A stretch of 63,848 nt of DNA, the filler included, from Pelomyxa schiedti (taxonomy: Eukaryota; Protista; Evosea), in assembly GCA_020536535.1 (NCBI GenBank). It is 7 parts of 7 records of this genome, joined end to end, with 100 filler letters (N's around TTAATTAATTAA, not from the genome) between each part and the next. Parts side by side here need not be neighbours in the genome. Positions count along the whole stretch, not along the records: positions 1 to 27,136 come from JAHLWZ010000584.1; 6 more parts are not named here. One strand, written 5' to 3'. The notes under the pieces were generated by a model. The model was not told where the DNA came from. It worked only from the letters and a program-made list of their open reading frames with translations, and searched no databases. Positions 1 to 63,848 of the stretch are shown piece after piece. Numbering within the stretch: the first letter of the stretch is position 1; the number at the start of each line of letters is the position of its first letter. Position numbers and translations under genes: made by a program.

Positions 1-890
1 TGGCACGGAACATATGTTCCGCTTGCAGACAAACATACCGTCGGTGTGATTCATCCTATTGTAGGAACACCCACAACCGTAAGCATGTTCCCAAGCATGT
101 GTACAAAGAACTCGATCAGTTCTTGGCTGTGTTACTGTCATTGAGAAAGAAGAAAAATGAGGAATAAGCTGGTTTTTCTAGACAAGGCTATACCTAGCCA
201 TTTTACAAACTGGGGAGGCTCACAGGTCAGGGCACCCCCCACGCACCATCACCATCACCCCACCAAGTGTATGCTGTCTTATGTTGCTGTATTTCTTATT
301 TGCCGTGTGTGTAATGGAGTGCACAAGTGGCTCTGGGGCCTCCTCCTCCTCCTGCCCCGCACCCCACCATGTGCCACGCCAAAGCACCTGCCGCCGCAGC
401 CCCCTCGGCCTCGCCCTGGATCACGCTCCAACGGCTTCCGCTCACAACCCGCGATGTTGCTCGGCCGCCTCGCGACCAGCAGCAGCTTGCCCGTTCCGCT
501 GATACCCCAACTACGTTCAACAGCCCCCACCATTACGTTCAACTTCGGGTTGTAAGCCCGGGGACTGCCGCCACCAAGTCGGTTCAAGATCACCAGAAAG
601 TTGTAGACATCTGACATCAATTATCCCCAGACATCAGGGATCACGAGGTACCGTGTGTCCTACTAGTGATCCACCAACTGCGCTGGGCCTCGCAATTAAC
701 CTCAGGTCATTTGGAGTGTAACTTCCATCATCAACAATTCTGTATCGTAGCTTCGATCATCAAGATGACCCTTCCAGGGCCACACGTGTCACGTTTCCCC
801 AATACCCTTTAAAACGCCAAATTTTCCCACAACCAACAGAACTAACACACAGCGCAAGAACCACCTACAACAACACCCATTTCATTAAAC

Positions 891-1200
891 ATGAGCAGTG
901 CCTCATCATCATCATCACCAACAGCATCAGCAGCAACCACCACGACCACGTACCTGAGCACTCGAGACCTCGCGGCCAACTTGGGGCGTGGGTCGTGGGT
1001 GGTGCTGGACGTGAGGTGGATCCACGGCGACCCCCTGAAAGGCCGTGCCGACTTCCTGGAATCACACATCGAGGGTGCCGTGTTCGTGCACCTCGTCGAG
1101 GACGCGACTGGTGAGGTCGTACCCGGTGTCACTGGAAGGAACCCCCTCCCATCACTCGAAAAGGCCAACAAGGTTTGTCCATCACCAAAACTTTATTTAT
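891..1200 (+). CDS. Sulfurtransferase (rhodanese) first exon, partial copy cut by a gap
   Basis: VVLDVRW...FLESHIEGAVFVHL...GRNPLP; nearly identical to 25347-25616, including the intron donor. Confidence 0.8.
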
Positions 1201-1300
1201 NNNNNNNNNNNNNNNNNNNNNNNNNNNNNNNNNNNNNNNNNNNNNNNNNNNNNNNNNNNNNNNNNNNNNNNNNNNNNNNNNNNNNNNNNNNNNNNNNNNN

Positions 1301-1455
1301 GCACGGCCTTTCAGGGGGTCGCCGTGGATCCACCTCACGTCCAGCACCACCCACGACCCACGCCCCAAGTTGGCCGCGAGGTCCCCAGTGCTCAGGTACG
1401 TGGTCGTGGTGGTTGCTGCTGATGCTGTTGGTGATGATGATGAGGCTCTGCTCAT
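1301..1455 (-). CDS. Sulfurtransferase 5' fragment, inverted copy cut by a gap
   Basis: MSRASSSS...VVLDVRWIHGDPLKGR runs into the Ns. Confidence 0.75.
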
Positions 1456-2425
1456 GTTTAATGAAATGGGTGTTGTTGTCGGTGGTTCTTGCTCTGTGTG
1501 TTAGTTCTGTTGGTTGTGAGAAAAATTTGGCGTTTTAAAGGGTGGGGATGGGGGGAAACGTGACACGTGTGGCCCTGGAAGGATCATCTTGATGATCGAA
1601 GCTACGATACAGAATTGTTGATGATGGAAGTTACACTCCAGGGGTTAATTGCGAGGCCCAGCGCAGTCTGTGGATCACTAGTAGGACACACGGTAAGCCG
1701 GGGACTGCCGCCAAGTCGGTACAAGATCACCAGAAAGTGAGACATCTTACATCAATTATCCCCAGACATCAGGAATCACGAACGTAATGAGTGGGGGCTG
1801 TTGAACGTAGTTGGGGTATCAGCGGAACGGGCAACCTAGCTGCTTCTGGTAGCGAGGCGGCCGATCAACAGCCGTTGGAGCGTGATCCAGGGCGAGCCCG
1901 AGGGGGCAGGTGCTTTGGCGTGGCACATGGTGGGGTGCGGGGCAGGAGGAGGAGGAGGGAGGAGGGAGGAGGAGGAGGCCCCAGAGCCACTTGTGCTCCC
2001 TGCAACAGCACTAGCAGCTGTTGAATGTGAATCTTTAGCCACACACAAACTTACTGAAGAAGATGACATTACAAACCAGAAAAAGCAGGTCTCTCACTCA
2101 ATCTAGTTCACACCAAAATCGACTTACTTTGAACCCCAACCCCCAAATACAACCAACAGGAACTGGAGTGAGTTAAATCAATGCACAAGCAAGTGGTTGA
2201 TGATACAAGCAAGGCTTACACAAGCCTCAAGGAATTGGAGAAGTCAATTCAAGATGAAGATACCATTACACACACGGCAAATAAGAAATACAGCAACATA
2301 AGACAGCATACACTTGGCGGGGATGGTGATGGTGCGGGGGGGGTGCCATTGATGGTGCTGTGAGCCTCCCCAGTTTGTAAAATGGCTAGGTATAGCCTTG
2401 TCTAGAAAAAAGCCTTTAGGCCAGC

Positions 2426-4602
2426 TTATTCCTCATTTTTCTTCTTTCTCAATGACAGTAACACAGCCAAAAACTGATCGAGTTCTTTGTACACATGCTT
2501 GGGAACATGCTTACGGTTGTGGGTGTTCCTACAATAGGATGAATCACACCGACGGTATGTTTGTCTGCAAGCGGAACATATGTTCCGTGCCACCCAGAAG
2601 AATGCGGCATTCTTCCACTGCGGGGTGGGTGGGTTGATGAGTTGTGGAAATGAAGGAAAATAATTGGTGGAAGGAACCTTGGTGGAGTCACTGTCAAGGA
2701 GACGGGTACTGAGAATAAATTGATCCTGGATTTTTTTTTCCCATTTCATGCCGGAATTCAATAAGGCCCTCTGAGGAGAAAATGAGTGAAGAGCAAAAGA
2801 AAGAGACTGCAAAAATCGAAACAGAAACCTTCCACAGGGAGTTGGATCGGCCCATTTGATACCTCGACATTAATATTTATGTTTGCATGCAAGTGATTGA
2901 ACAAGGGGATGTACTCACCAAAATTTTGAAGTCTGTTGTATCCTCCCCAGTGATTTGATATCAAGCAGCTCCAGAACTCCGGTAATTTCAGCCTTGTACT
3001 GAATCATCATGGAGGTGATGGATTCGCTCACACTGGGTATGAATGGGATAAGAAAAAGGAAATGGAGTGGAAATTCGCACATAAATTCTGCCGCTGGGAC
3101 TAAATAATCTGACCACAGAGGCATAGAGGCACAGAGTTCAGAGCACGGAGATACAGGAAGAGAGGCCTTGTATACAGAGAGCGATTTTAGATGTTCTTCC
3201 CATGACCCTAGAAATGGTTAATAAATAGGCGCTGTATTCGGCAAAAGTACCATCGAGGTAACTTGCAAGTGAAAAAACTGGGTCATTGTTGCTCCAATCT
3301 CTGCAAAATTCAGGGGTGAGGATACCACCACAGCGTGCCATTTCTCGCACCATGTCTCGCTGGTCTGTTACAACCGCAAGGGTCATTGGTCTGGAACCTC
3401 GAGGGAATACTCTGGGAATCATAGTTCCAAATTGCTCACAATACCATTCCATACTCAGTGTACAGAAGACATTTGGGTCTGCACCAAGTCCAAGGAGTTT
3501 TATCACCATGTCAAGTGATTTCTTAGATACGGCAAAGTACAACAGTGTAAGAGTTCCACCGGGGAATGGAACCTGCTGGTTCACCACACCGGAGAGCTTT
3601 GGATGCTCCAGAAGAATAGTTCTATACCGGTCTGGTGCAGTGACCAGCAACTCCACCAATCCTTCACTGAAGACACTGCAGAGATATTCCAATATTGGTT
3701 CCCCAGAAGCTGATGTGACAGCGAGTTTGAGCGGCTTCCTCTCCTCCATTGCAGAAAGCACAAGCTGCTCCCACTTGGGATTGGCTATTGCCATAATTGT
3801 GTCCAACCGGGAACCAATAATTGCAGTTTCAAGCGGGGTCTTCCCGCATTTCGGCGGCCCCGTCATTACGTCGGTATAACAGTTGCTTCCGCCGTCGAGG
3901 CCTTGCAATAGGGAAATCTTCATTGATGTATCGCAAGACGAAAGTATCAAGTCGGCACACTTGTATTGGTTGTCTTGTGCACAAAGATGAAGCACATTGA
4001 AGTTGAAGAAGTGACCTGCGCCTCTACCTTTGTAACAGTGCATAGTATCAGCATGCCACTCCGTCAGCAAGCATTCCACAATATCAGTGTGTCCATTTCT
4101 GACTGCAATGATAAGTGGCGTGTAACCGCAGGAGGCTTCATCCACCAGCCACTTCATGGCATCGGCTTTCGTTGCCATCGTGTTGTAGGGTGGTCTGGAA
4201 GCCCATGTGTTGAGAATCACATTCATTTCGGCCAGGTGCCCCAGATGGGCGCAAACATGTATCACATTATCGTATCTGGGATGCATTAAGTAGGAGTACC
4301 AATGACAGTAAATAATATCATCAATACTATTATAGTTACTAGGCATTCAATTTCGTTAACAATGGCTTTTTGTACCTTTCCTTTGCAGAAACTTGGCGTT
4401 CTTGGCCAACAGGAACAGATTCAGCGGCGGCCCTCACTTTGGCAACGTCGCCCTTGACACATGCCCTCATGAGCCTGGCCCATAATGGCCCCTCTGATGC
4501 CTCGAGTGACTTGATGCTTTCGAGAGTGCGACGTTTGAACCTCTCGGCCTCCGACTCGGGGATCATAGGCTCACATTGGCTGGAGGAGAAATGTTGGCCC
4601 AT
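2426..4602 (-). CDS. Ankyrin-repeat / F-box-like / Cys-His tail protein, paralog 1 (multi-exon)
   Basis: MGQHFS start. Ankyrin motifs GYTPLIIAVRNGH, GKTPLETAI and LLGLGADPN. Spliced F-box-like EITGVLELLDIKSLGRIQQTSKFW|YQMGRSNSLWK. Tail WKNAAFFWVARNICSACRQTYRRCDSSYCRNTH. Confidence 0.8.
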
Positions 4603-4812
4603 TATTCTAGTTATTGTATCAGTAACAGTGCCAAACTATACTAATGTTGGCTGTGTGGTGAAGAGTGATGCTGCTTCTTTTTATGGAAGTTCGCTGAACT
4701 AACCAACAACCGTTGCCCTCCATTAATCGGTTCTAATCATGCAAGTTATTTCGAGTATTGGTGTGCATCACCAAACCCACCAAATTCCTTATTATTCAAA
4801 AAGAGAGAAACA

Positions 4813-5642
4813 ATGAAACCCATCACTGCACTTTCAGATTCGTCGAAACTAATGGCGTCGTCGATTGAGACGATGTGCATGACGATACCGGACGACGTAG
4901 GCAAGTTGCTAGTGTGCGAAAAGGTACAGTTGCACCAAGTGACGTGGGACCCCAAATTGGCAGCCTCGGGACTGGACTTTGATCGCCAGAACACAGTCGT
5001 GGAACACACGTCACCAGAATTAATCTACCGGACGGCACTGGCTAATGAGGGGTGGAATTCAGGCTGCCACTTTTGGTCCCTGCAAATTGTATGCTATGTG
5101 TTACCTTATACACCATGGTTTCTTTGTTCCCCTCTGCAGCCAAGCTTTTGGTTTAAAAAATTCCAAAACAGCTTAATTCTGGGAAGAACAATTGCATTAT
5201 GGTTGGAGTGTGTGATGAGGACTCAGTAGAGAGAAGAACGTTTTTGGACAACTACTTCCCAGGGATGACTGGTGAAGGCCTCTCATACTACGGAAACAAT
5301 GGGCACATTTACATGCCATCCGCCAAGCACCTGATGCATGGGAGGGGAATGAAAACCATGGTTTATGGCAACTGCAATTTTGGCCCAGCATTCCGCTCTG
5401 GGGCAGAAGTTGGAGTTCTGTTGAACCTGAATCCTTCCCAAGAGAGTTGTACATTCTACCTCAACGGCACAAAGGTGTAGATTCCTGCGAAACTTTCCTT
5501 CTTAGTTCTAATTCCTTGCATTTAGGTTGGTGCAGTTGGAAGTGAAGGTCTTCCTGCAGCTCGCTTATGCAAATATTTCCCATCCCTTGCCACATTTGAA
5601 CCTGGTCAGAGAGTCTTTTCTTTGCCACCAGATGAACCCTAA
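4813..5642 (+). CDS. Stand-alone SPRY/B30.2-like domain protein (3 exons)
   Basis: VTWDP...GWNSGCHFWSLQI|..MVGVCD..GLSYYGNNG..FRSGAEVGVLLNL..CTFYLNGTK|VG..YFPSL; GT-AG introns. Confidence 0.8.
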
Positions 5643-5865
5643 TTTTCTTGCGTCTTCAGCCATGTAGGTACCACACAGCTTCTTTTTAATTTCAAATCCA
5701 ACCATTCCACTAGGTGTTCGTAGGACCACAATTTCAAATAGTAAAGAAAAACTTCCGCATGTTCACATTTATTCATTTCCGTAATCTATAAGACAAAATC
5801 ACCACAGAGTTTGTAATAATTAATAGCTATTCAATAACAATAATTCCTCTTATTCCCTTCCTTCT

Positions 5866-8483
5866 TCATTCCTCATGGAGAGAGTTGTAGAGGGTGGAAA
5901 TTGATTGAAGTTGTGGTGAAACGGCCCTTGGCCGGTGCTGTGAAGCAACACAAACCACTTCTTCACAACTGCGGTAGTACTGGGCACACCGGCAACAGAA
6001 ACACCGTGACAGCCAGAAGAAGCAAACCCGCTTCCACTGTGAATGAAGTCAGTGAACAGTAAAATGGAATAATAACTTTTGGAAGCATTACCTTTGTGGT
6101 GGGTTCTTGGTCTAGGGTTGTAATCATCCGGTATAGTTTTGTCTTGGTTGCTTGATTCCATGTTGCGCTCGTGTTCAACAGTGCCCACTACAATTAATTT
6201 GTGTAAATTACTAATAAAAGTATCCAAATCACCTTCCACAACGAATTGGATCGTCCGGCATGGTACCTTAATGAAAAAGTAAAAATTTGAAAGTATTATG
6301 CAATGTAATAACCAAATTCTTGAGGTTTGTTGTATTCGGCCCAGTGCCTGTATATCTAAGAAGTCCAGGACTCCACTGATTTCGGTATTGTACCGCGCCA
6401 TCATCATGGTGATCGATTCATTAATCCTATTGAGCAAATTAGGGGAACTGTGTTGTCGCAATAGAGGGACCTTACGGAATTTTGGCAGTTACAAGCTTGT
6501 CATCTCCAAAAGATAGAGAAGCACAAAGTTCGGTGTGCTCTTCGGGAAATGGAAGAGTTTGGGTATAACTTATATTGGCCAGGACATGTTCTTGCCAGGA
6601 CCCTGTATCAATATCAGTGCCGCTTCAGAATGAACGTGCTACAAACCATCAAGGTAAGTCGCCACTGAAAAGTGGGGATCACCCCTGGACCAGTCCTGAC
6701 AAAATTCAGGAGGAAGAACACCTCCATGGTTTGACATTGCTTGCACTATTTGTTTCCGGTCTGTTATCAGTGCGATCACCATTGGCGTTAGAATTATTTT
6801 CGAAATGTTAATGCCACCCTGTCTCAGTTGTCCAATTGGGAGATCACGCCCATCTTCCCACTCTGGCCACTTTTCACACACTGTATTTGGGCTCGCTCCA
6901 AGCGATAGGAGCCTGTTCACCAGCTCCTTTTCACCTGAGACTGCCACCGCAAACAGTGGTGTTGTGTGTGGCTTACATTCAGTGAACCGGTTTAATACCG
7001 AAGGGAATTCCGGGTGCTGCAAAATTGTTTCTCTGTAGTTCCTCCTCCCATATACGAATGCATCCTCCAGCCCGTTGCTGAACACGCTACAGAGCCAGTG
7101 AAACACGTATTCTGGAGCATTTCTGTGCCTACGTATAGGTGCCTTGGCGTCCAGAGCTATTACCACACCCGGGCCCCACCTTGGGTGAGTCAGCATTTCT
7201 GCAAATCCCATGCTTCCAGAAGAAAGTGCCAGGTCTAGAACAGTCCCAACTCCCTCATTCCCCACAATCCCAACAAGTTCCGCCCTCTGGAGCTCATTGC
7301 ACCTGCTAAGAATCTCAGAAGCCCCTGCGGAATCATTCTTTGCTGCACATATATGTAAAACGGTGTACCCATTGTAGTCTTGGCTGTACTGACAGCATAC
7401 CATTATGTCAGCCTTCCACCGGTCCATAAGACATATAGCCACTTCCCATTGATCCTCTTTCGCGGCCATCATCAATCCAGTAAAACCTTGTTTCCTAGAA
7501 ACAGCATTCACCAGCCACTTCACTTCTTCCGCCTGCCGGTTACTTTTCTTCTTGTTTTCCTCTTCTCCAGTCTGGCTCTGCGATTCTCCACTTCCAGACT
7601 CTCTACTGGAACTGTAAGACTCAGTTACGAGTGCTACTTCATTTTTTTTTTACTAATTACTTTTTTTATTTATTGTGTAATAGGAATAACTTACGCTACG
7701 AATAAGTTCAAGCCAAACATACAACCCAAGAAAAAATAAACAACAAAGCAAACAACAAGGGACCCTATATATCTATCTATCNNNNNNNNNNNNNNNNNNN
7801 NNNNNNNNNNNNNNNNNNNNNNNNNNNNNNNNNNNNNNNNNNNNNNNNNNNNNNNNNNNNNNNNNNNNNNNNNNNNNNNNNTTTTTTTATTTATTGTGTA
7901 ATAGGAATAACTTACGCTACGAATAAGTTCAAGCCAAACATACAACCCAAGAAAAAATAAACAACAAAGCAAACAACAAGGGACCCTATATATCTATCTA
8001 TCACACACACCAATTAGTATCCCCATCATCGGCGACATCAGGATCGCCACTGGCGATGTTGCAGTCGGCCCATGTCTCCAGCACCGCGTCCAGCTCGGCC
8101 ACGTGCCCCAGCCCCGCGCACATGTGCACCACGCTCAGCCACTTCGCCCCCGAGTCCCACACCTGCTGCCACCGCCCCTTGCTCCCTCCCCCTCCCCCTC
8201 CTCCTCCCTCTGCCGCTGCCCCCCTGGCCTTGGCGACTGCGCGGGCGGCGGCGGCGGGGCCGGCGGCCCGGACCGCGGCACGGAGGATGGGCTTCTTCTT
8301 GTCCGGGGAGCGGGACAGGACCTTGGCGTACCTGGCCTTGAGCGCCTTGTATCGCTCCGGCCTGGGCGAACGTGTGGTCCCGGTCGGTGTTGTGGTTGCT
8401 GCTGCTGCTGGTGGTGGCGGCGAGGACGGCGACGGCGACCTTGCTGCTGTTATGGGTCTGGCCGACTCGACTGCGTTGCCCAT
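5866..8483 (-). CDS. Ankyrin-repeat / F-box-like / Cys-His tail protein, paralog 2 (multi-exon; gap lies in an intron)
   Basis: MGNAVES start; VVHMCAGLGH, GYTVLHICA, LLSLGASPN; EISGVLDFLDIQALGRIQQTSRIW|YHAGRSNSLWK; WKRVCFFWLSRCFCCRCAQYYRSCEEVVC..H. Confidence 0.8.
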
Positions 8484-8550
8484 TCAAATTCAGAGGTGAG
8501 GTTTTTTCTTGTAAAAAGTGATGAAACGAAAACGGGGGGCACTGGGTAGA

Positions 8551-9317
8551 CTAGTGACCACCCCGTGGGAAGTAAACAATTACATTATTTCGTGGAGGAG
8601 GAGGAGGAACTGCCAGGGATATAACCGAGGCACCAAGTTCATATAGTGATACAGATGGGAAGTATGTCCTTCCTGTGAGCACATCGGCTCCTGCTGCTGT
8701 TCCGACCTACGTTGATGGTTTAGGAATTGTAAGAAAAGGCCAAAGAACAGAGAAGATTCGGCGACTAGTGCATACCCTTGTTCCATTCAAGAAGAATGTG
8801 CAGGTTCTGTGTGTCATGTTGAGAAGAACTCCAACTTCTGATCCTGTTCCAAACACCGGTCCAAATCCTCCATAGCCTCCCAGTTTGTATGTGTAGCCAT
8901 TTGCACCGTAGTATGATACACCATCGGTCTTTAGCCCAGGGTAATGGCTGACCGGGAACATTCCACCAAATGAAGCATCGCACACTCCAATCATGATGTA
9001 CTTGCTTGGCCCTCCATCCAACTGTGTGTTGTGTTTTCGTCAACAAAGTCAAATATATATAATAATATTATATATATTTTTGCACGCACCACTTTCAAAG
9101 ACCAGTAATGGCTGCCGTCAAAGAATCCCTCATCTCCCAGAACTGTCTTGTGTGTCAACGTTCCGATGTTCTGTGTCACGAGTGTGTTTGCCTGGTCGAA
9201 GGCAATTCCTGGCGCAGCGCGGGCTGGGTCCCACGTGACGCAGTGATAATGGAGGTTGCCTACAGTGGCGAGGTCAGGAGGAATCCGCATGACTTCGCTT
9301 GGTTGTGCTGGCCGCAT
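8551..9317 (-). CDS. Stand-alone SPRY/B30.2-like domain protein, paralog of 4813-5642
   Basis: VTWDP..EGFFDGSHYWSLKV|..IMIGVCD..GVSYYGANG..FGTGSEVGVLLNM..CTFFLNGTR|VG..YFPSVSLY; same intron positions as the first copy; 5' end uncertain. Confidence 0.78.
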
Positions 9318-9553
9318 TCCTGTATTGGTGTCTTTGTTATGAGTGTATTTACAGCGGCTGTTATGTTTTCTTGAATCGTAATGAGTTGGAAAGGAAAAGG
9401 AACGAAAAGTACGTAAAGTAGTCAAGTTGGTACTGTTGTGCACGTCTCTTTAGCGTCTTTTTTTTTCCTTCTTGTTGATTTGGGCGAAGTGTTCGGCCGA
9501 AAAAAAAAAGCACCAGTGCCGTAGCAAAAACGACACATCAACCCACATTTCAA

Positions 9554-9757
9554 TTAGGATTTGTCAGAGTTTGAGGGGAGTGATGAAGATGGTTTGTTGT
9601 TGTTGCCAGCAACGAAGGTGGCTGGTCGCTCCCATTGGCTGGTCCTTGTCTGTATATTGACGTAGTAGACACGACCCGACGAGGGGTCGAGGCGCTCCTG
9701 CCAATAGTCGTCAGCCTTGGTTTGCTTATTAGACATGTCCCTCTTGTATGTGCGCAT
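9554..9757 (-). CDS. WW-domain ORF (small protein, or first exon of the SPRY gene)
   Basis: [27 protein letters not shown] matches the WW consensus W..D..GR.YY.N..T..SQWE.P. Confidence 0.8.
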
Positions 9758-9923
9758 ATTAGATATATTACATTGTGGTGGAACTAACTACATCACCTGT
9801 ATCCAACTACTACAACGAACAATTTGTTCTCGGAAATGATGAAACGAGACAGTTGGGTGCCTTTGTAGCCCCCAGTTGTTTACTTTTGTTTGTGTGGGCA
9901 TTTAAGTGATGGAATCTTTCGTT

Positions 9924-11915
9924 TCATGGGAGGGTAGTGAAGGTGACAGTGATTGTGCGGAGTTCAGGGGGATTGCACCTTGGTTGGTGGCATTTCTTTG
10001 TGTTGTGATGGTGCAACTTGCACTTAGTGCCCTCACGGTTCTGGTAAAAAGTGTGGCACCTTGTGCAGAAGCACTTGGAGAGCCAGAAGAATCCAACGTT
10101 TTTCCACTGCAATTGCCATTAGAGAAAGGCTTGCATAGTGATAGAGACATGCCTTGGTTGTTGTGTCTTGCTCAAGGATTTCAACACCAAGAAGAAGCTT
10201 TTTTTGAACTTTTCTGTGCCATGACACACTTGTATTAAGCAAAGCCAACTGCCAGTGGTGAACAGACATTAAAATGAAAATGAAGTACACACCTTCCAAG
10301 TGGAATTTGACTGTGCAGCCCCGTACCTGCGCAATTTTAGATAATAAATACACCAGTTTTGAAGCAAAGACTACCAAAATCTTGATGTCTGTTGGAGTCT
10401 ACCAAGAGATCTGATGTCAAGAAGCTCCAAGACTCTGGACATTTCATTGTTAAACTGTACCATAAAAGAGGTGATTGACAGTCCAGTCCTTTTTCCCATT
10501 AGTTGGCAATGAATGGATGGCCACGAGTAAAACATACACAATCTGAGAAGGATGTAACGTGTGTGGAAATGACAGTGGTTTGTACAACTCCCAATGTTCA
10601 CTCTGAGTTGGGAGTGAATCCTCGTAGTCTTCCTTTGCCTTAGAATGCTCTTCCCAGGAGCCTTTTTGAAGGTCAGTTCAGACTGATCAGTTTTTCAGAA
10701 CGGAAACCAACCATCAAGGAAAGTGCCGAGCGAGAACATGGAATCACCTTTCCCCCAAATATGACAAAAGTGGGAAGGTAATTCACCTCCACACTGTGAC
10801 ATCTCTTGCGCCAATCTTCTCTGATTTGTCCCCACTGCAAGAACAAGTGGGGTTATAACACTCTTGGGGAGAGCCAGTGAATGCCGCAGTTCGTGTGCTG
10901 CACGGCACAGTGTGTTTGGGTCCGCACCAAGAGAGAGGAGCTTCAGTGCCAGCCTTTTCTTTCTTTTCAATACAGTAACAAACAGGCATGTTGTATGGGG
11001 CTTTTTTTCAGTAAGAACATTGATGTGCTGTGGGAACTCTTTGTGGTCCAAGATGAAATCACGGTTGTGCTTGGAACCATGAACAAAAGCGTCCTGCAGC
11101 CCTTTGCTGAACCCCACCTCGCACAGGCAACTGAATACCTCTGGCATTTTTTTGCAGTGCCTTCTGAGTGGGGCCCTCTCATCCATTGCCTTGAGGACAG
11201 CTGGCCCCCACTTTGGATTCGTGATCATCCTCACAAAGTCCAAGTAATCACTCTCCAGAGCCACATCAAGAGCTGTGCCAACACCCTCATCAGCCTGGAA
11301 CCCAGCCAATTCTGCTCTCTGTGAGTCACTCCTGCAGGCTGCCAATATCACCTCAGCACAGTCAATCCTCCTCATCTCAGCACACAGGTGCAGAACAGTA
11401 AATCCATTATATCTCCCTGCTTGCTCTCCTGTGCAAAAATACGTCACATCAGCATTGCAACTGCTCACAAGGTATTTCAAAATTCCACAGTGTCCTCCCA
11501 TAACAGCCTCCATTACAGCATTGAATCCGTTCTTATTTTTTCCTGCAGAACTCACCAGCCACCTCACACTCTCAATCTTATTCTTAGGAGCAACAGGAGA
11601 ACTTGCAACTGCAGAATAATTGTAAGCGGTTCTGATCGGCTCACTCGAATTAGTGATAGAACCAGCACTTTGCCAGCAACTCAGAATTGCCTCTACTCCC
11701 TCCATTTGGCCATTTGCAGCGCACCACTGCACCACAGTCAGGTAGTAATCGGTGCCCATTTGAAAAGAGAATTGGCCCATGTGCAGCGCCCCATTGTGGG
11801 ATCCTCTTAGCACGCTCTCCTCGATGAACTCTGCTGTCGGCATCCGGGCGCCCTGTGCGATCAGCAGTTGGTCTATCCTCCGTTGCCTCTCAGCATTTGA
11901 CGGCACTGTGCCCAT
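9924..11915 (-). CDS. Ankyrin-repeat / F-box-like / Cys-His tail protein, paralog 3
   Basis: MGTVPS start; GFNAVMEAVMGGH, GFTVLHLCA, LLSLGADPN; EMSRVLELLDIRSLGRLQQTSRFW|YGAAQSNSTWK; WKNVGFFWLSKCFCTRCHTFY..C..HHH. Confidence 0.82.
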
Positions 11916-12190
11916 TGCGATTGTGTATTGTGGGACTCGCTTGTTGTCGTTCGTATTAACCTTTCGTGTTGTTTAAAATCAGAACGAAAGGAGTTTCTTA
12001 TGAGAGAAATAAATCTCCATCACCTCGTTCCATGTCGTGTGTCTTTGATGTGGCACTTCGTTCTCCTAAGTCAATGGTACAGTTTGTGATTAACGTTCGG
12101 GGAAAAAAAAATTGTGATTGACGGGACAAAACTACTACGCAGTAGTGTTTATGATGACTTTTTGTGATATTGTTGTGAATGTTGGTGTCC

Positions 12191-13609
12191 TCAGAGAACG
12201 TGACGAAGTACTTCCTTGATGAGGCCTTGGAAGCTGGCACCCCTCTTTTTGGCTTCTATAAGAACATCCTCTTCAGTCAGCACTTCATTGCAAATTCCGG
12301 CAGCCATGTTGCAGACACAGGCAATGCCAAGAACCTCCATTCCGCAATGCCGGGCAGCAATTGCCTAATGCAGGAAAATTCTATGAGAACAAAGTACATA
12401 GGGGAAGTGGGAACAGGAAGGAAGCCAACCTCAGTTACTGTGCTCATTCCAACTGTGTCTGCGCCTAGTATGCGGGCCATTCTTATCTCCGCGGGAGTTT
12501 CATATGTGGGGCCGAGCATGCACATGTAAACTCCGGACTTGAGTACATCTTGTAGGCCTAGTGCCGCTGCAGCCGTTCTAACCACTTGTTGCAACCGCGG
12601 TGTGTAGGTGGTCCCCATGTCAGGGAATCTTGGGCCATACTCGTTGATGTTTGGTCCAACTGGTTGTGGTGTTAGCAAGGTGTACGTAAGGAAAGGATTC
12701 TTACCTAAGGGGTTTTTCCCTGTCATATTGATATGATCCGATAGCATCATAAGGTCGCCTCTCTTGTAGCTTGTGTTAACAGCACCGCATGCGTTGGTAA
12801 CAATCAGGACTCTAACTCCTAGATGCTTCATAACCCGGGTCTAAAAAAGGGTAAGGTAATCGGACTTAATTAAATTTGAGTTTTACAAATATAATTTGTC
12901 TTATTATTGTAACTAATTCAGGCAAATTCACACCGGCATTGCTACAGTCGATGGTTCATATCCCTCATACAAGTGAACGCGTCCTTGCATACATACGACC
13001 CTGACACCACATAGTGTGCCAAGTACCAACTTTCCAGCATGGCCGGGTGCTGTAGAAACAGGGAACCCAGGAATTGACGAGTAAGGAATGATTCCACCAG
13101 NNNNNNNNNNNNNNNNNNNNNNNNNNNNNNNNNNNNNNNNNNNNNNNNNNNNNNNNNNNNNNNNNNNNNNNNNNNNNNNNNNNNNNNNNNNNNNNNNNNN
13201 CGTCCTTGCATACATACGACCCTGACACCACATAGTGTGCCAAGTACCAACTTTCCAGCATGGCCGGGTGCTGTAGAAACAGGGAACCCAGGAATTGACG
13301 AGTAAGGAATGATTCCACCAGTGGACGTGTCAACTTCCAGTGCCAAATCCCCAAGGCCTGAACCCAAGATAATTCCCACCTTTCAATGTTAAAATGGGGA
13401 AAAAAACCCAAAAGTATAAGATAAATCACTACATTTTGAACGCGACTAGCACCAAAACCGTTTGGGTTTAAAAGGGGGGGTGCGATTATTTTATAAATAA
13501 TTAAAACGAAACGACGCACGGGGTAGGGTTCGGTGAAGTGGATGGTGGCCTTGATGTGTTCCGCAGCGCGGATGATATCAGCAGCACTCCTCTGTATCAC
13601 TTCTTGCAT
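12191..13609 (-). CDS. PNP: Purine nucleoside phosphorylase (trimeric family), multi-exon
   Basis: GIILGSGLG, IPGFPVSTAPGHAGKL, MQGRVHLYEGY, VTNACG, DHIN, GPRFPDM, GPTYETPAE, GADTVGMST. Confidence 0.95.
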
Positions 13610-13833
13610 TCTCAACTTGCTTCTTCTTGTTGTGCTTTTTTGATTTTTTGTTTGTTTTCGCCCGTTCAAAAAGAACCGGAAGTTTTTTCTGCTAAGAAAG
13701 CTGGAACCGAGAGGTTGCTGGTCCTGGAATCTTAGCGTGAGAAGAATCGATCCCATTGAGGACACTCTTGTTGGGTACCAGACCAGACAGGTTTGTTTCC
13801 GATGAGGGTCATTTGATCAAAAACTTTGGTGTG

Positions 13834-14773
13834 ATGAGCAGGGGACCGGTGTCATCAGGGGGTGCTGGCCCCAAGTTGGCTTCGTCGTCTCCACCTTTTG
13901 AATTTCCGTCGTATTACACAAGGCAGCCTTTTTTCACGTAGTTCCCCTGCTTGTCCTCTAAACTCTCTTTTTTTTTTTTGGACCCTGCAGGCAACTAAAC
14001 ATTGTGCCTCGTATGTTGTAGAGTGCAACCAGTGCTGAACACGAGGAAGAAACAAAGCCAACTTTGGGGTGATTTGATTGTTTCGTACTGCCGGCACAAC
14101 AAAATCTACGAGCTCAACCTCACTGAGGCTGCCACTTCCCCGTTATTCTGTAATACTACAATTAACAGTATGTAATTCCTACTATGGAATCAAAAAAAAA
14201 AACCTATACATGTGTTACCTGATTTAAAAAATCCAACTACCGGCACTAGGAAAATTGTCAATGGATGGGATAGTAACATTTATTGATGATCTTGTACAGC
14301 AGGGTGTGTTAGTAACATAATATTCTGAAAAATAGCCGTTGTACCTAATTTTTACTGACCTGTAATTTCGGGAGGCAGGGAATGCAGAGTGGGTGGATGC
14401 CAGAGAAAAGAACCGGGTCAACATTTTCTGGAGGAAGATTGATCATTGGGCCACACTGATATACAAATGGGTGTGTGAATACTATTTTTTTTTTCCTTTT
14501 CCTTTCACAATCTTAACATTCACAAAGGTGAGTGACATGGGAATGCTTGGTAATGTCCTCACTGTTTGGGAAATCCAAAACGGGGAGAACTCACAAGGAC
14601 AAGGTATACAGTAATTCCACTCCCGTACTCACTTTCGAAAATACACAGAGTTCTTCGAGTTGGATACCCGAGTGCTAATGAAGGCCCTTGGCGTACTAGA
14701 GCGTGAGGGTAAAGCTCAAGTTTTCTCCGGCACTTCTGATGAAAACCTTGGTGTCAAATTCTTTGCTCCCTAA
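13834..14773 (+). CDS. VPS25: ESCRT-II subunit Vps25, multi-exon
   Basis: FEFPSYYTRQPFFT|VQPVLNTRKKQSQLWGDLIVSYC...NIFWRKIDHWATLIYKW...EFFELDTRVLMKALGVLEREGKAQVF...GVKFF. Confidence 0.9.
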
Positions 14774-14856
14774 CAAGCCCCAAAGAAAAAAGAAATGGCC
14801 ACTTTGGCTGCTTTTTGTTATTATTAATGAATTTCTTTGATCCCTGACTCTTTTCG

Positions 14857-17342
14857 TCAGTCAGAAAACCCATAAAAAGGGTCGTCAGTGTCAAAGCTGG
14901 GGTCAGACGCTGTTGGCGGTTGCTGAGTGAACACATCGTCAAATATACCCTCAAGGTAGCGGTTGTCGGCAGAGCCGGGTGGTTGCTGGGGAACATATAA
15001 AGGGGTTACTGCCTTGTGCAGAACATCAGGCCACGAAATCCCATGAAAGTACTGTAAGCAAAATAAGAGGAATGAATGAGTATTTGATTCTATTAGTATA
15101 TACTGGGTGTTGCTTCATCAACTGTGGGTCACTGAGTCTCTTTGCTGGGTTTTTGTTTAACAGCTGTCAATAGAAAGGTGATTTTTAGTGAAATAGTGAG
15201 TGTATAAGGTCTACCTTGCCAATGAGATCGGTCTCTTCGGCTTCGAAATGCGCTGGGAATACTGGTGAGTCATGCATAACACGTTGGTACATGTCTTGGA
15301 TCGATTCTGAATAAAATGGTGGCTGAGATAATGAGTTAAAGCCAACATGACCGGGGTGGAATGTTACCAGTCCTGCCCGTAGTTCAAACAACAACACCCC
15401 TGGTAACAGTGAACTGAAAAGAAAAAACTCCAAAGTGTTTGTTACCAAATGCCCACCAATCAACCGATTGTCCTGAGGGAGAAGTAAGTTTCAGACAATG
15501 TCAATCAAATTGATACCATAGGGAACTCTTTCGAGAATCTCGGGTGCTGTTTTCGGAATTAGTAATAACAACAAGTTTAAGACTACCCAAATAGTCCGGT
15601 GTACCACAAAGGGAATCAGTTCTTAATTCGGTTTTGGGTTTGGTTGCTTGCTCGTCGTAACATAACTTCGCTTCACCTGGGTGATGGTGATTGAGATGGA
15701 CAGAAGCCCCTCATCGTACCAAAATCAACAACAACAATGTGACCTTGAGTTTTGTCATAATCGATAAACAAACTCACAGAAACAACCTTCTTTTGTCAGA
15801 AGTAAGTTTTCTGGTTTTATACCTCTGTAGTGGTGTGAGATTCTTAATAAGATTTTAGTTTTTTTACCTGTAAATAATCGACAATGAGTGAAGATGTTCC
15901 AAAGCCAGTAGCGTCTCAGCAGCCCATAATTTTACAACTGAAGCACTGAACTTCTTTTCTCTTGCCAGGTGATAGAAAAGCTCTCCCCCTGTGACGTAAT
16001 CGAGAATGAAGTAGTTCTGGCAGATTAACGTGAATTTTATCATGTAACTGAGGTTTGTGTACGAATTTAGAGGTCCTGTAACAGTGGTGGAGTTTCACCA
16101 AAAAAGGGTGGTCCACAAGTTCGTGAACAACTTGTTCCTGTGATCTATTAATCTCAAATGAAGCCCTCTTCATAGCAAAAAACTTTTTTGATGGAATGTG
16201 TTCCATCTGAGAAACCTAGAACAATCAGGAAGTTGAAGTCAGGTAATGAGGTAGTGAGTATACCTCACCGAAGCTGCCTTTCCCAATTACTCTCAAAAAG
16301 TTGAAGTCAGATAACAAAACAGGAACCTCCTATGTGCGCGGTAAAATTGAGCCCCAAAGTGGAAGGAAGCAACTTGAAAAAGAAGCCTCGCAATGGACTG
16401 AATGATATCTGGGGGGAGTATCTTGAGCACAGAGTCAAGTGAGACTCTATGATGGTAGAAGCCAGCCAAGAATGTCAGGATTGAGCACTTCATCCTCTCT
16501 TTTCCTTCCTGAGGTTTTTATTCTATGAATCTCAGCGGAATGAAAAACCTTGGGAAAATATTTGAAAAGAGCACAGTTTATTGTCGAAATCCAGTTATCT
16601 CGAGCAATATCACTTTCAGCAGCTAAGTAAGAACACAACCCAGCAGATTTTATGCAGAAAATATGTTGGATGTCCCTGGGGTGACCAACATTACATAAAA
16701 AAAAAAGGTTCATTACGGTTGAAGTGAAAAACCTTGAGACATGAGCATCCGCGGCAGAAGCAAGTGTGTGGGGATCAGTGAGAGATATTCTCGTAAATGG
16801 TTTCTTTTCCCGTTCCTCTGGCGTATCGTTCTGTTCAAAACGCAGGTCACACACTGTCGTTGAGTGGCACATCAACATTAAAAATCCAATCAGCAAGCAA
16901 AGACGCGCGCGCACGCGCGCACACGGACACGCACCGCATAAACCACGAGTGACAGTGTCTCCACAACACCCCCCGGCTTCGTGACTGACATCACACCGTA
17001 TCCACGCGTCCACCCCCCGCCACAACCACAACCACAACCACAACGACCACTGATACCGCCGCCGCTACCTTGGACTTCAACAGCATCAGCATGGCGTGAC
17101 TGTTGCAGTGGCGTGGGTGGTACCATCAGCCAGCCCTCCGCGCCTGGTTCGTGTCTCTTGCGGCACACGCACCATCGCCAGCCTCCGCTGCCACCGCCGC
17201 CCATGGTCGCCATGGTCACAGGGAGTAACTCCCCGCCCCATGCTGCTGCTGCCGCTGTTGTTGTTGTTGGCGGTGCTGATGACGAAGCAGCCGGGGTGGC
17301 GCTGCTACCGTCACAAGACTGCGACGATGATGGCTGCGTCAT
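14857..17342 (-). CDS. PH domain + AGC-family (Akt/SGK-like) kinase, possibly a pseudokinase
   Basis: PH (EGWL..W; RDNWISTI), GKGSFGEV, FAMK, HPFLVKLH, IIYR|GIKPEN, VVDFG, CGTPDY, PPFYSE; C-terminal hydrophobic motif FYGFS. Start codon uncertain. Confidence 0.85.
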
Positions 17343-17374
17343 TGTTCGGGCACCGGCACTTTTTTTTCTTAGGC

Positions 17375-20290
17375 ATGAACATTGGGGAGCGGGGAGGAGG
17401 GGGCAGTCGTTGCTGCGTGTGCCGTTGTTTCCTCTTCCCTCCTTCTGGTGGGGCTGTGGCAGGGTTGGTGGAGCCTATGTGCGGGCACCCGGTGTGCGGC
17501 CTGTGTGGGGACGCCATAGTGACCTTTTCGCGTGACATCCCCGCCGCCTCTTCGTCCTCCTCTTCCTTTTCGTCCTCGTCCACGTCCTCGACCTCGTCCT
17601 CATTCGCCGCTGTGCCACCAACGCCTACTACCCCGTCGCGGGATTTTGCAACTACCAACAACAGCGGTGGTTGTGGTGGCGATGGGGATGGCGCGTGCGA
17701 GTGTGTATTGTCATCAGTTCCGGCACCGCCGCCGCCAAGCGAGCCAGCGGTTGCTGCTGACATCACGATGTGGTGCTCGGCGTGTGGGTGTACAACGGGA
17801 GCTACGCTGAGGCCGGCGCCGGATCGAACTCGCAAAACTGACCCGCCTTCTAGCGGTGCCGGTGAGAATCTCGCTATGGCAGTGTCACGACCGCAGGCGG
17901 CTGCGGTCGTGGTGAAGAAAGAAAGGGGGGATGGGTCATCGTCATCATCACCAGGCGATGCAAGCTTAATCCCAACACAAACGAACCCAAAGAGGAGGAG
18001 GGTGGCTGTGGCTGTGTGGTGCAGTATGTGCTGTGCGATGGGGGTTGCGGAAGTTCCGGCGAAGTACTGGTGCCAAGACTGCACGAGGACATCAGGCGGT
18101 GGTGCGTCGCTGTTCTTCTGTGATGCCTGTTGGAGAAAGGCTCACTGGACACCTTTGTTGATGTCCCATGCAAAGTTGGATCCTGTCTCTGCTATGGTTC
18201 CTTCTCCTGTCTCCAACAGTATCCATCACCGCGATAATAATAAATTCTATATATATAATAAATATATATAATATTAAGTATAATTAAAAACAATAATAAC
18301 GACACTGCAGTGAAGGCGTGCGGAATTCACCACCTCCCTCTCGATGTATTCTGTGAAACTGATGGGGACTTCATTTGCGCCATCTGCTCATTTTCTTCTC
18401 ACAAGGTCGTTTTCACCTCTTACTTGGAAAATTGCAAACTTTCATTTTTTTGTTTTTTTTTTGGAAACAAAGGGGCACAGTGTCGGAACTGTAGAAGATT
18501 TTTATATGAAAAGGAAACCAAGTGCGCAAACATTTTTGGACCAACTCTCACAAATGGAGGTGACTCTTGATACTTTGGTTGCGGCAATCAAATTGGAGAG
18601 TGTCAGCATGAACCAGGTCAGTTCCCACTTTTCTTTCCTCCTTAATCACAAAAAACTTTCCAGGTTCACAGCCAGTTTGAGGGGGATGTCCGCAAAGAAT
18701 TCAGTGTTCTGATTTCAAGATTGCAAGAAAGACAAGAGGAATTAATTTCCACATCCCAGTCAATTTCATGTTCCAAAGGTTGTTTTGCACTTTCGTGCTT
18801 GGAACTCATCCTCGCATACAGCTTGTGCCCTGTCAAGGCAACTTGAGTGTGTTTCTGCCGGTCTCTCACACATTGCGGAGTATAAATCCAAGTGTGAGTC
18901 AGTACTGAGAAGTGATGATCCCTACCAAATCATTGAATTGTATGACTCGATCCCTGGAATCCTCAGAGTGCTTCCTTCAAACACTGGCCAGAGCAGCCAA
19001 CTTGAATGTGAATGTGAACCAAACCACCTCTCACCATGCGCAAAAACCGGAATGTTGCGCTGCAGCACCGGTGATACTGAAATGTTCAAGTCGAAAATTC
19101 CGCAGATGTGTAACATTTCCTATGGTGTGCATTGCTGACAAATTCATTTGAATTACACTTACCTTAATAACAGTGCCGGTCATCACCGCCATCACAGAAG
19201 AAGCGATAGCAAGCACAACCGGAGGAGCTGTTGTGAAATTGAGTGGATGCTGGCCCACAACAGCAATCAACAAGGACATTCAAGTTCTGCTTGGGGAATC
19301 AGTCTGCCCGAACGTGAGTGTCAAAACTCCTGGCTCAGTCTTGACCTTCACGGTGCCAGAGGGTGTTGGATGTGATCTCCCTGTGTATCTCCGTGTCTTT
19401 GGTGTCACTGCTGACAGACCAAATGACACCAGGTTCTCATACGAAGGTGTGTTCATCCAGTTTTATTTTATTGTTGATCTGACTACAACCAGGACCAAAG
19501 ATTCAGGGTATGTCCAAAGTTGCACACCCGGGTACCCCTGTCCGAATTGAAGGAACTGGGTTTGGCACATTGCCAAGTGCAATCAGTATTTCCATCTTTT
19601 GTATGTACCGACCGTTCAACACTGATTTTACTTACGTGTAATCCAGCCCACGGTGTTACATGCAGCAATATTGCAGTAGTACACCCACACACAAGTATCA
19701 CATGCACAGTACAAGGGCAGGATAGGAAATTACTTTCTGCACCACTGACCCTCACAGTTGGTAGACAACATACAACATCCACTGTACACTTTGGAATGGA
19801 GTGGGACACACAGAACTGTGGGAACCTCCTTGTTATATCTGGTGACAGGAAAACTGTGTGCAAGCCAGACAAGGCCGGCTTTGGCTTCCTCCAGTCCGCA
19901 GTCACAGCCCTCGCGCCGCTCATTGGTGACCAAGTGTTTGAATGGAGGTTATCAATATCTGGGCTGCAGAACCCCTATGGATCACAGCTGGTGTTCTTTG
20001 GAGTGATAGCCAAGCCATTTGATCAGAACCAATCGCAGGGGTATTGCCAAATGTATGGCTGGTCAACACTAGGAGAGAAAATGCCCACTGGCGGCCTTGC
20101 CATCATTGACCACAAGGCAGTGCTCAAGGCAGAGAAGGTCACACTGAGGTATGTGCCATCCACACTCACTCTCACTGCAACATGGCACCTGCACGAAAAC
20201 AAAACAACGGTGTTGACCAAAGTGCCAAGGGGGTTGTTCCCTGTTGTCATTGCCGCAGACGGAGGCAACACCATCAAGATAAAACTGTAA
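17375..20290 (+). CDS. TRIM-like protein 1: split RING, B-box1, B-box2, coiled coil, IPT/TIG, SPRY-like
   Basis: CCVC..CGHPVCGLC..WCSAC; CSMC..AKYWCQDC..FCDACWRKAH..H; CGIHHLPLDVFCETDGDFICAIC..H; RLQERQEEL; PVITAI..GGAVVKLSG..VLTFTVPEGVG; EWD..FEWRLSI..VFFGV..YGWS..LFPVV. Confidence 0.82.
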
Positions 20291-20323
20291 AAGAATTTTT
20301 GCCAGACAGGAACCGGCACCGAA

Positions 20324-23300
20324 ATGCATCATCAGGGGAGTGGTAACCACGCCAGACGCACGCCGCCATCATCGCCATCATCGCCATCATCGCCATCATC
20401 GCCATCATCGCCATCATCGCCATCATCGCCAACAACAACAACCAAGCTGCTCCGCTGCTGCGTGTGCCGAGTTGCCTTCCCTCTGACGATTCCAGGCAGC
20501 GACTCTGCGCGTGGTGGTGGTGGTGATGATGCACCACCCTCGGGGGCGTACGACCACCAGGCCCAGCAGCAGCAGCAGCTGTCGTGCGGGCACGCGGTGT
20601 GCGGGGAGTGCCGGGGCTGCGCCGCCACGTTCTCCCGCGACATCCCTGCCGCCTGCTCCTCCTCCTCCTCTTCCTCCTCCTCCGCATTGCCGCGGCCACC
20701 ACCACCATCACCATCACCGGTTGTGGCTTCCTCGTCGTCGGCAGCGGCGGCGTCGGTTCCCCCTCCGGCAGCATCAGCAGTTTGTAGTGGCAGTGGTGAG
20801 GGGATAGTGTTGGTGTGGTGCGGAGTGTGTGGTTGCACCCGCGAATTAAGCTCCGTCCTGCCATCACCACCAAAACAGGAAAAAGAGGAACCGGTTGAAA
20901 AACAAACGCAGAAGCAGCAGCGGGAGGAGGAGGAGGAGGAGGCTGTGCGTCATGATGGTGGCAGCGGTGGCGGTGGTGTGATGGTGGTGAAGCGAGAGGA
21001 GAAGGAGGGGGATGTGCTAGAATCGGATGAGAACCCAACACCAACAAACCCAAAGAGGAGGCGAATGAGGATGAATGCGGCAGCAGATGTGAGTGCGACG
21101 TGTGTGATGTGCCGGTCGGCTGGGAATACTGGGGTTCCGGCCAAGTTCAGGTGTGATGAGTGCACAAGGGCGTCGGGTGGTGACACGCCAATGTTGTTCT
21201 GTGATTTGTGTTGGTCCAAGGCCCACTGGGCCACCTGGTTGATGTCTCATGCCAAGTCCGATCCTCTCTGTTTGAATCCAGCTCAAGCAACAGGCATTTT
21301 ATTGTAGAATGTTTATAAATTTATAAAATCACCTGTACCTTTATACTTATTTGCCCTTATGTTTAATATGTAGACTAATACACCATTCTAATTTTTTTCA
21401 AAATTAGAATTTTTTTTTTTAACACTAAATGGTTGTTTAACTGCCTATTTCAAAAACAGACACGAGGATGTGTGAAACTCACTGCCAGCCTCTAGATATT
21501 TACTGTGAAACAGATGGTGCTTTCATCTGCTCAAAATGCTCTCTTTCCCTTCATACCGGACACGACACTGCAGCGGTGGACACCCTGTATCGCGAAAAGA
21601 AACCCACCGCAAAGGAGTTTATGCTGCAGCTTTCACAAGTGGAGCTTGATTTGAGTTCTCTGGCTGGATGCATCAAGTCTGAAAATAACAATATCCAACA
21701 GGTGCTTCTCAATTGTAACGTTGAAGGGAATTAACACCAAAAACACACAGTTTCACTCCACGTTTGAGGATAAGATTCGCAAAGAATTCAGTGTTCTGAT
21801 TTCAAGACTGCAAGAAAGACAAGAGGAATTAATCTCCACATCCCAGTCAATTTCCCACTCCAAGGGTGTGTGGACCCCCAGATTCCCCCTCCCCACTCTT
21901 TATGATACTTATACTTAACACAGCTTGTGCGTTGTCAAAGCAGCTTGAAAGTGTTTCTGCCGGGCTCTCACGAATTGAGAAGTACAAATACAAGTTTGAG
22001 CCAATCCTGAAAGCTGGAGATCCATTCAAAGTCATTGAGCTGTGTGAATCTGTTCCCGGAATCCTGAAGGTAAATTCACCTTCACTGTTCAACAAAAACC
22101 GCCGACGCACAAACAGCAGCTTGAAGTATGCAAACCGGCACATCTGTCACCATGCACCACATTAAGTTGTTGCACAGATGAGACAGAACTCTTCAAGTCA
22201 ATGATACCACAGATGTGCTCCATCTCTCCGGGTGTGTGTTTTAAATTCCATTGTGCCTTCCACTCAAAATCAAATCAAATCAAATAAACAGGACCAGTAA
22301 TCAACAACGTCAAGGAGGAAACAATTACAGCCAGTGCAGACACTGGTGACCGAGTAGTTACACTGAGTGGGTGCTGGCCAACAGCCGCAACAAACAAGGA
22401 CATTCAAGTTTTGATTGGGGATTCAGTGTGCCAAAATGTGAACATCACAACGCCTGGCTCCGTTTTGAAGTTCACAGTTTCGGAGGGGATTGGCTCAGAT
22501 CTCCCTGTGTCTCTCAGTGTCTTTGGTGTCACTGCTGACAGACCAAATGACACCAGGTTCTCATTCAAAGGTGTGTCCTGCTGCATAAATCCCTGTTTTG
22601 ATTATTTGGTAACAATTCAAAGGACCACAGATTAAACATATACTTGGAGTTACACAGCTTGGAGGGAGGATTACAATTGGTGGAACTGGGTTTGGCACTT
22701 CACCAAGTGCAATCACTGTTGCAATAGATGGCATGTGTGCCCATGCAACCCACCCAAATTTTGACTGGAGTTCTAATGGAACAGCCAGATGTTAATTGCA
22801 GTGCAGTTGAAGTGAGCTGCCCACACACTCAAATAAAATGTACTGTTCCAGAACAAACCAAAAGGGAAGCCGTGTTGACTCTCACTGTTGGTGGCCAGAA
22901 AGCCAGGCCCACAACCATCTCTTTTGACTGGGGTTTGTGATTCACACTTTAAGTCATTTTAACACTCCAAATAGGTGGAGGAATGAAATGGGATAAAACC
23001 AGCCTTGGCCACAACTTGACTCTTATTAGTAGTTACTCCATCAGGAGTGAGGGGACCAAAGCAATGACGAAGCAAACCACAGGGATGGCAACCACACCGC
23101 TAAGTGGTGACTTTGTGTACTGCTGGGGCCTCACCATTGACGACCTTGCAAGAGATGATGACGACGGAGATGACACCAGCAATCCAAAGAATCAGGCACC
23201 CTGGACCAAGCGGGTTCTGTATGGTATTGCAGCCAAGCCGTTCCCCCAGGACAGTGTCACGCCCTCTATGTACCTGTGTGGGTGGTCCACAAAGGCAGAA

Positions 23301-23513
23301 AAGTACCACTTGCCCAAGGCAATACCCGCATTCACAGCAAGAGGGGAGAGGGAGGTGGTGTCTTTCCGGTATGATGCACGTGCCCAATTACTCACAGTAA
23401 CATGGCCACGCCACAACAACACCACAGCGGTGGTGGGCAACGTCCCAAGGGGATTGTATCCTGTTGTGTCCCTCACAGCTACCAACACTTCTGCAAGTTT
23501 TGAGAATCATTAG
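20324..23513 (+). CDS. TRIM-like protein 2 (tandem paralog)
   Basis: CCVC..CGHAVCGEC..WCGVC; CVMC..AKFRCDEC..FCDLCWSKAH; CETHCQPLDIYCETDGAFICSKC; coiled coil; two TIG-like units; KWD..YCWGLTI..GWST..LYPVVSL. Confidence 0.82.
20366..20430 (+). repeat. 9-bp coding tandem repeat (GCCATCATC)x~7
   Basis: Directly visible; encodes (PSS)n. Confidence 0.9.
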
Positions 23514-23639
23514 CCCTAGAAGTGTTTGCTCCAAGCATTAATAAAAAAAAATTGTGAGTGTGGGGTTGGAATCATTGTTACATTACACTCTTTACATTTG
23601 ATTGGGCCTAATACTACCAAGGATAATAATGGTTGCCAC

Positions 23640-25024
23640 GCCTTGTTGACTTGTACCGTTTTGGGTTTCTGAAATAATTTTGTGAACATTTTTGATAGTA
23701 AGGTGTGATGTGGTGGGTAGGAATACAATACATACGGGCCGCGGTGCATTTCTGAAGGGGAAAGTTGTCCAAAACCCCTACCACCCATGAAAAAGCCTTC
23801 AAGAGATGGATGAACTTGCTGAGGCCGGGAAGGTTCATCACACTGTAGGATTCCGGCGTCAATTTCTTGTCTGACAAACTCATGGGCAGTCTTCAGTCTG
23901 AAGAAGGGATATGAGTGTTGCAATGCGACGCGATTTTTCTCGCACTTACTGGGATTGAAAACATTCAGTGCGAATTAGAACTTGGGATGCGGTACTTTGA
24001 ATCATATTTGTCCTTTCATCAATGGTTGCAAGTAGTTTATCAGAGGCATCAACCCTTGGGGTTGATGAGAGTAAGTATAGAGTGTGGTTGTTACTTACCA
24101 CTGTGAAAGAGTCGCCCGAATAGCGGATAAATCGAGAATCGATGAACCACTGGTACCTTCGACATCCGATGAAGTAGAGGCAGTAGGAGCGAGGTCCCTG
24201 CCAATGGCATAGTGCACCTCCAAATTCGCGGCGGCTTGATCCATTTTTGCGGCAATAATTCCTTGGTAAATACTGGTCATGACAATATCGGCAAGCTGGC
24301 GGGTGTCAGAAAGACCCAGTGCCTGAAGCAACTCCGCGTAAGGGATAACCTTTCAGGGTAAGAACAACACACAGATTAATACATTAACAAGTGATAGTTA
24401 GGAGTCTGCTCACTCTTCTTTTCTCTGCCAACGAAATTAAAGTAAGCTGTCTCAGTTTGGTCATTTGGTTCTGGGTCAGTGCTCCATAAGTATCATCGGC
24501 TGTTTATATACGCACACCAACAAGTGTGGTTGAGTGAGATTGCAGTGAATCATCAAACAGAGATCATCATCACTAAGGTGCGTTGTTGTGCACTATTACC
24601 TTTGTAATCCTTGAATGTCTTAAACGCAAACAATTTCAGCTTTTCCTGGAGTACGAGCGGTGCCTGTTTGTGCATCAGTTAGCGCAAGGAATGCAGGATT
24701 TGTAAAACACACGGATTTAATCTGAGGAAGAGCAAGCAGCTCGGAGAACACAAATAGATTTGGGTCATCCAGTGCGTCTTCTACAACTTTGGCGATCACA
24801 GCTGTGTGAATGTAAGAAAAACACTCACATACGATCATATCATATGCTAAAGAGTGAAAACACGCGCGGACGGGTGCCGTACCTTGGAAATCGGGGTCGG
24901 AAGGAGACAGTCGAGACACGGCAACGACGAAGTGCGACAGCGATAAATCACCACAACTGCCCCCACTATCCCCCAGCGAGTTGTTGTTGTTGACAGTGCC
25001 ACAACTGCTTATGTTGCTACTCAT
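23640..25024 (-). CDS. CSN7: PCI-domain protein, COP9 signalosome subunit 7-like
   Basis: VVEDALDDPNLFVFSELLALPQIK; KLRQLTLISLA; IPYAELLQAL; IYQGIIAAKMDQ..LEVHYAIGRDL..LSQW. 3' end approximate. Confidence 0.82.
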
Positions 25025-25346
25025 TCCCCAGCGGCTGTACTGTCCGTGTTGTTGGCACAAGGATACTTCCAGATCTACTCTTGAAAAAGATTGAAGAGTG
25101 ATTCTGGCATGACCGCAGGGGAATAATGTGTCCCAGTGAGTGCACACTTGACGACAGCGCTTGGGGAATGAGTAGCAACACTCACTGTTTTCCGATTCAG
25201 ACATATTTCTGAGTGTAAGTTTTTTCAACATCAACGATTCATGATGGCCTCCACGTGTCGCTTCCCCATCCCCCCAAGACCCTTTAAACCGTCAAAATTT
25301 CTCACAAAACTACTACAACAACAACAACAACAAACAACGTCTCTCA

Positions 25347-26364
25347 ATGAGCAGTGCCTCGTCATCATCAACAGCAGCAACCACCACGACCACGTACCTG
25401 AGCACTGGGGACCTCGCGGCCAACTTGGGGCGTGGGTCGTGGGTGGTGCTGGACGTGAGGTGGATCCACGGCGACCCCCTGAAAGGCCGTGCCGACTTCC
25501 TGGAATCACACATCGAGGGAGCAGTGTTCGTGCACCTCGTCGAGGACGCGACTGGTGAGGTCGTACCCGGTGTCACTGGAAGGAACCCCCTCCCATCACT
25601 CGAAAAGGCCAACAAGGTTTGTCCATCACCAAAACTTTATTTATGTCTGTCTGGAATTCATGATAAATGACATTTTATGTATCACCTCATAAATTCCTAA
25701 CTTATTATGTATTACTTGTATGTATTACTTGTATGTATCACTTCATAAATTCCTAACTTCCAACAACAAGGTTTTTTCCAGGGCTGGAATAAACCCGGGA
25801 TCGACCGTGGTTGTTTATGACAGCATGGGAGGGGCATTTGCAGGCAGGGTGTGGTGGATTCTCAAGTGGCTTCAGCACGATGGCCCAGTTTACCTTCTCG
25901 AGGGGGGATTCAAGAAATGGAGCCGGGAAGGCCTCCCAACATCATCAGGCGATGAGCCACCAAAGGCCCTCGGCACGTTCGTGGGCAGGCCATGTGCCGA
26001 AATGTGTGTCGGGGCAGAGGAAGTGATGGCAGCGCTGAAGGAACCAGAATCCTGGAAGCTCATCGACACCCGCCCAGCAGAGAGGTTCACAGGGCAGAGC
26101 GAGCCGGTGGACCCAGTTGCCGGACACATCCCTGGGTTCATCAACGTGCCGTTCCAGCAGAACATCAACACAACCACAGGGATGCCACTCACACGCGAGG
26201 AGCTTCGGGCCAAGTACGAGGCTGTGTTTGGGGGAGTGCCAGTGGACAGGGTGATAATGTCATGTTCAGCTGGGATTGTGGTTGGGCTGTGTGTTCTTTC
26301 TGTTGTGCACTCTGGCCTTGGGATGCCCAAGATGTACCCTGGTTCGTGGAGTGATTGGATCACT
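25347..26364 (+). CDS. Double-domain sulfurtransferase (SseA/MPST/TST family); 3' end runs into a gap
   Basis: Intron 25617-25770. GI..GSTVVVYD, AGRVWWIL, LEGGFKKW, LIDTRPAERFTG.SEP.D..AGHIPG, active-site SCSAGIV, YPGSWSDW. Confidence 0.92.
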
Positions 26365-26464
26365 NNNNNNNNNNNNNNNNNNNNNNNNNNNNNNNNNNNN
26401 NNNNNNNNNNNNNNNNNNNNNNNNNNNNNNNNNNNNNNNNNNNNNNNNNNNNNNNNNNNNNNNN

Positions 26465-27136
26465 CGTCCTTGCATACATACGACCCTGACACCACATAGT
26501 GTGCCAAGTACCAACTTTCCAGCATGGCCGGGTGCTGTAGAAACAGGGAACCCAGGAATTGACGAGTAAGGAATGATTCCACCAGCGGACGTGTCAACTT
26601 CCAGTGCCAAATCCCCAAGGCCTGAACCCAAGATAATTCCCACCTTTCAATGTTAAAATGGGGAAAAAAAACCAAAAGTATAAGATAAATTACTACATTT
26701 TGAAAGCGACTAGCACCAGGGGTGCGATTATTTCAATAATTAAAACGAAACGACGCACGGGGTAGGGTTCGGTGAAGTGGATGGTGGCCTTGATGTGTTC
26801 CGCAGCGCGGATGATATCGGCAGCACTCCTCTGTATCACTTCTTGCATTCTCAACTTGCTTCTTCTTGTTGTGCTTTTTTGATTTTTTCTTTGTTTTCGC
26901 CCGTTCAAAAAGAACAGGAAGTTTATTCTGCGAAGAAAGCTGGAACCGAGACGTTGCTGGTCCTGGAATCTTAGCGTGAGAAGAATCGATCCCATTGAGG
27001 ACACTCTTGTTGGGTACCAGACAGGTTTGTTTCCGATGAGGGTCATTTGATCAAAAACTTTGGTGTGATGAGCAGGGGACCGGTGTCATCAGGGGGTGCT
27101 GGCCCCAAGTTGGCTTCGTCGTCTCCACCTTTTGAA
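26465..27136. repeat. Second, slightly diverged copy of the PNP 5' exons and VPS25 start (duplicate of ~13201-13902)
   Basis: Near-identical sequence with a few SNPs and indels (e.g. DTSAGG vs DTSTGG). Confidence 0.9.
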
Positions 27137-27236
27137 NNNNNNNNNNNNNNNNNNNNNNNNNNNNNNNNNNNNNNNNNNNNTTAATTAATTAANNNNNNNN
27201 NNNNNNNNNNNNNNNNNNNNNNNNNNNNNNNNNNNN
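27137..27236. other. Artificial contig spacer N-TTAATTAATTAA-N (also at 48120-48219, 52448-52547, 55261-55360, 60929-61028, 62744-62843)
   Basis: The same six-frame-stop linker occurs six times within 100-nt N blocks. Confidence 0.97.
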
Positions 27237-30200
27237 CCACCAGCCTGGTGGCGGCGCGGCAGCTATTGCAAGCTCTCCGTGGTGTTGGGATGGCGCAGAG
27301 GGGGACAAGGAGGGCAAGGCCCTGTGCGACATCAAGAAGGACAACCAGCCATCGTCGTGGCTCGCGGCGGACGTCGAGGCCGAGTGCGACCCGTGCAAGG
27401 GGGGCCCCGACTCGTGGCCCTGCTCGCTGCCCGGCGTGTCCCTGGATCTAGTATCTGGCTGCGTCTATAATATGTATGTGCATGCCAACTGGTAACCCCT
27501 GGTGTGCGGAGTATATGTTTGAAAGATTCTAAAGGAAAGGAAGTGATGGGAACTAAAATCAAGTTAAAATAAATGTGTTCAACAACATTTATTTTTTTGT
27601 ATGTTTGGCTGTGATCTAATGTATATATTTTTATCATTAAAGTAAGCAAGTTTGACCTTGGTTCTGTATTAGTTTTTTTGTTAAAGTATTGTTGGTTTTT
27701 GCTGAAGAAGATGGCAGAACCCTGGCAACCAATAGTATGGCTGGATCAATACCGAAATCAATCAACGACCTTGTCTATCTTGGAGTCATGTTGGACTGTT
27801 CTTTACCCAATAAAATACTGCCGCCTATCTCATTTTACTGTGCAGAGATTTCCGTGATAACTCCTTGTCTGGAACTATTCCAGCTACCCTCAACGAGTTA
27901 GAGGCTCTTCAAGTACTGTATGTTGGCCAGAATTCTGTATATCAAATGGGTTAAATATGAATAGAAATTTATCTAAAAATGACTTCACCGGAACGATACC
28001 GTCAACTCTTACCAAGTGCGTAAATATGACAACCATGTAAGTACCAAGATAAAAAAAAGTTATGAGCTCACTCACTTCTAGTGTTTTGAATTCAAATAAA
28101 TTGATTGGCACATTGCCACCTGGTTTACTGCAAATGACCCTCCTTTCACTACTGTCTGCCCCAGCAGCTACGATACATATTTTCTGTTAACCTCCCAATA
28201 GAGATCTTGGAAGTAACACACTGAATGGTACACTGCCCCAGTTTTCGAGTACTTCTTTGTACCACTTGTATGACTGCCACAATATGAGAGTAAGAATTAA
28301 ATAACGAATTCTAGAAATATTGGTGCGAATTCATTTAGTGGTGTCATTTCAGATTCCATTTGTGATTCTTCTTATTTAGAAACTATGTAGGATTTTTTCC
28401 CAATATTCCTTCTAATAATGACCAGAGATTTACATGACAATAACTTCAGTGGCTCCTTGCCACCTGCAATCTCTGAGATGAACTCTCTCAAATCACTGTT
28501 TGTGTTCTTGTATTTTCTTCTTTGCATTTACTCAGTAAATATAAGGAATGCAGGTGACAATTTACTTTCTGGATACCTGGCTACTTTTTTCAGACAAGAA
28601 CTGGAATATTTGTGTGCAAAAGTGTATCCTTAAAAACGTGCTCACTGCCTGAAAGAAGTTTAGAAAATAATTTGTTTGTTGGCACCATACCTGAGTTCTA
28701 TACCAACTCCTCAGTTTTGCGTACTTTGTAAATTCATTCTGCCAACTGCATATTGGCATTAACCAGTTCGACAGGAACCTCGCACACAACCACTTGAATG
28801 GCAGTATTCCGCTGCTAAACTCTTCTTCTTTGATCAGTTTGTAAGCCCCAATTTAATTCCGTTCACATTTCACCCAAAATCAAGGGATTTATCTCAGAAC
28901 TTCCTGGCTGGCGTACTTTCTCTTCATAACCTTGAAAATATCGAATACATGTTAAAGAGCCTCCCAATGCCTACTTTTTTTTTAACCTTGAGTTAGCAAT
29001 TTAAGCCAAAATAATATCACTGGAACACTCCATATTCCTGATTTAGCGCGTTTGACGTATATGTATGGCAAAGACTGGATGAAATTAAATTAAAATGCCT
29101 TAAATTCTCCCAGAAACATGTCATACAACTGGCTTTTTGGAGACACACCGTTTGATACTGCACCCTGTAACGTCACCTGGTATTTCACTTTACCATTTTT
29201 CTTTATCTTATTGAAATCAGTGATCTTTCTTACAATTGCCTACTGTGCAATTCAAGCAAAGAAGTGTGCGGTTGTGCAATGCAACGTTATCCTCCGAGTT
29301 CTTGCACCTGTCTTAATAATGCCAGTTGTTTGATCGATGGTACCTGTTACAGCAACGGCACCTTCAAATCAGGACAAATGTGTGAGCAGGTAAAATCGTT
29401 ACGAGATCCTTACTTCCACTAACGGCATTGGAGGCATGTGTTCCAAGTGCGAACCCTTTTGGCTGGGTTCTTCCTTCAGATGGTTTCCCTTGTGCTGATG
29501 GGATCGCTTGCACTTATGAGGATGGATGTCAAGCAGGGACCTGCCAAGGTTCTCCATACTGTGTTGATGATGGCCTTTTGTGCACAGGTATTGCTGCTTG
29601 TTAATAACAACTCATACATGTAGATGAAACGTGTCTGGAGAACGGTACCTGTGGCACTTCCATATCTCCAGGCTGGTGCGATATTTCCGGTGTTTGTTAC
29701 ACGACAAGCACGCCTAATCCGACGGACTCCTGCCTTATGTGCAACAGTTCCATATCAACCAACAGTTGGGTACCTGTACTCACTTGTGTTGATACAAGCA
29801 ATTACTCAGAGGAAAATGAGTATTTGAAAATATTTGCAATTATAGTACTTGTCGTGGCAATCATAACCATCATTGCCACTGTGGCATGTATAATCTCATG
29901 TCGGCTCTTCAGGTTCAGTGTTGCGTGCGCCCTGTTACTTACACTCTATAGACAATCGACAAGTCTTTCAAGACAACTATGGGCTTCACAAAATCGGGAG
30001 TCTGTACTGAGACTAAGCTATATAGACCAATCTCTGGACCTCTCATCATGCAAGTATGTGAGTGTAATGTCATCAAAATTTTCTCACAAGTAATAAATAA
30101 CAGTGCAGGATTACCGGAGGGCTTTGATTTCCAGGTCAATACCTGTTTTTTTTTTTAGGTTCCTGATTCACCCAACATCAGATCACACCCAAGGGCAATC

Positions 30201-32522
30201 TGTCCTTCCAGCTCAATGGCCACCAGGCACCAGTTGCTGTAGAGCTGACTGATACTATTGTAATGGGAATCAATCCCACTGGAAAATTGAAGAGGCAGCC
30301 GCTGTACTTCAAGCTGCTTACTCCAAGTAGTTGCAAGTACTCCCTGACATTTGAACCTCAGTTTGGTCAGCTTTTACCTGTATGTTTTCTCAGAAGAAGT
30401 CTTGTTGAGATTAAAGAATTTTAAGGGGGAACAAGTAAAAATTCTCGTAACTTTGATGATCTTCTGCACAACCACAGTTGATACCTCTATTTTAGTATCA
30501 TTGGATTCTGGTTTTTTTTCCTTCCAACTGCATTTTCCCCCTCTTACACATATCAACAGAAAAGTCGGTTTCTTCGAGATCAGCAACGCTCCACGCGGAG
30601 GGGATGCAATCAAGAGTATGACCACCTTATCTTTCCTCCCAAGCTTACTATTTCAGGTGCTAGTTCCTGTAAAAGTTTCCTTGAAGTCAATGCTCTCCAC
30701 TTCTATTGACTATGACGAACTTGAGGTACAGAAGAAAATTAAAATCAGAAAGCATCTTATATTGAAAGTTAGGAGCGGAACCAATTGGGGAAGGCACTTA
30801 TGGAATTGTGTATAAAGCAAGCTGGTAAAATAAAATATATAGCTACCTCCCCAAAAAGGACTCATTGTTTTGTTAGGCGGGGCCAAGAAGTTGCAGTTAA
30901 AGTTGTCAAGGTAAATTTTTCCCTTTTGGCCTTTAGTAACGGAGGTAGAATCAAACCGGTTTCTCTACACAAGAATTTCTGGCCAAGGAAATTCGAATTT
31001 TAGAAACCATCAGGTGCCCACAGGTAGTCTCAAGAAAACTAAAAATCGCATCGTTCATGCCTCTAGATTGTCAACTTCATTGGAGCAGTGAAAATACCGG
31101 GAAAACTATCCATTGTCATGGTACTTGAACAACATTTAATTAATAACAACTATTAAGAAATTCGTAGGAGTTCTTTCCTTTAGGAAGTCTGACGACATGC
31201 ATGAAGGTATTGATCAGCACTCTCTTTTAAAAAATGAATTCCATTCCTAGACACATTCATTTTCCTCTACCCTGAAAATTAAGTGCCTACTGGACACTGC
31301 CAGAGGTAATTCCCTTTTTTTTTTTAATTTATCCAATGTGGCACCTGACTTCTGGAGGTATGCGGTTCCTGCACCACTCGGCCATTTTGCACAGAGACCT
31401 GAAATCTGATAACATTCTGGTAAATCTTTTTTTTTTTTTGTTTCTTTGTCTTTTTTGTTTCATTATTATTTATTTTCTCTGGCTCCAACATCATTCAGAT
31501 GTCCTCATTGGATCCGGAAGCTCAAGTGAACTGCAAGATATCTGGTACTATAAATCTCTCACTCCATTCTATCATCTAAACTCAACAAAGATTTCGGTGC
31601 AACAAGGGATGTCAACACATCCAAAGTACCAACTCAATGCTATACAATCGTGAGTATCGCGTCAATTTACAACACCTTACCAATTGTACCTTAGATAGGA
31701 ACTCCAGTCTTTATGTCACCCGTGAGTGTGCTCTCAACCCTACTACTTTAACTTCTCAATAGGAAGTGCTTATGAATGGAAAATATGATGCCAGTGCTGA
31801 TGTATTTAGGTTATTCAGTTTGTTTTTAAAATTCGGTCTTACAATCAACAAAGTTTCAGTATATTATGTTACCAAGTCCTCACGGGAAAAGAACCTTACA
31901 GCGATTTTGGGACCATATTCAGTATGAAATTTTTCATTGGTTGCTGCTCACACACGACTCACTCACTACAGAGATATCACAATTTGTGATTGCCGGAAAT
32001 GTATGTACCAATCCCTTATGTTTTTCTCCTCTCTTACAAGTACAACCAATATATATGTATGCACTTAAACAGAGGCTTCCTCTTACTGGGCTAGTGTCGC
32101 CGCCCTTGGAAAAACTAGTTTCCGGCTGTTGGGCACAAGAACCTCTCTCAAGACCTTGNNNNNNNNNNNNNNNNNNNNNNNNNNNNNNNNNNNNNNNNNN
32201 NNNNNNNNNNNNNNNNNNNNNNNNNNNNNNNNNNNNNNNNNNNNNNNNNNNNNNNNNNAAGTACAACCAATATATATGTATGCACTTAAACAGAGGCTTC
32301 CTCTTACTGGGCTAGTGTCGCCGCCCTTGGAAAAACTAGTTTCCGGCTGTTGGGCACAAGAACCTCTCTCAAGACCTTGCATATTTACCCTCTTCTTTAT
32401 GATATGGTCAGCTATCTTTCTAACAGCCATATTTCCCCACAGCCTTTGATTCTATCTGTGAGACGCTCGAAGAATTGTTGTTAAATAACACTCCGGTGAC
32501 AGTGGCTGAGAGTTTATGTTGA
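27237..32522 (+). CDS. LRR receptor-like transmembrane kinase (TKL group), 5' partial, many exons
   Basis: LRR N-cap (EGKALCDIK..SSW..DPC); ~13-14 LxxNxxxGxIP-type repeats; Cys-rich stalk; TM IFAIIVLVVAIITIIATVACII; kinase IGEGTYGIVY, VAVK, HRDLKSDN, DFG, GTP.FMSPE, GCWAQEP..RP. Confidence 0.88.
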
Positions 32523-32863
32523 GGAACATACTTGGCTGAACAACTGTTGTACAACAAGGAAACTGTAAAAAAAAACGAGGATAAATTTTCCTTTTTTGCC
32601 TTTTCCAATGACGTTTCGGGGTTTAGGATCACCCTCTCATCCCCCATTCAGGCTCGCTCAGTACTAAGCCTGAGTGGACCCACCAAAACCCATTAAAAGT
32701 GTCCACGTGGGATTCTGTTCTCCTTCCCTTTCCACACCAAAGAGGCACTGTAAAAATGGGTAATGTGTGACATGGGGAGTAATAGCACTTTCTCATAATT
32801 AGGAAGAATGCTACTTTGACTTGTTGTCAAAGTAGAATACAGTTCATGTTAGCCAAGTTTCAG

Positions 32864-34311
32864 CTACCCAAGGTCATTGCCCATTACAGCACAGTAAAAG
32901 GGTGGTAGTGGTTGGGTGGTGATTCCAGAGGGAGCAACTGGAAACAGCATGCGCCTGATGCTTGGGCCTGGCTTCACTTCAAAGCCAAGGTCTATAAATG
33001 TGTTGGAGGAATAACTTGCTGCTGTGTCTGGTATAACCACCTGGAAAAGAGGGTTGGGTTTGTGGAATTTAAGTAAGAAGATTTGGCGGATACCTCTGCC
33101 CCAGCCATCAAGGATTTGGGTGCAGCTAAGCACAGTGCTGCAATTAGAAGTCGAAGTGAATGTTCACTGTGAGCAAAGATCGGCCCGATTTGTAGGGAGA
33201 GAGCGCCTTGCTGATAATGTCATACATTAAGGGAAAATTGAAAAAAAGGAAGGTATTGGCACTCACCCGGCATAGAAGTCCCTCTGCACACTGGCCGGAC
33301 TTCAATCTCCATAAGTATTCAATGTAAAAAAAAGTTCATTCAACACACCTCGGTGGCAGCGGGAATAAAGAACCCCAAGGGGAAGATATAATTATCCTTA
33401 ATCAACTGGATTATTGGTTATAATTTTATGTCAAATATTGCTTCCAAAATAAGTTAAGTAATCTTGTGGAATACTGTAGATCTATCTGCACCAAATGCAA
33501 TTTTATCGCTGCAAGCAATAGCGGTCCTTTCATGGGGACCAGCAAGCAGTACTATTGCGTTCGCTTCGTCAAGTTCACTGCCGGTGAAGTGAGAAATGGC
33601 GGTTCTATTGGAAGTTAAGCGGGCAACGATGATGATAAGAGAAAACGCGAAGTTGGCAGCAATGTAAGGGCTGTCCACAATGTTTGGATCAATGTATCCG
33701 ATCCTCTTGTAGATAGGGAAACCCATCGCCGAAGCATCGAGTCCAATCAGTGCTGTGCCCTGTGAAATAAGAATTTCATGTGCTTTTCTTATCAACACCT
33801 CACAAAGTCCTTATTCCAGATAATAGTTTCAGTAATATGGAAATTCTTTTTCAGTAAATATACCTTTGCGCCTATGAGCAGCAGTTACTATAACAAGAGC
33901 TAAGTATCCACACTTCCTATCATCACTGATTGTACCAGCTGTGGTCGCAACCAATGTCCCGGACTTGGTCACTGCCCCAATGCAACACTATCATCCACAA
34001 AACAGAACCAAAAGAAGAAGAAACAAAAAAAAAAAAAAGATGGGTACAACGTGAGAGTGTAGTGCACCAAAATCAAGTCAATCAAGAACTACTACCTGAG
34101 GGTTGGTCTTCAGGAACATCCTCACCTGTCGGTCATGTGCTTTGTTGTTCCACCCAACCTGTCCTGGTTGGTCGGTTCCCAGAGTGGTGTGATGGTGGAG
34201 GTTATAAAATTTGATGTGGGCCAAAATTTCAATTGTGGGTACCTCCTTTAGTAGTGCAACGATTTGTGGGATGTCAGCTTCATTGAACTGTCGTAGATCA
34301 TATTCCTCCAT
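32864..34311 (-). CDS. GNAT-family N-acetyltransferase (two-domain, YitH-like), multi-exon
   Basis: MEEYDLRQFNEADIPQIVALLKEV|GWN; YLALVIV..AHRRKG; GLDASAMGFPIYKRIGY; DKIAFGADRS; C-terminal DLG*. Confidence 0.72.
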
Positions 34312-34692
34312 AACAACACCTAAAACCACAGAAGACAATTCGGCGAAGCAGCTAGCTGCCCAGAGATTGATGGAACTAATTGTGTCACTGCTGTTGTTGC
34401 TAGGATTCTTCCGGTGTGGATACCCACCAGTGACCGAAATCATTCATTAGTTCAACGATCCATTCTGAAAACACCAACTTGGATGAATTTGGGACTCACA
34501 CTTTTTATTTTTTGGGTCTTTGGATCTTGCCATGTGATGCTCCTCAGAGGCTGGAAACACCACGAAACGGTAGAACGTGTCTGGTCCAGGTGTGGTCCAG
34601 AGATTTCAGAATTTTCCGTTCACAAAAGGTACTGAGAAGGTCCAGGACCTTTTCTGCCCCGTTGATACCAAAAAGTGTGAGTCCCAGAATTG

Positions 34693-36057
34693 ATGGACAA
34701 CACAAGCAACACCAACACAAGCCAACGGGGATTGACAAAAAGGCGCAGGACATCAGCATCAACACGGAACCACAGCACCGAGGGAAGGGACCGAGTTTCA
34801 CCAGCCACCACCGTTGCATCCCAGTTCCTGGCCCTTCTGATGCTCTCACACCCGCGTTGTGGCTGTGTAAATTGTGGTAGAAACAACCCACTGCCTACGT
34901 CGTCCTCGTTTCTCGAGAACGTGGCCCTGGCACTGCGGACTGTGTGGGAGTGGATTATGGGATGCTGCGGAAGCAGTGGCACCGGCTTGAAGTTCGTTTG
35001 CGTCTGCACGTCAGATCCTGCACCGTCGTCGTTCACTTTTGCAGTGTCAGTGCACACCCTCGGCGTTGTTCCAAAGCACTCTGGATGGTGGCTCGAAGAA
35101 CAGGCTCATGGGTGCTTTGACATGGTCATTGCGGCCAATCAGAGCCGTGTGATTCACAGAAACTTCACACTTGAATTTGGGGTGGCTTTTACTTGGAAGC
35201 TGAGGGGGGAGTCATCATCACACTTGGCACGCACTGACTGCGATGACATGAATTCCACTCCTCCATCCAAAAATGATGAACTGGCGAGTGAGAGGGGAAC
35301 TGGGCTGATTCACAAGTGTGGTGGATTTTCCTATTTTTGTGCAAATCACAAGTGGTTGGTTGTCCATGATGACATCAAGCGCGAGTTATGTGTCTCAAAC
35401 CTGCTGATGGAACCAATCAAATCTGTTCAATTTCCAACTGGAACGAATCGAGACGTTTTCATGAATCAGTGCAATGAAGATGAAGCTGTTCTGGCCCAAA
35501 ATGTGGGAGACACCACTCTTGAGTTGAGTGTTGTCAACCTGAGTGAGGTGTGGTCAACGGGTGCCATCACGCCAGTGTTCTGCACCGAGTACTTCCTCCC
35601 CTTTGAATATCAAACCCAGTTCTTCTTGGTGGACCGTGTTCTCATTCTGCAGACAGAGTCTGGTGGGCGCGCATTTGTTGTTCGCAGCAACTCATGGTCC
35701 CGCGCCATGATTCTTAAGTTCCCAGATGCATCTTGCCCAGACAAGGTTCACATGGTCATGTACAACAACGAGAGGTCCATACTGTCACAGATGAGTGAGA
35801 GGTTGTACTGCCTAACACGCTCACCCAACACGATGGAGATATGGGACTGCAACAACCCCACGAATCCAATGAGGGTTGTTGATCACAACTTCTGCTGCAG
35901 GCTGGTGTGTGCGCACTCTGGGTTCCTCTTCCACATTGGCAGGAGACGCATCATTGTCACTGACTACAACTCGGGTTTCAAGGTTGCTGTTCTGACGATC
36001 TCGGAGATGTGTGGCCAACAAAAGAGAATCACTAACAGCTTCTCATTCCAGTTGTAA
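34693..36057 (+). CDS. Lineage-expanded intronless protein, copy A (N-terminal QFLAL..HPRCG module + beta-rich domain)
   Basis: Single-exon ORF of ~455 aa with two close paralogs nearby; beta-strand-rich C-terminus (ANHKWLV, MEIWDCN). Confidence 0.8.
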   Translation: MDNTSNTNTSQRGLTKRRRTSASTRNHSTEGRDRVSPATTVASQFLALLMLSHPRCGCVNCGRNNPLPTSSSFLENVALALRTVWEWIMGCCGSSGTGLKFVCVCTSDPAPSSFTFAVSVHTLGVVPKHSGWWLEEQAHGCFDMVIAANQSRVIHRNFTLEFGVAFTWKLRGESSSHLARTDCDDMNSTPPSKNDELASERGTGLIHKCGGFSYFCANHKWLVVHDDIKRELCVSNLLMEPIKSVQFPTGTNRDVFMNQCNEDEAVLAQNVGDTTLELSVVNLSEVWSTGAITPVFCTEYFLPFEYQTQFFLVDRVLILQTESGGRAFVVRSNSWSRAMILKFPDASCPDKVHMVMYNNERSILSQMSERLYCLTRSPNTMEIWDCNNPTNPMRVVDHNFCCRLVCAHSGFLFHIGRRRIIVTDYNSGFKVAVLTISEMCGQQKRITNSFSFQL

Positions 36058-36059
36058 CT

Positions 36060-36297
36060 GAAAGGAGGAAAGAATTTTTTTGGTCAAGGAAAATGACACC
36101 AGCAACAAAAACCCAGAACCCACAATGGTGGCGATGATCACACCAACCAGCCTTGGTGTCTTTGGAGAGGGCACAACGGATCCGCTGCTGTGCGCTCCTG
36201 GACGCACGGTCGCAGATCCGGGTTGGCTTCGAAGCCACGCTGTTGTCCAATTCTCAGTCAAGATTACCTTGGAATCAGTCACCCATTAGTGTGTCTC
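36060..36297 (-). pseudogene. Remnant homologous to the 5' region of the 41164-42648 gene
   Basis: Shares caccaaccagccttggtgtcttt and ttctcagtcaagattaccttggaatcagtcaccca with 42598-42771. Confidence 0.6.
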
Positions 36298-36790
36298 CCT
36301 GGAGCTCGTGTACTTGTAAAGTACACACTTTGTTGATTTAGTGTAAGCTTTGACTTTTCACACCCGGAATTCGATACTAAGTTGGCTGAATAAAATAATC
36401 AACAGACCGGAACGCCGTCATTTTCGTTATCGTCGCTCAGTATCGGCGGTCTGGTGTTTTTTTTATTCAGCCAGTTGGCTTTGTTAGCTTCTGTGGGCTC
36501 GAGAATAAGTCCCAAGAGTGTGTAAAATCTCGCAGATTCGCTTCGCTGTCTTATTCTGGTAATAGTCCAGATTCGGCTCAGTCCTCAGTCTCTCCAATCC
36601 CGCTAAAGTGCGCCAGACTTCAGAGCCTCGCGAGCAAGGCCAAGTTCGTGTACTTTGTGGAAGTACACAGCTTGCAGTTCTAGAACAGGTCAGCGTCATC
36701 CTCCCTCTGGTGTATCGTTTTCCCATGCATGTAGCCTGATTTCAATGATCTGGGAATTTCCTGGTTGTCATTCTGGATCCAATTCCCAGA

Positions 36791-38039
36791 ATGAATTGTC
36801 CATCATCGTACGCAAGCGACACCAACACAAGCCAACGGGGATTGACAAAAAGGCGCAGGACATCGGCATCAACACGGAACCACAGCACCGAGGGAAGGGA
36901 CCGAGTTTCGCCAGCCACCACCGTTGCATCCCAGTTCCTGGCCCTTTTGATGCTCTCACACCCGCGTTGTGGCTGTGTAAATTGTGGGAGAAACAACCCA
37001 CCTCCTACGGCCCCTGCGCCACACCCGTCGTCGGTTCTCGAGAACGTGGCCCTGGCACTGAGGACTGTGTGGGAGTGGATTATGGGATGTTGTGGAAGCA
37101 GTGGCACCAGCCTGAAGCTCGTTTGCGTCTGCACGTCAGATCCTGCACCGTCGTCGTTCACTTTTGCAGTGTCAGTCCACACCCTCGGCGTTGTTCCAAA
37201 GCACTCTGGGTGGTGGCTCGCAGAACAGGCTCATGAGGGCATTGAGACAATCGTTGCGGCCAATCAGAGCCGTGTGATTCACAGAAATTTCACACATGAA
37301 TTTGGGGTGGCTTTTACTTGGAAGCTGAGGGAGGAGTCATCATCACACTTGGCACGCACTGACTGCGATGACATGAATTCCACTCCTCCATCCAAAAACG
37401 ATGAACTGGCGAGTGCGAGGAGAACTGGGCTGATTCACAAGTGTGGTGGATTTTCTTCTGATTGTGCAAATCACAAGTGGTTGGTTGTCTATGATTACAT
37501 CAAACGCGAGTTATGTGTCTCAAACCTGCTGATGGAACCACCAGCAACCAAATCTGTTCAATTTCCAACTGGAACGAATCGAGACGTTTTCATGAATCAG
37601 TGCAATGAAGATGAAGCTGTTCTGGCCCAGAAATATGCGGAAGACACCAACACTCTTGAGTTGAGTGTTGTCAACCTGAGTGAGGTGTGGTCAACGGGTG
37701 CCATCACGCCAGTGTTCTGCACCAAGTACTTCCTCCCCTTCGATTCTCAGACTCAGTTCTTCTCAGTGGACAGTGTTCTCATTCTGCAGACAGAGTCTGG
37801 TGGGCGCGCATTTGTTGTTTGCAGCTGCCCATGGTCCCACACCATGATTCTTAAGTTCCCAGATGAATCTCGCCCAGACAAGGTTCACATGGTCAGGTAC
37901 AACGACGAGAAGGTCACACTGTCACAGATGAGCGAGAGGTTGTACTGCCTGACGCGCTCACCCAACACGATGGAGATATGGGACTGCAACAACCCCACGA
38001 ATCCAATGAGGGTTGTTGATCACAACTTCTGCTGCAGGC
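36791..38039 (+). CDS. Lineage-expanded protein, copy B (3' end in a gap)
   Basis: Highly similar to copy A at both DNA and protein level. Confidence 0.8.
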
Positions 38040-38366
38040 NNNNNNNNNNNNNNNNNNNNNNNNNNNNNNNNNNNNNNNNNNNNNNNNNNNNNNNNNNNNN
38101 NNNNNNNNNNNNNNNNNNNNNNNNNNNNNNNNNNNNNNNTTACACAATATCAACCACAGAGTCGCAATTTGACTGTAATTTTGTGCTTTTTGGGTGTTAT
38201 TTCCTGGGTTCTGTAAACCTGATTCATTGGCAAAAGCCTGACTAGGTTGGCAGGAGCTTACCTGGAAGAAAAAGAAACACACCCCCAAAATCAACAGGAA
38301 AACCTTCAAAATATAAAACCAAATTGACTTGCACCCTGGTGTGTGGATTTTGGGTTTTGTTTTGAA

Positions 38367-40828
38367 CTACAGGAGAATCTTTTCCTTTATCAGGGAACGG
38401 CATTCAGGGCACTTTTTCATGACTGTGGCACACTGTTGGTTTGTTTTATTGTTGTTGTTAGAGCAATGAACAGAAATGTTATCTGATGAACCTGTGAGCA
38501 AAGTACAACATGACCACAAGGCTGCAACTGCACGTCTGGTGGCCTCTCGTCACATTCCATGCAAATGTTGAACTTGTTGGTGGCCACTGAAGAAAGAGGT
38601 GCTTGGGACAATGATGTGGAAGTGCATCCTGGGAGAGTGGTTCCTGTTGTTGTCATTGGCCACTGTTGTGCTAGGTGGCTCATAGTACTGCTCTGATGAG
38701 AAGAGGAATAAGACTTGGAAAGACTTAACTTGTCTCCTGTGTGGCCACACATCAGGCAACCCAATGAACTTCTCATCACCCTCCAGCCCTCGCTGAAGCT
38801 TCCACTTGCCCTTGTATTCATGCCAGAGCTCTGAGCATTCTCTCTGTGTTTCCTCAATTGCCTTGTGGAGAGTGCCCACAAGGGAAACCTGTTCACACAA
38901 CTCCTTTGACAGCACTGTGTGTTTATCGGCAAGCTTTGTGCACTCATCAAACTGGCACTTTTGAAGATGTGCTAGTGTCTCAGAGAGTTGGCACAGCAAT
39001 TGGAATGGTGGAGCAAATGTATCGCATTGAGGTTGTTCAGGCACAGCCAAAGGGTGCAGGAGTGCCTCATTGACTGCTAGTTCATCACATTCTGTTGTTG
39101 TTTTATTTTTGGTTAAAACAAGGTGCTTTGTTTACCTTTGGTGCTACCTTCTGCTTCCACGACATTGTCATCCTTGCTTGAAAGGCCTTTCATTCCACAC
39201 ACCTTTTTTGTCAATGTGGAGATGTTCCTGGAGCACTCTTGAATCTCAGCCTCGCTGCTCTGAACTGACAGGCTCTGCCCAAGTAGGTTTTTGCATGCAT
39301 CAACAGATTCGTTGACTTTCTTCACCAGTTTGGCCTTCAGCTCTGTGAGTTCCCTCAAGTGTGATGCCAGTGCCTTGCTTTCTGTGGCTCCTTGGAGTCT
39401 CTGGTTCAGCTTTTCCAGTGATTTCTGGAGTATAGTGAACTCCTGTGCTGACATCTCCAGCTGAGATTGGAACAATTTGGCCCAGTCCAAAGCTTCCTTC
39501 AGTTCAGGGTGGGCTTTTTGAATTGAAATTGTATTATCTTTATGTTTTTGTAGCTCCTCCTCCTGTCTCTGTGTTGAAAAGAGTTAAAAAAAACCATCAC
39601 ATTAGTTGCCTTTACCTCCAGCCGTTCTCCTTTTTCCTTCAGTTCTCTCTGTTTCTCCTTCAATTTTGTCTTCAGATCACTTTTTTCTTTTGAATGCTCT
39701 TTTTTCAGTTTCTGTTGTAACCAACAATTAGAGCAAAGAAAGGTTGCAGAATCAAACTTCGGTCTGTTGATGATGTTCAAAGAGTGGCAGTGATGCTCCC
39801 ATTTGATGTTGCACCCCAGAAACCTCAGTTTGAAAAAGGTTGTTGTTGAGGGTACCTGTCCACGCCCCACACCCCGCAGCTGATGATAGTGTCAAAACAC
39901 CCACACCATGGCACTCCCAACCATTGCTCCCTCCTGACTCTTGTGTAAACTTCCCTTCAAACCAGTCACCGTTGGGCCACCTCCTCATCCCCTTGATTTG
40001 GGTACCCATCTCCCACAACCCTGTGAATGATGAGCCATCCTTGGACCAAGTCTTTGTTCCCTCCCCATTCTCCACACCATCCACCCACTGGCCGTCATAC
40101 CTGTCACCATTCGCCCACAGCCTCACTCCCCTCCCATGGAAAGCGTCATCCTTCCACTCACCAACATAACTCCCACCACCCTGGCTGCTATCACCAAACA
40201 ACATCCTCCCTGTGCCACTTTTCTTGCCGTGATCAAACTGGCCGTGGTAGATGTCACCAGAGCCATCAGGTGACCTCCACGTTCCTACACCGTGCCACTG
40301 GTAACTGTCCCACTCACCCTCATACACTGTCTCCAGCCTCATTGCTGCTGCGGCCGTGCTGTTGCTGTTGCTGCTTCCTGTCTCCTTGTTGACTATCCTC
40401 CTTTGCACCCCCGGACCCTGCAACACAACTCATACCTCTTTCTAGCCGCGCTCCACACCCACTCGCCCTCCTTCACATCCACGCCGTTGCTGCTGAAGAA
40501 AGTCCCCCTCCTCCAGTGGCCGTCCCTGAACAGCCCCTCGTACCTCCTGCCGTCGGGCCACTTGTACACAGCCCACCCGTCCCACTTGCCCCCGTGGCAC
40601 TCCCCCTCGTAGGTGTCGCCGTCGGCCCACCTGTAGACCCCTCGGCCGTGCTTGGCGCCGTTGCTCCACCCGCCGTCGTAGGTGTCGCCGTTCGACAGTT
40701 TGCAGGTGCAACCAACGAAACCTGCCGTCGCGCTTGCGATCAACCAGCCAACCCGTGTAAGTTCCTTCACTGGGTGACGACGCATCGCCAACAACCATCG
40801 ATGCAACTCCTGCTTTTGCTGCCGCCAT
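38367..40828 (-). CDS. MORN-repeat, coiled-coil, C-terminal RING protein; 5' frameshifts, possible pseudogene
   Basis: Many YxGxWxxGxxHGxG repeats; CMEC..PDVQLQPCGHVVLCSQ|CA..MKKCPECR; MORN motifs switch frame near 40725 and 40428. Confidence 0.78.
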
Positions 40829-41163
40829 CGATGGAAACAGAATTTTTTAGCTAGCAAGGCAGCGTGAAGCGGTCCGATTTTGCCGGGATTTGTTGAAGTT
40901 GTGTGCTTTCGATTTTTACCACAACCATCAAAATAATCGGAGGGGAGGCACGGGACTGTTCAAGTATGAATCTTTCTTTCCTTCTGTACGTCACTTGGGG
41001 TTTTTGGTTTGATGTTTGATGTTGTGAGGTCAAAGTCTAATACTCCATTACAATTTGTTTGCCAGGAAACTGCAAAAGAGACAAGAAATGTTGTTTCCTC
41101 TTTCTTGGTTTATGAGACTGAAAGAAAACCACTCCTACACATCACATGAAAGGGGATACTTGG

Positions 41164-42648
41164 TCATTCCAGAGAAGTGTTGTTGCAGAGGATTGAAGGT
41201 ACAGAGGCAATAGCCTCCGAATCTGTGGTTACCGTGGCAACTGTGGTCCCTGTTGTGGCACACATAACATGAACTGTGTATTTCCCGTGTGCAACAGTAT
41301 CTCTCTTGCATAGTAGCAGGAAACCAGAACAGCTGGAAACAGCACAGTAGCCAGAAAAGTGGTGAATCAGCTCGGTTGGATTTTCGTTTTCACCACAAAG
41401 GGAATACACATCAGAGCTGATGGTTGTTGACAGCTTGAGTTCAGTGCACAACAACCTCTGACTCACTGACAGTACTCTTCCATTCAACACGCGCACAAGG
41501 TGGTTGCTGGCATCACCGCCATGAGGCACTGTGCACACTTTGACAGTGCCATCCCAAAGGCACAGCGCCACTCCCGGAGGGAAAAATACACATTCAGGCT
41601 CGTGAGTCACTGGTTCACTGTGTTGCGGCATTGTGGTGCACACCAGAGACCTCGAAGCAAATGACCTTGCCACATCGACTGCGCAGAATTGCCAGTGCAA
41701 ACGGTGTGACTTGTATTCAGAGAACGCCAGCGAGATTTCGTCTCCAGGGGCAATCTTTGGATTGAAGTTGGTGAAGAAGAGTTTCCTTTGCACCGACCCA
41801 AGCATCTTCGGGAGTGGAACTGCAACCGCATTCAACTCGGCTTCTTCAACAGATTCATTCTCCACCGTGCCAAATTCAGTGCTCCTCAAGTTCCACAAGT
41901 ACAGGTGAGTCAGACCAGCATCAACAGCCCACCTCTCGTTGCACTCAACACCACCAAGCCCGCCCCCACCAACAAGAACCTTTCTCCTTTGAATTCCTCC
42001 CTTTTTGAAAGGGCCCCCTGAAGCCAGCTGAATTACCGTTGCACAAGCAGCAGATCGCCCTGCTTTGATAACCCACACCCCCTTCTCCTTCTCCTGGGCA
42101 CCATCACCACAACCCAAAAAAACGCCACACAGCCACTGCTCCCTGAGCAACACAGGATCCCCCACCACGCCCAATGTCACCGACACGTCGAAAATGACAT
42201 GAACCTTGGCGACTGACCAGCCCACGGCCACCCTCCGGGCGCAACAAACAACCCACTCCCTCCCAATGTGTGCAATCAACGTTGGTCCCAACACACAACA
42301 ACAACAACAACAACTAGGAAGAGGAAGAGGAGGCTGGTCGGCTGCAGGAGGGGACCCATAATGGGGCCTGTTGGCCACGACGCACGCAGAAGCGAGGGCG
42401 ACGAACTGTTGGGTGGCGCGAAGGGTCACGTTGAATGCCGCTCTCCCACCCAAGGCCCGCAGGGAGATGTCGGCGAGGCCGTCCATTTGTTTTTTTCTAT
42501 TGCGGTACCAGAATTCCATCACACCCGGCGCTGCTTCCACCATGGACAGCAACAAACAGCAAGCAACAACAAAAAAACCCACAATAGGCGACGATGCCAC
42601 CAACCAGCCTTGGTGTCTTTGAATGTGTGCTTGAGTGACAGAATCCAC
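41164..42648 (-). CDS. Divergent member of the intronless QFxAL family
   Basis: 494-aa ORF; RATQQFVALAS...LIAHIGREWVV...FDVSVTLGVV, CNERWAV. Confidence 0.7.
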   Translation of the reverse strand: MDSVTQAHIQRHQGWLVASSPIVGFFVVACCLLLSMVEAAPGVMEFWYRNRKKQMDGLADISLRALGGRAAFNVTLRATQQFVALASACVVANRPHYGSPPAADQPPLPLPSCCCCCCVLGPTLIAHIGREWVVCCARRVAVGWSVAKVHVIFDVSVTLGVVGDPVLLREQWLCGVFLGCGDGAQEKEKGVWVIKAGRSAACATVIQLASGGPFKKGGIQRRKVLVGGGGLGGVECNERWAVDAGLTHLYLWNLRSTEFGTVENESVEEAELNAVAVPLPKMLGSVQRKLFFTNFNPKIAPGDEISLAFSEYKSHRLHWQFCAVDVARSFASRSLVCTTMPQHSEPVTHEPECVFFPPGVALCLWDGTVKVCTVPHGGDASNHLVRVLNGRVLSVSQRLLCTELKLSTTISSDVYSLCGENENPTELIHHFSGYCAVSSCSGFLLLCKRDTVAHGKYTVHVMCATTGTTVATVTTDSEAIASVPSILCNNTSLE

Positions 42649-42877
42649 TTCCTGCCAATCTTGGCCACCACTGCGTGTGCACCTTGGCTTGTTGTTTTTG
42701 TGCGGTTAAGTGCAGTGTGGCTTCAATGCCACACAATTCTCAGTCAAGATTACCTTGGAATCAGTCACCCATTCGTGTGTCTCATAGGATTGTCGCTGCT
42801 TTACAGAGTGTCCCTGGCAAGCCAGGGTCTGGAGGCACTTCCCATAATGAATTTCATCATCGTTCAAACATCAACAA

Positions 42878-44198
42878 ATGTACCACGCAAGCAACACCAA
42901 CACAAGCCAACGGGGATTGACAAAAAGGCGCAGGACATCAGCATCGACACGGAACCACAGCACCGAGGGAAGGGACCGAGTTTCACCAGCCACCACCGTG
43001 GCATCCCAGTTCCTGGCCCTTTTGATGCTCTCACACCCGCGTTGTGGCTGTGTAAATTGTGGGAGAAACAACCCACTGCCTACTTCGTCCTCGTTTCTCA
43101 AGAACGTGCCGCTGGCACTGAGGACTGTGTGGGAGTGGATTATGGGATGCTGCGGAAGCAGTGGCACCTTGGTCGTTCACTTTTGCAGTGTCAGTCCACA
43201 CCCTCGGCGTTGTTCCAAAGCACTCTGGATGGTGGCACACAGAACGGGCTCGGTGCTTCGACGCAATCGTTGCGGCCAATCAGAGCCGCGTGATTCGCAG
43301 AAAGTTCACACTCGAATTTGGCGGGGTGGCTTTTACTTGGAAGCTGAGGGAGTCGTCACACTTGGCACGCACTGACTGTGATGACATGAATTCCACTCCT
43401 CCACCCAAAAATGATGAACTGGTGAGTGAGAGGGGAACTGGGCTGATTCACAAGTGTGGTGGATTTTCTTCTGATTGCGCAAATCACAAGTGGTTGGTTG
43501 TCCATGATGACATCAACTGCGAGTTCTGTGTCTCAAACCTGCTGATGGAACCACCAGCAACCAAAATGGTTCAATTGCCAACTGAAAGGTTTCAAGAGGT
43601 TTTCATGAATCAGTGCAATGAAGATGAAGCTGTTCTGGCCCAGAAAAATGCGAAAACTATTGAGTTGAGTGTTGTCAACCTGAGTGAGGTGTGGTCAACA
43701 GGTGCCATCACGCCAGTGTTCTGCACTGAGTACTTCATTCCCTTTGATTCTCAGACTCAGTTATTCCCGGTGGACAGTGTTCTCATTCTGCAGACGGAGT
43801 GTGGTGGGCGCGCATTTGTTGTTTGCATCTGCTCATGGTCCCACACCATGATTCTTCAGTTCCCAGATGCATCTCGCCCAGACAAGGTTCACATGGTCAT
43901 GTACAACAACGAGAAGGTCACCCTGTCACAGATGAGCGAGAGGTTGTACTGCCTGACGCGCTCACCCAACACGATGGAGATATGGGACTGCAACAACCCC
44001 ACGAATCCAATGAGGGTTGTTGATCACAACTTCTGCTGCAGGCTGGTGTGTGCACACTCTGGGTTCCTCTTCCACATTGGCAGGAGCCGCATCACTGTCA
44101 CTGACTACAACTTGGGTTCCAAGGTTGCTGTTCTGAGGCTCTCAGAGATGTGTGGCCAACCCATGAGAATCGCCAACAGCTTCTCATTCCAGTTGTAA
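42878..44198 (+). pseudogene. Lineage-expanded protein, copy C, frameshifted
   Basis: A 41-nt deletion at ~43168 relative to copy A, between GCACC microhomologies, splits the ORF. Confidence 0.75.
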
Positions 44199-44575
44199 CT
44201 TACGGAACTGGAAAACAAAAGGTTGGCTCAGTGAACCATTTGACCTTTGACCAGATGAAGATGGGGGAGATTTTTAAGATCCAGACCTTAAGGTTAAGGG
44301 GCACAATTGTTAAGGTTAAGGCAACGGCTTGAGGATTATCAACAGCAGCTCCTATCACCCATAAGGAGAGCCAACTCACATGACCTGTTCTAAAACTGCA
44401 AGGCAACTTAGTATTGAATTCTGGTGTCTTGAAAAGAAAAAACCAGTGTAATGCCATCTTCATCTGGTCAATGGTGTTGAAAAGTGGTCCCCCCAATAGA
44501 CTTTCCCGAATTTATAATCAATTGACTTCCCAGCACTTTTTGGCGATTTTTTGGTACAACTCGATTTTTCATCTA

Positions 44576-47034
44576 TCTCTTTGCCTACCCATGCATAATT
44601 TGACCGTTGCCGTTGAGCCTAACGGGGATGAAAAGTGGACGTTTTTTCACTATCGGCGTGGATTTTTCTCGCCGTTCCCCCCTATCGGGGAACCCAACTT
44701 ATCCCAAGTCGCCAAAAATGTACTCCGGTGATTGGTTTTGTGAGAAGATTTCGCCCTCGATTTGACAATTGTGGGTTTCGTCTTGTTCTCTGAACTCTGG
44801 CACAGACACGAACCGAGTTTCCCGATCATCAAAGCCGCACCGGTGCTCTGCTGAAGAGTGAACAACCACAACGTACGGAGCCGCACAGCCTCCTCGTTGT
44901 TATCGTGTTGAAACAATTAAAAGTACCGAGTAAAAACCCAGGCATTGCGTCTGATGGGTGTCGGCCCACACCCATTAGCCCATTTTTACAGTTACCCTTG
45001 TTGTTGGGTGTTTTGTGCGGCAGTTGTTTGTTGTCTGTCGCTTTTTTGTTTTGGCCAACAAACCATTTCTCTGTTCGCTGTTGGGTTGGTTGCTCGTGTG
45101 GTTCATTATTTGCACAAGAAAACACAAGCAACAAACCCCCTGCACTGTTCTTTTTGTTCCTTATTTGCTTCGTATGTTTCAACACCCAAATGCCTCTCAC
45201 AAAACTGTTGGTAAGAACAAAGTGAAAAAAGTGGTTGGGGGAGTACGCGCGTTGTGGTTGTGTGGGTGTGTTGGTTGGGTGGTGCCAGCACCGTGCATTT
45301 ACCTGTTGTCTGGTTTTTCTGTGTTATGGTTGGCGTACCTGGTGTTCCCATTGCACCCCACCCCATGGTTTCACTTCTTGAGGTCTCTTACCACAGCAGA
45401 GGACACCCTTATCACAAAAATACCAGTCCCCCCTTATCGACACATTTGTTGGTGCAGGGTAACGGCAAGGCATTTATCACCAAATCTGCTGGTAAGCGGG
45501 AACGGCGTAATTTCTATCGACAATTTGGTTCATACAAGGGGAACGGCGACATTCCTAGCGACAAATCTGTTCGTAAAGGGGGAACGGCGACATTCCTAGC
45601 GACAAATCTGTTGATAAGGGGGAACGGCGTCATTTCTATCGACAAATTTGTTCATAAAAGGGCAACGGCAATGGAAATTCCGTGAAATTGTGCCGGCCCC
45701 CCTTTTATGGACAAATTCGTCGCTAGGAATGTCGCCGTTCCCCCTTATCAACAGATTTGTCGCTAGGAATGTCGCCGTTCCCCTTGTATGAACCAAATTG
45801 TCGATAGAAATTACGCCGTTCCCCCCTATCATCAAATTTGTTGGTAGGGCTGCCCCTCTGAGAATCAAAACCGCAACCAACCACACCAACGCCTCACAGG
45901 AACGAGAAAACTCAAGTGATAGATCATGAGCAACAGCAAATACAAGGGAGCGTGCATCTAAGTGGAGAAATCCTTTCTCTCAGAAACATGCAATGTCAGC
46001 CTTGGTGTTGGGTGCTTGTGGCCACAGCGTCGTGGTGTGGTGACTCATTACATGAATGTATGTAAGAAACGCTTGTTGGGTCATTGGTGTTCCCATCGGT
46101 GATGTGACATGCCCAGGTGCATGTGAACGGGTGTGGTGACAGGGAGTGATTGGTGCTCACGACGAAGCAAGTACCTTCCTCTCTCTCAGACGCACCAAAG
46201 AGAGTAGGTACCTGGAGCAAACGGCCTCCTCCCTCGTCCTTTTGTTTTAGTGAACACAACAAATATGTACTGTTGGGAGGTCGCCCGAAGGCTGTGTGTT
46301 ATTAAATGTTAAAATTAATATTAATATAAGCTTATTCTTGTGATTTGCGTTCTGTCTGGTGCTCGGGCATATTTTTTTCTCCTGTTTCAAGGCATCGCAT
46401 TTTTTTAGTAAAACGCTCAGCAAGTACAAACAAATAATAATGAACAACAAACAACGAAATTGAGAAGCAAAGGGGTGCACCACATCAAATTGGCAGGAGC
46501 ACACAGCCCTGTGACATTTCTCATTGAACCAACGAGAAAACAAAGAGCAATCCAGCCGAAACATAGAAATGTGCTACAACTGCTGCGTGAAACCACAAAA
46601 CAACATTAAACGTAAAAATGGGCTAAGCCCATCGGATGGGTATTGCTAACACCAGTGCGATGTTTTTTTTTTTGATTGAAACAGGTGTTGTGTTCAGTTG
46701 AGTGCACTTGATTTTGGTTGTAGGGCGTGTGGCTCCGTACGTTGTGGTTGTTCACTCTTCAGCAGAGCACCGGTGCGGCTTTGATGTCGTAGGGGAATGA
46801 TCGATCAAACTCGTGTTCAGAGAACAAGACGAAACCCACAATTGTCAAATCGAGATCGAAATCTTCTCACAAAACCAATCACCGGAGTACATTTTTGGTG
46901 ACTTGGGATAAGTTGGGTTCCCCAATAGGGGGGAACGGCGAGAAAAATCCACGCCGATAGTGAAAAAACGTCCACTTTTCATCCCCGTTAGGCTAAACGG
47001 CAACGGTCAAATTATGCATGGGTAGGCAAAGAGA
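44576..47034. mobile_element. Non-autonomous foldback/TIR DNA element, 2.46 kb
   Basis: ~305-bp inverted repeats at 44576-44882 and 46731-47034 (TCTCTTTGCCTACCCATGC...GCATGGGTAGGCAAAGAGA), TA on both sides, no credible ORF. Confidence 0.85.
45427..45848. repeat. Palindromic array of ~40-bp units (GGGGAACGGCG-ACATTCCTAGCGACAAATCTGTT)
   Basis: About 5 forward units at 45457-45660, an axis near 45680, and 3+ inverted units at 45702-45848. Confidence 0.9.
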
Positions 47035-48119
47035 TATGATGCTGCGGCTGGGTGTGATTAAGGAGGGGGCCAGCGAATGCGTGGCCCCATTGTCACTGTC
47101 CATGAAAAAGGATGGCAGCATGCAGCTGTGCACAAACTTCCAGGGGCTGAACAGGGAGACCCTCAAGGATAACTACCCTCTCCCAAATGTCTTCGAGGTC
47201 CTTAAATCGCTCAATGGACACTGTTGGTTCTCCACTCTGGACCTAATGGCAGGTTTCTGGCAAGTACCAGTGGCCAAAGAAGATGTGCACAAGACGGGGT
47301 TCGTGAGCCCTCGAGGTCAATTCCTCTTCAACGTGGTGCAATTCGGCATGCAGAATGCATCCCAGACTTTCCAGCGACTCATGGAGCGCTGTTTGGCAGG
47401 TCTCCTGGGGAAGGTGTGTGCTGTGTACATTGACAACATCATTGTGATGGGGCACACATTTGAAGAGCACCTGCAAAACCTGAGAGCCGTGTACACCCGG
47501 CTGAGAGGGGCGAAGTTGAGGGTGTGTGCACTGAAATGCAGCTTGGTCAACCGTGAAGTCAGCTACCTGGGCCATATGGTGTCCAAGAGGGGTGTGCAAA
47601 TGGATGCAGGCAGAATCAAGGTGATTACTGGCTGGCCGAGGCCGAGGCAATGGACCGGGGAGCTAGAAACATTTGTAAACATGGTGAATTACTACACAAG
47701 GTTTGTGCCAGACTTCGCCATAGTGGCGGCACCACTGAGAGAGCTGGGTGTGAAAGGCGTGCCATGGGTGTGGGACGAGCGCTGCAAGGAAGCGTTCACG
47801 CACATTAAGCACCTAATTGCCAAGAAACTCCTGCTTGAGTATCCAGATTACGGCTCAGAGTTCAGGCTGGAAATTCACACGGACACTAGCAAGGTGGGAA
47901 TGGGGGCCGCGCTGGTACAAATGGACGCGAAGGGAGGGGAACGCATTATTGAGCTTGCAAGCAGGGTCACCACGCCCCACGAAAAGAAGTACGATACCGT
48001 GTGTGAGCTAGAGGCGGCGGCGGTCGTGTGGGCACTCAAGAAATTCCGCAGCTATATACACGGAGTCGGATGTGTTGTCAAGACAGACAACAAAGCCCTA
48101 ACCTGGATGCAGAACCAGG
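47035..48119 (+). mobile_element. Ty3/gypsy LTR-retrotransposon pol fragment (RT + RNase H), catalytically mutated
   Basis: DNYPLP, FSTLDLMAGFWQV, KTGF, FGMQNA, YIDNII (for YxDD), YLGH, TDTS, ELEAAAVVWALKKFR, TDNKAL. Confidence 0.93.
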
Positions 48120-48639
48120 NNNNNNNNNNNNNNNNNNNNNNNNNNNNNNNNNNNNNNNNNNNNTTAATTAATTAANNNNNNNNNNNNNNNNNNNNNNNNN
48201 NNNNNNNNNNNNNNNNNNNCGGTCCTCGTGGCTGCTAATCCTGCTGTGGGGGATGGGCACGGAATGGTCGCCTTGCTGCTGCACTGTGTCGGTGTCCACC
48301 GCGACCACGGGTGTGGCGGCGACATCCTTGTCGTGTCGGGAGCTCCCTGCTGCGCGTGTCGGCTGAGGAGCATGGTTTGTATCATCATGTTGTAACGGCG
48401 ACGACGTTGCCTGGGCCCTTCTTGGGCGCTTGGGTGACGGCCGAACGAGCAGTTGTTGTTGGTTAGATGACACCGCAACGACTGGTGGTTTTCGGTCGGG
48501 TGGTGGGGCTCGTTTGCGCGTGCCCCCTCTCATTCGCCACAGATGTGGTCCAGACACAGGTCCCTTTTCTGCCCCGTTGACGCCAAAATAAAAAAAAAGG
48601 GAGTTGGTTTTGTTGTAGTTGACTCGAGCAGCATACTCC

Positions 48640-49231
48640 TCAGCAAGTGGATGCAAGAAAACCTGAGGCACCGATGGGAGGACAGTGGAGCAATTGCCCC
48701 TGTTGGTAAGCTGAACATTGGCACCAGCAGAGACCAACAACCCTGTACTGATGGTATCAGATCAGCGTACAGCACAGTGGAGGGGAGTGTCTGCTTTTTG
48801 GGTTATGGCAGAAAGAATTGTGCATCACATACCTCCGTTCGAGTTGAAAGAGTTCACATCAAGATTGCCTCCACAATTTTGTAGTACTAGTTTTAGGACA
48901 GTGTGATCTTGACTCGCTGCAGCATAGTATACTGCAGTGTCTCCTTGCGAAAGAAGTTGTGAAAGAAGGGAGGGATATCTCTGCAGTATACACCACAGCA
49001 GCAGCAAATACTTCAAATTCTTCCTCCATAGAGTTGTCAAGAAAACTGATCCTCACATAATGAGAGACAATACTGCTCTGCTGGTAATCAGTGTGTGCAA
49101 TCAGGAGCTGTTCCACGGCTTGGAATTGTTTCTGGGCAATTGCAATTCCTAAGACTTTTTTGTAAGGGTCCTTGTGGCAGCAGAACAGAGAGAGCATCGT
49201 CGTAATTCTTTTTTGATGGTTCACAACCCAT
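48640..49231 (-). pseudogene. Ankyrin-repeat gene with an in-frame stop
   Basis: GDTAVYYAA..LKLVL..DVN; TPLHCAVR*SD..LLVSAGANV (TGA near 48763). Confidence 0.55.
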
Positions 49232-49370
49232 ATTGACTGATTGGATCAATCTTTCTGTCAGAATCTCCATACTATACACTCTTTGCCGAGATGGTTGGGT
49301 TTGGTCAGTTGCATCACCAAGTGGAAGAGTTCAAGTTTTTCGTGAGCTTTCATAAGATATCACATATCTT

Positions 49371-51277
49371 CTGTACCAAAGCCCAGTCAGAGCCCTAATA
49401 GTGAGTTATTTTGTGAAGTGAATAGTGCCGTTACACATACCCAGAACTTCCCTGAACACTTTTTTCCTTCCAATGAAGAACTGCGAGGACTNNNNNNNNN
49501 NNNNNNNNNNNNNNNNNNNNNNNNNNNNNNNNNNNNNNNNNNNNNNNNNNNNNNNNNNNNNNNNNNNNNNNNNNNNNNNNNNNNNNNNNNNCTGTACCAA
49601 AGCCCAGTCAGAGCCCTAATAGTGAGTTATTTTGTGAAGTGAATAGTGCCGTTACACATACCCAGAACTTCCCTGAACACTTTTTTCCTTCCAATGAAGA
49701 ACTGCGAGGACTACTTCAAATCACTCCTGCAAGCAACCAGCATTAAAGCATGGGTCACAGTTCAACTTGGAAACCTCCCTGAGGTGAAACCGGAAGTTGT
49801 TGGAGCTACAACCGGTTGATACGCTCGTTTATTTTCGCTTTTGCATCCTGTTCGTGGTAGGCCTGCATAGAAACTTTAATTGAGTTCCTGCATTTTAGTA
49901 TTTTGTTTATTTTTATTTTTATTTTTTGTAGTTGTTGCAATTCGATGGCCTGATTATCACTACGATAAGGAGCGACAGTACAGCGCTAGATGGCAAATCA
50001 ACTCGACATGCTGCGGCGATTTAATAGTTCCCATTTTCACCAGTGCCACCATAACTTCCAACGTGACAAGGAAGGGAAGGATACGTTTCCTTGCTTCCCA
50101 CCATCGACACTCCGTACCCACCATCGTCGATGTGGCACCAATGAAAAAAAAATGCGCGAAACGGCACAAGCGGAAAAGCACAAAACTCCTCCAAAAAACA
50201 GGTGATTGGTTGGGTTTGGGCCGAAAGGGATGAGCGGGGGCACAAGCATAACGACATTCGCGGAGGTTATGGGACCAGGGGGCGGGGTTGGCGACGACGA
50301 GCAGGCGGCGAGGGTTGTGGCGCGTGGCCTGTCTGGCCTGCTGCGCCCCGTGATCGACGAGTGCGACGCGNNNNNNNNNNNNNNNNNNNNNNNNNNNNNN
50401 NNNNNNNNNNNNNNNNNNNNNNNNNNNNNNNNNNNNNNNNNNNNNNNNNNNNNNNNNNNNNNNNNNNNNNCTGTACCAAAGCCCAGTCAGAGCCCTAATA
50501 GTGAGTTATTTTGTGAAGTGAATAGTGCCGTTACACATACCCAGAACTTCCCTGAACACTTTTTTCCTTCCAATGAAGAACTGCGAGGACTGCTTCAAAT
50601 CACTCCTGCAAGCAACCAGCATTAAAGCATGGGGGTCACAGTTCAACTTGGAAACCTCCTCACGAACTCCCTGAGGTGAAACCGGAAGTTGTTGAAGCTA
50701 CAACCGGTTGATACGCTCGTTTATTTTCGCTTTTGCATCCTGTTCGTGGTAGGCCTGCATAGAAACTTTAATTGAGTTCCTGCATTTTAGTATTTTGTTT
50801 GTTTTTATTTTTATTTTTTGTAGTTGTTGCAATTCGATGGCCTGATTATCACTACGTTAAGGAGCGACAGCGCTAGATGCCAAATCAACTCAGACATTCT
50901 GCGGCGATTACGTAATAGTAACCATTTTCACCATTCCAAGTGCCACCATAACTTCCAACGTGACAAGGAAGGGAAGGATACGTCTGCTTCCCACCATGGA
51001 CACTCCGTACCCACCATCGTCGATGTGTGGCACCAATGAAAAAAAAAAGCTCGAAACGGCACAAGCGAAAAAGCACAAAACTCCTCCAAAAAACAGGCAC
51101 AAACGAGTGATTGATTGGGGTTGGGGCCGAAAGGGATGAGCGGGGGCACAAGCACAACGACATTCGCGGAGGTTATGGGACCAGGGGGCGGGGTTGGCGA
51201 CGACGAGCAGGCGGCGAGGGTTGTGGCGCGTGGCCTGTCTGGCCTGCTGCGCCCCGTGATCGACGAGTGCGACGCGC
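49371..51277. repeat. Tandem gap-separated variants of the SNAPIN upstream region and exon 1
   Basis: 49592-50370 and 50471-51277 are near-identical with small indels; 49371-49491 repeats their start. Confidence 0.88.
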
Positions 51278-52178
51278 AGATGGCCGGCGTGTTCGCTGCC
51301 CAGGCCGAGCTCGCCTCTCAGGTCGACAGGCTCAACGCCGGTGGGTACCTCCTTCCCTTGTCGCAAGATATGGTGGCTCGTGCTCCTTTTGGTTGTGCGG
51401 TGGATTGTTCGTGACTAAGTTGTGGGATGGGTGATGCTTCTCTTTCTAATGTCTGTCATTATTTTTTTTTTATAATGTGGGGGTTTTTATTATTGGTGGT
51501 GCTGGTTATTTACCTCTTTGTTTCGTTTGTTTTTACATGGGGTAACTTTCTGAACCCGGGTTCTTGTGAAACACAAAAGAGTTGAAGCGCTTCTCTGAAG
51601 TGACACCTCCACCACCTTTTGCTGTATACACGCAAAAGCTGCAAGATTCCCAAAGAATTCTTGCCGACGTTGGGAGCATACTCTCTGTAATCGAGAAGAG
51701 GCTAGCCAGAATAAACGAGAACGTTACACTCAAAGAGAAAGAAAAAGCATTGGCCACCCAAAAATGTATTTCCATCCATTACCTACTCCCTTCTATGTAC
51801 ACTTAACTTTTACCCGAAAACAATTTAAAATTAATTTAACAAACAGTGCAAAGCTATGCCCAAGCAAAAGCAGAAGCACAGGCCATGGCCCAGGCCCAGG
51901 CCCAGGCCCAGGCACAAGCCCAAAACCAAGCTCAAACACAAACTCCATCCACTGAAACACCACCACCCTCTCAACCTGCATCAAACACAACCACAGCCAT
52001 AAACACAGCAGCAACAACAACAACAGCCGCAGCCAGCCCTAGTTCTAATACCACCACACCAACACAGGCACCAACAACGCAAGAACCAGCTTCTGTTGCA
52101 GCACCCACAACAAATACCACTGCCCAGACATCAGAGCAACCCATCACCACACCCACACAACAATCCTCTTCACTTTAA
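51136..52178 (+). CDS. SNAPIN: BLOC-1/BORC subunit Snapin with QA- and Thr-rich tail
   Basis: VARGLSGLLRPVIDECDAQMAGVFAAQAELASQVDRLNA|ELKRF..YTQKLQDSQR..VGSILSVIEKRLARIN follows the Snapin pattern. Confidence 0.8.
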
Positions 52179-52547
52179 AGTTGTATTTCAAAACAGAATA
52201 AGGTTTACTGGATAACATCTTCCCAATCAAAGGGATATGCATGACTAAGAAACAACTGGTTCCCCAAACTACAACTTGTAGCGATCTAAATATTTGTATA
52301 ATAAATCGCCACAGTACTCTTCTGAAGCATATCTGGAGCCCAGGGGCGGTCATTTTACATAGAGGAAAAACCACAGGAAAATTGTAAAATGACCGCCCCA
52401 TCGTTTTGAGGGCGGTCATTTTACAATTTTTTCCTTCTAATCTCTTANNNNNNNNNNNNNNNNNNNNNNNNNNNNNNNNNNNNNNNNNNNNTTAATTAAT
52501 TAANNNNNNNNNNNNNNNNNNNNNNNNNNNNNNNNNNNNNNNNNNNN

Positions 52548-55002
52548 TGAGTTGATGTGTGAGGAGTGCCCTTCGACAACTTGCAGGAGGGTAGCATCTG
52601 GTATTGACCAAACCCTTAAATTGTTGTCAAAAGCACCTGTGATAACTGTCCTAAAGGACATTTGAGGAGGTACAATCCATGGAAGGGAACCTACCGGCTG
52701 TCCTTGAATACTGCGCAATAGACAAAAACGGGATGATGCAGAGTGACTGAAGGTGTCGCAGTATGAATTGGTGGGGTCCCTGGGGGTTTCTCCCACATGT
52801 GCGGTGACTGAAGTTCCCAAACCTGTGTGTACAATTGATTAGCTTGTCTGGGGTTTCTAATACAACCTTGGCTGTCAAATCAGAAGATGCAGTTAGAATG
52901 CAAGAGTCATCATGAAGCCAAGAGATGTCGTGTGTTATACTGTGGTGCCCTATTGCCAAGAAGTTCGAACAATTGTCGAAAGAAAAGGATCTTTGTGTCA
53001 ATACCAATGAAAGTTTGAATGCACTGCCATGTATGCACATTGAATACTTTAACAGTGTACATTACAGGTTCTACACATACAACAGCAAGATAATGTCCAC
53101 TGGGCGAGAATTGTGCCTGATGAGCTCCTCTATTGTTGTCAAACAAGATATCGAGACTTGAAGTACTTTTTTCCAGCGGTTAATCTCGATGCAATCATAT
53201 TAGGTACATGAAAAGGTGCTTCGGGTGTCTTTTGCCACTACATATGACACTCAGAAAGGATGTTTGGAACAGTAAACATACCCAAGGCTTTTTTACATGC
53301 TCGGGAATGGCAGGGACTTCGGGTTTATCGCCTTGTAGGAGGTCTTCATCCTCACTGCTATTATCGCGGTCCCCTGATTCAGTTCCTCGATCTTCATTGG
53401 AATTTGTTGATCTTTTTTTTCCTTGCGTTACATAATTGGTTTCCTCATGTTTTCATTTATCAGAGAATCTTCGTTCAGGCGTACTTGGTATTTTTCACAA
53501 GAAGATTTTGTGGTCGAGGTTGTTTCTTGGCCCTCACAGTTACATATATTGTCGAAGGATATTTTATCTTTGAGGTGGGGTGATGTTACTGAAAGATTAC
53601 CACAAAGATGGGAAAAAACCGGTTTTCCTTTCTTCCACAACCAAAAAATGTTGGGGATATCCGCGACCTGAGCTGCTGGAACTGCAGTCTTCTGTGTATA
53701 TTTATAAAGTTGCAATCTAGCCTGCATATCAAGTTGTAAGAGTGGTAGAGTATGATAGTACCATCTTCTCTGTGTGCAGTCTATTGTTAATACCAACAGG
53801 AAGAAGGAATCCCCAGGCAATATCCATAAAACCTTGACTCACAGTAGTGCTGGTTTTGGGTTGTTAGGAATACAGATTTTCCTTTCGCACTCTAACCGTG
53901 TGAGGGAGTGATGTCCAATGTCTTTTAATTCAAAAATTATCAGTGTATTGGGGGAAATAATATGATCATAGAACACAGAAAATATAAGTTCTTCTTCCCT
54001 ATATTGCATTAATTAAACTGCCCTTCGTTGTTATGTAGACAAGTATCAGAGGTAGATACCAAGTGGGGGCACATGAATTTGAACTGCGTGGGATAACTGC
54101 AGGTTTTGTTGAAACCTCGTGATCAACAGTAACAAACTTAGTGGCGGCAGTTGGGTTGTTGCACACAACATTGGGACCCATACTGGCGAGGTACTTGCCA
54201 GTATCTTTATCTGATATATTGATTTTCAGGTGTTAGATAGTTACTGTACTGTAATCCATCTACTATCCAACATACTGAGGACATGGATTTTCACAACAGG
54301 ACTGTTCGGTAGATGCAGAGGGTGCAAGTGGTCAGTCTTATGCACAGTGATAGAAACAATGAAGCCGCGACCGTGCCAAGGCGACAGAGGAGCCCCCTGC
54401 GGTGCCCCGACCCCAGGCTGCTGCTGTTGCTGCTGCTGCTGCTGAGCAGGCGGAGGGGGCGGGGGGGCCTCGTGGGTCTGCGGCTGGGACGGCGACTGCG
54501 GCTGCAAGCGCGAGTGGGAGCCAGAATGGCCATGGGCACTGGGGTGCGGGGAGGCAGCTGCCTCGGAGCCGGGCGGGGCCGCTTGTTGTTGCTGCGGCTG
54601 GTCCGGAGGGGGCGGGGGAGGCGGCGGGGCAGACTTCTTGGGGGTCCCCTTGGGGCTGCTGGCCGTGGGGCGGCTGCGTGAGGACTGTTGGGCGGAGGAG
54701 GCGAGGGAGCTCGAGCGAGAGCGTGGGTGGGGGGGTGCCTGCTTGGCCCCTTCTCGCGGGCTCTTGCCCTTGGTTGCGGGGCTGTCGCCGTCCAGGTCCG
54801 GGTCGTAGCTGTGTTCCTCCTCCTCTGCCTCATCTGGACTTTCGTCGTCGTCGTCGTATGTATTGCTGCTGCGTGGCGCTTTGCCGTGCCTTCTTCTGGT
54901 TGCAGATGATATCGATGGAGAGTGAGCCCCCGTACGCAACTTGTGGGAGCCCCTGTCTGCTGTGCTGCTCCCCAACTTCGTCGGAGACGCCGCAGGTTGC
55001 AT
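52548..55002 (-). CDS. AHI1: Jouberin/AHI1-like ciliary transition-zone protein (C2-like + WD40), 3' partial
   Basis: ITVHKTDHL..PVVKIHV; PTW|EEEL; AWGFL; RLQLYKY; YPSTIYVTVR; GHHSITHDISWLHDDSCILTASSDLTAKV; VITGAFDNNLRVW..HSSHINS. Confidence 0.82.
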
Positions 55003-55360
55003 TGTTCGTTGTCAAAAGAATTTCTTTCTCTTTGATATTAACAAAGGGCCTGTCTTCTCGAAGAATCACAACCAGAGGTTCATAGATCTGATCATCAGGC
55101 ATAAATGGGCAGTAGATATGAGCGTCAATGTTGAAATGGGGCGAAATGAGTTCTTTTGCTAGTGCAGTTAGGGGGTGACATATGGCTGGAGACCGGGTGA
55201 CACACCAGCACTATTATTCTTCAACTTGTCAAGTGCCATAATGGCATGAAAGCTGACTGGNNNNNNNNNNNNNNNNNNNNNNNNNNNNNNNNNNNNNNNN
55301 NNNNTTAATTAATTAANNNNNNNNNNNNNNNNNNNNNNNNNNNNNNNNNNNNNNNNNNNN

Positions 55361-58300
55361 TTTGGTGGGGCTTCCTTGGCTGGTGCTCCATGTGTGGAAA
55401 ACAAGGGGACAGGGAAGTGATCAAGGAGGGATTTGGTGTTGAACTGGCTCATGTCCTGGTTCATTGTGCTGCCAATGAATTTGCGCGACTGTGGTGGGAT
55501 CAGTGCATCCCAGAATGTGAGTGCGAGTGCAAAAGAGTCACACTTGGAGAAGGAGAACAAAGCGTGACTACCACGTGATGGTACTCTTGTTGATGCTGTT
55601 GTCGCCTTGAGAAACATGCTGAGCTCAGGAGGCATTGTGCCTGTGTTGCCCCACGACTGTGTTGTTGCAGTGATCATCATCTCCATGTTTGGTGGGCAGC
55701 ACTGCTGTGCCTCGCCAAAGTCAATCAGTGTCAGTTTCCCACTCTCTGGGTCAACAAGAATGTTGTCCTGTTTGATGTCCCTGTGTGAAGTGTTGTCTTC
55801 AGTTATCCCAAGGGGAAAGTTACTACCTGTGAACAATGGAATGTGACTCAAGGTGCTGGATGGCTTTGGTTCCTTGAAGAAAAAGACTCAGTGCAATTTC
55901 CAGTGCCCTCTTATTGATGGAGGACATGAATGGAGAGAGAAACGCTGACAAAGTGATTCCAGCATGAGGCATGAGAATCAGAAGTGATTTGTAATTGCAC
56001 ATCTCCCGGAAGAAAGGTTTATCTCTTGGTATTTTTTCAACAAACTCGGCTGGGAGGCTGCATTGGTTGTTTTGTTGGATTCTTACATAAATTGTCTCGA
56101 GACTGAATACAGATACATACAAAGGAGCAACAATGGCTCCAAGAGGGTGGATCACATTTGGATGATTTGGAACCAACGAGAGTGTTGCACACTCGGCCAT
56201 GTATTTCTGCCTCAGCATTGTCTGCTGTGGTGTGTTCTCCCAGTTGAAAAGAACCTTCATCACCATGTCTCTCCCCCTCTTCGTTGTTGCCATTGTCATT
56301 ACGGTGGCAGTTGCCTCTTTGGCTTCTGTTGATGACGAAGGTGTCGATGTTAACGTGGCATGTGCACCGCTGCTGATGCTATTATTGTCAAATGGAGTGA
56401 TGTATTGAACCTTGAATGCCGCTGCATTCGATCCAGTGCCAAGGAGTTTCTCAACCCTGAAATCAGATGAAGTTGCTGAAATCAGTGATGCCATTGTGTT
56501 GATGATCTCCTGTGTGTGGTGGGTGGGTATTGGTTGAAGTCAATCGTGAAGGTTTTAAAAGAACCTGAAGTGATGCGGACCTGTCGACTTCCTCCTTGAG
56601 ACATCTGTTCAGATTGACAACAGAAATGCGTTCTTGAGCAAGTGTTTTCTCTGTGTGACTGCATTGATTCCCCAGTTGTACATTTGTGTTCCTGAGCTAA
56701 AAAAAATTACTATGGCACAGTGTTTGATTGGCAGATCCTTTTTTTTAAATCTTACCTCTCTGTTCTCGTTTGTCAAATCAAGCACAGATTTCTGCAGAGA
56801 TTGAATCTGTTGTTTCAGTGCCTCAACGACGTTGTCTTGTTGGACTTGCATTTCTGGAGGGTGCAGAATTTTGGCAGCACCTCTGTGTCCGAACAGATCA
56901 GCCTCCATCAGCCACCGACGTGACCTATCCATGTCACACGCCACACCATCACCATCCCTGAAGCACACACCAAGGTGAAACATGGAAACTGGATCACCAC
57001 CCGCTGAAGCAATCCGGAAATATTTTACAGCCAGTTCCTTGTCCATTGGGGCACCACAGTCACCTCTTTGGCAAAACACTCCCAATTCACCAACCCACTT
57101 GGCCTCATCCCCCTGACAACATTGGTCAAACAACGCAGAAGCTTTGTTGAGATCCATCTCAACACCAAGACCCGTTTCATGACAATACCCCAGGAAAGTG
57201 TGGCCTATGCAACACTCTTGGAAGAGATTACAGGTCAAATCAGTAGATTGTGAGAGGAGATGAACACCCTTTGTGACATCTCTTTCCACACCACACCCCC
57301 ACAAGTGGCACCACCCAAGGAATGCCTTTCCGTACTTAGAGTCAGCTGACTGGTTGAAAAGTGACACAGCTTTGGCCCAGTCTCTGGGTACACCCTCACC
57401 CATCAAATAACACACACCCAGTGCCCACGATTCACTATTACTGTAGAGCGACACAGCCTTGCGTTGGTTGTACTCCACACCAACACCGTTCTGGTAGCAC
57501 CAACCCAGACTGCACTTTGCATCATCATTACCCATGTCAGCAGCCATGGTCCACACTTGCACAGCCTTATCCATGTCATGGTCACGCTCATAGGCCTTCC
57601 CAACAGAAAACAGGCCATAGCTAGTGTCAGCGGCCAGGAACCAGTGCTCTGCCTTGCGCAGGTCTTTGGCCACGCCATGTGTACCAATAAGGTAACAGAA
57701 AGCAAGCCGTGACATGGCCTCAGTACTTCCACAGTCAATCGCTTGGTGCAGCAATGACACACCTTTGGCGTCGTCTTTTGTCAGCCCAAACCTTGGCTTC
57801 AGGTAACCCTCAGCGAGTGCCACCATGGCTTTTGGGTTGTTTCTGTCAACAGCCACCTGCAGAAGGGATACCCCTTTGGTGAATTCTTTAAAAAAGCAGC
57901 CCTGTGGGTCCAGGTAACAGTGAGCAAGGTCATACATTGCGTTGGTGTCACCTGCACCAGCTTTATTTATGAGATCCATGGCACGTTTTGCATGGGAGCT
58001 TCCACAGTCAACAGCCTGTTGCAACAATGACATGGCTTTTTCTTTGTCCTGTGTCAACCCATACTTTGGCACCAGGTATCCATCAGCAAGTTTCACCATT
58101 GCTTTGGTGTTGTTGCCACCAACAGCTTGCTGCAACAGCGAGACTCCTTTGGTTGTGTCTTTGGCCAAGTCGTACATGTACCAATGCTCCAGGTAACCCT
58201 CAGCAAGTTTCACCATGGCATCTGTATTGTTTCCATTGACAGCCTTTTCCAACAGTGACGCAGCTTTGGCCTTGTCGTCAGTCACCCCATAGTATCTGTC

Positions 58301-58464
58301 AGAGAGTTTCACCATTGCTTCAGTGTTGTCAATGCCCTCAATCAGAGCTTGTTGAAAGGCCGAAACCATATGTACTTTGCTTGTTGTTAACGCACAGTAA
58401 CTGTCAGCGAGTTTCACCATTGCTTTGGTGTTGTTGCCCTCGACGGCTTTCTGCAACAGCGACA
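55361..58464 (-). CDS. Sel1-like repeats + coiled coil + atypical protein kinase, partial at both ends
   Basis: AMVKLADGYL and LGWCYQNGVGV repeats; LLGTGSNA, VMKVLF, HPNVI, HR|DIKQDN, IDFGEA, GTMPPE. Confidence 0.85.
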
Positions 58465-58564
58465 NNNNNNNNNNNNNNNNNNNNNNNNNNNNNNNNNNNN
58501 NNNNNNNNNNNNNNNNNNNNNNNNNNNNNNNNNNNNNNNNNNNNNNNNNNNNNNNNNNNNNNNN

Positions 58565-60928
58565 CTCCTCCTCCTCTTCCTCCTCGTCGTCGTCTATTGC
58601 TACCGATGCTGCTGCTGTTTCATCTCGGTCACCATCCCCCTCGCCGTCGCCTTCGTTGCCGTCGTTTCCCCTGGCTCCCGCGCCTGCCCCTTGTTCCACG
58701 TCCACTACCCTCTCGTGCTCGTGCTTGCGGCCGTCACCGTCACCGTCACCGTCACAGTCGCCGCCGCCGTCACTACTATTATTATTACCTGCGCCCGGGC
58801 GGGAGAACAACAACCACAAGAGCAGTGACAAGCCGTCTACGATGGAGTTTTGGTGTTCGGTGTGCGGGTGCAAGAGGGAAGCAAAGATACAACAGTGGAC
58901 TGGCGAGATACAACCAACAACCGTGCTGACGACAACTGGGGCTGTGTCACAAGTGGTTGTTAAGATGGAGGAGGAAGAACCTGACCATGATTCATCGGCG
59001 AGCCCAACTCCAACAAATCCAAAGCGGATTCGGAGGGCTGTTGTTGTTGCCGCTCCTACTCATACTTCTTCTTCTGCTGATCCTGCTTCGGCTTCGGCTT
59101 CTCCTTCTGATGCTACTTCTAGTTCTACTACTACTTCTGCTGCTTTGTGTGTCATGTGCCGGACATCTGGGCAGGCCGATGTTGCGGCCAAGTACATGTG
59201 CGGGGATTGCACGAAGGCATCAAGGGGAAGTACACCAATGTTGTATTGCGAGTCGTGCTGGTCCAGGGCTCACTGGACACCATGGATGTTGACTCATGTC
59301 AGGTCTGATCCTATTTCGGCGGTTCCTGGTGAAGTCTCAGGTTGCACTTTTCTTTTCCACCTTAATTAACTTCCCGATTGACGATATCACTTCGCATCAA
59401 TTTATCCAAGTACTATTGAATAGCGGAAATAATTTTCTCTTTTTCTGACCTTTTAATGCTCACAATTAATTACAGGCGTGAAGATGTGTGAAAGTCACCA
59501 GCTTACACTTGATGTATTCTGTCAAACGGACAACACTTTCATTTGCTCAAGATGCATTTTGTATTCCTCCCACAAGGTGGTTACCGTTGTGCTATTTAAT
59601 TGACTTTTCTAACTTCAAAACAAGGGACACCATGTGGTATCAGTGGAAGAGATGTCTTACAACAACCTGCCAAGCCCAAAATCGTTTTTGGGACAGCTGT
59701 CACAACTGGAATCAAACTTAAAATTGTCGGTTATGTGCATCAAATCTGAGAGCACCAAAAGACAGATGGTTTCTCTTCTTCAACTTACTTCAACAAATCT
59801 AATAAAAAAAAAAACAAAAAGGATCAGGGCCAGTTTGAGGAAACCGTTCACAAGGAATTCTGTGAGATGAGGTCACTGTTGGAAAGAAGACAAGAGGAAT
59901 TAATTTCGGCCTCTGAAGCAATCTCATCTTACAAAGGTTTGCCGGAAGCAATCCATTGTGACACTGAAACTCCGCAGTTTGTGCGTTGTCAAGACAACTT
60001 GAGGCTCTTACTGCTGGACTCGAGCATATTGATAAATACAAGTCAAAGTGTTTGGCAATCTTGCAAAGTTGTGATGGACCCAAGATTATTGGCTTGTGTG
60101 AATCAATTCCTGCTATCCTCAAGGTGTCATTTTAATTGTAGGAAACTTCCACTTAACAGACACGATAGCAACTTGAATGCAAGCCGGAACACCTGTCACT
60201 ATGTGAAAGTGAAACTTGGACTTGCACAGACGACGTGGCGCCCTTCAAGACAAGCATTCCTCACCTTTGCTTCATTTCCTCTGGTGCGTGTTATTTTCCA
60301 CAATTCTTTTCAAACCAACAACCAACAAATGTAGGACCAGTTCTTGTGTGCATTAGGGAGGAAATGCCAGCATTGGGAAGAGTAAAAGGCAATACTGTTA
60401 CATTGCACGGATGGTGGGCACCGTCGGCAACAAACCAAGACATTCGAGTGCGAGTTGGCGAATCCGAGTGCACAAACGTGAACATTGTCACTCCCGGCTC
60501 TGTTCTCACTTTCACGGTTCCAGTGTATGGTGTTGGAAATGACCTTCCGGTGTTCCTCTCTGTGCTTGGAAAAGCTGCCGACAGGCCAAATGACACCAGG
60601 TTCTCATTTCCAGGTTTGTTGTGTCTGAAACCCTTTCTTTCCACAACTGAGTCATCACCCAAACAGGACCGGAGATTCGGAGTGTATCCAAGGCTCCCCA
60701 ATTTGGAGGGAAGATCACAATCACAGGGAATGGATTTGGTACCTCACAGAGCGCAATAGTGGTGTCACTTAACGGTGAGATACTTCATTCTCCCCAAATA
60801 TTTCTAATTGAAATACACAAGGCATGCAGTGCGGTGATGTGGAGGTGAGCCACCCGCACACTGAGATCAAGTGCACAGTGCCACTTACACTACAGGGCAA
60901 TAATTCAACCCACACGTTGACTCTCACA
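58565..60928 (+). CDS. TRIM-like protein 3, partial at both ends
   Basis: FWCSVCGC; CVMC..AKYMCGDC..YCESCWSRAH..H; CESHQLTLDVFCQTDNTFICSRC; LLERRQEEL; TPGSVLTFTVP..ADRPNDTRFS. Confidence 0.8.
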
Positions 60929-61103
60929 NNNNNNNNNNNNNNNNNNNNNNNNNNNNNNNNNNNNNNNNNNNNTTAATTAATTAANNNNNNNNNNNNNNNN
61001 NNNNNNNNNNNNNNNNNNNNNNNNNNNNACCTGTGTCTGCTTCACCAGGGAAGTAGGTGGTGGGTGATGGAGAGAACGGATCCACCATGAGAATGGGATT
61101 GCT

Positions 61104-61187
61104 GGGCGTGGGCGTGGGCGTGGGCGTGGGCGTGGGCGTGGGCGTGGGCGTGGGCGTGGGCGTGGGCGTGGGCGTGGGCGTGGGCGT
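61104..61187. repeat. (GGGCGT)x14 microsatellite
   Basis: Directly visible. Confidence 0.95.
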
Positions 61188-61473
61188 ACAACCACACAAC
61201 AAAAAAAAAATTTCTTTTTTTCATCCACATGTTTGTATTGCTACCACCCACTTTTTATTCCCAGTTGTGGTTTGTTGGGTGTTGGCTGTGTTGTTGCGGG
61301 TTCTGCCACAGATGAAAAATCGAGTTGTACCAAAAAATCGCCAAAAAGTGCTGGGAAGTCGATTAATTATAAATTCGGGAAAGTCTAATACAAGCATGTG
61401 GATGAAAAAAAGAAATTTTTTGTTTGGGGTGTGGTTGCCACACCCACACCCCACGCCCCACACCCCAGACCCC

Positions 61474-61741
61474 ACAGGCGCTGGATGGCTGACATGGGCC
61501 GTTGCACAAGGAATGTCAAAGGAACTTGACCTTGATCCCCCATTCGGGTTCCTGGCTTCCGGGAAGCCAAATGCCAAGCTGGAACAAGTTGGCACAGCAG
61601 TGCAGGTCAACCCAGCGTGCCGCCTGAGCAGAGGTAGCCTCGTGGGAGGTGAGGGAACAGGCGCTGGATGGCTGACATGGGCCGTTGCACAAGGAATGTC
61701 AAAGGAACTTGACCTTGATCCCCCATTCGGGTTCCTGGCTT
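61474..61741. repeat. 85-bp perfect direct repeat (61474-61558 / 61657-61741)
   Basis: acaggcgctggatggctgac...cgggttcctggctt occurs twice. Confidence 0.92.
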
Positions 61742-62095
61742 GTATATTAGTGTACCACCACCTATGTAAAAAAGGTGGGATTTGTTTTATTGCATTTTTT
61801 TGGCCAAATAAAGGTCAAGAGTCATTGAGACATTGTTAGAAAGCCATAGAAGTGGTCTTACATCAGGACAGTGCAATGTACATTGAAACCTGTATTTGGG
61901 GGTGGGATTCCCAAGGGGCATAGTTGTTTATGTGGTAACGCAGGTTATTTTTTTTTGGTTGTATGAATTATGGGTAAGAAGTTTTTTGAGCTCTGAGATT
62001 CGATCTCCTTCAACAACAAAAAAATTTAAAAAATTCGACATGGCGCTCTGTGGCTCCGAGCGGTACCCGACTTACAGGGTGAATAAAACTGAATA

Positions 62096-62743
62096 ATGGG
62101 AGGTGGTACGAGCAGGGTGTTAAGGGGTGTTTTTGGTGGTGTTGTTGGTGTAGTCGGGTGGCTGTCCCATAATGTTGTCAACCTCAACACGCTCTACAAC
62201 TACAATGTTGCCGACGTAGCGAGGATCTCGGGGTTACTCGACGTACCAGGTTTTTTTCCTTCTTTGTTTATATACTCTTAAATGAGACAATTCCGAGACA
62301 TAATTTCCTCGCCTTTCCACATTTACTTACTGTACATAGTACTGTTGATTTTGGGGGGAATTGCATTGTTTTTCAAGCACGTAAAGGACATTCTTCTTGG
62401 AGTAGTTTCTATATTGCTTGCAATTGTTGTTATTGTGTTGGAGAAACCTATTGGGAGCCTGAGGGCAAGACTGAACTCGTACTCTGCACTCCACTCCGGC
62501 ACTTATGTAATGTATGCTCTTGCTGTTCATTTCCGCACTATCTCAGACTGGCCGCTCCGTTGATGTTTTCATGGTTCACCATTGCTGGCGGTTTGGGACT
62601 AGTTTTCTGTGGAGGAGTAAGCGCTTCACAAATTCACAAACAATGTACCATTTCGCTAACTCCCGCCAAGTTGTATGCGTTTGCTGCTTATCGGGGAGTT
62701 TCTTGGACCCCCAGTACTACTGCTGCCACAATAAGTTCAGACA
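62096..62743 (+). CDS. Putative multi-pass membrane protein, 3' partial
   Basis: Several hydrophobic stretches across adjacent ORFs; no family recognised. Confidence 0.35.
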
Positions 62744-63848
62744 NNNNNNNNNNNNNNNNNNNNNNNNNNNNNNNNNNNNNNNNNNNNTTAATTAATTAAN
62801 NNNNNNNNNNNNNNNNNNNNNNNNNNNNNNNNNNNNNNNNNNNAGATGAGTTGATGAAGGACATTGTCTTGTTGCAGTATCTTCCAGCTGTCAAAGCAAT
62901 TAGTTGAGTTTTGCATGAGGGAAACTTACGGAATTCCATCAATCGTTAGATACAAAACTCTTCTGTGTGGGATGTATGGTTGTGAGGGGGGTGGGAGAAT
63001 TGCATCACAACTATTTTGAATTTCAAGGATTTCAGTATCACTCCAGTAGCTATCCTGTGTGTTGGAGAGTCAAATGACAAATTCTTTCAGGATTTTTTTG
63101 GAAAATAGAAAAAAAAAAAAAAAAGATATATCTACTACATTGAATAGAAAAAAAAAAAAAACTACTACATTGAAGGTATGTGCGCACATGGACTCCGTTT
63201 TTATACCACAAGGAAGCAGCAGTACTCAACACAAAGATAGCCAACACAATGACCCCACAACAACCAACCCCACTTCGTGGCGAATACTGCCCTCCTGAAC
63301 TACCCTTGTTAGTCATCCCATCATCGTCTCCTGTGCATGCCCGCTCGTCAGATAACGACAAAGAGGGGGGAAAAAAGAAACCCAAACACACCTAGGTGTG
63401 TCGCCTCGTTGGGGTCGTCGCCAACTACAACAGCATCCTCAGATCTACTGGACCCGCCCAACTCCACCTTCATCTGCCTGCCCACCGTTTGGTTTATTGA
63501 CGATCGGTGCAAGATCTGATTCGGGTAAAGACGAAGAAGAAGATTCGAGTTTCGAAGATTATTTTATCCTCTCAATTTGAAGTGATGTGGTGTGGGATTT
63601 GTTTGTACAAATTGTGGGTGGTTGTGTGTTGTTATTTGGTGAACGTTACATCTGTATGGTCCTGTGGGTATTTTTGTTTTTTGTTGTTTGTTAATTGGAC
63701 TGGTGCCATGTGCTGTCTTCAATTGATAATCCCTTTTTGCTGTTTGCTTTTGAGAGTATAGGGCTTGTGCTGCGGTTGCTGCTGTCACTGCTGATGCTAC
63801 TCTCACTGTTGTGGTGCTGTGCTGGTGTAGTTGGCATTGAGCCAATCC

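Follow-up and report, generated by a model that had tools for sequence, protein, structure and literature searches.

Three paralogous genes lie on the minus strand near the start of the window, by which we mean the whole 63,848-nucleotide stretch of Pelomyxa schiedti DNA that was analysed, filler included. Gene A spans 4602..2426, gene B 8483..5866 and gene C 11915..9924. Pelomyxa schiedti is an anaerobic amoeba, and Pelomyxa harbours prokaryotic endosymbionts. As a preliminary description of this DNA had it, all three are same-strand ankyrin paralogs (Pfam Ank_2 at E = 8e-17, 6e-09 and 1e-18 for A, B and C, respectively), and their ankyrin exons share 34-36% pairwise identity. Additionally, a fourth member of the family, truncated at the left end of the contig, is represented by its tail exon on the plus strand at 3..146 (tail profile E = 2.3e-21). 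The family has no name so far; its proteins consist of ankyrin repeats, an F-box and a small Cys/His tail, and genes A and B are annotated in GenBank only as "hypothetical protein".

Gene A begins with a Met-Gly start and N-terminal region on exon 1 (4376..4602), placed from the first ATG past a stop and from its donor and acceptor, and identical to the start of the deposited model P0002, with which the putative junction to the ankyrin exon is also consistent. The ankyrin-repeat exon (3251..4275) ends at a phase-1 donor past a conserved LDG and agrees with P0002, as does the linker exon of about 42 amino acids (3081..3207), which is homologous to RNA-supported exons of B and C. Thereafter follow the F-box exon with helices 1-2 and the start of helix 3 (2919..3032), recognised by alignment, by the Pfam F-box-like match on P0002 and by the predicted Skp1 contacts at residues 472-499, and the mini exon with the F-box end and the LW motif (2829..2862), supported by GT-AG borders, phase and a W-to-LW spacing of 8 residues. 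The last two exons are a helical exon of 31 amino acids (2678..2770), present in P0002 and helical in the AF2 model, and the tail exon carrying the WK..F.W, CxxC and His motifs and the stop codon (2426..2617), supported by borders, phase and motif conservation.

In gene B, exon 1 encodes a Met-Gly start and a low-complexity N-terminus (8011..8483), the same as the start of P0009 (KAH3760782.1), and its probable junction with exon 2 is consistent with that model. The ankyrin-repeat exon (6647..7611) agrees with P0009 and is covered by RNA contigs over 6662-7055, 7206-7342 and 7401-7603. RNA joints define the linker exon of about 42 amino acids (6476..6602; 6602/6647 and 6426/6476), the F-box exon (6313..6426), the mini exon (6233..6266; 6266/6313 and 6187/6233), the helical exon of 32 amino acids (6092..6187; 6187/6233 and 6036/6092, in both RNA runs) and the tail exon with the stop codon (5866..6036; joint at 6036). 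An assembly gap at 7782..7881 falls inside intron 1, where exon 1 ends at 8011 and exon 2 begins at 7611. Exact duplicates lie on either side (7661-7781 and 7882-8002, identical at 121/121 nucleotides), and two DNA contig sets from the same sample cross the gap without extra sequence (X1 and X2 join 7641 to 7882). Since the gap lies within an intron between exact 121-nucleotide duplicates, no coding sequence has been lost, and the exon lengths total exactly the 659 codons of P0009. One gene B RNA contig uses a 58-nucleotide intron that shifts the frame.

Gene C carries the Met-Gly start and the ankyrin repeats together on exon 1 (10712..11915), covered piecewise by RNA contigs over 10711-11434. 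Downstream, again bounded by RNA joints, are the linker exon of about 41 amino acids (10538..10661; 10661/10712 in two runs and 10488/10538), the F-box exon (10375..10488; Pfam F-box-like E = 0.019 for the exon alone), the mini exon (10293..10326), the helical exon of 32 amino acids (10153..10248; 10248/10293 and 10106/10153), with a GC-AG intron after it (ends CT..GC when read on the plus strand), and the tail exon with the stop codon (9924..10106; joint at 10106). DNA contigs contain a 4-nucleotide deletion in the F-box exon of this gene.

All three genes thus have an F-box-like exon, a mini exon of 11 codons and a Cys/His tail exon, with GT-AG borders (one GC-AG) and matching phases, and the exon lengths of each gene add up to whole codons with intact reading frames. 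Contigs from two single-cell transcriptome runs connect every 3' exon of B and of C; both genes are spliced and expressed. The deposited spliced models equal A (P0002) and B (P0009) exactly. The proposal that the 3' exons are spliced to the ankyrin exon is therefore borne out by RNA for B and C and agrees with P0002 for A, although two exons had been overlooked, one of about 42 amino acids between the ankyrin and F-box exons and one of 31-32 amino acids separating the tail from the mini exon. Because of the latter, the two WK motifs do not lie side by side in the protein.

Across the 52-Mb genome of P. schiedti, a profile of the F-box exon matched 41 places and a profile of the tail 44 places with conserved spacing, and the arrangement in A, B and C is therefore more than chance. 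The family comprises at least 40 copies in the nuclear assembly. Each gene is interrupted by 5-6 spliceosomal introns, whose positions are conserved, and the composition resembles that of neighbouring genes. The introns, the spliced transcripts and the at least 40 nuclear paralogs support the earlier view that the family is host-encoded. The F-box exon is the best-conserved stretch of the protein (mean pairwise identity 0.67, against 0.33 for the ankyrin exon and 0.23 for the N-terminus), and dN/dS stayed under 1 in each of the 13 pairs tested, ranging over 0.40-0.74 in the ankyrin exon and 0.05-0.51 in the C-terminal exons. Some copies contain in-frame stops, many sit on short contigs, and one deposited gene model is a fusion of four units.

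Evidence from profile comparison supports the C-terminal module being a three-helix F-box. Among ten family proteins scanned with Pfam F-box-like PF12937 (cut-off 24.3 bits), three scored above the cut-off, namely P0002 of gene A (26.3 bits at residues 479-512), P0007 (25.0) and P0013 (27.7), while the other seven fell below it, including P0009 of gene B (18.7 bits). With isolated F-box exons, 26 of 29 matched at E <= 1. An hhalign comparison of 29 family exons with 22 canonical F-boxes from the same genome gave a probability of 92.3% (E = 5.4e-07, 22 columns), and W and LW are spaced by 8 residues, just as in the canonical F-box consensus of P. schiedti. These canonical F-boxes are also the closest sequence relatives of the family exon, the genome containing at least 148 other F-box matches. 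The absence of a Leu-Pro start, already pointed out before, is confirmed: the matches always span profile positions 11-15 to 35-46 of 47, positions 1-10 were never aligned in the ten proteins, and where Leu-Pro usually opens helix 1, family members carry Tyr/Phe and then a polar residue. When modelled alone by AF2, the F-box itself received low pLDDT.

Complex modelling with Skp1, a check suggested in the preliminary description, was carried out using ESMFold2 and Skp1 from Physarum, since every Skp1 locus of Pelomyxa is interrupted by introns. For P0002 residues 455-603 the score was 0.70 (runs 0.72, 0.70 and 0.70), against 0.02 for the best of three controls; a zinc ion was included in this model, while the calibration was made without zinc. 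In that calibration, 51 of 78 solved complexes attained the mark, as did 2 of 108 mismatched pairs. The runs share at least 88% of contacts with partner pLDDT of at least 56, and the predicted interface involves Skp1 82-163, mostly the C-terminal helices at 103-163, and P0002 472-499. The score may also reflect memory of solved Skp1/F-box complexes in the model. Binding of Skp1 by the family F-box is thus a prediction, and the genome encodes 5 Skp1 loci and several cullin loci. Together with the Pfam match on A and the hhalign result, these findings lend in silico support to the earlier suggestion that the proteins are SCF adaptors.

Past the F-box, the invariant residues are W541, K542, F546, W548 and the CxxC. 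In 31 copies of the tail, C554 and C557 (CxxC) are conserved in 31, H577 in 29, C569 in 22 and C564 in 19. Of the tail motif as originally written, the CxxC holds throughout, but the well-conserved His lies further downstream and the third and fourth Cys occur in just 19 and 22 of the 31 copies. Copies lacking the later Cys have additional His, and a fourth zinc ligand is not conserved across the 31 copies; judging from these residues, binding of zinc or another metal is plausible. The tail had been called unrecognised, and indeed neither Pfam (no recurrent family) nor the PDB sequences yielded a match for it, and the fold searches gave none either (best values E = 3.2 in Foldseek and Z = 4.9 in VIA-align; TM <= 0.44 in the ESM Atlas).

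Met-Gly starts, predicted for all three genes, occur in A (on the separate 5' exon 4602..4376), B and C, as well as in P0003, P0007, P0010, P0011, P0015 and two C290 copies. Gly2 was present in all seven complete deposited models examined and in gene C; the two deposited models that lack Met-Gly are either truncated or begin late. The myristoylation pattern PROSITE PS00008 calls for a small or uncharged residue at both position 3 and position 6. Position 6 is Ser in A and C, in line with the earlier reading, and Glu in B; by eye, A, C and five other N-termini (Ser/Gly) fit positions 3 and 6, and B fits poorly. One N-myristoyltransferase locus was found (PF01233 above cut-off, contig C972). Given Met-Gly in every complete model examined and this gene in the genome, lipid anchoring by an N-terminal myristate is plausible.

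Searches for relatives, advised earlier for the tail, revealed none in other eukaryotes and, with either the F-box exon or the tail profile, none in 2.9 million viral contigs, and the family thus appears so far in Pelomyxa schiedti only. The PRANC model (PF09372) matched none of ten family proteins at E <= 0.1 and nothing in the P. schiedti genome at E <= 0.01, a search that was silent in control genomes too. By language-model similarity, the C-terminal part came closest to unnamed Nucleocytoviricota clusters (0.87-0.88), which fall short of the 0.9 mark and serve as a lead only.

We consider it fairly probable that the proteins serve as substrate receptors of cullin-RING (SCF-type) ligases in which the usual order of domains is reversed. 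The fast-evolving N-terminal ankyrin solenoid would bind the target, while the conserved three-helix F-box near the C-terminus would dock on the C-terminal helices of Skp1 and thereby recruit Cul1-Rbx1. The roughly 100 residues beyond it, made up of three helices, a Cys/His loop and a final helix, would cap the F-box, probably held by one zinc ion, and the Met-Gly start is probably myristoylated, in which case the receptor would act at a membrane. A place at phagosome or symbiont membranes, as suggested earlier, would have the prokaryotic endosymbionts of Pelomyxa as its one basis.

Like canonical F-box proteins (PF12937/PF00646), the family has a three-helix F-box seen by Pfam with canonical W-to-LW spacing and a predicted interface on the C-terminal helices of Skp1, and like the nematode and plant F-box families it is large, lineage-specific and arranged in tandem. 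In contrast to canonical F-box proteins, the F-box is near the C-terminus with the recognition domain N-terminal, the Leu-Pro is missing, and there are a Met-Gly start and a conserved Cys/His extension of about 100 amino acids. Elsewhere, ankyrin repeats ahead of an F-box are mostly a feature of poxviruses and intracellular bacteria, and the earlier comparison with the ANK-PRANC proteins of poxviruses and Orientia holds for the domain order only; these proteins, which Nasonia has as well, also resemble the family in their atypical F-box and presumed SCF adaptor role. The comparison does not extend to the PRANC model or to the helices, as PRANC F-boxes have two helices only, at the extreme C-terminus (PMC9414399), whereas the Pelomyxa F-box has all three (Pfam to position 45-46 of 47) followed by about 90-110 residues and is encoded by intron-rich host genes rather than effector genes.

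The proposed functional picture also resembles Legionella AnkB, a lipid-anchored F-box/ankyrin protein. AnkB has an N-terminal F-box and is farnesylated at a C-terminal CaaX; by this description the Pelomyxa proteins differ in their C-terminal F-box, lack of CaaX and proposed N-terminal myristate. ASB proteins, which are Cul5 receptors, likewise carry their ankyrin repeats N-terminally and a short cullin-adaptor motif at the C-terminus, but no SOCS-box was among the Pfam matches of the ten proteins at E <= 0.1 and the Pelomyxa motif aligns to the F-box. Emi1/FBXO5 shares a Cys/His-rich stretch past the F-box. This zinc region is an IBR-type C6HC domain, whereas the Pelomyxa tail has just two Cys and one His well conserved and matches no recurrent Pfam zinc-finger family.

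Alternatively, the F-box could be degenerate and no longer bind Skp1, with the proteins acting as ankyrin scaffolds whose conserved helical Cys/His end serves another purpose such as oligomerisation or docking to another partner or a membrane. The missing Leu-Pro and unmatched first 10 profile positions, the scores of most members under the Pfam cut-off, the poor AF2 model of the isolated F-box, and the invariant W541, K542, F546, W548 and CxxC, a constraint needless for an ordinary F-box, would all suit such a scaffold. However, the canonical Skp1 interface in the complex model (0.70 against 0.02), the hhalign match to the F-boxes of P. schiedti itself and the Skp1-facing exon being the most conserved part of the protein argue against it, as do poxviral F-boxes that lack an entire helix and still bind Skp1 (PMC9414399), and we regard a degenerate F-box as unlikely.

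Less likely still than the scaffold, in our judgement improbable, is capture of a viral or bacterial ANK/F-box effector, whether of PRANC type or of giant-virus origin, which gained introns, expanded and functions much as pathogen effectors do, not as an old cellular lineage would. Ankyrin repeats with an F-box C-terminal to them are characteristic of poxviruses, Orientia and Nasonia and have been described as extremely rare among eukaryotes (PMC9414399), which together with the Nucleocytoviricota look-alikes under the 0.9 mark and the lack of relatives in other eukaryotes would be in keeping with capture; yet neither the PRANC search of ten proteins and the genome nor the two profiles over the 2.9 million viral contigs gave a match, the introns sit at conserved positions in genes with composition like that of their neighbours, and the F-box exon is nearest to canonical F-boxes of P. 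schiedti. That the array consists mostly of functionless decaying duplicates or gene-model artefacts seems very improbable: the in-frame stops in some copies, the frameshifting intron, the 4-nucleotide deletion, the short contigs and the fused model would point that way, but dN/dS below 1 in every pair tested, whole-codon exon sums with intact frames in A, B and C, properly spliced B and C transcripts, and motifs unchanged over 29-31 family copies argue against decay.

Three same-strand paralogs lie on contig JAHLWZ010000584.1 (C584), a sequence of 27,136 bases within the 52-Mb, 5,337-contig assembly of Pelomyxa schiedti, an anaerobic archamoeba with prokaryotic endosymbionts (PMC8887013, PMC10579272). 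All are on the minus strand: gene A (4602..2426), gene B (8483..5866) and gene C (11915..9924). The ankyrin-repeat ORFs are large exons, mutually 34-36% identical, and each matches Pfam Ank_2 (E = 8e-17 in A, 6e-09 in B and 1e-18 in C), which agrees with the preliminary description of the locus. Two C584-encoded proteins are deposited for the species, one of them named "hypothetical protein Pelo_7390" (KAH3760782.1; here P0009, the product of gene B).

The joining of the ankyrin exon to F-box-like and tail exons, the first point on which the preliminary description had made its reading depend, was borne out for B and C by spliced contigs from two single-cell transcriptome runs of one study. 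By these RNA joints, the minus-strand exon chain of gene B consists of the ankyrin exon (to 6647), 6602..6476, 6426..6313, 6266..6233, 6187..6092 and 6036..stop, and that of gene C of the ankyrin exon (to 10712), 10661..10538, 10488..10375, 10326..10293, 10248..10153 and 10106..stop. On the gene strand, intron ends are GT..AG at every B and C joint except one, which is GC..AG, a class accounting for 1.59% of the introns of this species (PMC8887013). The model for gene A comes from homology, and its product agrees residue for residue with P0002, a deposited protein of 603 aa; in the searches that follow, A and B were represented by their deposited spliced proteins, and C was searched exon by exon. 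The 3' exons originally listed are real, but two had been missed, one of about 42 aa before the F-box exon and one of 32 aa between the mini exon (11 codons) and the tail exon. In one RNA contig (run X4), a 58-nt GT..AG segment within the conserved ankyrin exon of gene B (7343-7400, minus) is spliced out; the removal shifts the frame and leads to a stop about 35 codons on, the deposited model retains the segment, and the event looks like an unproductive exitron-type splice. At 10472, within the F-box exon of gene C, four letters are absent from both DNA contig sets of the source sample while the RNA contig matches the window, and the discrepancy reflects either a frameshifted C allele or a difference between assemblies.

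The N gap at 7782-7881 lies in intron 1 of gene B, between the end of exon 1 (8011) and the start of exon 2 (7611), and could have concealed coding sequence. This is ruled out because the flanks are exact duplicates (7661-7781 = 7882-8002, 121/121 bases), the gap is intronic, and the exon lengths with these borders sum to exactly the 659 codons of P0009. Both same-sample DNA contig sets also pass from 7641 directly to 7882. The gap is an unmerged assembly overlap inside the intron, with no coding sequence missing. The sole RNA contig near the exon 1/exon 2 junction stops at 7603 with four unplaced letters, so the junction itself is without RNA support. The gap-bridging DNA contigs also omit 19 bases (7642-7660) of a T-rich stretch beside the duplicated block, which is an indel or collapse in low-complexity intron sequence.

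Several lines of evidence bear on the identity of the F-box exon. Isolated exons match Pfam F-box-like (PF12937) weakly but consistently, with E <= 1 in 26 of 29 copies. The curated cut-off is passed by the spliced product of gene A (P0002; 26.3 bits vs 24.3) and by the deposited family proteins P0007 and P0013, while P0012 and P0011 fall slightly under it and gene B, at 18.7 bits, is below it. When the profile of the exon family was compared with that of 22 canonical F-boxes from the same genome, the probability was 92% (E = 5e-07), and the spacing from the conserved Trp to the Leu-Trp pair is eight residues, as in the canonical F-box consensus. Profile positions 1-10, the site of the usual Leu-Pro, were unmatched in every case, in keeping with the missing LP start reported earlier. 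A PDB sequence search with the F-box-exon profile returned only P450 rows at chance level (E about 2). The F-box exon is also the most conserved part of the family, with a mean pairwise identity of 0.67 where the ankyrin exon has 0.33 and the N-terminus 0.23, and dN/dS was below 1 in all 13 paralog pairs tested, ranging from 0.40 to 0.74 in the ankyrin exon and from 0.05 to 0.51 in the C-terminal exons. On the Pfam criterion, the family can be classed as an F-box family, and the original F-box call is upheld in silico.

The genome contains five Skp1 loci and several cullin loci. Since every Pelomyxa Skp1 locus is split by introns and no contiguous sequence was found among the five, we used the complete Skp1 of Physarum polycephalum, which is 94% identical over an aligned 37-residue stretch (31% of the query), and modelled it with a zinc ion and residues 455-603 of P0002 in ESMFold2. 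The complex scored 0.70 (runs 0.72, 0.70 and 0.70), whereas the best of three controls reached 0.02; the score shows likeness to solved Skp1/F-box complexes and is not proof of binding. By the tool's own count, 51 of 78 solved complexes attain this mark, as do 2 of 108 mismatched pairs. At least 88% of contacts are shared between runs, with partner pLDDT of at least 56. Confident contacts link Skp1 residues 82-163, mostly 103-163, with P0002 residues 472-499 plus 510, 514 and 546, and the predicted contact face is the canonical Skp1/F-box surface. The Skp1 interface on which the preliminary description had proposed to check the F-box is thus predicted, and on this model the family would work like an F-box receptor. 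The family makes it possible to ask how a C-terminal F-box lacking the Leu-Pro start docks on Skp1. Separately, at least 148 canonical F-box matches exceed the Pfam cut-off genome-wide (405 candidates, 150 scored), a large repertoire for a 52-Mb genome even without the ankyrin/F-box family.

The F-box-exon profile matches 41 places in the genome and the tail-exon profile 44. In all fetched loci, the order of F-box exon, mini exon, 32-aa exon and tail exon is kept together with the intervening introns, and a search among the copies for an intron-free paralog with contiguous F-box and tail found none. Tandem copies are frequent, as on C584, on contig C386 (four units) and on contig C1183 (three), and C584 carries a fourth family tail exon at 3-146 (plus). 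On C386, the four ankyrin/F-box/tail units at 153.8-160 kb (loci L030 and L054) are deposited as a single 2,068-aa model, P0001; at least one pair may be truly fused, since the tail-exon frame of L030 stays open for 386 codons into the ankyrin-like sequence of the next unit. When 1.84 billion representative proteins were searched exhaustively by HMMER with the F-box-exon profile, only 15 strong clusters emerged, and the 13 that were looked up are all P. schiedti "hypothetical protein Pelo_*" entries or lie on C584. Pattern scans with the F-box-exon and tail profiles found no relatives in 2.9 million viral contigs or in 241 million metagenome records. In word-index protein searches, the gene C ankyrin exon had no match at 1e-05, and residues 569-678 of family protein P0010 returned the query alone, a blank that is uninformative as known paralogs were missed as well. 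The two P. schiedti papers mention neither ankyrin, F-box nor ubiquitin. The family also allows dozens of entries that bear only a "hypothetical protein Pelo_*" title to be annotated.

Conservation of the tail was counted over 31 copies. In P0002 numbering, W541, K542, F546, W548, C554 and C557 are present in 31/31 copies, H577 in 29/31, Y561 in 28/31 (Phe in the remaining three), R562 in 26/31, C569 in 22/31 and C564 in 19/31, and copies without the later Cys have extra His. An AF2 model of residues 497-603 from the 31-row alignment (pLDDT 77) places a short helical turn at the end of the F-box, followed by three longer helices, a non-helical Cys/His loop and a last helix; the model of residues 430-603 (pLDDT 59) was too poor for structure search. 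No recurrent Pfam family was found for the tail, and a PDB sequence search with its profile returned nothing. Searches with the 497-603 model gave no meaningful fold match (Foldseek PDB best E = 3.2; VIA-align wide best Z = 4.9; ESM Atlas TM at most 0.44), blanks that are no proof of a new fold. Of the unrecognised metal-binding tail proposed earlier, the lack of a known family, structure or fold match stands, but zinc binding is a reasonable suggestion from the CxxC-plus-His pattern and not a finding. What such a conserved cap contributes to an F-box becomes a question in its own right.

N-termini were compared for copies with a start within 1.5 kb of the F-box exon or with a deposited model. 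The Met-Gly start noted for A, B and C is indeed present in all three, as well as in five other deposited models that are complete and in two additional copies in loci. Gly2 is selectively kept, because the N-terminus beyond Met-Gly is only 23% identical. At position 6, B has Glu and all the others have Ser or Gly, and the genome has an N-myristoyltransferase gene. N-terminal myristoylation of the family is plausible, and it can now be asked whether SCF receptors are tethered to membranes by myristate.

What the preliminary description observed is confirmed, with corrections, and what it inferred is borne out in part. The family is best read as a lineage-specific, previously undescribed type of SCF substrate receptor with three distinguishing features: its domains stand in reverse order, its Cys/His cap is conserved but fits no known class, and its N-terminus probably carries a lipid anchor. 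Ankyrin/F-box proteins have been described as almost exclusive to poxviruses and as "extremely rare in eukaryotes", where they were known only from Nasonia (PMC9414399), and the Pelomyxa proteins share the ankyrin-then-F-box order of the poxvirus proteins. Membership of PRANC (PF09372), which the preliminary description had suggested checking, was rejected, as the model matched neither ten family proteins nor the genome and the anatomy differs: a PRANC protein ends in an F-box stub of two helices (PMC9414399), while the Pelomyxa F-box is complete and has about 100 residues after it. A SOCS box was likewise rejected for want of a Pfam match. Among the language-model neighbours of the whole protein are a poxvirus ankyrin family and fungal clusters whose name combines F-box and ankyrin repeats, so the pairing of the two domains is not by itself unique. 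For the C-terminal part, the Atlas look-alikes, giant-virus clusters included, all stayed below 0.9, and the two viral-contig scans mentioned above, which followed up this lead, found nothing. In a free-living amoeba, at least 40 expressed genes rich in introns combine this order with a complete F-box, so such an architecture is able to emerge and multiply as a family of cellular genes, and it offers a non-pathogen system for questions on ankyrin/F-box receptors.

Pelomyxa harbours obligate prokaryotic endosymbionts, which have been described both in vacuoles and in the cytosol (PMC10579272). For this reason the receptor family, being large, fast-evolving and possibly bound to membranes, can reasonably be proposed as a means by which the host may control microbes within its cell. 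A much more specific proposal, which we consider quite unlikely in its entirety, is that these are cellular myristoyl-anchored SCF receptors with a pathogen-like domain order and a new zinc-stabilised F-box cap, whose diversifying ankyrin surfaces would serve, at the membranes of vacuoles or symbionts, to recognise proteins of prey, of viruses or of the amoeba's own intracellular prokaryotes. If true, the family would be a host-side counterpart to the ankyrin/F-box effectors of poxviruses and Orientia.

C584 holds several other features. Between the paralogs, a gene at 8707-9757 (minus), which no RNA contig covers, has a clear WW domain (E = 6.5e-14) with a weak SPRY match after it, and an opposite-strand ORF pair at 4813-5480 (plus) resembles its SPRY-like sequence. 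At 17096-18271, 20324-21307, 19520-20290 and 22983-23513 (plus), two paralogous Cys-rich ORFs are each followed by a paralogous beta-rich ORF; one ORF of the set has a weak B-box-like match (E = 0.009), and together they may be a second tandem family on this contig, with a TRIM-like architecture. There are two copies of the 5' part of a purine nucleoside phosphorylase gene together with the ORF upstream of it (12942-13765 and 25890-26675), each adjoining an N gap (13101-13200 and 26365-26464), and they represent either a segmental duplication or another unmerged assembly overlap. Finally, at 891-1538, on either side of the gap at 1201-1300, both strands encode one and the same N-terminal peptide rich in Ser/Thr, and this is an inverted duplicate across an N gap.

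Follow-up and report, generated by a model that had tools for sequence, protein, structure and literature searches.

Two neighbouring genes of the anaerobic amoeba Pelomyxa schiedti raise the question of whether TRIM-type ubiquitin ligases, complete from RING finger to SPRY domain, are encoded by an amoebozoan and, if so, whether they arose there independently of the animal family. The genes lie in a window of 63,848 nucleotides (seven parts of assembly GCA_020536535.1 joined end to end, filler included), along which all positions are counted. The original prediction placed a RING, B-box1, B-box2, coiled coil, TIG-like repeats and a SPRY-like domain, in that order, in both tandem genes of a phagotrophic protist and described the RING as split, and our analysis bears this out: the order is present in both genes, with two IPT/TIG domains in each, two conserved RING halves flank low-complexity loop inserts, and the host is a phagotrophic amoebozoan of the Archamoebae. 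Taking sequence, predicted structures and analogy with animal proteins together, we consider it likely that both genes encode RING E3 ubiquitin ligases of the TRIM (RBCC) type, from a P. schiedti family that carries a TIG-TIG-SPRY arm.

Exon modelling gave two intact, intron-bearing genes in tandem on the + strand, with the following features.

17375..20290, + strand: gene 1, TRIM-like, 8 exons, 841 aa; called on GT-AG introns, intron phases and absence of internal stops
17375-18218, 18311-18405, 18473-18616, 18664-18778, 18822-19124, 19174-19446, 19493-19600 and 19647-20290, + strand: gene 1 exons
17411..17785, + strand: gene 1 putative RING finger (C3HC4); ligand conservation and predicted fold
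17411-17542, + strand: gene 1 RING, N-terminal half, C-x2-C ... C-x-H-x2-C-x2-C plus a conserved AIVTFSRDIP motif
17543-17770, + strand: gene 1 RING, Ser/Pro-rich insert
17771-17785, + strand: gene 1 RING, C-terminal half, W-C-x2-C
18020..18169, + strand: gene 1 putative B-box1, C-x2-C-x13-C-x2-C-x12-C-x2-C-x4-H-x7-H
18311..18481, + strand: gene 1 B-box2, C-x2-H-x7-C-x7-C-x2-C-x4-H-x2-H, with intron 18406-18472 inside; Pfam and profile
18482..19124, + strand: gene 1 putative coiled coil and linker (exons 3-5); profile alignment to TRIMs
19174..19446, + strand: gene 1 putative IPT/TIG 1 (exon 6), the exon best conserved across the family
19493..19780, + strand: gene 1 IPT/TIG 2 (exon 7 and start of exon 8), with intron 19601-19646 inside; Pfam TIG
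19781..20287, + strand: gene 1 predicted SPRY/B30.2 fold, 169 aa; predicted structure
20324..23513, + strand: gene 2, TRIM-like, 9 exons, 879 aa, domain order as in gene 1
20324-21269, 21460-21701, 21751-21865, 21924-22069, 22117-22231, 22292-22570, 22623-22736, 22789-22932 and 22975-23513, + strand: gene 2 exons
20456..20830, + strand: gene 2 putative RING finger; both of its loops carry inserts
21101..21250, + strand: gene 2 putative B-box1; ligand conservation among paralogs
21468..21572, + strand: gene 2 B-box2; Pfam zf-B_box
21573..22231, + strand: gene 2 putative coiled coil and linker (exons 2-5); identity to gene 1 exons
22292..22570, + strand: gene 2 putative IPT/TIG 1; identity to gene 1 TIG1
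22623..22932, + strand: gene 2 IPT/TIG 2, with intron 22737-22788 inside; Pfam TIG
22975..23510, + strand: gene 2 predicted SPRY fold, one loop with an acidic insert (DDDDGDD); similarity to gene 1 SPRY

All introns (seven in gene 1, eight in gene 2) are GT-AG, 42-190 nt long and consistent in phase, and the only stops in either model are terminal. Three apparent frame changes in gene 2 are GT-AG introns of 47-52 nt each, and the donor of its first exon is tentative. The intron density of both genes is in line with the mean of 7.43 introns per gene reported for the P. schiedti genome. Gene 1 corresponds to KAH3760786.1 (P0005), with which every one of its junctions agrees; that NCBI model starts at an internal Met within B-box1 and spans the last 624 aa only, without the RING. 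RING and B-box1 lie together in a single open exon, and conservation alone argues that the RING-bearing 5' part of exon 1 is coding sequence. Only 33 nt lie between the stop of gene 1 and the ATG of gene 2, a spacing that offers no account of gene 2 transcription and that we count against our preferred reading. Exons were searched singly, and whole-protein work used the NCBI models P0005 and P0035-P0037. Errors are frequent in the public gene models of these proteins (RINGs cut short, neighbouring genes fused, a spurious 'LRR-ROCO' name) and need correction before comparative work; P0001 is a fusion of two genes, and some paralogs carry the automatic NCBI names 'tripartite motif-containing protein 38/41/50'. 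The apparent LRR-TRIM fusion of P0009 was rejected as an annotation chimera, since in that model the RING region is translated out of frame and an adjacent LRR receptor-like gene is attached. One family copy does have an LRR receptor-like gene next to it.

The gene 1 RING follows the pattern C-x2-C-x19-C-x-H-x2-C-x2-C-x89-C-x2-C, in which the second loop has 89 residues, where the canonical maximum is 48. In 15 of 15 paralogs none of the eight ligands varies, and the loop inserts are hypervariable and of low complexity. A valine between C1 and C2, a hydrophobic helix after C6 and a tryptophan before C7 are also conserved, at what we take to be contact positions of canonical RING-E2 interfaces. 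The residue after the last cysteine is usually Gly in the paralogs; in many active RINGs an Arg or Lys 'linchpin' follows that cysteine. No Pfam RING model matched gene 1 or gene 2 or reached its cut-off in the family, the best being zf-RING_UBOX at 19.8 bits in paralog P0036, and profile matches to RNF4, TRIM32 and TRIM23 were sub-significant (E 0.2-0.8). One way for the original prediction to fail was a RING that does not fold; AlphaFold packs the two halves of the gene 1 RING together (pLDDT about 90), but the predicted model of residues 1-140, although it matches RINGs only, does so weakly (Z 2.5-3.6, VIA-align), and Foldseek found nothing at E <= 0.001 for the RING plus B-box1 model. On sequence pattern and model, both genes appear to begin with the N-terminal C3HC4 RING of a TRIM/RBCC protein.

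A putative B-box1 follows the RING, as in TRIM/RBCC proteins, judged from its ligands and its modelled fold. Its six Cys and two His are invariant in 19 of 19 paralogs, and the predicted model resembles the B-box of CYLD (Z 6.5, rmsd 1.9 over 52 residues, VIA-align), that of COL2 (Z 5.4) and B-box1 of TRIM28 and MID1 (both Z 4.2). Pfam offered ANCHR-like_BBOX at only 16.3 bits in gene 1 (about 16 bits in both genes), and the CYLD B-box, at E 0.05, was the sole meaningful match of the B-box1 profile among PDB sequences; matches to C2H2 zinc-finger repeats were set aside as spurious, arising from a short Y-x-C-x2-C motif. B-box2 was recognised directly by Pfam zf-B_box (29.7 bits in gene 1 and 36.5 in gene 2, against a cut-off of 24.1). 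When a profile of B-box2 plus 190 residues was run against solved structures, the 27 best matches were all TRIMs, among them TRIM3 (E 9e-12 over 153 residues, query 6-158), TRIM28 (E 2e-11 over 141 residues), TRIM72 (E 1.6e-10) and TRIM5 (E 4e-9), and the alignments to TRIM3, TRIM28 and TRIM72 extend about 140-150 residues past the start of B-box2. Pfam TRIM_CC is weakly matched in one Pelomyxa paralog (E 0.006), and the coiled-coil exons of gene 2 share 39-86% identity with those of gene 1 (85% nucleotide identity over 120 nt). The region directly after B-box2 thus aligns as a homologue of the TRIM coiled coil, and the profile evidence points clearly to homology of the whole B-box2 and coiled-coil module with animal TRIMs, beyond a similar layout.

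Two IPT/TIG domains come next. TIG2 is matched by Pfam TIG (PF01833) at 21.2 bits against a cut-off of 20.9 (P0005 residues 376-450), and at 31-58 bits in paralogs; its second exon in gene 2, searched alone, gave E 0.039. TIG1 has no Pfam match; it aligns with TIG2 by hhalign (probability 94%, E 1.3e-7) and weakly matches the IPT domain of MET (E 0.21). About 30 copies of TIG1 are found in the genome, at 52-71% identity to gene 1 exon 6, that of gene 2 being 71% identical (83% at the nucleotide level over 223 nt). For the terminal domain, Pfam SPRY (PF00622) found no match at E <= 1 in either gene. The assignment was made by fold search, because the paralog profile found nothing among PDB sequences. 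The AlphaFold2 model of the gene 1 domain (pLDDT 82.5, pTM 0.82, 12 strands) has the bent beta-sandwich expected of a SPRY/B30.2 fold of about 170-200 residues, and the best 50 of its 346 Foldseek matches in the PDB (E <= 0.001) are all SPRY/B30.2, with E from 2e-8, TM 0.65-0.76 and probability 1.0; those listed include RanBP9/10, Ash2L and TRIM9/67/7/15. SPRY clusters of the ESM Atlas also match the model (TM 0.76-0.79). The gene 2 domain is 34-37% identical to that of gene 1 and keeps the invariant residues of the family.

The P. schiedti genome has about 25-35 copies of the family, these two genes included, arranged in head-to-tail arrays on many contigs of one assembly, and the exon order of the two genes was repeated head to tail at every locus fetched. 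The ten-segment order, with its intron phases, is conserved in more than 20 copies. The annotated full-length paralogs P0036 and P0037 (814 aa) run from RING through SPRY in one protein, and P0005 from B-box1 through SPRY. The sequences therefore place all modules of a TRIM/RBCC protein, in the order RING, B-box1, B-box2, coiled coil, in one predicted polypeptide. Pairwise Nei-Gojobori estimates indicate purifying selection on every domain, with median dN/dS of 0.40 for SPRY, 0.34 for TIG1, 0.27 for coiled-coil exon 2 and 0.21 for B-box1. The SPRY domain is the fastest-evolving, its dN in close pairs being 2-4 times the values for TIG1 and coiled coil. Within SPRY, indels and variable patches cluster in a few alignment stretches. 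A per-site parsimony count over 21 SPRY sequences, a crude measure that ignores recombination, gave a global SPRY dN/dS of about 0.49 and no significant positively selected SPRY site; with dS near saturation for many pairs, this null result is absence of evidence only. Within the same gene pair dS differs between domains, which points to recombination between copies.

Among the proteins searched, the RING-B1-B2-CC-TIG-TIG-SPRY form was found only in P. schiedti. When P0005 and residues 195-500 of P0037 served as queries, word-index searches returned only Pelomyxa proteins, although distant relatives could escape such searches. An exhaustive profile search, which covered SPRY, was run against 1.84 billion representative proteins. 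Its 13 strongest matches were P. schiedti proteins or unchecked short fragments, and of the matches looked up after these, those traced were euglenid and none was animal. The nearest relatives found outside P. schiedti are RING-B-box-coiled-coil-SPRY proteins of phagotrophic euglenids, from the EukProt transcriptomes of Jenningsia, Urceolus and Entosiphon (P0016, P0019, P0033). They are collinear with the Pelomyxa proteins over B-box1, B-box2 and coiled coil (E 6e-8) and over SPRY (E 4e-7), and share the SPRY motif YGV..KPFD....(M/I)WGWS. Pfam recognises in them RING, B-box, a weak TRIM_CC and SPRY, the last at 25.5-26.0 bits, just below the cut-off of 26.3. They differ in lacking TIG domains and RING inserts; several have lost RING cysteines and look U-box-like. 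An hhalign comparison of the Pelomyxa RING with the euglenid RING/U-box profile gave a probability of 12.8%, too low to be informative. The euglenid form, known from transcriptomes and metagenomes only, appears as a well-conserved gene (59-84% identity across samples), in contrast to the large Pelomyxa array. The original prediction of an independently expanded system therefore holds for the expansion, given the lineage-specific tandem arrays, but independence from the animal family is too strong a claim, because animal TRIMs have a homologous B-box2 and coiled-coil module and the euglenid proteins are collinear. The expansion is lineage-specific, but the architecture may be old.

Comparison with animal TRIM classes shows where the Pelomyxa family departs from them. 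Class C-I (MID1/MID2, TRIM9, TRIM67) has the order RING-B1-B2-coiled coil-COS-FN3-SPRY and is similar in its two B-boxes, coiled coil, beta-sandwich domain(s) and terminal SPRY; the B30.2 domains of TRIM9, TRIM67 and MID2 are among the structural matches of the Pelomyxa SPRY, and the MID1 B-boxes match Pelomyxa B-box1 by fold and B-box2 by profile. However, where class C-I has COS box and FN3, Pelomyxa has two IPT/TIG domains, which match TIG and not FN3. It differs further in the long low-complexity inserts of its RING loops, in its amoebozoan host and in a SPRY for which no sequence similarity to animal SPRYs was detected. Class C-VII (TRIM2/TRIM3; RBCC-filamin Ig-NHL) includes the best profile match, TRIM3, and also has an Ig-like domain after the coiled coil, but it carries a filamin repeat in place of IPT/TIG and NHL repeats in place of SPRY, and lacks B-box1. 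The innate-immunity ligases of class C-IV (TRIM5alpha, TRIM21, TRIM25; RBCC-PRY/SPRY) resemble the Pelomyxa proteins in RING, B-box2, coiled coil, terminal SPRY and tandem, lineage-specific expansion. Most of them lack the B-box1 that Pelomyxa has, and their SPRY directly follows the coiled-coil linker, whereas two TIGs, together about 180 residues, intervene in Pelomyxa. Positive selection is well documented for TRIM5, but by our crude count it has no detected counterpart in the Pelomyxa SPRY. The C-terminal arm of two IPT/TIG domains followed by SPRY is new, not seen in animal TRIM classes. Outside animals, TRIM37-like proteins (RING-B-box-MATH) are reported across eukaryotes, including one Dictyostelium gene, and no other TRIM subfamily was seen outside animals in that survey (Marin 2012, PMC3503706). 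They share with the Pelomyxa proteins a RING and B-box and an occurrence that includes Amoebozoa, but have a single B-box and a MATH domain, without SPRY or TIG. The literature we searched contained no published description of the Pelomyxa family, leaving standing the prediction that it is not an already described amoebozoan one.

By analogy with animal TRIMs, we suggest that the RING halves fold together around the disordered insert and would recruit a ubiquitin-charged E2, that the coiled coil would form an antiparallel dimer, and that the B-boxes would govern further assembly. The TIG-TIG-SPRY arm would bind substrate through the SPRY loops. Since paralogs differ by substitutions and indels mostly in these loops, we propose that each paralog may mark a different target with ubiquitin. 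The family probably grows by tandem duplication, with segment exchange between copies.

Two challenges concern whether these are native, single genes at all. The exons might belong to separate genes, such as a RING and B-box gene beside a TIG and SPRY gene, with the architecture an artefact; the RING-less NCBI model of gene 1 and the visibly wrong models P0001 and P0009 would fit this. The recurrence of one segment order and its intron phases in more than 20 copies, the joining of RING to SPRY in P0036 and P0037 and of B-box1 to SPRY in the annotated gene 1 protein, the open exon common to RING and B-box1 and the absence of any stop or plausible start between segments make it scarcely credible. 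Equally hard to credit is that the locus came from animal contamination of the single-cell assembly, or was recently acquired from an animal. Animals are where TRIM-like architecture is best known, and the assembly derives from amplified single cells, with chimeric artefacts at the ends of this contig, but those artefacts lie outside 17375-23513. We rejected contamination on the spread of about 30 copies over many contigs, the native-like intron density and the lack of an animal protein among the SPRY matches looked up.

The remaining alternatives concern function. RING-less or inactive TRIMs act as scaffolds or adaptors, and the Pelomyxa RING could likewise be a structural relic without E3 activity in B-box, coiled-coil and SPRY scaffolds or adaptors. 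The missing Pfam match, the long disordered inserts in both RING loops, the Gly after the last cysteine and the cysteine losses of several U-box-like euglenid relatives all point that way; against it, the eight ligands stay invariant while the inserts drift, the presumed E2-contact positions are conserved and AlphaFold packs the halves confidently, and we regard a relic as distinctly unlikely. A further suggestion would add to the ligase reading and not exclude it. In animals, TRIM5, TRIM21 and TRIM25 recognise and tag intracellular invaders, and the Pelomyxa paralogs, with their different SPRY loops, could similarly pick out bacteria, archaea or viruses inside the cell, or phagosome cargo, for ubiquitin tagging, as a diversified cell-autonomous surveillance; such a system could also police the obligate prokaryotic endosymbionts of Pelomyxa. 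The lineage-specific arrays, the fast SPRY with its clustered patches and indels, the signs of recombination and the LRR receptor-like neighbour of one copy are consistent with this, as is a phagotrophic host with several prokaryotic endosymbionts, as described in PMC10579272. However, no SPRY site was significantly positively selected, the global dN/dS was about 0.49 and the pairwise medians were below 0.5, tandem expansion is also seen in families without a defence role, and the LRR fusion is a chimera. The role is plausible, but we hold it to be doubtful. Our preferred reading remains that of a family of TRIM-type ligases.

These genes reveal an amoebozoan family with the full RING-B1-B2-coiled-coil core and a terminal SPRY, where only the TRIM37-like branch was recognised outside animals in PMC3503706. 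A broader reading, which we think unlikely, is that RBCC-SPRY ligases are an old eukaryotic module, present in Amoebozoa and Euglenozoa by descent or by transfer between protists, and that Pelomyxa has made of them a diversified intracellular recognition system in tandem arrays, whose TIG-TIG-SPRY sensor arm would serve to mark microbes that are eaten or that live in the cell, perhaps among them the obligate bacterial and archaeal symbionts. If this were true, protists would have in this family their own counterpart of the cell-autonomous immunity based on TRIMs, and the RING-B-box-coiled-coil-SPRY combination would not be an animal invention. Should ligase activity and target recognition be confirmed, RBCC-SPRY proteins would have originated well before animals, the Pelomyxa family would offer a tractable non-animal case in which to study the roles of such ligases before animal immunity arose, and it would be a candidate for the means by which a phagotroph tells its permanent prokaryotic symbionts from its food.

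The order of RING, B-box1, B-box2, coiled coil, TIG and SPRY put forward in the original prediction for two tandem genes was borne out by exon models, Pfam, profiles and predicted folds. Three-frame reading and inspection of the DNA placed both genes head to tail on the plus strand of contig C584, with exon models drawn by eye and then checked by script:

17375-20290, plus strand: gene 1, 8 exons, 841 codons
20324-23513, plus strand: gene 2, 9 exons, 879 codons

All introns of the two genes are GT-AG and 42-190 nt long, phases are consistent throughout, and stops are terminal only. Candidate frameshifts in TIG2 of gene 1 and near 22070 and 22737 in gene 2 were rejected, the apparent breaks being small introns; the P. 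schiedti genome has 7.43 introns per gene (PMC8887013). Gene 1 is represented in NCBI by KAH3760786.1 ("hypothetical protein Pelo_7394", P0005, 624 aa), which agrees with every exon junction of our model. That entry starts at an internal Met within B-box1 and is thus without the RING (window 17375-18025); 217 RING-bearing codons are missing, and the first B-box1 cysteine is also lost. Further NCBI models of the family are likewise faulty, and P0001 (1366 aa) is a fusion of two neighbouring family genes. Single exons served as queries for database searches, and the NCBI models were used for whole-protein comparisons.

The strongest evidence of kinship with animal TRIMs comes from B-box2 and the coiled coil. 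B-box2 exceeds the Pfam zf-B_box cut-off of 24.1 bits in both gene 1 (29.7) and gene 2 (36.5). A profile (A7) built from eight members of the family, covering B-box2 and the 190 residues after it, was searched against PDB sequences and matched TRIM3 (E 9e-12, 153 aligned residues), TRIM28 (2e-11), TRIM72 (1.6e-10) and TRIM5 (4e-9), as well as TRIM29, TRIM41, TRIM39, MID1/2, TRIM21 and XNF7. The best 27 PDB matches are TRIMs without exception, and the long alignments extend far into the coiled coil. On this profile evidence, we consider that the Pelomyxa family shares ancestry with animal TRIMs, as opposed to having come together by chance from widespread domains.

The RING of gene 1 has the spacing C-x2-C-x19-C-x-H-x2-C-x2-C-x89-C-x2-C. 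All eight ligands and a Trp before C7 are invariant in 15 of 15 distinct paralogs, and an AIVTFSRDIP motif that follows C6 is mostly preserved (Phe invariant, Pro in at least 90%). Both loops carry Ser/Pro/Ala-rich inserts whose lengths differ widely among paralogs; the shortest second loop, at 31 residues, is inside the canonical range. Pfam found no RING in gene 1 or gene 2 and gave the RING of paralog P0036 19.8 bits, under the cut-off. A RING profile searched against PDB sequences returned mostly RINGs (RNF4, MAT1, TRIM32, TRIM23, Tfb3), with E of only 0.2-0.8. In an AlphaFold2 model of RING-B-box1 (window 17402-18178, 23 paralog rows), both RING halves were modelled as structured (residues 1-45 and 115-140, pLDDT about 90), with the insert at low confidence. 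VIA-align of model residues 1-140 found mainly RINGs (AO7, Lassa Z, HHARI, RNF144A, TRAF3/6, APC11, CNOT4) at Z 2.5-3.6, values that are weak in absolute terms and would be expected for a 50-residue zinc domain. Because the ligands are invariant and the fold is consistent, we accept the N-terminal domain as a RING, with putative E3 activity. The B-box1 pattern (C-x2-C-x13-C-x2-C-x12-C-x2-C-x4-H-x7-H) is invariant in 19 of 19 paralogs; Pfam reported for B-box1 in genes 1 and 2 ANCHR-like_BBOX alone, at 16 bits. Its predicted segment (200-259, pLDDT 85-95) matched the B-boxes of CYLD (Z 6.5, rmsd 1.9 over 52 residues) and COL2/CONSTANS (Z 5.4), and TRIM28 B-box1 and the MID1 tandem B-boxes (Z 4.2).

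In the C-terminal arm, TIG2 matches Pfam TIG: P0005 scores 21.2 bits, and paralogs reach 31-58. TIG1, the best-conserved of the family exons, has no Pfam match; it aligns with TIG2 profile to profile (probability 94%, E 1.3e-7, 76 columns) and weakly with the IPT domain of the MET receptor. The SPRY domain found no sequence match in Pfam or among PDB sequences, and a protein language-model search supported the assignment weakly. An AlphaFold2 model from 12 paralogs (pLDDT 82.5, pTM 0.82) gave 346 Foldseek matches in the PDB at E <= 0.001, of which the best 50 are all SPRY/B30.2, including RanBP9/10, Ash2L, TRIM9, TRIM67, TRIM7, TRIM15, MID2, SPSB and DDX1; among these 50, E starts at 2e-8 and TM is 0.65-0.76 over the entire domain. 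The ESM Atlas agreed on the fold, at TM 0.76-0.79.

Six-frame searches of the P. schiedti assembly (52.4 Mb, 5337 contigs) recovered about 25 complete SPRY exons and 10 incomplete ones, together with 34 exons for TIG1 and over 25 for RING/B-box1. Every locus fetched has ten segments in identical order, head to tail, at about 3.1 kb per gene, and usually just 100-260 nt lie between the end of one SPRY and the opening RING cysteine of the gene that follows. A few pairs of contigs, at 97-99% identity, could represent haplotypes or duplication in the assembly, so distinct genes number roughly 25-30. The SPRY exons of genes 1 and 2 share 51% nucleotide identity, TIG1 and one coiled-coil exon 83-85%; by this comparison the two are divergent family members. 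A small subfamily on contigs C489 (1-4000), C169 and C1754 has RING, B-box1, B-box2 and two TIGs, with a glycine-rich tail (GAGGGGGEHTTGNHGGGGGF) in place of SPRY and no coiled-coil exons detected at the threshold used. Gene 1 stops at a TAA at 20288-20290 and gene 2 begins with an ATG at 20324, 33 nt on and in the same frame. So short a spacer leaves gene 2 almost no room for a promoter or UTRs, which hints that transcription units overlap, that there is read-through, or that transcripts are polycistronic.

Comparing 15 complete genes in pairs by the Nei-Gojobori method gave median dN/dS of 0.40 for SPRY, 0.34 for TIG1, 0.27 for coiled-coil exon 2 and 0.21 for B-box1; these low values in each domain indicate that the genes are maintained and not decaying. 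In close gene pairs, SPRY shows a dN 2-4 times as high as TIG1 or the coiled coil, dS being similar. Within one pair, dS varies greatly by domain (in one example, 0.18 for SPRY and 2.7 for B-box1), a discord that points to probable recombination or gene conversion inside the arrays. Paralog variation clusters in the disordered RING inserts and a few SPRY alignment stretches, the SPRY having hypervariable, indel-rich patches at domain residues 10-12, 18-21, 27-37, 63-70, 83-90 and 97-117. In a crude per-codon parsimony count of changes across 21 SPRY sequences, many core sites were under negative selection, no site anywhere in the domain showed a significant non-synonymous excess, and the global ratio was about 0.49.

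Few relatives elsewhere came to light. When Pelomyxa proteins, entire or in part, were searched by word index, the matches were Pelomyxa only, and the SPRY profile gave just 31 matches at E <= 0.001 among 1.84 billion representative proteins. Of the best 13, all those looked up, which were all but some short ones, come from Pelomyxa schiedti. Of the next matches looked up, P0016 (E 4e-8), P0017, P0019 and P0024 (E 1.6e-5) are EukProt transcriptome proteins from Jenningsia, Entosiphon and Urceolus, which are phagotrophic euglenids; the remaining matches looked up are environmental or transcriptome sequences. In the euglenid proteins Pfam detects a RING, a B-box and, weakly, TRIM_CC, and the Entosiphon SPRY falls narrowly below the Pfam cut-off. 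They are collinear with the Pelomyxa protein P0037 across B-box1, B-box2, coiled coil (E 6e-8) and SPRY (E 4e-7), but are without the TIG pair. Proteins of this type are well conserved among one another and occur in transcriptomes and metagenomes. In P0019 and P0041-P0043, residues of about 25-70 form a RING minus three cysteines (ICPYSLEIMSDPRTLPCGHTLDYSSL) that scores as a U-box in Pfam; other euglenid RBCC-SPRY proteins (Jenningsia, Entosiphon) retain C3HC4 in full. Within one orthologous group, a RING appears to be changing into a U-box-like form.

Other genes on the contig include:

891-1538 and 25720-26499, plus strand: rhodanese-domain proteins, ordinary neighbours
3138-4346, 6639-7523 and 10695-11915, minus strand: three paralogous upstream ankyrin-repeat genes (Pfam Ank_2, E 1e-9 to 1e-18)
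12277-13379, minus strand: housekeeping, purine nucleoside phosphorylase family (PNP_UDP_1, E 6e-30)
24620-25234, minus strand: housekeeping, weakly COP9 signalosome subunit 7-like

Two short ORFs, 4813-5229 (plus) and 8991-9443 (minus), resemble by eye the first SPRY strands (VTWDP....G..FD, ...HYWSL/HFWSL); Pfam found no match in either. At the end of the contig, 26365-27136 is a second copy of 13101-13902 (97-100% identity), 100-N gaps are bordered on both sides by identical 121-nt stretches (7661/7882 and 12980/13201), and inverted repeats lie at the contig start (1-172 with 2421-2592, 906-1048 with 1301-1443). The repeats and duplications at 1-2592, 7661-8002, 12980-13902 and 25363-27136 are artefacts typical of amplified single-cell assemblies, and all lie outside 17375-23513. 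Elsewhere, the NCBI model P0009 ("LRR-GTPase of the ROCO family", 1330 aa; C1372:1-3500) was rejected as a chimera. It joins a plant-like LRR receptor ectodomain, with what seems by eye to be a transmembrane stretch, to a TRIM-like gene whose RING region is read out of frame; an LRR receptor-like gene therefore lies directly upstream of one family member (locus L023).

Pelomyxa schiedti is an anaerobic, free-living archamoeba. Outside animals, Marin (2012) listed only TRIM37-like RING-B-box-MATH genes, one of them in Dictyostelium (PMC3503706); TRIM23 has been assigned within Metazoa (PMC8358228), and the P. schiedti genome paper nowhere mentions TRIM, B-box or SPRY (PMC8887013). We found no paper on a tripartite motif in Archamoebae, and no description of an RBCC-TIG-TIG-SPRY family in the literature on TRIM, SPRY or unicellular lineages. 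NCBI's automatic names for some paralogs, "tripartite motif-containing protein 38/41/50", mean that the resemblance was registered by software and not analysed. We conclude that this amoebozoan has a genuine TRIM/RBCC family, that its RBCC-TIG-TIG-SPRY architecture is unreported and that the family has expanded greatly in this one species. The architecture originally noticed is borne out, and the interpretation attached to it gains partial support, from the expansion in arrays and from the TRIM homology of the A7 profile.

The further suggestion that the family is a surveillance system fits the expansion, the arrays and the fast-evolving SPRY, and also the way of life of the host, a phagotroph that permanently harbours prokaryotic symbionts (PMC10579272). 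We regard this candidate role as rather unlikely. A TRIM-type E3 ligase family with paralog-specific targets is the reading we think likely, architecture and homology being observed and catalysis and target binding inferred. Animal TRIMs form an antiparallel coiled-coil dimer, with a RING that recruits charged E2, B-boxes that control self-association and a C-terminal arm that binds targets. By homology, the Pelomyxa coiled coil would form such a dimer, the RING would recruit charged E2, the B-boxes may control self-association, and the C-terminal arm, here TIG-TIG-SPRY, would bind the targets.
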